24,000 nucleotides of DNA from an uncultured Erysipelotrichaceae bacterium. Lineage in GTDB: Bacteria; Bacillota_I; Bacilli_A; RF39; UBA660. Made by a program: the position numbers and the translations under genes. Of this stretch, positions 1 through 24,000 are shown piece after piece. The stretch lies in NCBI GenBank assembly GCA_948444795.1, contig CAOJUX010000001.1, positions 57,828 through 81,827 on the forward strand, in the 5' to 3' direction. Position 1 is the first letter of the stretch, and every line of letters begins with the position of its first letter. The notes under the pieces were generated by a model. It did not search any database and was not told the origin of the DNA. It was given only the letters and a program-made list of their open reading frames with translations.

Positions 1-205
1 AATCGCCTTTATTACAATAATTTTGAGTATTGACAGCCATATTATTCCACAAAATACATTTAATAAAATCTGCTTCATAAATTCCATCAGAATTTTTAAA
101 TCCCCTTGATACTGCTATTGTAATAGTTGTGACTTTTTTGGCTCCATCTATTTCTACTACTTCTGCTGGTGCGGTTAATCTACCAACTAAAATTACTTGA
201 TTCAT
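1..205 (-). CDS. ssb: single-stranded DNA-binding protein, N-terminal part (gene runs off the window start)
   Basis: Not in the ORF track because it is partial. The reverse-strand ATG is at 205-203, preceded by the RBS AAAGGAGGAA (complement of 211-220). My translation is MNQVILVGRLTAPAEVVEIDGAKKVTTITIAVSRGFKNSDGIYEADFIKCILWNNMAVNTQNYCNKGD. It has the OB-fold SSB N-terminal pattern (VxLxGRLT..PE ... ADFIxCxxW). Confidence 0.75.
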   Translation of the reverse strand, partial: MNQVILVGRLTAPAEVVEIDGAKKVTTITIAVSRGFKNSDGIYEADFIKCILWNNMAVNTQNYCNKGD

Positions 206-313
206 CTTTTTTCCTCCTTTCTTTTTATGCACTTTAGCATACGAGAAATAAGGCGTCAAATGCCTAAAAATAAGATTTTAAAGTCCAAAATATAAATTTT
301 TAAAACAAAAAAT

Positions 314-335
314 ATGAATTGATATATCAATTCAT
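314..335 (-). terminator. perfect 22-bp palindrome ATGAATTGATATATCAATTCAT, likely the sufB terminator (an operator role is not excluded)
   Basis: The arms are 11 bp each. On the minus strand the hairpin is followed by ATTTTTTGTTTT. It lies about 130 nt downstream of the sufB stop. The stem is AT-rich, so confidence is only moderate. Confidence 0.45.
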
Positions 336-463
336 AAAAAGTATTAAATTAAAATAAAAATTTATATAATTTTAATTTTTTTATCTAAAACTTGGTTATT
401 TGGTATATCTATCTTAATAAGACCAATAATCCAATCTTTAATATATTTTAATATAACAACAAA

Positions 464-1756
464 TTAATCTTTTATTAATCTATTAAGTTCAACAGCATAT
501 TCCATTGGCAATTCTTTTTTAAAAACACTTATAAAACCCATTACGATTAGTTCTTTTGCTCTTTCTTCAGTTAAACCTAAATTTTCTAAATAAATTAATT
601 GTTCTTCGTCAATTTTTGAAATACTAGCTTCATGTGAAATTCTTCCACTTCTATTCTCAACTATATTAGTTGGATAGGTATCGCTTTTAGAAGTATCATC
701 TAAAAGAATAGTATCACATTTAATTTCTGCCATTGAATTTTCGGCATTTCTGCTTATTTTTGTAGTTCCTCTATAATTTGCAACTCCACCTTTTTCAGCA
801 ATTGATTTACTAACAATATTACTTTTAGTATTTTTGCCTATATGTATCATTTTAGCACCAGCATCTAAATTTTGACCATTTTTAGCATAAGCAACACTAA
901 TAGAATTTCCTTTTGCATAATCGCCTTTTAATATACAAGAAGGATATTTCATAGTAACTTTACTACCTATATTACCATCTATCCATTCCATTGTTCCATA
1001 ATTATCTACAATTGCTCTTTTTGTTACTAAATTATAAACATCAGTACTCCAATTTTGAATAGTCGAATATCTCATACTAGCATTTTTTCCCACAAATATC
1101 TCTACAACTCCAGCATGAAGTGAATTTTGGGAATAACTTTTAGCTGTGCATCCTTCTATATACTCTAAAGAAGAGTTATCATCTACTATAATAATTGTTC
1201 TTTCAAATTGTCCTAAGCTCTCAGTCTCAATCCGAAAATAGCTTTGAAGAGGCCTGTCTAACTTTGTATTTTTAGGAATATAAATGAATGTTCCCCCACT
1301 CCAAACTGCTCCATTTAAAGCTGTGTATTTATTTTCATAAAATTTAACTAGGCTATTAAAATACTTTTTAAATAAATCAGGGTATTTTCTTAAAGCTTCA
1401 TCTGTTGATAAAAAAATAATATCTTTATTAGTCTTTTTTTTATGATAAATTACTTCGCTTTCAAATTGATTAGAAACACCATCTAAATATTTTTGCTCTG
1501 CATTAATAACTCCAAGATCATTAAAAGATTTTTTTACCTCTTTATCTACTTCATTCCAATCATTTTTATTTTTTTCATAATTATTTTTATAATATAAAAT
1601 ATCCTCAAAGGAAAAATTTAAGTCTGGTCCAAATTTAGGATTTTCTAATTCTAAAAATTTTTCATATGATTTTAATCTAAAATCTAACATCCAACTAGGT
1701 TCTTTTTTATTTTTTGATAAATTAATTATAAAATCTTTTGTTAATTTTTCTTTCAT
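464..1756 (-). CDS. sufB: Fe-S cluster assembly protein SufB/SufD family
   Basis: The 430-aa ORF shows the SufB beta-helix core by eye (GAVWSGGTFIYIPKN, FERTIIIVDDNSSLEYIEGCTA, AGAKMIHIG, SHEASISKIDEEQLIYL...G). An RBS-like sequence lies upstream. Confidence 0.85.
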   Translation of the reverse strand: MKEKLTKDFIINLSKNKKEPSWMLDFRLKSYEKFLELENPKFGPDLNFSFEDILYYKNNYEKNKNDWNEVDKEVKKSFNDLGVINAEQKYLDGVSNQFESEVIYHKKKTNKDIIFLSTDEALRKYPDLFKKYFNSLVKFYENKYTALNGAVWSGGTFIYIPKNTKLDRPLQSYFRIETESLGQFERTIIIVDDNSSLEYIEGCTAKSYSQNSLHAGVVEIFVGKNASMRYSTIQNWSTDVYNLVTKRAIVDNYGTMEWIDGNIGSKVTMKYPSCILKGDYAKGNSISVAYAKNGQNLDAGAKMIHIGKNTKSNIVSKSIAEKGGVANYRGTTKISRNAENSMAEIKCDTILLDDTSKSDTYPTNIVENRSGRISHEASISKIDEEQLIYLENLGLTEERAKELIVMGFISVFKKELPMEYAVELNRLIKD

Positions 1757-1803
1757 AAGACACCACTATTTGTGATTATACTACTTTTTTTTCCACTTAA
1801 CAA

Positions 1804-1832
1804 TTGAAAAATATCTATTAATTTGATATACT
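1804..1832 (+). promoter_or_regulatory. sigma-A type promoter for the 1859-2549 gene pair
   Basis: The -35 TTGAAA is at 1804-1809 and the spacer is 17 nt. The extended -10 TGATATACT has its hexamer at 1827-1832. The RBS AAGGAGG at about 1845 follows. Confidence 0.6.
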
Positions 1833-1858
1833 TTAATAAATAATAAGGAGGATTATAT

Positions 1859-2164
1859 ATGAGCGGCTATAATAATCAAAAAATTAATGCTGCTTATATA
1901 AATGCTTGGCAGCAAAATAATCCTAAATTATTAGAATTAAAAACAGACGGTGAAACTTTAAAATTTAATAATGAAACAATTAATATAAGTAATGTATATA
2001 TGCAAGATTTACTTATAAATCCTAATTTATTTTACAATATAGCATCAATAAGTAGTAAAGTATTATTTGAGATTATAAAAACTCATACTATTGCTTTAAA
2101 AATTAAAGAATTGACAATGCTAGAAAAAGTAAGGAGCTGGAATAAATATGAGCAAAATAAATGA
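1859..2164 (+). CDS. hypothetical protein (101 aa)
   Basis: ORF with a strong RBS (AAGGAGG) and an upstream promoter. I recognise no family. Confidence 0.5.
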   Translation: MSGYNNQKINAAYINAWQQNNPKLLELKTDGETLKFNNETINISNVYMQDLLINPNLFYNIASISSKVLFEIIKTHTIALKIKELTMLEKVRSWNKYEQNK

Positions 2165-2549
2165 TTATTATTGTACAGTAGATGAATATTTTGAATTATC
2201 GAAAAAAATGAAAGAAAATTTAACTCCAATTGAAGAAATTAAAATAATTAATTTTGAAAATTTTATTACCTTAGCTGAACAAAATGAAGATTTTGTGTCT
2301 AATGAAGTTTTGAATATTCTTAATGAATATCGTCAAAAAAGAGCTTTATTAATAAGCCCAGAAAATGAAAAAAATGATAATAAAATTATTCAATTTAAAA
2401 GTTTTCCAAAAACTCCTACTGATAAAGTTGAAGAAAAAGTTTATACCAGAAAATTAAGTAAAACTGGTTATATAAACGCTTCTATTATGTTAATTGTTAT
2501 TTTAAATATAGGATTTATAGTTGCACTAACTATGATATTTATGAGATAA
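2148..2549 (+). CDS. hypothetical tail-anchored membrane protein (133 aa)
   Basis: Its start overlaps the upstream ORF and has an AGGAG RBS. It has a single C-terminal hydrophobic helix (YINASIMLIVILNIGFIVALTMIF). I recognise no family. Confidence 0.5.
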   Translation: MSKINDYYCTVDEYFELSKKMKENLTPIEEIKIINFENFITLAEQNEDFVSNEVLNILNEYRQKRALLISPENEKNDNKIIQFKSFPKTPTDKVEEKVYTRKLSKTGYINASIMLIVILNIGFIVALTMIFMR

Positions 2550-2574
2550 AAAAATCAATATATACAATATGTAC

Positions 2575-2603
2575 CTCATTTTACAAAAAAAAATGAGTTT
2601 TTT
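2575..2603 (+). terminator. intrinsic terminator after 2148-2549
   Basis: The stem CTCATTTT/AAAATGAG (2575-2597) is followed by TTTTTT (2598-2603). The stem is AT-rich. Confidence 0.55.
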
Positions 2604-2663
2604 AATAATAATGTATTTTTTTGATTATATTTTTATTTTTAAAAGTAACAAATTTTAATTATG

Positions 2664-3608
2664 CTAATGTTTACTCTTTCTATAGACTAATATTGAATCA
2701 CTTATTGTACTATCATTAAATTTTATCCCATCAACGCCTAAAAATGAAATCAGTTGTGGATTATATTCTCGTAATATTTCAAAAACTTTTTCTAAATTAT
2801 ATATTGGGTTCCAATCTTGCTGATATGGAGTATTTCTAACAGTTTTATATAAATAACTAATTAAAATTACCCCATTATCATTTAAATTTTTTGACATATT
2901 ATCTATCATTATTTTTAAAAAATGTCTTGAAATATATGTTCCAATATTTGATAACCATATTGAATCAAATTGCCTAGGTATTTTTGTTTTAAATACATCG
3001 CCAGTAATAAATTCTAATTTTGTTTTTTTTATTTTTGATTTTACTTCATCATATAATATATCATTTTGCAAATAAGGATTACATCCTATTATCACATCTA
3101 CTTTATCTTCATCAAAATAAAATAATTCTTTTCGTATATTTAATCCTTTAATGTTCGAAAATAATTCATCCCAAATTAAATAAGACTCATAATCTAATAA
3201 TCTTAAAGTCAATTTAATTCTTTTATAAATATCATTATTAAAAGCTGATTTATTATCTCTAAACGTCTTATATTTATAGCTTAAAAAATTTAAAAATTCA
3301 CTTCTGCTCAATTCTAGCAAGCAACTTATTTTTAAATAAATATAAAATTTTGCATATGGACAAATATCCAAACAAACTATATCTCTACAATCAAATAAGC
3401 TCCCATTTATAATCTGATCACCAGATGATCCAACAGTTAATAATGTTCTATCAGATAAATTAAAATTGTTTATATAACCCGCAATATTTTCTGTCGTAAA
3501 AGGGTATAACAATTGAAAATTTTTGGCGATATCTTCTACAAACATTCCATTGCATTTATTAATCGCGTTCATCACAAGTGTTTCAAAATTCAAATTTTTT
3601 TCATACAT
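2664..3608 (-). CDS. DUF3419/BtaA-like SAM-dependent transferase-fold protein
   Basis: The 314-aa ORF has LLTVGSSGDQIING...VCLDICPYAKFYIYLK, which resembles the SAM-binding and adjacent helices of the DUF3419 (BtaA-like) family. The later FDSIWLSNIG...L..NGVILISY also fits. The call is by eye only. Confidence 0.5.
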   Translation of the reverse strand: MYEKNLNFETLVMNAINKCNGMFVEDIAKNFQLLYPFTTENIAGYINNFNLSDRTLLTVGSSGDQIINGSLFDCRDIVCLDICPYAKFYIYLKISCLLELSRSEFLNFLSYKYKTFRDNKSAFNNDIYKRIKLTLRLLDYESYLIWDELFSNIKGLNIRKELFYFDEDKVDVIIGCNPYLQNDILYDEVKSKIKKTKLEFITGDVFKTKIPRQFDSIWLSNIGTYISRHFLKIMIDNMSKNLNDNGVILISYLYKTVRNTPYQQDWNPIYNLEKVFEILREYNPQLISFLGVDGIKFNDSTISDSILVYRKSKH

Positions 3609-3832
3609 TTGGTATCACCTCAGCATTTAAAATTAATTATTATTATAACATATAATCAAACTATTTTAATATAAATGTTTAATAAAAAATGATAATAATC
3701 TCTGATAAAATTTTAAATTCTATTAAGTAATAAATAGTAGTAAAACACTACTAAAATCTTATATATGCTCTTTAAAATAAAATTATTTAATCAAAATCAC
3801 ATTCTTATTTTAAAATAAAATAGAAATTTATA

Positions 3833-3880
3833 GAAATTAAAAGGACTGTTTTCCTATAATTTTATAGGGTTCAGTCCTTT
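3833..3880 (-). terminator. intrinsic terminator of spoVS
   Basis: The long hairpin pairs AAGGACTG (3841-3848) with CAGTCCTT (3872-3879) and has an inner CCTATAA/TTATAGG stem. On the minus strand it is followed by a U-rich run. It starts 20 nt after the spoVS stop. Confidence 0.7.
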
Positions 3881-3900
3881 AGATAATCATATAAACTTTT

Positions 3901-4161
3901 TTATTTAGCTTCGACAATTAATTTAATTGCTGTTTTTGCTTCTCCATTGATTAAAATATCACTAAATGCTGGTATGACGATTAAATTATCTCCGCTTGGG
4001 GCAACAAATCCTCTTGCTATTGCTATTGCTTTTATCGCTTGATTTAAGCTTCCTGCTCCTATTGTTTGGATTTCTACAGATTTACTTTCACGATATATAT
4101 TAGCAATTGCTCCTGCTACTTTACTAGGGTTAGATTTTGATGATACTTTTAATATTTCCAT
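3901..4161 (-). CDS. spoVS: stage V sporulation protein S
   Basis: The 86-aa product MEILKVSSKSNPSKVAGAIA...IGAGSLNQAIKAIAIARGFVAPSGDNLIVIPAF...TAIKLIV is almost colinear with B. subtilis SpoVS. The RBS is AAAGGAGGA. Confidence 0.95.
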   Translation of the reverse strand: MEILKVSSKSNPSKVAGAIANIYRESKSVEIQTIGAGSLNQAIKAIAIARGFVAPSGDNLIVIPAFSDILINGEAKTAIKLIVEAK

Positions 4162-4214
4162 ATTTCCTCCTTTAAAAATTTATTACATTAAAATATATGA
4201 AGGAAAAATAAATA

Positions 4215-4727
4215 TTATTCTGCTTCTTCAATAAAATTTCTACTTTTATGAGGTTCTTCTCTTAATAAATCTTGATAATCTTGTTGTCTTAATGCCTCAT
4301 ATATCATAATTGCTACAGAGTTTGATAAATTTAAAGCACGTACTTTATCGGTCATCGGTATACGCATACAATTATTAATGAAAGGTTTTAATATTTTGGG
4401 AGGAATCCCTGTACTCTCTTTTCCAAAAATAAAATAAATATTCTCTTCTTTATTGCTATAGTCAAAAGTAGAATGAGGTTTATGTCCATATCTTGTTAGA
4501 AAATAATATGTACCTTTATTTTTCTTGAAAAATTCTTGAATATTTTCATATAATGTATAATTACAATATTTAATATAATTTACTCCACTTCTTTTAATGT
4601 ATTTCTCTTCAAGGGAAAAACCTAATGGTTTTATTAAATGAAGGGGTGTATTAGTAGCAACGCAAGTACGCATTATATTTCCTGTATTTCCAGGAATTTC
4701 TGGTTCAAATAAAACTATATTTAACAT
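4215..4727 (-). CDS. trmL: tRNA (cytidine/uridine-2'-O-)-methyltransferase TrmL (SpoU/TrmH family)
   Basis: The motifs are LFEPEIPGNTGNIMRTC, FIFGKESTGIP, IPM....RALNLSNSVAIMIYEALRQ. These are typical of YibK/TrmL. Confidence 0.9.
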   Translation of the reverse strand: MLNIVLFEPEIPGNTGNIMRTCVATNTPLHLIKPLGFSLEEKYIKRSGVNYIKYCNYTLYENIQEFFKKNKGTYYFLTRYGHKPHSTFDYSNKEENIYFIFGKESTGIPPKILKPFINNCMRIPMTDKVRALNLSNSVAIMIYEALRQQDYQDLLREEPHKSRNFIEEAE

Positions 4728-4728
4728 G

Positions 4729-5262
4729 TTACTTATTTACCTTAAATTCATACATATCAAGCAAATGCTCAAAATCACCAACATTTATCATATTATCATC
4801 AAAACGTGTTACTATACCATCGCTTACTAATTTTCTATTTTTAAAATAAAGAATTGTTGGAACACTTTGTATTTTATGGTCTAAATTAAAAACATTATTT
4901 ATTTTATCTATATAACCATCTTCATTTTTTAAATCAGTTATATCTATATAATAAAAAATATCATTTAATTTATATTTATCAATTATTTTTTTTAAACTTT
5001 TTTCTAAATTATATATTTCTTCATCATTATGAAATCCTATAAAAATAAAATATTCACTAGGAGCTTCAGAAAAAGTATTTTCTATTTCAGCTATATCATT
5101 TACTTCCAAACTAACAGTTTTAGAACTTACTAGGTAACTTTTGCTATATTTTTTATCTTTAAACAAATTTATCCAACTAAATATATAAAATACAAATAAT
5201 ATAGAAAATATACAAATTATAATAGCAATAATATATTTTTTTAAAGAAATATTTTTTTTCAT
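4729..5262 (-). CDS. membrane-anchored thioredoxin-fold protein (no CxxC seen)
   Basis: It has an N-terminal TM helix (YIIAIIICIFSILFVFYIFSWI). The C-terminal VPTILYFKNRKLV is typical of the thioredoxin fold. It is tightly coupled to trmL, with its stop at 4729 and the trmL start at 4727. Confidence 0.45.
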   Translation of the reverse strand: MKKNISLKKYIIAIIICIFSILFVFYIFSWINLFKDKKYSKSYLVSSKTVSLEVNDIAEIENTFSEAPSEYFIFIGFHNDEEIYNLEKSLKKIIDKYKLNDIFYYIDITDLKNEDGYIDKINNVFNLDHKIQSVPTILYFKNRKLVSDGIVTRFDDNMINVGDFEHLLDMYEFKVNK

Positions 5263-5284
5263 ATATATCTACCTTCTTAAAATG

Positions 5285-5313
5285 ATTTTAACAAAAATAA
5301 TAAAAAGTATCAA
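5285..5313 (-). promoter_or_regulatory. sigma-A type promoter for the 5262-4215 operon
   Basis: On the minus strand the -35 TTGATA is at 5313-5308 and the spacer is 17 nt. The extended -10 is TGTTAAAAT, with its hexamer at 5290-5285. Confidence 0.55.
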
Positions 5314-5417
5314 CTTGTGAATTTAAAAAACAGAGATATTTAATTATTTTTCAAATTTAGGTTAATGCCTTTACTAAAAAAGCCTCTGTGAATAATATAA
5401 GCTAGGGGGTTTTATTA

Positions 5418-5897
5418 ATGTTGTTTGAAAATAATAATTATAATTATGACTATGATTATGATTTAGATGTAGATTTAAATTTATTAAATTTATCGGGTTT
5501 TGATCCAAATAATATAAAAAGAATTTATGATAATGCTAAATTATATAGTATAGAAGAAGGATTTTTAAGAGGTAATATGTGGAAAAATGAATATCTTCCA
5601 TATAAAAATTTAAAATATGGTAAATTAGTTCCAACTAATCAAGAAGAAGCATTAAAATTTAAAATAATGGCTCATGAATTTGCTTTAAATGACTTTAATC
5701 TATATTTAGATTTACATCCAGATGATATCGAAATATATCAAAAATTTAAAGAATGCATTGAACATTGTTTAAAATTACAAGATGAATATGCTAAAAAATA
5801 TGGGCCACTTATGTTAGTCCAAGATAAAGGTACTAAATATGATTGGATAAAAAATCCATGGCCTTGGGATAATGATGGAGGTAGTATGTATGTATAA
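5418..5897 (+). CDS. cotJB: spore coat protein, CotJA-like N-terminal half fused to a CotJB domain
   Basis: The N-terminal EEGFLRGNMWKNEYLPY matches the CotJA signature (ALRKGTLWKDLY.FY in B. subtilis). The C-terminal FALNDFNLYLDLHPDD...YAKKYGPL...NPWPW matches CotJB (LTLYLDTHPDD...YGPL...GPWPW). The RBS is AGGGGG. Confidence 0.75.
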   Translation: MLFENNNYNYDYDYDLDVDLNLLNLSGFDPNNIKRIYDNAKLYSIEEGFLRGNMWKNEYLPYKNLKYGKLVPTNQEEALKFKIMAHEFALNDFNLYLDLHPDDIEIYQKFKECIEHCLKLQDEYAKKYGPLMLVQDKGTKYDWIKNPWPWDNDGGSMYV

Positions 5898-6108
5898 ATA
5901 TATGAAAACTTTAACATATCCAGTTAATATAAAAAAGAAAAATTTGAAAATGGCCAAATATATGTATACTCAACTTGGTGGTCCTAATTCAGAACTTTCT
6001 GCAGCTCTTCGTTATTTTAGTCAAAAATTTTCTATGCCTGATGAAAAAGGAAAAGCGCTTTTGAATGATATAGCTACTGAAGAATTGAAACATACAATAT
6101 ATAAATGA
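5890..6108 (+). pseudogene. cotJC: cotJC (Mn-catalase-family spore coat protein), 5' fragment truncated by prophage insertion
   Basis: The start at 5890 (RBS GGAGG, overlapping the cotJB stop) gives MYKYMKTLTYPVNIKK...QLGGPNSELSAALRYFSQKFSMP...LLNDIATEELKH. This is colinear with roughly the first 68 residues of CotJC. After the conserved ...TEELxH it reads TIYK-stop instead of LEM..., whereas full-length CotJC is about 190 aa. Confidence 0.85.
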
Positions 6109-6590
6109 TATCATCCAACCATTATATAATGAATAATTTAAAATGTAGAAAACAAAAATTAAATGGTTTATTTGAATGTAAAAAAACAAATAAATTAATA
6201 AATATAAAAGAATGTAATAATTGTATATATAAAGAATATAAAGATAAAACAAAATGCACAATAAATCAAAAATATTGTGCAAAAATAAAAAATAGAACTT
6301 ATAAACAAACTAAGAAAGAAAAAAATCGTAAGTCTATTTTAACAAATGATTTAAATCATTGCATAATATGTGGTGCAAAAAAGGACCATCTTCACGAAGT
6401 ATTTTCAGGTGCTTATAGAACACATTCAATTAATGAAAACATGGTGTTACCTTTATGTGTTTTTCATCATACTCAAATTCATAAAGATATCGAATTAAGT
6501 TTATTCTGGAAACGACTCTGTCAACAAAAATTTGAAGAATCTCGAACAAGAGACGAATTTATCAAAATTTTTGGAAGAAGTTATTTATGA
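6105..6590 (+). CDS. Cys-rich zinc-ribbon plus HNH/His-Me-finger-like protein (NinG/Rap- or YbcO-like, tentative)
   Basis: The C-terminal half reads CIICGAKKDHLHEVFSGAYRTHSINENMVLPLCVFHHTQIH, giving the pattern CxxCG...H...R...N...C..HH..H. The N-terminal part has six spaced Cys residues and a K-rich linker. There is no obvious SD, and the ATG at 6105 overlaps the cotJC' TGA. An alternative start at 6129 is possible. Confidence 0.4.
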   Translation: MISSNHYIMNNLKCRKQKLNGLFECKKTNKLINIKECNNCIYKEYKDKTKCTINQKYCAKIKNRTYKQTKKEKNRKSILTNDLNHCIICGAKKDHLHEVFSGAYRTHSINENMVLPLCVFHHTQIHKDIELSLFWKRLCQQKFEESRTRDEFIKIFGRSYL

Positions 6591-6730
6591 AAGAAATATG
6601 GAAAGATATAAAAGGATATGAAGAATTGTATCAAGTTAGCAATCTTGGAACTGTTAAGGTCTTAACTTTTAGAAATAATAAATACACAATAAAAAAGGAA
6701 AGAAGGAATTATAATGAACAAAGAAAATAA
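6587..6730 (+). pseudogene. NUMOD4-motif fragment (N-terminal remnant of an HNH homing endonuclease), 47 codons
   Basis: Not in the ORF track. The ATG at 6587 overlaps the TGA of the previous ORF. MKEIWKDIKGYEELYQVSNLGTVKV is the classic NUMOD4 signature (WK.I.GYEG.YQVSN.G.V.S), but no HNH or DNA-binding part follows. Confidence 0.55.
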
Positions 6731-7562
6731 AAGTTATTTTAATAAACTTAAAGAAAGATTAGAAAATACTGATTGGGAACAATTGGCAAAAGATCGATAT
6801 CAAGAAGAAATAAATAATCCTAATAATTATTCATTTTGGTATCCTAAGGTAAAAGATTGTGGTATAAAAATGGTTAATTCAAGAATTTACAAGTTTTCAT
6901 ACGAAGCTTGGAATAAATTTAGGGAAATAGATGGCAATAAGCAGGCTTGGATTGATTATGTTAATTATATACAATCGTTAATAGAAAAAGATAAAACTTT
7001 AGAACATAAAAAAATATACAATATAAAAAATGGTTGTTTCAGTAACAAATTTAATGCAGTAGATTGTAATGTTAAATATAAAGATATTGCTAAAAAGTTT
7101 GTAGATATTCAATACACAAGTTACCTTTATGGGGCAGGTGGAACTACTGAATTAATTATACGTGATTATATAGATTACGATTATACTAAAACACCAACTA
7201 TTTATAATGGATTGCCATTAAGAACCGAATTTAGAGTATTTGTAGATTTTGATAGCGAAAAAGTTTTATATATAGTTAATTATTGGGATTACAATTATTG
7301 TTATCCTAGTATATATAATGCCACTGATAAAATTGTATTTAAACATATGAGAAACAAAATTCAAAAGGATTATGAAAAATATAAAGACTATGTAGTAAAC
7401 CAAGTTAAAGAAAAATTATTAAATTACAACAAAAGCAATAACAATGGACTTACAGGAAAATGGTCAATTGATATTATGAAAGAAAAAAATGACTTTTATT
7501 TAATAGATATGGCTATAGCTTATCAATCTGCTTATTGGGATTCTAGCAAAATTAAAAAATGA
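6714..7562 (+). CDS. ATP-grasp fold protein, CDC123/R2K-clade-like
   Basis: The RBS is GAAGGAA. The string of motifs resembles the R2K ATP-grasp clade. The motifs are IKNGCFSNKF (like SPKD), ELIIRDYIDY, LPLRTEFRVFVDFDSEKVLYIVNYWD (like EFRcFV...is.Rd) and WSIDIMKEKNDFYLIDMAIAYQSAYW (like DvY....v.LiDfNPf). The call is by eye only. Confidence 0.5.
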   Translation: MNKENKSYFNKLKERLENTDWEQLAKDRYQEEINNPNNYSFWYPKVKDCGIKMVNSRIYKFSYEAWNKFREIDGNKQAWIDYVNYIQSLIEKDKTLEHKKIYNIKNGCFSNKFNAVDCNVKYKDIAKKFVDIQYTSYLYGAGGTTELIIRDYIDYDYTKTPTIYNGLPLRTEFRVFVDFDSEKVLYIVNYWDYNYCYPSIYNATDKIVFKHMRNKIQKDYEKYKDYVVNQVKEKLLNYNKSNNNGLTGKWSIDIMKEKNDFYLIDMAIAYQSAYWDSSKIKK

Positions 7563-7614
7563 TATGTTTTGTCGATTTTAACATATTTCTTTCATTTTTG
7601 AATATAATAAAAAA

Positions 7615-7644
7615 GATCCTTGGTTACCCGTGTGGGCCAAGGAC
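7615..7644. repeat. IR-L, the left copy of a 30-bp GC-rich hairpin element, also a likely bidirectional terminator
   Basis: The sequence is GATCCTTGGTTACCCGTGTGGGCCAAGGAC. It matches the reverse complement of 8616-8645 at 27/30 positions, with a perfect 20-bp core at 7620-7639. It folds locally as CCTTGG-(TTA)-CCC-GTGT-GGG-CCAAGG, with T-rich runs on both sides. It ends 3 nt from the Abi stop codon. Confidence 0.85.
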
Positions 7645-7647
7645 ATT

Positions 7648-8592
7648 TTATTTTATGCTAATCCAATTAATAGGCAATCCCATACATTCTTTAACGCAAG
7701 AAATATCTATTGTTTTTAATTTCTGAGATAAACTTCTTAATCTTCCTTCTATTTTATTACAAACGTTATTAAAATCTTCTTGAGGCAGTAATATTTTAAA
7801 ACAAATAATTAGCGAAAATATATCATTTTTGCCTTGAATATATCTTGAATTTAAAATTGAAATATTAAGTTGTTTATGATATATGGTATCTGGAATAGCC
7901 TGATTGTTTTTTGCATTGAATAATCTTTCGTCATGAGCGCATAGATTACGATAAAAAGCCATATTTTTAATATATTGATCTAAATCATAATCTTGTATAT
8001 CCCAATGTTTTGCAACTTCTTGTCTAATTTTTTGTTTCATTAGAGAATAAAATTGACTTAAGCGCCCAAGAGTTAAGCAATTAACTAATACCCACATGGG
8101 AACAAATCCATAATTTAAAATATAATGATTTACATAATCTTTTTTAGAAATATTGTAAGAGATATCACTTTGTAGATTGCTTAATAATAATTGAATTTTT
8201 TCTATTCTTTCTTCGTATTTTTGTAGAGTACATCCACTACCCTTTAAAGTTTCAAAATTATCTAATTTCAAATAATTATCATTTCCATACTTTTCAGAAA
8301 AATTGTAAGCAATTAGTGACCTCAAAATGTTTTCTACTTTTAATATAGGTTTAAAGAATATATTTTTCAAAATTCTATCAAAATCATACAAAGCATATAT
8401 TTCTTCGAATGTTGTTCCTTCTAGAAAAACATCTTTACTGTTTGGCTTCATAAATAAATCTTTATAACCATTAATAATATTATAATAATTTTCTTCTGCT
8501 AACTTTTCTTTGGCAAATTTTTCATCAGATATTATTAAACCTCTATTTCTTAAAATTGCAATTTGTTCATCATATGTTTTAAATTCTTTCAT
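7648..8592 (-). CDS. Abi_2 family abortive-infection protein (AbiD/AbiF-like)
   Basis: The start is taken at 8592 (RBS AAAGGAG, product MKEFKTYDEQIAILRNRGLIISDE...EENYYNIINGY). RNLCAHDERLFN matches the conserved RN..aH..r.wn motif of Abi_2. The 16-codon upstream extension in the ORF track runs through the IR and is rejected. Confidence 0.85.
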   Translation of the reverse strand: MKEFKTYDEQIAILRNRGLIISDEKFAKEKLAEENYYNIINGYKDLFMKPNSKDVFLEGTTFEEIYALYDFDRILKNIFFKPILKVENILRSLIAYNFSEKYGNDNYLKLDNFETLKGSGCTLQKYEERIEKIQLLLSNLQSDISYNISKKDYVNHYILNYGFVPMWVLVNCLTLGRLSQFYSLMKQKIRQEVAKHWDIQDYDLDQYIKNMAFYRNLCAHDERLFNAKNNQAIPDTIYHKQLNISILNSRYIQGKNDIFSLIICFKILLPQEDFNNVCNKIEGRLRSLSQKLKTIDISCVKECMGLPINWISIK

Positions 8593-8615
8593 AAACAGCT
8601 CCTTTAATAAAAAAA

Positions 8616-8645
8616 GTCTCTGGCCCACACGGGTAACCAAAGATC
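8616..8645. repeat. IR-R, the right (inverted) copy of the 30-bp GC-rich hairpin element, in the Abi 5' leader
   Basis: The sequence is GTCTCTGGCCCACACGGGTAACCAAAGATC, with a perfect core at 8621-8640. In the minus-strand RNA it forms the same hairpin, followed by U7 (complement of 8609-8615) and then immediately by the Abi RBS. Confidence 0.85.
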
Positions 8646-8657
8646 AATCACAATTAA

Positions 8658-8685
8658 ATTATATCAATAAATAGAAAAAATGCAA
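8658..8685 (-). promoter_or_regulatory. sigma-A type promoter upstream of IR-R and the Abi gene
   Basis: On the minus strand the -35 TTGCAT is at 8685-8680 and the spacer is 16 nt. The extended -10 TGATATAAT has its hexamer at 8663-8658. The predicted transcription start at about 8650 lies just 5' of the IR-R hairpin. Confidence 0.5.
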
Positions 8686-8795
8686 CAAAAAATTGTGTTT
8701 TTTTACTCTTTTTTTATTTATTTTATAACTTTTAACATATTTTAAACCATTTTATACGTTTTTAAGACATTTCGAATTTTATATAATAATAACAT

Positions 8796-8930
8796 TTACT
8801 TTTTTATATTATTTAACGATCTGTAATGTCTACGCATACTTTTTAAAACTCTAAGTTTAGCACATCCTGGATATACTCTACTATAATATTTTATTTCTCT
8901 TTCTAAAATTTTTAATTTTCTTTCTATCAA
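8796..8930 (-). CDS. possible 44-codon basic small ORF (TTG start)
   Basis: Not in the ORF track. The product is LIERKLKILEREIKYYSRVYPGCAKLRVLKSMRRHYRSLNNIKK. It is preceded by AGGGTGA and a plausible promoter (TCGACA, 16 nt, TATGAT, roughly 8945-8975 on the minus strand). There is no family match, and it could be noise in AT-rich DNA. Confidence 0.25.
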   Translation of the reverse strand: MIERKLKILEREIKYYSRVYPGCAKLRVLKSMRRHYRSLNNIKK

Positions 8931-9001
8931 CCTAATCACCCTAATATAAAATATATCATATTTTTAGTGCTAAACTTGTCGAAATATGTAATTTATTGCA
9001 T

Positions 9002-9040
9002 TAAAAAAAGAGGTAGCCTCTAAATTAGAAGTTACCTCTA
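9002..9040 (-). terminator. intrinsic terminator after the 9042-9425 ORF
   Basis: On the minus strand AGAGG-CTA-CCTCT (9021-9009) is followed by TTTTTT. An alternative is the 7-bp stem AGAGGTA/TACCTCT (9039-9033 with 9015-9009). The hairpin starts right after the stop codon. Confidence 0.55.
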
Positions 9041-9041
9041 T

Positions 9042-9425
9042 TTATTCAATATTATAATGTATAGCTTCGTCTTTTTTCTTTCTGTTAGAAATTTTTATTG
9101 GTTTAACTGGATACCAACTTTTAACTTTTAAAACCTTACCTGAATTTATTCTTATAGCAACACATATATCATCATTTATTTTTTTATAATATTCTAAACC
9201 TTTTGTTGTTTTATTATAAAAAACATAATCAGGTCTTTTAATTATATTATTAAGCTCATCATAAATCTTGTCAATTTCTTCTTTTGTGCCAAAATCTTGC
9301 AAATGTGAGTCTATAACATGTTGCTTTCTATCATCGTAAACTAATATTGGTTTATTTTTATGTTCACTTATATCCCAATATTCTGCTATATCTTCTTCTA
9401 AAATTCCAACATATTTATAACTCAT
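9042..9425 (-). CDS. small putative nuclease/toxin, PBECR-like (phage Barnase-EndoU-ColicinE5/D-RelE-like), tentative
   Basis: The 127-aa ORF has the RBS GGAAGGA. The layout ILVYDDRKQHVIDSHLQDF...IYDELNNIIKRPDYVFYNK...ICVAIRIN...KVKSWYPV resembles free-standing PBECR-type proteins (..tdeR..Hi...H......yi..ii..PDyi..d......v.vkl......s.y.i). The call is from memory of the family pattern only. Confidence 0.4.
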   Translation of the reverse strand: MSYKYVGILEEDIAEYWDISEHKNKPILVYDDRKQHVIDSHLQDFGTKEEIDKIYDELNNIIKRPDYVFYNKTTKGLEYYKKINDDICVAIRINSGKVLKVKSWYPVKPIKISNRKKKDEAIHYNIE

Positions 9426-9440
9426 AGCTTAATCCTTCCA

Positions 9441-9474
9441 ATTAAAATAAACAAACCCGTCATTTCTGACGGGC
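9441..9474 (-). terminator. intrinsic terminator located inside the leader of the 9042-9425 ORF
   Basis: On the minus strand the stem CCCGTCA, a GAAA loop and TGACGGG (9473-9456) are followed by TTTGTTTATTTT. The U tract ends about 2 nt before the RBS of the downstream ORF. Confidence 0.75.
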
Positions 9475-9661
9475 TATTAAGCAATAAGACCGGGCATCAC
9501 TTCCGGTATCTCATCAGAAACCCTCGCGAGTAACCTACACTTAAGACTTACGTCCGCGATAGACGATGACATTCTATCCTCAAAATTGCTTACTCAAACA
9601 ATAACACATGTATTACACATATATTGTCGTTTTTTATTAGATATTCGAAATTTCTTTCGAC
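9475..9661 (-). ncRNA. candidate structured leader or small RNA of unknown class (GC-rich block 9481-9570)
   Basis: By hand count the block 9481-9570 has 45 G/C out of 90, against 21/90 in the adjacent 9601-9690. No ORF is present. Hairpin A in plus coordinates is CGCG(9525-9528)/CGCG(9555-9558) plus GTAA(9530-9533)/TTAC(9548-9551). Hairpin B is ACCGG(9489-9493)/CCGGT(9503-9507). The block lies between a predicted promoter and the terminator. Confidence 0.5.
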
Positions 9662-9667
9662 AAATTA

Positions 9668-9696
9668 CTTATACCACATTTTATTGTGAAATTCAA
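9668..9696 (-). promoter_or_regulatory. sigma-A type promoter for the structured leader plus the 9042-9425 ORF
   Basis: On the minus strand the -35 TTGAAT is at 9696-9691 and the spacer is 17 nt. The extended -10 TGGTATAAG has its hexamer at 9673-9668. Confidence 0.5.
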
Positions 9697-9767
9697 TATT
9701 TTTTATGCTTTTTTTATATCATTTGATATATATTAAGGTATTTTATGATATTTTACATATATTAAGT

Positions 9768-10472
9768 TTATTTATACCAGCTTTTTTTGTAAGGGAAATA
9801 TCTAAGTTGATTGTTTACATATCCCTTTAACCAAGTATATTCATTTGCAGTTCCGACGTTCATAGAAACGTTTTTTATAATTGTACCAGTTTTATAAAGA
9901 ACTTTAGATTTATTAAAACCTATGCCTCCAATTCTTGCATAAACGCTTGTTGTTAGTGTTAAATTTTTTGATAAAGTATTTGTATTAGTTGTAGTCTTTT
10001 TGATACCAAAATAAGTATAATATGAGCTACAACATGATTTAGACATTGATTTACTCTCATCGCCAAACCATTTACGTGGTTTAACATCTATATGAGTATA
10101 ATTACTACTACCTCCACATTTATATCCGATACCACATTTATGTCCTAGATCTTCTAAAGCAAGTGCTACTTGTTTACTTGGTATTATTTTACCATTTTTA
10201 TCAGTGAATTTTATATCACAAGCATAACCTTGATGAGTATTACTAATAGTTTTTGATTTAGTAACCGTTCTTTCGTGTGTAGGGCAACGATATCCAGATG
10301 AAATATCTCCTCTTACTGCGCATATTTTTTTCATAACTTTTTCAAGTAGTGGTGGTAATGTATCTGCTATCACTATTTTATGATTTTTACCACATTTGCA
10401 CTTCCATTCATAAACGCAAAAATGTTCTGATAAACGACTTCTATCATTGTATTTGTACTCTATTAATTTCAT
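9768..10472 (-). CDS. endolysin with an N-terminal Peptidase_M15 (zinc D-Ala-D-Ala carboxypeptidase-like) domain and a C-terminal SH3-like wall-binding region
   Basis: LSEHFCVYEWKCKCG...SSGYRCPTHERTV...HQGYACDI...THIDV fits the M15 H-x-D...H zinc site. It is the last gene of the late operon, directly after a holin. Confidence 0.75.
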   Translation of the reverse strand: MKLIEYKYNDRSRLSEHFCVYEWKCKCGKNHKIVIADTLPPLLEKVMKKICAVRGDISSGYRCPTHERTVTKSKTISNTHQGYACDIKFTDKNGKIIPSKQVALALEDLGHKCGIGYKCGGSSNYTHIDVKPRKWFGDESKSMSKSCCSSYYTYFGIKKTTTNTNTLSKNLTLTTSVYARIGGIGFNKSKVLYKTGTIIKNVSMNVGTANEYTWLKGYVNNQLRYFPYKKSWYK

Positions 10473-10474
10473 TA

Positions 10475-10672
10475 TTATTTACCTCTTTTCTTAGAAACTT
10501 TTTGGCATAATAAGTAAGAACTTATAAAACCGTTAATAACTGCTATTATTTCTATTATTTGGTGTGCGTATGGTATACTTATACCATCTACTGCATTAAT
10601 ACCAGTAATTAAAAAAGCTATTGCACTTAATACATTTAATATATATTTTGATATTTTTTTGATTTTTTCCAT
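10475..10672 (-). CDS. holin (two TM helices, basic C-terminus)
   Basis: The 65-aa product has two hydrophobic helices (ILNVLSAIAFLITGINAV and IIEIIAVINGFISSYLLC) and a KVSKKRGK tail. It lies immediately upstream of the endolysin. Confidence 0.6.
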   Translation of the reverse strand: MEKIKKISKYILNVLSAIAFLITGINAVDGISIPYAHQIIEIIAVINGFISSYLLCQKVSKKRGK

Positions 10673-11031
10673 TATATTTTACCTTCTTTCTTTAAATTCT
10701 CCCATTTATCGTGGATATAGCTATTTCCACCAAGCCCGCAATAAGCATCATATAATTCATGTGCATTTATTTTTTGCTCTGTAGAAATATCTTCTTTTTC
10801 TGCTAAACTCATAAAATTAACTAAATCAGTTTTTAATCTATCTAATTTGTCGTTTTTATGATTTTCTTTAATATCTTCTATATCAGTTTTAATTGGTTTG
10901 ATTTCATTCGCAATAACTTTGCTGACTGTTTTTTTTAGCATCATCGCTATAGTTGATACTGATGATATTAAAGCAATTAAAAAGCCAAGTGCTGTTGCAA
11001 TCTGACCTAATGTTATATTTTCCATTTTCAA
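10672..11031 (-). CDS. membrane-anchored lysis-cassette protein (function unknown, possible holin partner)
   Basis: The 119-aa product has an N-terminal TM helix (IATALGFLIALISSVSTIAMML) followed by a charged helical region. Its stop overlaps the holin start. Confidence 0.35.
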   Translation of the reverse strand: MKMENITLGQIATALGFLIALISSVSTIAMMLKKTVSKVIANEIKPIKTDIEDIKENHKNDKLDRLKTDLVNFMSLAEKEDISTEQKINAHELYDAYCGLGGNSYIHDKWENLKKEGKI

Positions 11032-11053
11032 ATTCCTTTCATTAAAAAAACAG

Positions 11054-11368
11054 CTATTCTGCTGTATCTAATAATTTTTGTAAATCATTTATTTGCTCTT
11101 GTAATTCTTCATTGCTTACTATTTCTTTAGGTTCTACATAATTTTCGTTTACATAAAATCCTTTTTGAACAGTGTAACAATATTTATTAATTGTAATATC
11201 ATCTGTGATATTTTCTACTTCATATACTTTCTTTACTAAATATTTAGCAATAGCAAGTGTATCATTATCTACTAATACATTTCCATTTTTTTGATAAGCG
11301 ATTGTATCACTTATGTGTATTATTACATTTTCTTGGTCTGTTATTATATATTTTTTCAACTTGATCAC
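11054..11368 (-). CDS. hypothetical phage protein (in the XkdW position)
   Basis: The 104-aa ORF lies between the fibre/RBP genes and the lysis genes, as xkdW/xkdX do in PBSX. The call rests on position only. Confidence 0.3.
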   Translation of the reverse strand: MIKLKKYIITDQENVIIHISDTIAYQKNGNVLVDNDTLAIAKYLVKKVYEVENITDDITINKYCYTVQKGFYVNENYVEPKEIVSNEELQEQINDLQKLLDTAE

Positions 11369-11378
11369 TTCTTTCTTT

Positions 11379-12671
11379 TTAATTTTCTATATTAGGTACA
11401 TAGACCTTTATTTTTTGATTTTTATTAGCTTTTGTTTTGGCAATGCCCAAAAAGTCATTAAGCTTTGGATTATATAATTCAGCTTTATTAGTTTTAACAA
11501 TAAATGCTCTTATTTGATAGCCATTTGATATAGTACTATATGTAACTAATATTTCTTTATCGTTCATTTCGGCTAAATAAATATTATCATTATTAACAGA
11601 TAAACTAGAAGAACTTTTTAAATATTGCGGTTTTATATAATCATTAATTATTGAAATTGGTCTAAAATGAATAGCCGTTCCCCCATTTTTTGTAGCAACA
11701 GCAAATATTCTATTATCTTTTAATTTTATCAATTTTTGAGAAATGCCTCTTAAATTATCGTTGCAACATAATAATTGTCTTTCTGAAAAAGTGAGTTCAT
11801 CTTGATTTATATTGCAAATAACACTAACTAAACGTGCATTTGCGCCATATTCACCAAAAGAAATTAATATCTTATTTTCTTCTAGCAAAATAGCTTTAAA
11901 AGTACCTTTAGTAGCATTATTACCTGTAACTGCAAAAGAAAAAGTAGTTCCAAAATTTATAGCATTATCTTTAAACGTACATAGCGATGCATCACCGTCA
12001 AACAACAATAATGTTTTATTATTTGCAATTTTAATTGAAGTTGCAGAGCTGTCACCAGTCTGTTTTGTATTTGAATTATTTTCAGATGAAATTACTGTTA
12101 TTTCTTTATTGTCTATTTCACATAATTTGCCGCTAAAATTAACTCGATAATTAACGTTACATGTATGAAAAATAAAAAATTTATTTTCATTTAATATATT
12201 AATAGATAATAAACTAATAGCATTGCCTAATGTTGTTACTACGCCTGTTTCAATTGAATTGCTATTAATACCGCATACTATAGCGCTCATTGTTGCATTA
12301 TAAACTGATACTACGATAAATTTATTTTGGTCTATCATTTCTACGCACCAATCAACAGAACTTGCTGTTACAGAAACTTTTAAAGAAACTTCTTCATCAT
12401 TCACAGTTATCACACCATTTGCTAAAGTACAAATTCTTGCGTATAAGATGTTGTTTTTAGGATAAGTTAAAATAAAGCGTTCTGAATCTACTTTAGTCAT
12501 ACAGTGATTACAATAGCTTCCACCTGCAGAAAAAGATGCTAACAAAGTTTCTTCGCTTATTTCTTCATTTAATCCGACAAATTCACCCGATTTTATATTT
12601 TCGTTAGTGATGTATTCTTCTACTATTCCTTTTGATACACTTGATGATCCTATATTAGTCTTAATTTGCAT
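11379..12671 (-). CDS. putative receptor-binding tail protein with seven ~50-aa internal repeats (beta-propeller-like)
   Basis: The start is set at 12671 (RBS GAGGAGGTGG, product MQIKTNIG...). The upstream extension in the ORF track has no RBS. See the findings for the repeat pattern. Confidence 0.5.
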   Translation of the reverse strand: MQIKTNIGSSSVSKGIVEEYITNENIKSGEFVGLNEEISEETLLASFSAGGSYCNHCMTKVDSERFILTYPKNNILYARICTLANGVITVNDEEVSLKVSVTASSVDWCVEMIDQNKFIVVSVYNATMSAIVCGINSNSIETGVVTTLGNAISLLSINILNENKFFIFHTCNVNYRVNFSGKLCEIDNKEITVISSENNSNTKQTGDSSATSIKIANNKTLLLFDGDASLCTFKDNAINFGTTFSFAVTGNNATKGTFKAILLEENKILISFGEYGANARLVSVICNINQDELTFSERQLLCCNDNLRGISQKLIKLKDNRIFAVATKNGGTAIHFRPISIINDYIKPQYLKSSSSLSVNNDNIYLAEMNDKEILVTYSTISNGYQIRAFIVKTNKAELYNPKLNDFLGIAKTKANKNQKIKVYVPNIEN

Positions 12672-13431
12672 TATCCACCTCCTCAGAAATGGATGTTTCT
12701 GGTACAGTTTCTTCATATATAATAGTAACATCTACATCTTCAGTAATTTCATCTTCTGTAGTTAATATAAAATAGCCATTGTAACTATCGCCATCTAAAT
12801 CACTTATTTTTTCTCTGTTTACTTTATCCGCTAATACTTGTATAAGAGTATTACTTGTTATATTTACTTTATCTATTCTATAATCATATAAATTTGTTTC
12901 TTCATTTAGATTCCAATTTTCTTTTGATAAAGTGAGTTTATATACTTTTGGTCTATCATCTATAATTTTACTTTCTACTTGACTTAAAGTCGGATGAGCT
13001 GATGGGTTTATTTCTAAATTAACCTGTGATGCGTTATCGACTTTCACATTTATTGTGTAATCTAAACTCATTGTATTATGACCATTATATTCAAACATAC
13101 AGTCTGGGCTTTCAAGCTCGACACTTACAGCTAATAAAAACTCTAGTCCATTTTCTTCTACATAAATTCCTAAAGCTTTAATGTAGTATCTTTCTTCTAA
13201 TTCTGCATTATCTATACTTGCAGTAATTTGAACTGTGGAATTATCTATTTTTGAAATCGAAGAAATAAGAGAAGTTTGTTTTATATTATTTATAGAAATT
13301 AATTTTTCTAAATTTGTAGTTCCATAATCAAAATCAGATAGTACTATTTTTGTAAAAGTTATAGTGCTTTCTTCTGAAAGCAGTTTACTTATTACTTCTT
13401 TACCTTTTTCGGTAATAATTAATTTCTGCAT
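12661..13431 (-). CDS. tail fibre protein (N-terminal DUF3751/P2 gpH-like baseplate-attachment domain)
   Basis: MQKLIITEKGKEVISKLL....ITFTKIVLSDFDYG...L..I.Q......I.........V.I.A.I.N......YYIKALGIYVEENG.EFLLAV fits the conserved phage tail-fibre N-terminus. It follows the baseplate J and I homologs. Confidence 0.6.
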   Translation of the reverse strand: MQKLIITEKGKEVISKLLSEESTITFTKIVLSDFDYGTTNLEKLISINNIKQTSLISSISKIDNSTVQITASIDNAELEERYYIKALGIYVEENGLEFLLAVSVELESPDCMFEYNGHNTMSLDYTINVKVDNASQVNLEINPSAHPTLSQVESKIIDDRPKVYKLTLSKENWNLNEETNLYDYRIDKVNITSNTLIQVLADKVNREKISDLDGDSYNGYFILTTEDEITEDVDVTIIYEETVPETSISEEVDNAN

Positions 13432-13446
13432 AAAAATCAGTCCTTT

Positions 13447-13977
13447 CTAATTTATAATAATATGTTTTCTTTTAACTATAGAGCCACCAAAAAACACATT
13501 ATTTTCAATATTTCTATTTAATGAATTATTTAAAAGTACCAGCAAATTAGCCGGCACAAACGATTCCAACATTTCTAATAATATTGGAATTTGTTTAATA
13601 TCTTCAAAATGAGTTACAAGTAGTAATTTATAATCATTAGTTAACTTAACCGAATAATTATTTGCTCCACAAATAGCATTTAATCTATTAATAAGAGTTT
13701 TATGAGTGTAAGGTAGTGACTCTGTCCACTTTGAAAGAACTCTTGAAATTCTAGCATTTAAAGTATCATTAGAGGATGATGTTATATTTAATATTTTTTC
13801 ATATCTTTTTATACCGTCTTCATCACAATATTTTATATATAAATTATTAAATACTTTTTCACTTTTATCAGAAGCAATTTGAAATTCTGGATTTTCAGAA
13901 CTCATTATATTACTAATTTCCTTATAATCTTGAATGTATTTAGGCAAGTGTTCTTTTAGGTTAATAGTTCTTATCAT
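13447..13977 (-). CDS. baseplate/tail protein, XkdU / P2 gpI-like (DUF2313)
   Basis: The N-terminus LKEHLPKYIQDYKEI is typical of XkdU/YmfQ. It lies directly downstream of the Baseplate_J gene. Confidence 0.6.
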   Translation of the reverse strand: MIRTINLKEHLPKYIQDYKEISNIMSSENPEFQIASDKSEKVFNNLYIKYCDEDGIKRYEKILNITSSSNDTLNARISRVLSKWTESLPYTHKTLINRLNAICGANNYSVKLTNDYKLLLVTHFEDIKQIPILLEMLESFVPANLLVLLNNSLNRNIENNVFFGGSIVKRKHIIIN

Positions 13978-15038
13978 AATGTTATTTCTCCTAAAACTGG
14001 AATTTGCAATTCACTTAATTCTAAATTTGAAGTAGAATTATTTATTTTAGTATTAGAAATATCAATAACTCCTTCTAAATTTAAAATTTTATTTTCTATT
14101 TGACTAATTCTAACAAATAAACTATTATTATTAGCCCATGTTTTTCTTAGTTCAAGTAAATAAGATTGAATTTCACTTGTTATTGATGAAATTAATGTTT
14201 CCAAATCGTAACCATCATCTAAAGTTATATCTGCTCCAATATTTATTTCAACCTCATCTGCAGTTCTAACTGTAACGATATGTCCAATTGGCGCTATGCC
14301 TTGACCACTTGCATCATTGGTAGGATCTATTTCATTTTGAACATCCTCAATTAAGATATTACTTGCTTTAGAATAATTACTATCTAATATTGTTAATAGT
14401 ACTGTACCTCCACCATTCCAGCAAGATTTTACTTTGGTGGCTCCAACGCCTGATATAGAATTAACTTTTTCTTGATAATCTGCTTTGTTTCCACCAAAAG
14501 ATTTTTTTTCAAAAGATGCAAAATATCTATCTCTAAAATCTTCAGTATCTTCTTCATCTTCTCCTGGAATTAAGATTTCTTTTATTTCCGCAGTCTCTAG
14601 GTTCTCAATGTAGTCAATGGGAATAAGTGTTCCATATCCTTTGTTGCCGGTTTTCCCAAAATTTTCACACTTAATTTTATATATGCCACTAGATATTTTT
14701 TCTAAAACTTCATAATTTAAATCATCAGAACTAAATCTTGTGCCAATTGGTATTTCTAAAGTCGAAGGAGTAAATTCAGCTTTTAAAATAGCCTGTGTTG
14801 AGTCATACGGGATAAGTCCTCTTTCTGAAGCTCTTCTAATTAAATAATCACGTGATGCAGTATCAGCATAACTTTCATTAACAATAGTATTAAACTCTAT
14901 GTATAATAAAGCAAGTTCGACTGCTGCCGGAGCTAAAGCATCATAAATGATAGAGCCTTCCCTTTTATCTATATTATTAGGCACACGCTCTAACATTCTA
15001 TTTAAAATGGCTTCGTAAGTCATATTTTCATAATCCAT
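13974..15038 (-). CDS. baseplate J-like protein (XkdT / P2 gpJ family)
   Basis: The 354-aa product begins MTYEAILNRMLERVPNNIDKREGSIIYDALAPAAVELA, which is characteristic of Baseplate_J. Synteny supports the call. Confidence 0.8.
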   Translation of the reverse strand: MDYENMTYEAILNRMLERVPNNIDKREGSIIYDALAPAAVELALLYIEFNTIVNESYADTASRDYLIRRASERGLIPYDSTQAILKAEFTPSTLEIPIGTRFSSDDLNYEVLEKISSGIYKIKCENFGKTGNKGYGTLIPIDYIENLETAEIKEILIPGEDEEDTEDFRDRYFASFEKKSFGGNKADYQEKVNSISGVGATKVKSCWNGGGTVLLTILDSNYSKASNILIEDVQNEIDPTNDASGQGIAPIGHIVTVRTADEVEINIGADITLDDGYDLETLISSITSEIQSYLLELRKTWANNNSLFVRISQIENKILNLEGVIDISNTKINNSTSNLELSELQIPVLGEITL

Positions 15039-15436
15039 TAATAATTCACCTCTTTTTCGGTTTCAAATGTGCCATAAATTGTATTGACACAAAAACTAAC
15101 ATTGATTATATTTTTTTGTTCATAATTAAACTCAAAATTATCAATAGAATTTATTCTATCATCTTGTAAAAGAGCCTCTTTTATTCTTCTTTCAAGTTCG
15201 GCACATACATAACCGATAGGTTTTCCAATCAAATCTGATAGTTCTATTCCGTAATTCCAAGAATAAATTATGTATTCATATCTTTCAGTATTTAATATTT
15301 TATAAACGGTTTGTCTTACCGACTCTAATTCATCGACATAGCCATTTATTATATTTTCTTTAATATTCATTTTATAAATTTTACTTGGTATTTCTTCCAT
15401 TTCTAAAGATGTTAACAAATCATTTGATGGTAACAT
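15038..15436 (-). CDS. baseplate wedge protein XkdS-like (DUF2634, gp25/gpW-like)
   Basis: The 132-aa product contains VRQTVYKILNTERYEYIIYSWNYGIEL, typical of the XkdS family. Synteny supports the call. Confidence 0.65.
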   Translation of the reverse strand: MLPSNDLLTSLEMEEIPSKIYKMNIKENIINGYVDELESVRQTVYKILNTERYEYIIYSWNYGIELSDLIGKPIGYVCAELERRIKEALLQDDRINSIDNFEFNYEQKNIINVSFCVNTIYGTFETEKEVNY

Positions 15437-15438
15437 TA

Positions 15439-15846
15439 TTAACCACCTACTCTATCTAAAACAAGATATTGTTGTCCGCCTTGAAATCGTAATAAAATAA
15501 CTTGTTCATTTTGCTTTAATTGATTGTTGATTGTAGCATTAAATGTACTATTTATATTATGATTATGTGTTAAATCAACTGATAAATTAGTAGTTTCAAT
15601 TGTTTTATTTATATTTAAGATCGTCGGCTTTGTTTCGCCATTTAAATTGATAGTAGTATTGTAATTAGTTACATTTCTAGTTAGTATTAATTGCTCTTTA
15701 GTTAATATTAATTTTTGGTCAATTTGTATTTCAAGTGGGTTTGTCTTTATAACCTTACCGAAACAAACATTTACTGGCTTTGTAGCTTCTACCGCTCCTA
15801 TTCCGGCTTGTTTTAAAATATTTAACAAATCATTAGCATCATACAT
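15439..15846 (-). CDS. XkdR-like baseplate protein (DUF2577)
   Basis: The start is placed at ATG 15846 (RBS AAAGGAAG) rather than the GTG at 15855. The call rests on the MYDANDLLNILKQAG...VCFGKV pattern and on synteny. Confidence 0.55.
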   Translation of the reverse strand: MYDANDLLNILKQAGIGAVEATKPVNVCFGKVIKTNPLEIQIDQKLILTKEQLILTRNVTNYNTTINLNGETKPTILNINKTIETTNLSVDLTHNHNINSTFNATINNQLKQNEQVILLRFQGGQQYLVLDRVGG

Positions 15847-16795
15847 CAAAACCACTTCCTTTCAGGGTTAAATTCATAAAATGCTCTTCATTTTCAAAAG
15901 AATGCGTACATTTTTCTACAATCATAAGTTGCAATATTTCTTCATAATCTAAATTGAGTTTAACTGCTATTAAACTCCCAGCTCTAACTCTTAAGTCCCC
16001 TAAAGCTTTAGAAATAGAAAGTTTTCTTTTCTTTTTATTATATAAAGAAAGCAAAGCATCTGCTTTGGCTTTACCATTTTCGCCTTCGTTAAGAGTTTCA
16101 AAATATTGTAAAACTCCCCATCTATTAATATTTGAACTATCTTTTGAAATATAGACCTCTCTCTTACCAGTCTTTTTATTATCATAAGTTAATTTAATTT
16201 TATTGTATACATCATTATCAATACTAGTTTGGTAATCAAAGCTTTCTCCTGTTTCTTCATCAATTAAAATTTGTACTAACATATTTTGAATATTTTTAAG
16301 AGTAAGCTTTCCAAAATCATCATATAATACATACATTTCTTTTTTATTTCGAAGAGTTAAATCTAAAGCATTTTTTATCATTTCAAACAATTCTTCGTTT
16401 TCTTCAACTCTAGAAGGGATTACATATCCAGTATTTTCAATAATTCCTAAATTCAAATAAAAGTCATTAGCTAACATTTTAATGAAATCACTTGCTGTTT
16501 TGTTTTTATAAACATATGTATCTTTATTTTTTAAATATCTTAGTTGATCATAAGCAGTAATGCTGACTTCATCTTCTTTGCCTTTTTTTATAGTAAAAAT
16601 AAAACCATAAAAAATTTCTTGATTATCTTTTTTAAAACTAACTGCATCCCCTTCTTCGATTTTCAAAATACTGTCCTTTAACACTTTAAATGTCAATTGC
16701 CCAGCAGTTCCAATACGTTCAGTTTTCCAATCAACACCACCTAATAAAACAGGCTGATAAACGGTGCTTCCATGTTGAATTAATAGCTCTATCAT
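15839..16795 (-). CDS. XkdQ-like baseplate hub / late-control gpD-like protein
   Basis: The 318-aa ORF lies between the LysM protein and the XkdR-like gene, as in PBSX/skin. Its N-terminus GSTVYQPVLLGGVDWKTERIG..GQLTFKVLKD is typical of the family. Confidence 0.6.
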   Translation of the reverse strand: MIELLIQHGSTVYQPVLLGGVDWKTERIGTAGQLTFKVLKDSILKIEEGDAVSFKKDNQEIFYGFIFTIKKGKEDEVSITAYDQLRYLKNKDTYVYKNKTASDFIKMLANDFYLNLGIIENTGYVIPSRVEENEELFEMIKNALDLTLRNKKEMYVLYDDFGKLTLKNIQNMLVQILIDEETGESFDYQTSIDNDVYNKIKLTYDNKKTGKREVYISKDSSNINRWGVLQYFETLNEGENGKAKADALLSLYNKKKRKLSISKALGDLRVRAGSLIAVKLNLDYEEILQLMIVEKCTHSFENEEHFMNLTLKGSGFDV

Positions 16796-17613
16796 TAAAA
16801 TCCATGCCCTCCACCATTACCACCGCCAAAGCCACTTCCTGAAGAAAAATTCCCACTTGAACTAGTTGTATTCTTTTTTGTTTTCGAAGTTGTTTTTTTC
16901 TTGGAATAACTCTTAACTGTAGCAGATACTGAATCTAATGCGGGTATAACTAAAATTTGACCTGGATAAATTAAATTAGGATTTTTAATTTTATCTTTAT
17001 TAGCATTATAAATAATAGTATATTTACTACCATCGCCATAAAACATTTTGGCTATATTCCAAAGACAATCGCCTTTTTTTACTACATATGTTTTATTTTG
17101 GTTTTTAGGAGATGGAGAATTTGAAGCATCTCTGTTGTTACCTACATTTGCTACTGGCCTAGACTGTTTAATTGTGATGTTACAAGACTTTGTACCGTAA
17201 TCAATATATTGTTTTAATTTAATATTAACTACAGTATCAAAGCCTTCTTTTACATCTTCATTTATTGTATAGTCTTCAAGTGATACTTTTATATTTGTAG
17301 AATAAAGAGTTCTTTTATCTGGAAACTGCCTTACAACAATAAATTGGAATGGTTTCTTATTAACTTTAAGAGTTTCTAACTGGTTAAGATATTTGTCTGC
17401 TGTCATAAATCCATTTTTATGATTAGCAAAAGGATAATTGACATTTGGAAAGGTTGCATCAAAGTTAATTTCAGTAAGACCTGCACTTTTCAAAACATTA
17501 ATCTCACTACCATTTATTAAATTATAAGTTTTGTTTTGATTTTTAATTTTAAGTGTTAGTTTTGATGGTGTGATTGGTAACAATAATTTATCTAAATAAA
17601 ACTCATATCCCAT
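16795..17613 (-). CDS. LysM-domain tail protein (XkdP-like)
   Basis: The start is at 17613 (RBS AGGGGTGAGAG). The LysM motif is YVVKKGDCLWNIAKMFYGDGSKYTIIYNANKDKIKNPNLIYPGQILVIP. The C-terminus is rich in Ser and Gly (GNFSSGSGFGGGNGGGHGF). Confidence 0.75.
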   Translation of the reverse strand: MGYEFYLDKLLLPITPSKLTLKIKNQNKTYNLINGSEINVLKSAGLTEINFDATFPNVNYPFANHKNGFMTADKYLNQLETLKVNKKPFQFIVVRQFPDKRTLYSTNIKVSLEDYTINEDVKEGFDTVVNIKLKQYIDYGTKSCNITIKQSRPVANVGNNRDASNSPSPKNQNKTYVVKKGDCLWNIAKMFYGDGSKYTIIYNANKDKIKNPNLIYPGQILVIPALDSVSATVKSYSKKKTTSKTKKNTTSSSGNFSSGSGFGGGNGGGHGF

Positions 17614-17614
17614 A

Positions 17615-19609
17615 TTAACTCTCACCCCTAGCTGTTTTTTCCATAGCAATTTCTATTTCTTCTGCTAAGTGTCCTACCAAACCGTCTAAATCAGTGTTGT
17701 TTGATACATTATTAGTAATTCCGCCCATTTCGACATGTATTTCTGCAGTAGTAAATCTATTAATAACTTCTTGTTCGGCTAAGTCTCTTAGATATTTCAA
17801 ATCTTCTTCTGACTTATTAATGGAATTATTAATTTTATCTGTATTATCAGCAGTTTTATTAACTTTATCTTCAAGTCCTTTTAGAATATCTTCTGTGTTA
17901 CTACCTTTATCTGAATTGAACATGTTACTCATTTTTTCATCAAATTTTTCTCCCAAACCATAGCCAAAGTTATAAGCATCTTTGTAAGCAATTCTTTTTA
18001 AGCCTAAACTTTCAGAATTTAAATTTAACTTGTCTACGGCTTCGTAAGTACCATTGCCATATTTATTAGCTGCCTCTTCAACTTTAGTATTTAAACTAAC
18101 ACGCCAAGTAGAGACTGTATCCGCAAGGGATGAGCCAAATACCTTATCTAAAGCTTTAGCAATTGTTTCTATCACCCCTAGAACATTGTCAGCTAAATCT
18201 CCAAATAAATGAATAATAGATGCTATAGGGTCTCGGAATAAATTCCCTAAAAAATTAGCAAACGCAAGAAACTTATTAGTCCAAAAGTTAATAATACCTA
18301 AGACCAAATCTACAAGGCCACAAAATGTATCCCAAATAAAAGCAGCCGCAGTCATTATCGAACCTAAAATTACACCAGTAGCACTTATCGAAGTTCCTTT
18401 AACTTTGTTAATTCCAGCTACAATTGCATATAATGCTGCCACTATAGCAATAATGGCTAAAACTATCCAAGTTATTGGACAAGCAAGTAAAGCAGCATTA
18501 AAACCATATTGCGCAGCTGTAGCAGTAAATGTGGCACCTGTTTCCATTGCTAAAGCGGCAGCATGAGCTAATTTTGATATTGCTATAACCCCGGTCACTA
18601 TTTTGTTAGCAATTAATGCAGCAGTATATAAGCCTACTGCGACTGCTAATCCTAACATGATAGGCTCTAAAACTGACCAGTTATTAGCTAACATATTAAT
18701 CAATTTTAAAATAGGCTGAGAAGCCTTGTAAACTTTATTGCATAAACTAGTCCATACTTGACCCCATGTCATCGGCATAGAGTCAAATTTAGAATTGATA
18801 TCATCAGTAGCTTTCAACATAGCATTTTTTACTATACTAGCCGTTATTTCTCCGTCTGATGCCATACCCCTAATTTTTCCAATCGGAACATTTAAATAAT
18901 CAGCTATAGTTTGAATGACATTAGGTGCAGACTCAAATACTGCATTTAACTCTTCACCTCGTAAAACTCCTGAACCTAGTGCTTGCGTTAACTGAAGTGA
19001 GGCAGATGACATTTCTTCTTGACTAGCACCCGCTATTACAAAAGATTTATTTAAATTTTCTGAAAATGCTATTAACTCATCATTGTTTTTAAAAGCATCT
19101 GGGGCTCTTTGACCTAATTTAGCTACAATATCAGCAGTAGCCTGATAACTTGCTCTGGAACGTTGGGCTGATGCAAAAATTTGGTTTTGCAACTCATCAT
19201 TGGTCCGTAGCCCATCATTTATCATATTTAAGCGAGCACTTGTTTGTGTGTATTCATCAGATAGTTTAAATAACTTTCCTATTCCTTTAAAACTAGCATA
19301 AGCTCCAATTAGTGAAGTTATAGAACTTGAAAATCCTTCTAATTTTTGTTTGCCTTCTTGAACGCTATTATTTAAGTTATTTTGACTGGTTACAGCACTG
19401 TTCGTACTACTAGCAAAATTATTTATAGAAGCTTTGGCTTGATCTATTGCAATTCTTGCACTAGTAACTTTTTTAGCATCAAATGAAGAGTCTAGCTTAT
19501 TATCTACATCATCAAATACTGCTAAAGTTTGATACATAGCATTATTTATATTTTTAAAAACTGGTGTTAATCTATCAGTTATTTGTATAACTGTATTTAT
19601 ACTTGCCAT
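17615..19609 (-). CDS. tail tape measure protein
   Basis: The 664-aa product has the largely alpha-helical, Ala/Gln/Asn-rich N-terminus typical of TMPs and a central block of hydrophobic helices. It lies downstream of the chaperone genes. Confidence 0.85.
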
Positions 19610-19618
19610 TTAAAATCA

Positions 19619-19807
19619 CTATCCTTTGCTAGCTCTTTCAGCTTCTTTTTTAGCTTTTTTTTGATCTTCCATTTTTATATCTATTGACGCTATTATGAAA
19701 GCCTTTTCTCTATCATCTAATTCAATAAAATCGCTTGGCCTCATATTAAATTTGTGGAGGCAATAGTGAGCGTAATTCGCTTCAGCATCCTCCTTAATTA
19801 GTTTTTT
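19619..19807 (-). CDS. -1 frame extension of the chaperone (the GT-type fusion product)
   Basis: Not in the ORF track. The -1 frame is open from 19810 to the TAG at 19621-19619. It encodes ...LIKEDAEANYAHYCLHKFNMRPSDFIELDDREKAFIIASIDIKMEDQKKAKKEAERASKG. It is entered at the slippery heptamer and ends 10 nt before the TMP start. Confidence 0.6.
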   Translation of the reverse strand, partial: KKLIKEDAEANYAHYCLHKFNMRPSDFIELDDREKAFIIASIDIKMEDQKKAKKEAERASKG

Positions 19808-20226
19808 GCTTCATCGATTTTGTCATTAATATTGTTATCTTCAAAACCACTATATGAAGTCACGAAATCAGCCAAATTAGAATATTCTCCTGCATTGCTT
19901 ACCATTTCTTTAATTAAATTTTCGGCTCCCATAACACCATAAGAATTTTGAAGTTCAACATCATTTAAATTTGGCTCTACTATTGCAGCAGTTATTAATT
20001 TAGCAATATATTTTGATGTATCTAATTTTTGAGTATATTGCCCTCTACCAACTTTTATATCTTTCATGCATTCTTCTCTTATAGCATCATTTTCACGTGT
20101 TGTAATCGCTCTTATTGTCCATTCAAGTGGATTTCCTTTTTCATCTACAAAATCATTTGAAACTATGTATTTTGTAGTCCCTTTACTCTTTTTGTTTTCT
20201 TTAAGAAAACTTTTTAAATTTGACAT
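19798..20226 (-). CDS. tail assembly chaperone (XkdN-like), the zero-frame G product
   Basis: The 142-aa ORF has the RBS AAGGAGAG. It sits between the tube and TMP genes. Its N-terminus LKSFLKENKK....YIVS..F.DE.GNP..W.IR.IT is typical of XkdN-like chaperones. Confidence 0.7.
   Translation of the reverse strand: MSNLKSFLKENKKSKGTTKYIVSNDFVDEKGNPLEWTIRAITTRENDAIREECMKDIKVGRGQYTQKLDTSKYIAKLITAAIVEPNLNDVELQNSYGVMGAENLIKEMVSNAGEYSNLADFVTSYSGFEDNNINDKIDEAKN
19801..19807 (-). promoter_or_regulatory. programmed -1 ribosomal frameshift slippery heptamer A_AAA_AAC
   Basis: On the minus strand the sequence reads GCA AAA AAC TAA. The heptamer A AAA AAC is in the X_XXY_YYZ phase of the zero frame, directly before its stop codon. 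Confidence 0.6.
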
Positions 20227-20261
20227 TATTTTCTCTCCTTTTTTTATTTTTTTATAGTAGT

Positions 20262-20290
20262 TTAAAAAGCTCTCGCATGAGAGCTTTAAA
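20262..20290 (-). terminator. intercistronic hairpin (partial terminator/attenuator) between the tube and chaperone genes
   Basis: The stem AAAGCTCTC (20266-20274) pairs with GAGAGCTTT (20279-20287). On the minus strand it is followed by UUUUU-AAAC. Confidence 0.5.
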
Positions 20291-20296
20291 CTATTT

Positions 20297-20773
20297 TCAA
20301 ATCATACCTTCAAGCAAATTAAATGTTTCAGGCATTTTGAAATCTTCAAAAGTGAAGTCCATATCTTCATCTAAGTAATCATCATTGTCTGCATCAAAAC
20401 TAGCTAAAACACCACCATCGATATTACAGCCAATTAAAATTACTGTTTGGCGTCCAGCTGATGATGTAGGATCTTCATTTGTTATTTGCATATCAAAATA
20501 AACATCTTCACCAGTTTCTTTAAATTTTAAAAGCATCTCTCTAAAGATGCTTGTATTATAGTGAAATGTAGCAGATCCTGTTCCGCTCCAGCCAGTAGAC
20601 TTATTACCTTTTCCAGTTCTCCCCAAAATTGGAACTGTACTTTTTTCTTTTTTAAACTCGGCTTTCAAATTTATTGCTTGCATAAAATTGTATCTATTAT
20701 TACCAATAGTAACAAAGCATTCCGCTAATTTAGCTGAAAGACAATCTTTTGAGTTCATTGTTATATTTTGCAT
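20297..20773 (-). CDS. tail tube protein (XkdM-like)
   Basis: The 158-aa ORF lies immediately downstream of the sheath gene. The sequence CFVTIGNNRY.F.QA.NL.A.F.K....VPILG......K.TGWSG.G.A.F.YN.S.F is typical of XkdM. Confidence 0.8.
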   Translation of the reverse strand: MQNITMNSKDCLSAKLAECFVTIGNNRYNFMQAINLKAEFKKEKSTVPILGRTGKGNKSTGWSGTGSATFHYNTSIFREMLLKFKETGEDVYFDMQITNEDPTSSAGRQTVILIGCNIDGGVLASFDADNDDYLDEDMDFTFEDFKMPETFNLLEGMI

Positions 20774-20792
20774 ATAAAATCAATCCTTTCTA

Positions 20793-22079
20793 TTAATTAA
20801 TTGTTACAGTCATATAAAGTTTTTCCATAGTATTAACTATAGTTACTACATCTTTAATAGTGACTGTACCACGCGCTTCGCCTTGGGCTATTTCTACATC
20901 AGCATCTGAAAAATTCTCTATAGCTCTCATATTTTGTAAGCTTTCATGATGCTTTACAATATCGTTCCATAATGAAATTCTTCCAGCCTGATCATTAGGT
21001 ACGTTACCTAAATACTTTGTGTTGAATAACGTTGCGATATCATTAGCTATTTGATCTACTACTCTAATAGTTTGATTATCTTTAAAAATAGAACCTTTTT
21101 CATTAGTAATTGTGACTAAACTATTAATATCTTTAAGTACTCTAACTTCTCCGGTTACAGAGTGAAGGACGAATTTTCCTTCGTCAATGAAAGCCTCTAA
21201 TTGAGTTTGAGTATAATCAGTATTAACGCTAAATTCTCCATCATATTTGCGATTTAGGCAAGATTTATTAACAGGGCAATTTGCTTCTAAACCTGTAACC
21301 CAATAAACTAAATTTGCATCTGTATTATTAATTACATTGATAACTCCCTCAAAATCAGCACTGTATTTATGAAGTACAACTTGAAATTTAGCGCCAACTT
21401 CATCACGAAGCCTTTTACAATAATTAGTAGCTAAAGATTTAATAGTAGTATCAGTAGTTACGATACCCATTGTATTAAATGAATAAGACTCTATTTTATC
21501 GAAATAATTTTTGTAATTGTCTCCAGTTACAGTACTATTAGTTCCACCTGTAAGTGGAGTGCTTGCTGTTACTTCTAAAGTAGCATCCTTTTTAAATATT
21601 ACAAAGTCATTATCTTCTAAATCAGAGGACTTTTCTACTGTTTGAGTTTCTATTAAATTTTCATCTAAATATAAAGAAACATCAAATTTATCTTCATCAT
21701 CTATATTTTTAGCAATAGCTATTTTAAAGTCATTACCTCTAACCCCGCTAAATTTAGCTGTAGCAAATGTATTAGCTGCTTTATTTCCACTATTTAATCG
21801 ATAAGCAAATAGTGTCTTAGCATTTAAAAAAAGGTCTCTTAAACCCTTCATTTTTTCGTGAGTATTTTCATACCCAAATATTTTTAAACAATTTCTTTCA
21901 AAATCATTATTACTAACTTCAAATATTTCATTGTCAGGCCCCCAGTCCATTTCTAAAGGCATTGTTACTATTCCTCTTTCGGATAAACTAGCATTAGCTT
22001 TTGCTTTAGAAATAAAGTTAATATAAGAACCTGGAAGTATTTTATTTTGAGTGGTAAATGTTCCACCACCTAAAGCCAT
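20793..22079 (-). CDS. contractile tail sheath protein (XkdK-like)
   Basis: The 428-aa product has the N-terminus MALGGGTFTTQNKILPGSYINF, characteristic of phage sheath proteins. Confidence 0.85.
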   Translation of the reverse strand: MALGGGTFTTQNKILPGSYINFISKAKANASLSERGIVTMPLEMDWGPDNEIFEVSNNDFERNCLKIFGYENTHEKMKGLRDLFLNAKTLFAYRLNSGNKAANTFATAKFSGVRGNDFKIAIAKNIDDEDKFDVSLYLDENLIETQTVEKSSDLEDNDFVIFKKDATLEVTASTPLTGGTNSTVTGDNYKNYFDKIESYSFNTMGIVTTDTTIKSLATNYCKRLRDEVGAKFQVVLHKYSADFEGVINVINNTDANLVYWVTGLEANCPVNKSCLNRKYDGEFSVNTDYTQTQLEAFIDEGKFVLHSVTGEVRVLKDINSLVTITNEKGSIFKDNQTIRVVDQIANDIATLFNTKYLGNVPNDQAGRISLWNDIVKHHESLQNMRAIENFSDADVEIAQGEARGTVTIKDVVTIVNTMEKLYMTVTIN

Positions 22080-22261
22080 TACTTCACTTCTCCTTTCTCA
22101 AATTTTTCTATTATTTTGTCTACTTCATCAAGTGTATATTTTTTATCATCTTTTAGTAAAGTGTTAATCAAATCTTTTTGATTTAAATATTTTTTACTAT
22201 TTAGTATACTTTCTTTTGAAAAGATATCTTTTTTAACCTCCTCAACAGTATTTTTAGTCAT
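22079..22261 (-). CDS. hypothetical small phage protein (60 aa)
   Basis: It is translationally coupled to the sheath gene, with its stop overlapping the sheath ATG. I recognise no family. Confidence 0.4.
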   Translation of the reverse strand: MTKNTVEEVKKDIFSKESILNSKKYLNQKDLINTLLKDDKKYTLDEVDKIIEKFEKGEVK

Positions 22262-22267
22262 TTTGAA

Positions 22268-22717
22268 CTACTCCTTTCTAACATTAGTATCATAGTTGTA
22301 TGATTCTAATTTATCTTTTTTATCGCCTTCATTTATAACAAACATATTGTAACTAACAAAGAAATTTAATATTCCATCAGAATATTCTCCAGACATTTCA
22401 GTCCCTCTTATTAGACTTGTTATATCTCTTTCTTTATTTTCTATAAGTGTTATATATTCTAGACATCTATATAATCTTTCTAATACATCATTGCAATCGT
22501 ATTTTTTAGTGTTAGAACTAGAAATATATTGAATACAAAATGGATTAGATTGAAAATATTTGCCACATTTAAAAAGTTTTTCACTTGGTTTTAATGTATT
22601 TATAAAAAAACAAGGTTCTTTTAATCCTTGTTCCACACTTTCTGTATATATTTCATAATTATCTCCAAATTCATTAAATAAAGCTACTGAAATAGCATCT
22701 ATAATTTTGTTTAGCAC
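22268..22717 (-). CDS. putative tail terminator / tail-to-neck protein (XkdJ position)
   Basis: The 149-aa ORF lies between the gp10-like and sheath genes. The pattern IY.ESVEQGLKEPCFFI is seen in Firmicute tail-terminator family proteins. Confidence 0.4.
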   Translation of the reverse strand: MLNKIIDAISVALFNEFGDNYEIYTESVEQGLKEPCFFINTLKPSEKLFKCGKYFQSNPFCIQYISSSNTKKYDCNDVLERLYRCLEYITLIENKERDITSLIRGTEMSGEYSDGILNFFVSYNMFVINEGDKKDKLESYNYDTNVRKE

Positions 22718-23199
22718 TTGAATACCTCTTTCAACATTTTGTTAAGTTTTACTTCTAAAATTTTAGGTGTAGTTTGTGCTACTTCATCACAAGATATCTT
22801 TAACATAAAGTGCCCTTCTACCCATCCGCCATTTTTAGTACGATGACCACTTTCGACATAAGAACTGTACTCAACAGGATTTATTATTTCTATTTCGAAT
22901 ATATTTCCCTTTTTAGAAATACTTTTAATAGACCAACCTCTACGAAGTGTCCCTCCTTGTTTACCAGTAACTTTATTGCCTTTGTGAGTTCTACTATCTC
23001 CGCCTTTACGAGCATTACAAGTATAATCATTGCCACTATAATCTCCAACTGGTGTACGCAGTACTACTTCTGCAAGCAATCTTTGAGATAATTCCTTAGC
23101 GCACTCTTTAGCAAATTTACTAGCATCTGTATCTGTGAATTTTTGTATTTTATCAGCAAATATTTTAAACTCTTTATAATCAATTTTACCTTTGCTCAT
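22711..23199 (-). CDS. HK97 gp10-family neck/tail-completion protein
   Basis: The stretch LAEVVLRTPVGDY...GGTLRRGW...EIINPVEYSSYVESGH fits the HK97 gp10 family pattern. Confidence 0.65.
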   Translation of the reverse strand: MSKGKIDYKEFKIFADKIQKFTDTDASKFAKECAKELSQRLLAEVVLRTPVGDYSGNDYTCNARKGGDSRTHKGNKVTGKQGGTLRRGWSIKSISKKGNIFEIEIINPVEYSSYVESGHRTKNGGWVEGHFMLKISCDEVAQTTPKILEVKLNKMLKEVFKC

Positions 23200-23570
23200 G
23201 ATCTTCCCTCCAATAATTCAAGCATTATTTCTTGATGTGTATCATATTTTGCAGGATAACCACTTGATTTATATTTGGTTTTGACATTGTTTTTATCAGA
23301 AACTATTATCTTGGAGCCTGTTTTAATGCTTACATCTGGCGAAATAAACATTTTAATTGATAAAGGTGTTGTAGCACTATTATCAGTTGTATTTATTATA
23401 GATATTCTTTCGTATGATATTTTGCATGGTTCATTTTCTATTATTTTAACATCTTTAAAACTAGTTGATTTATTTTCATTTTGAACTTTCCTATTTTCTA
23501 TAACGTCACATTTGCAATCGTAGGTTTCTTCTAAGAACTGCCTTGCTACCATTTTAGCTTTCGATAACAT
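23196..23570 (-). CDS. head-tail adaptor / head closure protein (XkdH/YqbH-like)
   Basis: The 124-aa ORF is placed by synteny between the connector-like and gp10-like genes. The sequence match is weak. Confidence 0.45.
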   Translation of the reverse strand: MLSKAKMVARQFLEETYDCKCDVIENRKVQNENKSTSFKDVKIIENEPCKISYERISIINTTDNSATTPLSIKMFISPDVSIKTGSKIIVSDKNNVKTKYKSSGYPAKYDTHQEIMLELLEGRS

Positions 23571-23998
23571 ATTAAATCTTTTTCTCCATAATTCATCAAA
23601 AATGAGATAAATTTATTCAATTTCGTTTCATCGCTATCGGAATCATCATTAATAGCAAATTCAAATTTAGTATCTCCCTCTTGCAAACTTTTGACTGCCG
23701 TTTTGAAATCAAAATTTTCTAAATCTAACTGATTAGATTGTTTTTTATTAAATAGAAATTCGCCACACGCTCTATCAATAACAACTTCATTTAATTCTTT
23801 TGGTATTTTTGAAATATTACATGCATTTTTAATATGATTAGTTATTTTGTCTAGTATAAATACTATTAACCAAGCATCATCTTTAACTGTTTTATATCCA
23901 AAGTTTAATAGTCTTTGAAGAACCCCTTTGATGAGAGATTCTTCATAACTATTAGTTATTTGAGTGATATCTTTAATTGTTAATTCTGTATTATTCAT
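23546..23998 (-). CDS. head-tail connector protein (gp6/YqbG-like)
   Basis: The 150-aa ORF is the first gene of the neck module in this window. The call rests mainly on position, and the ATG is at 23998. Confidence 0.4.
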   Translation of the reverse strand: MNNTELTIKDITQITNSYEESLIKGVLQRLLNFGYKTVKDDAWLIVFILDKITNHIKNACNISKIPKELNEVVIDRACGEFLFNKKQSNQLDLENFDFKTAVKSLQEGDTKFEFAINDDSDSDETKLNKFISFLMNYGEKDLICYRKLKW

Positions 23999-24000
23999 TT

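Follow-up and report, generated by a model that had tools for sequence, protein, structure and literature searches.

A contractile-tailed prophage at codon 65 of the spore-coat gene cotJC in an uncultured gut bacterium, probably integrated by an LSR

Introduction

Phage-derived elements that are excised by a serine recombinase have been described in several mother-cell genes, namely skin in sigK, SPbeta in spsM, vfbin in spoVFB, vrin in spoVR, gin in gerE and yin in yabG (PMC4191935, PMC5595907, PMC10747680). The element analysed here is found in cotJC within a 24,000-nucleotide stretch of DNA from an uncultured Erysipelotrichaceae bacterium (assembly GCA_948444795.1, contig CAOJUX010000001.1, positions 57,828 to 81,827), which is termed the window. 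It resembles SPbeta in spsM of B. subtilis, for which SprA is the integrase and SprB the directionality factor, in that the interrupted gene is a mother-cell gene for the spore envelope and the interrupting element is a temperate phage that seems complete. However, the target gene, the host clade and the type of phage differ, the window element having a contractile PBSX-like tail module, and its excision during sporulation is a candidate feature only. It resembles skin, the SpoIVCA-dependent element in sigK, in its PBSX-like tail genes (Pfam YQBQ and XkdN families). The large serine recombinase (LSR) gene of the comparators described below is directly upstream of the 3' gene fragment, as is the case for spoIVCA and spoIIIC according to a passage of Galperin et al. 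2022 (bioRxiv 10.1101/2022.02.25.481979). In contrast, skin is defective, a remnant that controls an essential sigma factor, whereas the visible part of the window element looks like an intact phage and the protein that it interrupts is a coat protein, which is probably dispensable. The vfbin, vrin, gin and yin elements are likewise mobile serine-recombinase elements inside mother-cell sporulation genes, but they occupy other genes, and most of them are defective or not phage-derived.

Two further systems are similar in part. The Listeria phages of the A118 family, which integrate into comK, are LSR phages that use a conserved coding sequence as attB, and A118 appears among the distant relatives of the LSRs of the comparators, but the A118-type switch is tied to infection, not to sporulation. 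The C. difficile phage phi027 is located directly beside cotG, which encodes a CotJC homologue; the papers on this phage describe adjacency, not a split gene.

The cotJC gene has been reported as a target before. A passage of a preprint on SPbeta relatives (bioRxiv 10.1101/2021.11.22.469490) attributes to Abe et al. 2013 the finding that cotJC is a frequent target of phages or transposons, and a passage of Galperin et al. 2022 (bioRxiv 10.1101/2022.02.25.481979) describes a skin-like element that interrupts cotJC of Laceyella sacchari. An earlier reading of the window made from its letters (the sequence-only reading) was aware of no characterised element that splits cotJC, and these two passages revise that statement. 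The cases that they describe share with the window the target gene and the phage-like or skin-like nature of the element, but the hosts are others, and the passages concerned contain no crossover point, no two recombinase families, no two orientations and no frequency of splitting. An experimental study of a cotJC-splitting element is not found in the literature searched.

Results

Host flank and prophage genes of the window

The G+C content of the window is about 25%. The host flank (464..5262) encodes, on the minus strand, SufB (464-1756; NCBIfam SufB, E 1.4e-178), SpoVS (3901-4161), a TrmL/SpoU methylase (4215-4727) and a 177-aa membrane protein (4729-5262). On the plus strand it is followed by cotJB (5418-5897; Pfam CotJB, E 1.6e-21), which is the first visible gene of the cotJ operon, and downstream of it by a truncated cotJC ORF (5890-6108; Pfam Mn_catalase positions 1-69 of 284, E 5.8e-18), the start of which overlaps the stop codon of cotJB. 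The C-terminus of this ORF reads ...NDIATEELKH-TIYK-stop.

From 6105 to the end of the window, all DNA is of phage origin and represents a 17.9 kb end of a prophage that runs off the window. The first three phage genes are on the plus strand and all others on the minus strand. The first gene past the att site encodes a phrog_7566 protein with an HNH-like zinc finger (6105..6590, plus strand; phrog_7566, E 1.8e-18); its likely start is the ATG at 6129, and the protein shows a weak match to the IscB HNH domain (profile, E 0.03). The stop codon of the truncated cotJC ORF and the start of the phrog_7566 gene overlap (ATGA), and a terminator-like site is not found on the plus strand between truncated cotJC and this gene. 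The other two plus-strand genes encode a NUMOD4 fragment of 47 aa (6587-6730) and a phrog_12834 protein (6714-7562), and the minus strand then carries the genes for an Abi_2 abortive-infection protein (7648-8640) and a PBECR3 nuclease (9042-9425), all four being matches to Pfam/PHROGs. The lysis module (9768..11031, minus strand) consists of an M15 peptidase endolysin (9768-10472; phrog_894 endolysin, E 2e-15, with Pfam Peptidase_M15_3 below its cut-off) and a holin-like membrane protein (10672-11031). It is followed on the same strand by a tail fibre/baseplate module with Mu Gp48-like, Baseplate_J, sheath initiator, DUF2577, YQBQ-like and LysM proteins (11054..17649; Pfam), and by the genes for the tape measure, XkdN-like tail chaperone, tail tube, tail sheath, tail terminator, HK97 gp10-like and neck proteins (17615..23998; Pfam). 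All long phage ORFs across the 17.9 kb are open.

These Pfam/PHROGs matches agree with the sequence-only reading, in which the 17.9 kb past the breakpoint had been described as phage lysis, tail and neck genes extending off the window edge. The structural module, which it had called PBSX/skin-like, is borne out by the Pfam matches of the XkdN-like tail chaperone and of the YQBQ-like, DUF2577, Baseplate_J and LysM proteins; in order, the contractile tail module comprises Phage_sheath_1, DUF2001, Phage_TAC_5 (XkdN-like), TMP_3, LysM, YQBQ, DUF2577, Sheath_initiator, Baseplate_J and Mu Gp48. Between the window and the L251 prophage, which occupies the same cotJC site, the endolysins share 67% identity. 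The window prophage is absent from the phage record collection, as judged by megablast of positions 5300-9500, and from IMG/VR, in which the best match of the tail sheath is 67% identical. The possibility that the phrog_7566 protein is a cotJC-specific recombination factor is rejected, because its gene is also the first one after attP in phages that have unrelated serine or tyrosine integrases and other targets (L205 and L170 respectively); most phrog_7566 homologues do not adjoin cotJC.

Insertion point in cotJC

The closest species representative among the matches listed is the mouse gut MAG MGBC121705 (L256). It has the same synteny as the window, with SufB, SpoVS and TrmL on one strand and cotJB-cotJC divergent, and its SufB, SpoVS and TrmL are 74%, 92% and 81% identical to those of the window. 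The cotJC gene of L256 is intact, and the 5' cotJC fragment of the window is 85% identical to the N-terminus of its product. Thus the comparison with intact relatives, which had been proposed as a check, yields an uninterrupted gene in the same neighbourhood. In L250-252 the cotJ genes have the opposite orientation relative to TrmL; a phage-mediated inversion is rejected as the explanation, because either arrangement is found, depending on the species, in genomes whose cotJC is intact.

At all three 5' junctions read (window, L081 and L166), the host sequence is kept through ...ACT-GAA-GA (...ACTGAAGA). At the 3' junctions, alignment indicates that the bases shared between lysogens start at GAR-CTT-GGN-CAT (Glu-65-Leu-Gly-His), and the base directly before that G of the Glu-65 codon departs from the host sequence. 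Phages with GAA at this position of their attP also integrate into a host in which the codon is GAG. The exchanged dinucleotide can therefore only be GA (6082-6083), because the difference between GAG in the host and GAA in attP excludes the next dinucleotide. When the 5' and 3' junctions are combined across elements, the exchange is confined to GA of codon 65 and no duplicated core is seen. This comparison across elements suggests a 2-bp crossover without target-site duplication.

According to this assignment, the host-derived 5' fragment of cotJC consists of codons 1-64 and GA of codon 65 (5890..6083, plus strand; Mn_catalase match). The probable crossover dinucleotide GA, which would be the core of attL, is located inside the Glu-65 codon in the EExxH motif (6082..6083, plus strand; junction comparison), and the following region (6084..6128, plus strand) is a putative phage-derived attP half-site (P' arm, ATTGAAACATACAAT...), with homologous arms in L081, L251, L091 and L340. 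The phage DNA between the junction and the first phage gene is thus ~45 bp long. The codons at 6085-6108 are supplied by the phage: those for L-K-H (TTG-AAA-CAT, 6085-6093) are phage DNA that resembles cotJC, and they are followed by those for T-I-Y-K and the stop codon. Residue 67 is Gly or Ser, and never Lys, in 25 of 25 intact relatives, and the 'TTGAAACAT'-type motif also borders the junctions of phages that adjoin the opposite half of cotJC. The ORF had been described as colinear with the first ~68 residues of CotJC; this holds for the first 65 residues, but not for L-K-H, which is a phage mimic, and the breakpoint, formerly placed near 6094, is shifted ~11 bp upstream to 6082-6083. A chance origin of the cotJC truncation and the phage junction in the window is judged remote.

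Neither a sequence coding for the C-terminal part of CotJC nor a recombinase gene is detected anywhere in the window by tblastn (E<=10). The window itself contains the 5' half only, and the comparators keep 3' halves of cotJC that start at the same nucleotide. The proposal of a prophage insertion in cotJC, made in the earlier reading, has good support: the junction is exactly at a site used by many unrelated prophages, relatives are intact in the same neighbourhood, and the 3' fragments of the comparators adjoin LSRs. Judging from expression in B. subtilis, the window insertion is inside the coding sequence of what would be a mother-cell sporulation gene.

Recombinases and attP arms beside cotJC

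The proteins encoded beside the cotJC 3' fragments carry Resolvase and Recombinase domains, and those of a ~720-aa LSR family have an additional LysM insert and a weak zinc-ribbon match. An LSR is present at the cotJC-splitting comparators L250, L252-255 and L312, and every cotJC 3' junction with a visible integrase has one. A close homologue of these LSRs is not found among sequenced or characterised phages (<= 46% identity).

The IMG/VR contig L340 contains an unintegrated form, in which the LSR gene is followed by attP (GACTGATAACGAAATTGTAGCAAT-TC-ATTAGAACATTTATGTTATCAGTT) and then by an endolysin gene on the opposite strand. This endolysin is 45% identical to the one beside split cotJC in L081. 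The attP arms form a 20-nt inverted repeat, 80% complementary, around the central TC. The P' arms beside the junction are ATTGATACAA in L081, ATTAAGACAT in L251 and GTTGAAACAT in L091, as compared with ATTAGAACAT in the intact attP of L340. The sequence of the window at 6084-6093 (ATTGAAACAT) is of the same type as the right arm of L340 (ATTAGAACAT...), eight of the first ten bases matching the P' arm of L340. The half-sites of a 602-aa LSR family differ and are of the type TCTGTACGTTAACGAT, which forms the P arm of L252 and the P' arm of L166, but this family uses the same GA. A degenerate pattern for the phage-side att arm has no match in IMG/VR or JGI metagenomes. The window element is probably integrated by an LSR of the ~720-aa LysM-insert family, an assignment based on half-site similarity over about 10-20 bp in AT-rich DNA.

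In the LSR family, the central dinucleotide alone sets the polarity of integration. The central dinucleotide is TC in the attP of L340 and GA at the L250 junction, which fits this rule, and elements of the GA type and the TC type are inserted in opposite orientations. The attP of L340 is compact, with imperfect inverted-repeat half-sites, and its polarity would be set by the central dinucleotide. The 5' fragment adjoins the lysis end in the window, L081, L166, L250, L252-255 and L312, with the recombinase (predicted in the case of the window) towards the 3' fragment, while the orientation is reversed in L091, L251 and L276. The 5' fragments P0017, P0120 and P0126 read into the antisense strand of the 3' end of a recombinase gene.

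Recurrent use of the codon 65 site

The site is used by more than one recombinase in the same host. The identical host 3' fragment P0348 is located directly downstream of a 722-aa LSR (L250), a 602-aa LSR (L252) and a phage lysis end (L251), and the last of these contains an M15 endolysin, PBECR3 and the phrog_7566 gene, like the window. In a second host (L253-255), the same two recombinases are found beside the cotJC 3' fragment. The host-identical sequence starts at the same GA in the L250-L255 junctions. A second hotspot in cotJC is at a GG motif at codons 28-31, where a 479-aa LSR adjoins the 3' fragment in L093.

When the 68 N-terminal residues are used as a query, ~88 of the 116 short CotJC N-terminal protein clusters are foreign from directly after ...TEE onwards, with more than 30 different tails such as LIQ*, LTQ*, SVC* and SEHKRL, and another 20 are ordinary partial genes. 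All 116 clusters are 53-117 aa long, but the protein search appears to list targets of up to ~1.75x the query length (the listed maximum is 117 aa for a 68-aa query, 203 for 116 and 140 for 80), so that this uniform shortness appears to be length-limited and says nothing on the frequency of truncation. The conclusion that most CotJCs are truncated, to which a match list composed of short proteins might lead, is rejected because of this apparent restriction. The matches to the C-terminal part fall into two size classes, one of ~115 aa starting at the first Met past the site and one of ~138 aa starting at Met-49, and ~66 of the best 120 short C-terminal matches start at the first in-frame Met past the site.

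The frequency of splitting is given by 80 species representatives among the matches listed, all of which are gut MAGs labelled uncultured Bacilli, Tenericutes, Mycoplasma or Erysipelotrichaceae. The cotJC gene is intact in ~71 of these 80 genomes and starts at a contig edge in four. It is split in at least five (roughly 6%), at codon 65 in three (L276, L279 and L312) and at codons 28-31 in two (L265 and L308).

Discussion

We consider that the window represents the attL end of a contractile-tailed temperate phage that is integrated by an LSR in codon 65 of cotJC, with a probability of roughly 0.75; its LSR component is drawn from the comparators. The host would be a low-GC uncultured member of the gut Bacillota, in which a phage-encoded LSR would exchange strands at GA of the Glu-65 codon without target duplication. 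The far end of the element, past the window, is predicted to contain a lysogeny module, an LSR gene facing outward, the P arm (~...GATAACNNAATNGTNNNAAT), GA and cotJC codons 65 to ~185. The 3' fragment, attR and recombinase of the window prophage are given as predictions because they are located outside the window. The attP of the excised phage would consist of the P arm, GA and ATTGAAACATAC... The chromosome of the lysogen would be unable to encode full-length CotJC, and cotJC would be rebuilt only by precise excision by the LSR together with a directionality factor.

Integration by a tyrosine integrase instead of an LSR is improbable. L170, which is the closest relative of the phage end in the window, has a tyrosine integrase gene directly upstream of its phrog_7566 gene, and the 'DIATEE' kept by the 3' fragment P0149 is a hint that some elements share a longer core. 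However, the attP of L170 is tRNA-like and has no relation to cotJC, which suggests that integration modules are swapped among such phages, and an LSR is present at all cotJC 3' junctions at which an integrase is visible. In addition, the spacing of ~45 bp between the junction and the first phage gene is more in keeping with a compact LSR site than with one that contains arm-binding repeats for the integrase. It is still less probable that the locus has decayed, such that a deletion after insertion removed the 3' half of cotJC, the integrase gene or both, and the 5' fragment is a pseudogene. The far end is beyond the window, and the 47-aa NUMOD4 fragment near the junction represents some local decay, but the open long phage ORFs over 17.9 kb argue against a decayed element, as does the geometry of the junction, which is exactly that of comparators retaining the 3' fragment.

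For the LSR-integrated prophage, the timing of excision is the point at which two readings diverge. The element may be a developmental one of the skin/SPbeta type, whose sporulation-controlled excision in the terminal mother cell rebuilds cotJC, while the forespore keeps the prophage. This is possible, but it is regarded as doubtful. The cotJ operon is a sigma-E operon of the mother cell in B. subtilis. Phage-derived elements in sigK, spsM, spoVFB, spoVR and gerE are excised likewise (PMC4191935, PMC5595907, PMC10747680), and the codon 65 site is used repeatedly and precisely, which suggests that excision would restore the reading frame of cotJC. The ATGA overlap between the truncated cotJC stop and the first phage gene, together with the lack of a terminator-like site between them, suggests that transcription from the cotJ promoter in the mother cell could enter the element. 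This read-through is given little weight, because the opposite orientation is equally common. The existence of both orientations (window and L250 versus L091, L251 and L276) speaks against a fixed arrangement dependent on the cotJ promoter. Moreover, the portion of the element within the window contains no recombinase, directionality factor or sporulation promoter, and, as the literature suggests, spores that lack a CotJC-type protein have little or no defect, so that selection for reconstitution may be weak.

The other reading is that cotJC is a conserved and dispensable landing site for ordinary lysogeny, such that spores are formed without full-length CotJC and the prophage is excised only upon induction; its probability is put slightly short of even. 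Occupation of the site by several phages with at least two LSR families, as well as the hotspot at codons 28-31, is typical of the choice of a conserved sequence as attB, and the visible phage genes look intact, as in an active phage and not in a domesticated remnant. Papers on C. difficile suggest that spore formation is visibly unaffected by loss of CotJC-type proteins: the cotCB and cotD mutants lose some catalase activity without a significant coat defect, and CotJC-deficient mutants of B. subtilis are stated in a C. difficile paper to have no apparent defect. Ordinary lysogeny, however, leaves unexplained the over-representation of mother-cell sporulation genes among the targets of LSR prophages in the cited literature. 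The skin/SPbeta-type label, which the sequence-only reading had given to the element, is therefore best kept as that of a reasonable candidate, with sporulation-timed excision plausible though held tentatively. A broader scheme appears unlikely. According to it, cotJC would be a shared landing pad in a clade of uncultured gut spore-formers, at which unrelated LSR lineages have converged on the Glu-65 dinucleotide and on the GG hotspot at codons 28-31, the phages would act as sporulation-timed switches of the spore-coat Mn-catalase, and the cotJ promoter would, in the orientation found in the window, drive phrog_7566 and the next gene specifically in the mother cell.

The features that appear to be new are the exact position of the crossover, two recombinase families that have converged on a single dinucleotide, the existence of two polarity variants, a second hotspot and the frequency of ~6% split genes among the listed species genomes. 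In genome annotation, a split cotJC can readily be mistaken for a pseudogene or for two small proteins. Even if excision is not developmental, the site would be a well-defined natural attB for LSRs, with a precisely mapped GA crossover and at least two recombinase families, and the natural GA and TC variants of the central dinucleotide, with their opposite orientations of integration, may be useful for studies of LSR specificity. If excision is developmental, cotJC would join sigK, spsM, spoVFB, spoVR, gerE and yabG as a phage-gated sporulation gene, and it would represent a case in abundant uncultured spore-formers of the gut, in which the gating element is a seemingly active phage and not a remnant.

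Host genes around the insertion site

The cotJB gene of the window (5418-5897) encodes a protein of 159 residues, of which only residues 81-151 are spanned by the Pfam CotJB domain, so that the N-terminal 80 residues fall outside it. A separate cotJA gene is not evident upstream of this cotJB gene. Compared with window 4215-6108, the related species genomes (L256-L335) vary in how cotJB-cotJC is oriented towards TrmL and the adjacent gene for a 177-residue protein. The pair is divergent from these neighbours in the window, in the closest representative, L256, and in L264 and L287, and is co-directional with and downstream of them in L268, L294, L298, L323 and L326. Both orientations occur with an intact cotJC.

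Phage genes near the att site

The first gene past attP encodes a phrog_7566 protein in many phages, regardless of the type of integrase. This gene is located at 6105-6590 in the window, and its homologues are found in a tyrosine-integrase phage (L170), a serine-type phage (L205) and the comparator loci L169, L091 and L086. In IMG/VR prophages, it often lies close to the contig end, at a distance of no more than a few hundred bases. The phrog_7566 proteins share the invariant residues C-x2-C ... H-E ... C-x3-H, and match the profile of the IscB HNH domain weakly (E 0.03).

An isolated NUMOD4 motif, in an ORF of 47 codons (6587-6730), is wedged between the phrog_7566 gene and a phrog_12834 gene. 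This ORF appears to be a relic of a gene for a homing-type HNH endonuclease, and is absent from the corresponding position in the related phage L170. The stretch from the att site to the lysis genes also encodes, at 7648-9425, an Abi_2 abortive-infection protein and a nuclease of the PBECR3 type (barnase/EndoU/RelE-like), which are probably defence or toxin cargo of the prophage. PBECR3 is also encoded at the equivalent position in L251, L170 and L086.

Recombinases and insertion sites in cotJC

The family of large serine recombinases (LSRs) of about 720 residues that target cotJC has a LysM domain (Pfam E 1e-8 to 1e-10), which is flanked by the Resolvase and Recombinase domains. Examples are encoded beside a cotJC 3' fragment (L250:7802-9970) and in an unintegrated LSR-attP-endolysin arrangement (L340:3001-5163). 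A LysM domain is unusual in a DNA recombinase.

The GG motif of cotJC (codons 28-31) is a second hotspot of prophage insertion, represented by L169:1-600, L086:9900-10100, L093:8545-10100 and the 3' junctions of L265 and L308. An LSR of 479 residues is encoded directly upstream of the cotJC 3' fragment in L093, and the same arrangement occurs in about ten IMG/VR contigs that are similar to it. Proteins from this site are expected to begin at Met-49, and about 50 of the 120 best short C-terminal CotJC proteins do so.

In one species genome (L279:1-5500), the sequence ahead of the cotJC 3' fragment nearly duplicates that of the host but lacks one base (AATGATATTGTTCTGAAGAA). The LSR gene is located 3 kb from this fragment on the opposite strand, and its neighbours, encoding a LytTR-like regulator and an XRE repressor, are non-phage genes. 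L279 may represent a non-phage element at the same cotJC site.

Follow-up and report, generated by a model that had tools for sequence, protein, structure and literature searches.

Among the single-gene candidates for phage defence in Bacillota prophages, AbiD/F (Abi_2) genes are some of the commonest, and in 2025 they were linked to type III toxin-antitoxin (TA) biology and to the origin of Cas13. Two other arrangements serve for comparison. Phage morons are promoter-gene-terminator units found between the late genes and the attachment site, while in type I TA loci such as txpA/RatA and bsrG/SR4 of B. subtilis a convergent antisense RNA lies over the 3′ end of the toxin gene.

Within the family itself, PbAbiF is the toxin of a type III TA system, in which the antitoxin is an upstream non-coding RNA, and according to reviews one such RNA is bound per PbAbiF monomer (PMC12737573, PMC13064643). 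In C. difficile, the RNA RCd22 has its terminator ahead of abiF and acts on AbiF by binding and neutralising it (PMC12373285). For abiD1, the only visible transcript is 50 nt long and is stopped by a terminator immediately in front of the gene, and the inhibition of translation by a stem formed between the poly-U and the ribosome-binding site (RBS) was described and tested (PMC2661086). Here, we analyse a member of this family whose gene is bracketed by two inverted copies of a hairpin element, one in its leader and the other at its stop codon.

An Abi_2 gene between two inverted hairpins

The window, by which we mean the whole 24-kb stretch of DNA analysed, contains the following gene.

7648-8592, minus strand: abi, coding for a 314-aa HEPN protein of the Abi_2/AbiD/AbiF family, a presumed RNase toxin

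The start codon is the ATG at 8592 and not the TTG at 8640. The first-pass annotation of this DNA had assigned the product to Abi_2, and this assignment was upheld by a match to PF07751 (E=1.1e-43) that covers profile positions 2-184 of 184. The protein is also a PADLOC AbiD match (E=6.7e-63) and is homologous to PbAbiF (PDB 8VZ6, E=8e-18), while its identity to AbiFCd is only ~30%. The HEPN signature R-[NHD]-x3-H is found as RNLCAH at residues 215-220, which aligns to RNSCCH of PbAbiF 8VZ6, and R215, N216, C218, A219 and H220 are invariant across 34 aligned homologues. In total, 698 homologues were found, all of which contain PF07751.

Located behind the lysis genes, the cassette occupies one end of a prophage, and it is found as a unit in at least six unrelated genomic contexts. 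It thereby resembles a moron, being an autonomous accessory defence gene at a prophage end, after the endolysin gene, that recurs in phages and chromosomal sites; morons, however, are defined by position and autonomy, without a specific RNA motif or a duplicated inverted motif. A search of plasmid proteins returned only distant Abi genes, with at most 31% identity, and a DNA search of phage collections only short, distant Abi matches. Among viral contigs, no relatives were found by a single-protein scan, and an alignment-based scan found one contig of the close clade only (L108).

As the first-pass annotation had claimed, the segments 7615-7644 and 8616-8645 form an inverted pair that matches at 27 of 30 positions, with a perfect shared core of 20 nt; the core has 12/20 G+C, against 22-26% in the surrounding region. 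An inverted-repeat search gave arms of 41 nt (7615-7655 and 8605-8645), 85% complementary and 949 nt apart, which are by far the best inverted repeat within 7000-9300. The 24-kb window has exactly two occurrences of the core TTGGTTACCCGTGTGGGCCA, one on the plus strand (7620-7639) and one on the minus strand (8621-8640), and 100 dinucleotide shuffles had none, even with three mismatches allowed. Both copies have the same fold, with a 7-bp outer stem, a 3-nt bulge, a 3-bp inner stem and a tetraloop. The three differences between them leave the leader stem paired, one being a compensatory change from C-G to U-A and another resulting in a G.U pair on the abi-sense strand. That the copies are genuinely inverted, as had been argued, and are not two palindromes is clear from the asymmetric bulge and from the GUGU/ACAC loop.

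The position of the two copies was also described correctly. The left copy ends 3 nt beyond the abi stop codon (7648-7650), and the right copy lies between the promoter (-10 TATAAT, 8663-8658) and the abi RBS AAAGGAG. In the abi sense both are terminator-like, with a GC-rich stem-loop directly followed by a U-run, as in intrinsic terminators: U7 in the leader (8615-8609) and T6 after the left copy (7614-7609). A simple terminator scanner missed both hairpins because of the bulge and was not relied upon.

The leader hairpin is conserved and covaries

Three features precede the coding sequence.

8658-8685, minus strand: cassette promoter, with -35 TTGCAT (8685-8680), a 16-nt spacer and a TG-extended -10 TGATATAAT (8666-8658)
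8610-8652, minus strand: leader RNA motif, with the conserved 5′ tail UGUGAUUGA, the bulged hairpin (8645-8616) and U7 (8615-8609)
8593-8616, minus strand: U-tract and RBS (AAAGGAG, 8605-8599), which can pair as a small second hairpin that sequesters the RBS

The TATAAT at 8663-8658 has a TG two bases upstream. At the equivalent position of 33 distinct relatives, the pattern TTGACA-17+/-1-TATAAT is matched with a mean of 10.3/12, compared with 7.8/12 in shuffles, and the distance from the end of the -10 to the base of the hairpin is 12 nt in nearly all of these relatives. The hairpin itself is composed of the 7-bp outer stem, a UUA bulge, a CCC/GGG inner stem and a GUGU loop; it folds with -11.2 kcal/mol and is followed by U7 on the abi strand. 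In the fold of 8593-8652 (minus strand), the element (((((((....))))))) joins CUUUUUU to AAAGGAG.

We built a covariance model (CM R1), trained on leaders only, with which the leader of the window scores 62.3 bits. Across 17 relatives the outer helix covaries in six of its seven pairs, with 95.8% of cells paired. The bulge and the apex are constant while the changes in the outer stem compensate, and the hairpin is kept down to ~45% protein identity. G.U pairs in the leader hairpin occur on the abi-sense strand only. At a wider range of identity (at least 33%), a hairpin with a T-run is present upstream of the start in 74 of the 85 non-redundant loci, the shuffled means being about -2 kcal/mol.

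From this arrangement, the leader is predicted to give a terminated RNA of ~45-50 nt that acts as an attenuator. Of the four readings offered in the first-pass annotation, a leader terminator that restrains a toxic Abi is the best supported, as the promoter-hairpin-U-tract-RBS layout is found family-wide and was demonstrated by experiment for two relatives, abiD1 (PMC2661086) and abiF of C. difficile (PMC12373285).

An unlikely alternative is that the two copies are no more than ordinary intrinsic terminators that insulate a moron, without any RNA-protein role. The upstream hairpin would then block read-through from the late or lysis operon and dampen the promoter, and the downstream one would stop abi and its convergent neighbour. 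Both copies do have a stem and a U-tract, and leader terminators are common attenuators. A plain terminator, however, needs no conserved bulge, inner helix or loop, yet in both copies the apex is held across 45-100% protein identity, with the outer stems covarying freely. In two loci, L022 and L028, a second promoter follows the hairpin terminator and precedes abi; the hairpin RNA is there a separate transcription unit, which also argues against simple insulation. Moreover, the experimentally characterised members of the family use the upstream RNA as antitoxin (PMC12373285).

Comparison with described RNA-toxin systems

A scan of the whole window against Rfam at the gathering score gave no match, and no tRNA genes were found in it. 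At the looser threshold of E<=10, a cmscan of 7450-9100 on both strands again gave nothing, including for RF03085, the abiF motif, for which the positive control phiC2 scored 37.6 bits. The hairpin is therefore outside the RNA families catalogued in Rfam. RF03085 is also absent from 20 distant homologue loci, and it is structurally unlike the RNA of the window, having a 6-nt bulge on the 3′ side instead of a 5′ bulge and a tetraloop.

The organisation of the locus is nevertheless close to that of the AbiF-ncRNA systems, PbAbiF/AbiFr and AbiFCd/RCd22, the latter from the phi027 prophage. The toxin is likewise an Abi_2/HEPN protein, the cassette is located in a prophage, adjoining the lysis module, and there are two RNA motifs per locus or per dimer. 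As far as can be read from the DNA of the window, the expression strategy is also the same, with a small structured RNA made from the toxin promoter, an intrinsic terminator before the ORF, and toxin production via read-through. Two further aspects set the window apart. In the AbiF-ncRNA systems a separate terminator follows the motif, whereas in the window the motif itself is the terminator stem, and their second motif is in tandem upstream, whereas in the window it is inverted, on the other strand, at the stop codon.

The leader of AbiD1 from Lactococcus lactis (Anba 1995; Bidnenko 2009, PMC2661086), which belongs to the same protein family, was compared by its description. It resembles the window leader in having an upstream terminator, an RBS directly after the poly-U, and a poly-U/RBS stem. 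In contrast to the window, abiD1 is carried on a plasmid and shares its transcript with two genes downstream, and no inverted 3′ copy is reported in the paper (PMC2661086). In the ToxIN/AbiQ type III systems the antitoxin RNA and the toxin also share a promoter, and the intervening terminator sets their ratio, but the toxins (the ToxN/AbiQ endoribonucleases) have an unrelated fold. Their antitoxin consists of tandem 34-36-nt pseudoknot repeats that are processed by the toxin, whereas the window has one upstream bulged hairpin and one inverted downstream.

The sequence anatomy of a type III TA system, a structured upstream RNA under the same promoter with a terminator before the toxin, is thus found both in the window and in its relatives. 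This comparison suggests a probable second role for the leader hairpin, as the RNA antitoxin in a system that resembles type III TA, a role that the first-pass annotation had not seen. Since RF03085 has no match here, the antitoxin role is deduced from family analogy and architecture, and not from RNA homology.

A second copy at the stop codon faces into the gene

The downstream end of the cassette has two further features, both on the opposite strand to abi.

7608-7650, plus strand: second hairpin copy, with GAUC, the hairpin (7615-7644) and then GAC-AUUUUAUUUU
7580-7608, plus strand: promoter-like block, with AACATA (7580-7585), 17 nt, TATAAT (7603-7608) and 6 nt to GATCC

On the plus strand, the left copy scores 49.8 bits with CM R1 over the full model, and its fold has an energy of -15.3 kcal/mol (z=-2.8). 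With this leader-trained model, an inverted copy at the stop codon is matched over its full length in ~27 distinct loci with 48-100% protein identity, which is essentially every such locus. In these relatives the 3′ copy is always at the stop codon and almost always on the opposite strand, with the U-tract on that strand. A T-run of at least four follows it on the antisense strand in 24/27 loci and on the sense strand in 4/27, which indicates that the hairpin faces inward and usually does not terminate abi itself. The helix of the 3′ copy covaries independently of the leader, in five of seven pairs. Its stem CCTAAG is retained even in cases where the stop codon is outside the stem (L040 and the window), so that coding constraint does not explain its conservation. 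The apex shifts jointly in leader and 3′ copy between two classes, UUA-CCC..GGG and UA-UCC..GGA. The 3′ copies are duplicated in L032 and L038.

In the window, T-runs flank the left copy, AUUUUAUUUU on the plus strand and T6 (7614-7609) in the abi sense, and the copy looks like a bidirectional terminator. Its location between convergent genes agrees with plain termination, and with its sense-side T6 this 3′ copy could simply terminate abi. The same cannot hold for 23/27 relatives, which lack a T-run on the sense side of the 3′ hairpin, so that it cannot terminate abi there. The proposal of the first-pass annotation that the unit is a self-contained cassette insulated on both sides is therefore retained in part: the unit does recur in different contexts, but the 3′ hairpin of the relatives points inward and is usually no terminator for abi.

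We also considered the possibility, in our view a poor one, that the 3′ element acts in the abi sense as the complement of the leader, either in a 5′-3′ panhandle of the mRNA or as a target of the leader RNA in a type I-like manner, for instance for RNase III. The two segments in the window are complementary at 27/30 positions, and in every locus the cofold of the leader with the sense 3′ element (-31 to -57 kcal/mol) is more stable than the separate hairpins (-18 to -30 kcal/mol). The apex classes of both copies also match within loci. The stems, however, behave differently: those of the leader vary in their outer part (TTTGG, CCTAG, TCGAG, TCTGG, TTCGG) whereas the 3′ copy keeps CCTAAG/CTTAGG, which means that compensation takes place within each hairpin and not between the copies. 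Strict co-variation of the two loops was sought and not found (L039 has GTTG vs GTGT, and L191 GTGC vs GTGT). In the subclade with 62-70% identity, the apex of the 3′ copy has drifted in sequence from that of the leader, with the shape alone kept, and its inner helix was changed by internal compensation that breaks the complementarity to the leader. In L038 the intact 3′ copies are in direct orientation, by which complementarity is abolished. The asymmetry of the U-tracts likewise favours the antisense strand. A panhandle, as the first-pass annotation had suggested, is thus thermodynamically possible but bears no sign of selection, as the outer stems evolve independently and one lineage has its 3′ copy flipped.

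Two other approaches to the functional strand of the 3′ copy were of limited value. The wobble test is weak, with 1 G.U vs 0 A.C in the outer helix and ~5 vs 1 in the less certain inner helix, and strand-wise folding energies are uninformative, given that a perfect Watson-Crick hairpin acquires one more closing pair, G.U, when the complementary strand is folded.

Upstream of the 3′ copy, the relatives share a position-conserved block, wTGwATA-N16-17-CATAAT, and conservation stops there. A test of this region against the sigma-70 consensus gave 8.26/12, no better than the 7.99/12 of shuffled sequences. Judged by its sequence, the block at 7580-7608 may be a weak promoter that gives rise to an antisense hairpin RNA. 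Such a unit would resemble the type I TA loci, where a small RNA is encoded opposite the 3′ end of the toxin gene and faces inward. Loci of the txpA/RatA type, however, have long base-pairing with the toxin mRNA and a clear promoter, whereas the unit of the window would stop at a terminator of its own after ~45 nt, overlaps only the last few codons, and has no demonstrable consensus promoter. We found no description of an inverted 3′-end copy in the literature searched.

Copy number and mobility

A scan of 185,579 species genomes with the core pattern gave 11 matches. Every match in Bacillota is a single copy in an Abi leader, and the remaining ones are chance matches in unrelated taxa. The exact core had 0 matches in viral contigs. 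The motif resembles REP, BIME and MITE sequences in being a short, imperfect palindrome, rich in G+C and located at the ends of a gene in AT-rich DNA but, unlike these, it is not dispersed. With two copies in the 24-kb window and one leader copy per relative genome, a dispersed repeat was rejected, and with it the generic REP-like element that the first-pass annotation had envisaged as the outcome that would speak against its regulatory readings.

It is highly improbable that the arms are the terminal inverted repeats of a DNA element, whether a MITE/IS-like cassette or a segment inverted by a recombinase. The 1-kb gene is indeed bracketed by inverted repeats, the cassette is found in many genomic contexts, and the Logan contig L001 starts and stops exactly in the repeat. 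The ends of L001, however, are those expected of a k=31 assembly graph that meets an inverted repeat perfect over 29 nt. The single leader copies confined to Bacillota, with none in viral contigs, do not agree with a mobile element, there is no target-site duplication flanking 7615/8645, and no transposase or invertase is encoded nearby. Conservation extends beyond the arms, to the promoter upstream and to a 36-nt block downstream, so the arms are not the ends of an element, and in most relatives they are only ~70% alike. Finally, all six contigs (6/6) with a shared endolysin flank have the cassette in the same orientation. We therefore rejected an IS, transposon or invertible segment, and the corresponding reading of the first-pass annotation has no support.

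Discussion

We lean towards the explanation that an AbiD/AbiF-type toxin cassette here carries its cognate hairpin-RNA motif twice, in the form of the two 30-bp elements. A sigma-70 promoter would start an RNA composed of the 5′ tail, the bulged hairpin and U7, and most transcripts would stop at U7 to give an RNA of ~45-50 nt. Occasional read-through would produce the abi mRNA, in which the U-tract may pair with the RBS. The small leader RNA would act as an attenuator and probably also as an antitoxin, blocking the HEPN protein by binding to it, as suggested by homology with AbiF/AbiFr, RCd22 and AbiD1. The left copy, which points into the gene from the opposite strand, would stop transcription that enters abi from downstream, and the transcripts stopped there would end in the same protein-binding hairpin. 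The left copy would in this way probably be a second source of antitoxin RNA, independent of the toxin promoter. The drifted apex of the 3′ copy in the 62-70% subclade and the sense-side T6 of the window speak against this explanation. We infer the transcription of either RNA, the binding of RNA by the protein and the role of the 3′ copy from the anatomy and conservation described above.

More tentatively, and with some doubt, the locus may be described as a HEPN toxin gene bracketed by two inward-facing antitoxin RNA genes, in which read-through at the 3′ side would be antisense to the mRNA, a hybrid between type III and type I systems. If true, this would be a motif-gene-motif layout in a protein family thought to be ancestral to Cas13.

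RF03085, the described RNA partner, covers only part of the AbiD/F family. To this we add a distinct and compact hairpin-terminator RNA, supported by covariation, for a large gut-associated clade, and the retention by this clade of a second inverted copy at the stop codon. Should the 3′ copy be no more than a terminator, the covariance model would still be of practical use as a marker, both in annotation of these cassettes and in cloning them together with the native control elements that were essential in the lactococcal work. As a second source of antitoxin, the 3′ copy would represent a new way to set the antitoxin:toxin ratio, and the toxin gene would be shielded from transcription on both sides.

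Inverted hairpins flank an abi gene at a prophage end

The window lies at the end of a prophage and includes tail sheath and tape measure genes. The features relevant here are the following (window positions):

9768-10472, endolysin gene, part of the prophage
9042-9425, minus strand, PBECR3 nuclease-like gene, between the endolysin gene and abi
8616-8645, leader hairpin (right copy), upstream of abi
7648-8592, minus strand, abi
7615-7644, inverted hairpin (left or 3' copy), at the abi stop codon

Beyond the PBECR3 gene come abi, genes on the plus strand and, from the host, cotJB, spoU and sufB. The 314-aa abi product belongs to Abi_2 (PF07751, E=1e-43), is assigned to AbiD by PADLOC (6.7e-63) and matches the solved PbAbiF structure 8VZ6 (E=8e-18); the HEPN motif it carries, RNLCAH, does not vary across homologues. 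As with this gene, a location downstream of the lysis module has been reported for many abiF/abi_2 genes (PMC12373285).

The first-pass annotation described the hairpins as inverted copies matching at 27/30 positions, which our repeat search confirmed: the arms 7615-7655 and 8605-8645 (41 nt, 85% complementary, 949 nt apart) form the best inverted repeat within 7000-9300, the remaining ones being weaker and AT-rich. In surroundings of 22-26% G+C, the 20-nt core TTGGTTACCCGTGTGGGCCA occurs once per strand in the 24 kb, even allowing 3 mismatches, and in none of 100 shuffles. In both folded copies a tetraloop caps a 3-bp G/C inner stem, which a 3-nt bulge separates from an outer stem of 7 bp. 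One of their three differences is a compensatory C-G to U-A change, and another produces a G.U pair that can form only in the leader's abi-sense strand. The asymmetric bulge and the GUGU/ACAC loop indicate that the copies are truly inverted, as had been proposed, rather than two palindromes.

The neighbourhood has further features. The PBECR3/PBECR2 gene encodes 127 aa with a barnase/EndoU/colicin-like nuclease domain, is flanked by terminator-like hairpins (9475-9454 and 9021-9009), and could serve the prophage as another accessory toxin or defence gene. Its terminator is separated from the abi promoter by an AT-rich gap of ~350 nt (8690-9040), which matches no known RNA family and has within it a strongly basic ORF of 47 aa (8796-8939, minus strand). 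Directly after ORF 6105-6590, which has a weak HNH-like PHROG match, a stretch at 6600-6673 (43-74 nt) shares 80-91% identity with segments of the HNH endonuclease genes in several Enterococcus phages. On another metagenomic contig (L192:3844-5349), an abi cassette of 57% identity also lies at a prophage end, adjoining cotJB/cotJC (compare window 5418-5897), which suggests a common integration region near the cotJ operon.

The leader carries a conserved, predicted hairpin terminator

In the window, the leader reads TTGCAT, 16 nt, TGATATAAT, 5 nt, UGUGAUUGA, the hairpin, U7, AUU, AAAGGAG, 6 nt and ATG. Among ~200 loci encoding homologues, a matching leader is found in all those of at least ~45% identity. 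The promoters of these relatives are canonical, averaging a consensus score of 10.3/12 (shuffles, 7.8/12), and their -10 box ends 12 nt short of the hairpin base. The outer stem shows compensatory changes in 6/7 pairs, with 95.8% of cells paired and a covariation score of 0.47 (slid controls, ≤0.16). Neither the (U)UA bulge nor the YCC-(C)GUGU-GGR apex changes, and only the sense strand has G.U pairs. Homologues at 33-44% identity carry different 5'-bulged hairpins and U-tracts at the equivalent position, and a hairpin of -8 kcal/mol or lower followed by a T-run precedes the start codon in 74 of 85 non-redundant loci (at least 33% identity).

The Rfam abiF RNA motif, RF03085, had no match on either strand of 7450-9100 at E≤10, whereas the phiC2 control was matched; the leader thus shares the functional layout but falls outside the catalogued RNA family. 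Distant Abi_2 clades at 35-42% identity (L085-L092, L069-L078, L109) conserve leader hairpins of their own at ~30-70 nt upstream of the ATG, each with a 3-nt 5' bulge (for example, CCUCCGG-UGU-CC-UUCG-GG-CCCGGGGG plus a U-tract) and likewise without an RF03085 match.

In the predicted fold of the read-through RNA, a small stem can form between the terminator's U7 and the RBS AAAGGAG (8593-8616, minus strand), mirroring the RBS-sequestering poly-U stem tested for AbiD1 in L. lactis. Two homologous loci (L022:2540-2680 and L028:2357-2500) have ~90 nt inserted between the leader terminator and the abi start codon. These inserts carry a second TTGACA/TATA promoter, making the hairpin RNA there a separate gene, uncoupled from toxin transcription. 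Such an arrangement is more in keeping with an RNA that acts in trans than with simple attenuation.

A second, inverted copy is conserved at the stop codon

A covariance model, R1, trained on leader hairpins alone, gave a second full-length match at the stop codon, on the opposite strand, in essentially every locus of 48-100% protein identity (23-53 bits; 49.8 bits in the window), with ~27 distinct sequences. The exceptions are L042 and a group at 46% (L049-52), which lack a 3' copy, and the inverted signal is absent in loci below 48% identity. At two loci the 3' hairpin is present as a tandem pair: in L038 (2100-2175) the pair has the direct, abi-sense orientation and lies 40 nt beyond the stop, and in L032 (1135-1201) it is antisense. 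Both resemble RCd22, the RNA upstream of C. difficile abiF, with its tandem pair of abiF motifs.

The 3' copy itself covaries (5/7 outer pairs, 91.8% of cells paired), and its wobble pairs weakly favour the antisense strand. Its stem, CCTAAG/CCTAGG, includes the stop codon in most lineages; L040 and the window keep it with the stop placed 3 nt upstream, so it cannot be put down to coding constraint. The 3' copy is followed by four or more Ts on the antisense strand in 24/27 lineages and on the abi-sense strand in 4/27, the window (T6) being one of these four. As a terminator, it would thus face into abi. Antisense-upstream, the block wTGwATA-N16-17-CATAAT-(T)TAATGATCC is conserved in position (in the window, AACATA-17-TATAAT), and conservation ends past it. 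Its sigma-70 consensus match (8.26 of 12) is no better than chance in AT-rich sequence (7.99).

The cassette recurs as a unit, and its hairpin is not a dispersed repeat

Pairing of the two copies into a 5'-3' panhandle, one of the earlier readings, is thermodynamically possible in all loci. However, leader outer stems vary by lineage while 3' stems remain CCTAAG-like, so that similarity between the copies is only ~70% in most loci, and the loops show no strict co-variation. This argues against selection for pairing. The apex class is identical in both copies within a locus (UUA-CCC..GGG or UA-UCC..GGA), and the hairpin is homogenised throughout in the window/L001 lineage (29/29 in L001, the closest homologue, and 27/30 in the window), which suggests either gene conversion or a common binding partner. 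The near-perfect repeat of the first pass thus represents the extreme, in one lineage, of a general architecture. The Logan contig of L001 (78% identity) starts and stops in a perfect 29-nt inverted repeat (1-29 and 1000-1028), probably an assembly-graph break at the repeat and not a biological end.

The first pass had also considered a dispersed REP-like element and a mobile or invertible segment. The pattern TTGGTTACCCGNGTN{0,1}GGGCCA matched 11 times in 185,579 species genomes, against roughly nine expected by chance (our own arithmetic), and viral contigs gave 0. Five matches are single copies in Bacillota MAGs: L017, on the contig of L008, is upstream of a full-length Abi gene; L022 and L024 adjoin Abi genes (tblastn); L023 is followed by an Abi remnant; and L027 is at a contig edge, with the gene outside the visible sequence. 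The other six are in unrelated GC-richer taxa, without an Abi gene. No target-site duplication at the arms and no recombinase were found, and conservation continues beyond both arms. On these grounds we rejected a dispersed or mobile repeat. L023:4290-4500 is a decayed cassette that keeps its promoter and an intact leader hairpin but just ~30 initial abi codons, after which the sequence is unrelated.

What recurs is promoter, hairpin, abi, hairpin and a 36-nt block. This cassette follows endolysins in L002-7 and L192, an HTH gene adjoining tRNA genes in L008 and a restriction-modification pair in L197; in L195 it sits between holA and rarA, and in L190 it neighbours an integrase. It moves as a functional unit, not through its repeats.

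Relation to AbiD/F systems

In L. lactis, AbiD1 is preceded by a 50-nt transcript halting at a terminator just upstream of the gene; its mRNA arises by read-through, and a poly-U/RBS stem restricts translation (PMC2661086). In C. difficile phi027, the toxin AbiF is neutralised in cis and in trans by RCd22, whose two abiF motifs (RF03085) precede a terminator (PMC12373285). PbAbiF is a HEPN dimer with one ncRNA bound per monomer, and AbiF is considered the ancestor of Cas13 (reviews PMC12737573, PMC13064643).

The sequences directly show the anatomy of the cassette, its conservation and covariation, how the U-tracts are oriented, the homology of the protein and how copy number is distributed. 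A type III TA-like AbiD/F cassette is the best-supported reading. The initial interpretation is partly supported, in its leader terminator holding back a toxic Abi and not in its panhandle or mobile segment. The leader RNA is very likely made and terminated, and it probably binds and blocks the HEPN protein. More tentatively, the 3' unit might halt incoming antisense transcription and yield the same hairpin RNA. What appears to be new is a hairpin-terminator RNA absent from Rfam, although a 2025 Cell paper may already cover it, and a conserved inverted second hairpin copy at the stop codon.

Follow-up and report, generated by a model that had tools for sequence, protein, structure and literature searches.

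Skipping-rope RNAs (Rfam family RF02924) and their association with a nearby protein gene were published in 2017, with the protein named in the supplement (Weinberg et al., PMC5737381). In the available text of that paper, the authors flagged the RNA for its complexity, as they did few other bacterial motifs, and offered no functional hypothesis for it, nor did they report self-cleavage there. We found no later functional study of skipping-rope in the literature searched. Other described systems pair a non-coding RNA with a toxin gene. In type III toxin–antitoxin loci (ToxIN, AbiQ/antiQ, CptIN and TenpIN) the RNA consists of 2–5 tandem repeats of 34–50 nt and the toxin has the ToxN/AbiQ fold. 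A different RNA and protein are found in prophage phi027 of C. difficile, where RCd22 (RF03085) accompanies AbiF (Abi_2, HEPN). There, a SigA-type promoter drives a structured non-coding RNA of ~100–130 nt with a terminator at its end, no promoter precedes the RBS of the toxin, and the toxin mRNA arises by read-through; the terminator restrains the toxin, which the RNA neutralises in cis and in trans (PMC12373285). PBECR domains, in turn, were predicted to be RNases (Iyer et al. 2017, PMC5512222) and are described as BECR-fold, metal-independent RNases (PMC5512222; preprint 10.64898/2026.08.28.747851). An RNA partner for a BECR toxin was not found described in the literature searched.

We analysed a window of 24,000 nucleotides from an uncultured Erysipelotrichaceae bacterium, in which a sequence-only reading had pointed to a non-coding gap between an endolysin gene and an ORF of 127 amino acids. 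The gap is present on the minus strand at positions 9426–9767 (342 nt), between the endolysin stop at 9768 and the ATG at 9425. G or C accounts for 45/90 nucleotides in 9481–9570, as counted before, and for 23/90 rather than the earlier 21/90 in the adjacent 90 nt; the window average is 26.8%. The promoter that had been proposed can be read at 9668–9696 (minus strand), with TTGAAT at 9696–9691, a 17-nt spacer and the extended −10 element TGgTATAAG at 9676–9668. It is missing from the list of our consensus scan because of the G at the end of its hexamer. Sites with this promoter-like form (TTGAYW, 17 nt, TGnTAWAWT) lie equally far upstream in about ten homologous cassettes, at ~70–75 nt from the first helix of the RNA (P1) in loci L094, L144, L150, L153, L123, L140 and L147. 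From the sequence, the transcript is predicted to start near 9661 (minus strand) and to carry a 5′ leader (9593–9661) with two local hairpins in the MFE fold, UCGAAA-GAAA-UUUCGA at 9660–9645 and ACAAUAUAUGUGU...ACAUGUGUUAUUGU at 9627–9598. Comparable leader hairpins occur in the relatives, yet the leader region is unalignable and RNAalifold gave no consensus structure for the leaders of the relatives. The 5′ leader is lineage-specific.

The leader is followed by the RNA core (9478–9592, minus strand) and by an intrinsic terminator that forms the boundary between RNA and gene (9444–9475, minus strand; scan match at 9475–9454). Within the terminator, CCCGUCA-GAAA-UGACGGG pairs 9473–9467 with 9462–9456 around a GAAA loop, and a U tract occupies 9455–9444. 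It is as strong as had been supposed (−14.4 kcal/mol, z −4.3 in single-sequence folding), and the scan of 2 kb returned three such sites against 0.3 expected. Partition function calculations predicted that it forms independently of the RNA core (P 0.91). A hairpin with a U run stands at this position in 14/14 window-type cassettes, with unrelated stem sequences. Directly after it come the RBS GGAAGGA (9433–9439, minus strand, 7 nt upstream of the ATG) and the start codon at 9425, and the homologous cassettes have a GGAG-type RBS at the corresponding position. Since this window offers no room for a promoter between terminator and ATG, as the sequence-only reading had stated, the gene is reachable here only by read-through. 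The gene (9042–9425, minus strand) encodes a solo PBECR3 protein of 127 amino acids, a putative toxin. Twenty nucleotides past its stop codon, the terminator scan found a terminator-like hairpin, AGAGGCUACCUCU, with a U run (9003–9021, minus strand), where the cassette ends. The next gene, 450 nt beyond, belongs to AbiD/Abi_2 according to a family search (7648–8592); family searches with a 47-aa ORF at 8796–8939 gave no match.

The RNA had been taken for a member of an unknown class. When the window was scanned with Rfam at the gathering threshold, no RNA family was found. A permissive scan aligned 9481–9589 (minus strand) to the whole RF02924 model (positions 1–80), with a score of 33.8 bits (E 6e-6) that lies below the gathering cut-off of 36.7, and with this hit to a known family the claim of a novel class falls. 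Clade-mates of the same architecture score about 30–53 bits against RF02924, and the clade thereby straddles the cut-off, which five of its members exceed (L096, L151, L123, L150 and L140). Nearest to the window RNA are L094, L118, L119, L046, L090, L123, L051 and L096. We attribute the sub-threshold score to an inserted hairpin and low G+C, not to a different family. That is, to judge by its sequence, the window RNA is a skipping-rope variant and not an RNA of unknown class.

To collect relatives, a DNA pattern derived from the invariant nucleotides was scanned over viral and genome collections. Nine viral matches exceeded the RF02924 cut-off (48–77 bits), and after structural filtering of the pattern matches there remained 55 loci in addition to the window. 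Our own covariance model, R1, rests on 53 sequences and matched the window once, at 46.8 bits. The elements GAGG, GAA, CGC, GAGAU and GGAA..G..CC are invariant in the 53-sequence alignment and all present in the window; in total, the skipping-rope RNA has ~20 invariant nucleotides. Known riboswitch families gave no match to the window RNA in the permissive Rfam scan (E ≤ 10). The same was true of ribozyme families at E ≤ 10, among which a hammerhead had been considered on account of CUGAUGAG, a part of the conserved GAUGAGAU junction. The abiF motif (RF03085) was not detected in 7500–9900 at E ≤ 10, and blastn of the region against phages gave no match. A 31-aa ORF within the RNA (9477–9572) has its ATG in the loop of hairpin H1; since this start codon is missing from four relatives (L090, L153, L147 and L140), we judged the ORF to be non-coding.

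The conserved fold is a junction on the minus strand, closed by helix P1 (9592–9585 with 9485–9478, plus G9581 with C9488) and followed by H1 (9578–9574 with 9562–9558), both assigned by covariation. The subtype alignment adds H2 (GGAC-GUAA-GUCU with a GUAA loop, 9555–9552 with 9547–9544) and H2b (GCGA loop, 9534–9528 with 9523–9517). Conserved nucleotides define the junction UGAUGAGAU (9516–9508), and H3 (ACCGG[9]CCGGU, 9507–9503 with 9493–9489) completes the structure. Covariation across homologues supported it: among 58 sequences including the window, P1, H1 and H3 were paired in 92.5% of the cells, compared with 67% in shuffles. Both sides had changed in 14 of the 19 pairs of the 58-sequence model alignment, and the covariation score of 0.689 (0.213 in shuffles) was reached by 0/500 shuffles. 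Sliding the register abolished the signal. H3, which the sequence-only reading had already drawn at 9507–9489, is 99–100% paired and covaries, whereas P1 and H1 (9578–9558) were absent from that reading. Its remaining hairpin, CGCG-GAC-GUAA[14]UUAC-U-CGCG at 9558–9525, was not borne out (69.8% paired versus 69.0% in shuffles, no covariation); the conserved fold at this site comprises two short hairpins, H2 (9555–9544) and H2b (9534–9517). An alignment of the nine subtype sequences showed 100% pairing with compensatory changes for H2 (GGAC-GNRA-GUCU) and for H3, and 76% pairing for H2b. In other clade members H2 is longer, yet still paired. Single-sequence folding of 9478–9592 also gives P1, H1, H2 and H3, with an ordinary stability (z −0.69), and the claim of a conserved fold therefore rests on covariation and not on energy. 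We rejected a kissing helix between the loops of H1 and H3 (UGUCA with UGAUG in the window), which was 51% paired against 50% in shuffles family-wide; in this test a single column pair, 23/113, looks suggestive.

RNA and gene were then compared in both directions. Starting from the RNA, PBECR3-like ORFs were present in 33 of the 56 skipping-rope loci versus none of the 81 false-pattern loci (Fisher p 6e-17). The other 23 of the 56 had no PBECR ORF in the DNA examined, ~8 of them with a flank that was too short. Starting from the protein, seven distinct proteins of the window clade were placed by exact sequence in 19 contigs, and all 19 carried the RNA, 40–55 nt upstream of the ATG. The flanks of these loci are unrelated, running from recA/hipA to rny, from murT to spoVA, from pRha to terminase, or including a CHAP endolysin. 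A protein profile of the canonical clade retrieved 30 viral loci, 29 of which have the RNA 30–80 nt downstream of the gene; the thirtieth stops at a contig edge. For distant proteins, the RNA was found in 4/5 loci, and downstream of the gene in three of the four distant representatives looked up. The linkage of skipping-rope RNA and PBECR3 is near-obligate.

No further neighbour was conserved across 53 distinct PBECR proteins, the best being a CI-like repressor in 11, and the candidate of a protein antitoxin was dropped with this absence of a conserved neighbour family. Likewise, skipping-rope does not track Abi_2/AbiF, although one such gene lies 450 nt away in the window: an iterative HMM search detected Abi_2 in 0/55 other RNA loci. 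Further searches yielded little. The window protein had no tblastn match in phages, plasmid and canonical-clade phage searches gave one weak match each, and neither related-locus searches seeded with single proteins nor an exact-sequence look-up of P0001 returned anything.

The arrangement of RNA and gene varies across the family. The commonest order is gene, RNA and then terminator (26 of the 33 RNA-first loci, median gap 53 nt), with 19–215 nt between the gene and the downstream RNA in most of the family. The order promoter, ~70-nt leader, RNA, terminator, RBS and gene is confined to the window clade. RNA and PBECR gene converge in L010, and in L123 a promoter-like TTGACT-18-TACAAT is situated between terminator and gene; both arrangements are evidence that the RNA may act in trans. 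Two RNA copies follow one gene in L107, L082 and L077. Orphan RNAs are syntenic in five Syntrophomonadaceae genomes, and two phages that are unrelated to each other have orphan RNAs within their tRNA arrays. A terminator is found 3′ of the RNA even where no gene comes next.

The 127-aa protein matches Pfam PBECR3 at 1.3e-14. Its PBECR3-like family is small, with proteins ~120–160 amino acids long that fall into 279 clusters at 50% identity. H36 and H41 (HxxxxH) are invariant in 30 diverse homologues, and P65, D66, E78 and K81 are nearly invariant. An AlphaFold2 model of the protein (pLDDT 94.3) had its best PDB fold matches among RelE-family and BrnT RNase toxins, which are weak (E 0.015–0.02, probability 0.97–0.98), with further weak matches (E up to 0.2) to HigB2, ParE and CdiA-CT toxins; weak as they are, the matches form a coherent set. 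A profile search of PDB sequences found nothing, and PADLOC has no model that matches the PBECR3 protein. We predict the protein to be a metal-independent BECR-fold endoRNase and a putative toxin. It has the Pfam PBECR3 domain and the histidine of the N-terminal helix in common with the PBECR domains of polyvalent and MuF proteins, for which solo phage versions are also described (PMC5512222). Those domains were presented without an RNA partner and proposed to be injected effectors against host or CRISPR RNAs (PMC5512222), whereas the gene analysed here belongs to an RNA cassette.

How does the locus compare with the described systems? With RF02924 it shares the junction of P1, H1, H2 and H3, the invariant nucleotides and the 3′ intrinsic terminator, as well as one associated protein gene nearby and the phage or prophage setting given in the available text of the 2017 paper (PMC5737381). 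It differs from RF02924 in an extra GNRA-capped hairpin, H2b, inserted between H2 and GAGAU, in a longer H1 loop and in low G+C. In addition, the gene order is inverted, with the RNA upstream and the terminator in between, and a 5′ leader of ~70 nt precedes the RNA. With type III loci it has in common the succession of promoter, non-coding RNA, intrinsic terminator and predicted endoRNase gene, the lack of a protein antitoxin, carriage by phages or plasmids and orphan RNA copies in phages. However, the window RNA consists of one structured unit of ~110 nt instead of a set of tandem repeats, the protein fold is BECR/RelE-like, and the RNA mostly comes after the gene in the skipping-rope family. 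A terminator between RNA and gene, as in type III loci, is present in the window clade but absent in this form from the canonical clade. The window contains no tandem repeat of the RNA unit, only one copy, and where two copies occur in L107 and L082, they are downstream of the gene. AbiF/RCd22 resembles the locus as a moron of a prophage lysis module with promoter, non-coding RNA and terminator (PMC12373285), but involves another RNA family and another protein superfamily.

Taken together, the data establish that RNA and RNase gene make up a module of two parts. In our main reading, to which we give a probability of about 0.5, positions 9000–9700 (minus strand) form a self-contained two-part cassette that the prophage carries as a moron at its lysis end, and the RNA serves the RNase as a dedicated partner, most likely as a type III-like antitoxin. 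We infer binding, inhibition, toxicity and the biological role of the pair from the observations given above. The sequence-only reading had kept an RNA antitoxin for the downstream RNase as its fallback, and the evidence favours this option; what it had observed was confirmed in part, and its interpretation is partly supported. Three points argue for an antitoxin. The layout in the window clade is like that of ToxIN and of RCd22/AbiF (PMC12373285). A protein antidote for the probable RNase toxin is lacking. Finally, there are orphan and duplicated RNAs, copies in phages included. Blower et al. 2012 reportedly described a phage-borne pseudo-ToxI, of which the orphan RNAs in tRNA arrays are reminiscent.

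In such a system, a transcript of ~215 nt with the skipping-rope core would be made from its own promoter, and the RNA would bind and neutralise the PBECR3 RNase. The majority of transcripts would end at the terminator, which would leave the RNA in excess, while occasional read-through would yield a toxin mRNA that still bears the RNA in its 5′ UTR. If the RNA were lost or titrated, for instance when a phage shuts off transcription or when the prophage disappears, the RNase would be set free, with abortive infection or post-segregational killing as the outcome. Several observations speak against an antitoxin: the RNA is one complex unit and not a series of short tandem repeats, the protein resembles RNase toxins only weakly in fold and corresponds to no PADLOC model, and 23 of the 56 RNA loci had no PBECR ORF in the DNA examined.

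In loci with the order gene and then RNA, both seem to be part of one transcript. This would give no excess of RNA, unlike in known type III loci, and a 1:1 ribonucleoprotein fits such loci at least equally well. The main alternative, which we hold as a tentative possibility, is that the PBECR3 RNase uses the skipping-rope RNA as a subunit, for structure, specificity or activation, comparable to omega RNAs or tracrRNAs, and not as an inhibitor; the terminator would then merely set the 3′ end of the RNA. The prevalence of gene, RNA and terminator in this order, with 19–58 nt between gene and RNA, suggests co-transcription and near-equal dosage, and the near-obligate linkage in both directions agrees with a subunit role. 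So does the size of the RNA, which with its ~20 invariant nucleotides seems to go beyond what occlusion of an active site needs, and a 'sophisticated biochemical function' was suggested by Weinberg et al. 2017 in the available text (PMC5737381). Such a subunit is harder to reconcile with orphan RNAs, which both chromosomes and phage tRNA arrays conserve without the gene, or with duplicated RNAs beside a single gene. The window-clade terminator between RNA and gene would, moreover, over-produce RNA relative to protein, and the BECR RNases characterised to date work without an RNA cofactor (PMC5512222). It is unlikely, in our view, that the RNA resembles a tRNA in shape and, as a pseudo-substrate, neutralises a BECR RNase that targets tRNAs, with the orphan copies of phages as anti-defence decoys; such a pair would be an RNA-antitoxin system of a new kind. 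BECR nucleases of the colicin D and E5 type cleave tRNA anticodon loops, and this precedent is one source of the idea. The others are the cloverleaf-like connectors of the ~80-nt RNA (P1, 2 nt, H1, 1 nt, H2, variable or extra arm, H3, 0 nt, P1), its position at tRNA spacing within tRNA arrays, as seen in two unrelated phages, and tRNA genes that occur near the RNA more often than at control loci. Neither a tRNA covariance model nor ARAGORN recognised the skipping-rope RNA as a tRNA. H2 ends in a tetraloop, and proximity to tRNA genes may only mirror the integration sites of mobile elements; these points, too, count against mimicry of a tRNA.

The two readings that confine the RNA to a role in cis have less in their favour. 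That the RNA is a signal in the UTR of the PBECR3 mRNA, recognised by the RNase for self-cleavage or stabilisation and without a role as free RNA, would explain why it always adjoins the gene, nearly always on the same strand, and ToxN-like endoribonuclease toxins do process the transcripts of their own loci. We nevertheless consider it quite unlikely, given the convergent RNA in L010, the orphan copies, those in tRNA arrays included, the free RNA of ~215 nt that promoter and terminator of the window clade would produce, and a conserved junction that is more elaborate than such a signal would require. The headline of the sequence-only reading was a leader that acts in cis, as a riboswitch, attenuator or antitermination target, and in which a ligand or factor would gate read-through into PBECR3. 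Like terminating riboswitches and attenuators, the window and 13 related cassettes have a structured RNA in the 5′ UTR and a terminator right before the RBS; in the window, the gene can be expressed by read-through only, and the AbiF/RCd22 study speculates on similar sensing by a leader (PMC12373285). However, the position of the RNA is not fixed in the family. It is downstream of the gene in 26/33 RNA-first loci and in 29/29 RNA-bearing canonical protein-first loci, convergent in L010 and orphaned elsewhere; L123 has a promoter-like site past the terminator, and a terminator also follows RNAs that have no gene. The terminator stems differ while the RNA core stays constant, so that there is no conserved expression platform. 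In an equilibrium prediction (partition function) for 12 cassettes, most gave the terminator a probability of about 0.9 or higher, and in 8/12 upstream pairing of the 5′ arm of the terminator had P ≤0.01, the rest being blurred by extra outer pairs of the reference fold. No competing antiterminator pairing was predicted, and neither an expression platform that overlaps the RNA nor ligand-related genes are part of the family. Riboswitches were also deemed improbable for such motifs by Weinberg et al. 2017, in the available text of their paper (PMC5737381). The headline fails on the position of the RNA, the varied arrangements and the absence of an expression platform, and we regard a gating leader as very unlikely.

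Leaving aside the supplement of PMC5737381, what is new here is the identity of the partner, a solo PBECR3 protein, and the linkage quantified in both directions. New as well are the four-hairpin variant of skipping-rope and the inverted layout that resembles a type III toxin–antitoxin locus. Since RNAs of the window type score just under the Rfam cut-off, they are routinely missed in annotation. If the RNA inhibits the RNase, the pair would constitute a system in which a non-repetitive RNA antitoxin counters a toxin of the BECR fold, and we found no example of such a system in the literature searched. It would then join AbiF and its non-coding RNA as a hint that orphan RNAs with a structure, when encoded close to defence genes, often neutralise proteins. 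If the RNA is a cofactor instead, the pair would represent a new small ribonucleoprotein nuclease. For this orphan class of RNA, the result is a lead that can be tested.

Next to the window cassette, which pairs the skipping-rope RNA (RF02924, 9478-9592, minus strand) with the gene of the predicted RNase PBECR3, lies an AbiD/Abi_2 gene with its 5' leader (7648-8700, minus strand; Pfam 1.2e-43, PADLOC AbiD 6.7e-63). It has a promoter-like element of its own (TTGCAT-17-TATAAT) and a short leader ending in the hairpin UCUUUGG...CCAGAGA and a U run (about 8641-8605), directly after which an AAAGGAG RBS and the ATG at 8592 follow. This order of promoter, terminator and RBS is the same as that of the ncRNA-toxin pair RCd22/AbiF of the C. 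difficile phi027 prophage (PMC12373285). However, no match to the abiF motif (RF03085) was obtained at E <= 10 in 7500-9900. The interval that separates the AbiD promoter from the PBECR3 terminator contains a very basic 47-aa ORF with a GTG start (8796-8939, minus strand), which is preceded by TCGACA-16-TATGAT and has no match in Pfam or PADLOC. On the other side of the cassette, a 29-nt direct repeat (9709-9776, 2.3 copies, 75% match) separates the endolysin stop from the RNA promoter's -35. This repeat might serve as an operator or a UP-like element, or be mere AT-rich repetition.

When a PBECR protein of the canonical clade, whose members carry the RNA downstream of the gene, was compared with a curated phage collection, the only match was found in Streptococcus phage Javan254 (MK448886.1, 38179-38538, 30.6% identity), where it is annotated as 'spbA protein'. 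Since this gene lies 18 nt from the end of the record, the deposited prophage would not include any RNA that follows it.

Two minus-strand copies of the skipping-rope RNA were detected within each of three loci: in L107 (5198-5300 and 5421-5543) and L082 (5109-5190 and 6526-6606), in both cases after a single PBECR gene, and in L077 (710-812 and 822-903), where a search for a PBECR ORF found none. Five Syntrophomonadaceae genomes (L042, L047, L049, L052 and L129) keep an orphan RNA at a syntenic chromosomal site with compensatory changes in helix P1, and the examined flanks contain no PBECR ORF.

In topology and size (~80 nt), the family, including the window RNA, resembles a tRNA cloverleaf: P1 of 7-8 bp, 2 nt, H1, 1 nt, H2, a variable linker or extra arm, H3 and 0 nt. 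ARAGORN does not recognise the RNA, nor does the tRNA covariance model. tRNA or tmRNA genes lie <1 kb from the RNA in 9 of the 71 true loci, and tRNA density is 0.081 per kb in true loci versus 0.008 in the 81 control loci (chance pattern matches), remaining about four-fold higher without L008. Loci listed for such nearness are L144 (1599-3104), L147, L150, L119, L039, L067 and L080; in L144, tmRNA and tRNA-Gln flank the cassette on one side and tRNA-Thr on the other. This nearness may reflect nothing but the integration-site preference of mobile elements.

Two skipping-rope RNAs are located inside phage tRNA arrays with tRNA-like spacing, and no PBECR ORF is present in their examined flanks. 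In L008 (1363-1461, plus strand), where the array comprises 22 tRNAs, only 3 nt separate tRNA-Gly from the start of the RNA, and in L013 (6085-6184, minus strand), tRNA-Ser follows 4 nt past the end of the RNA. Such RNAs could be orphan decoys freed by tRNA-processing enzymes.
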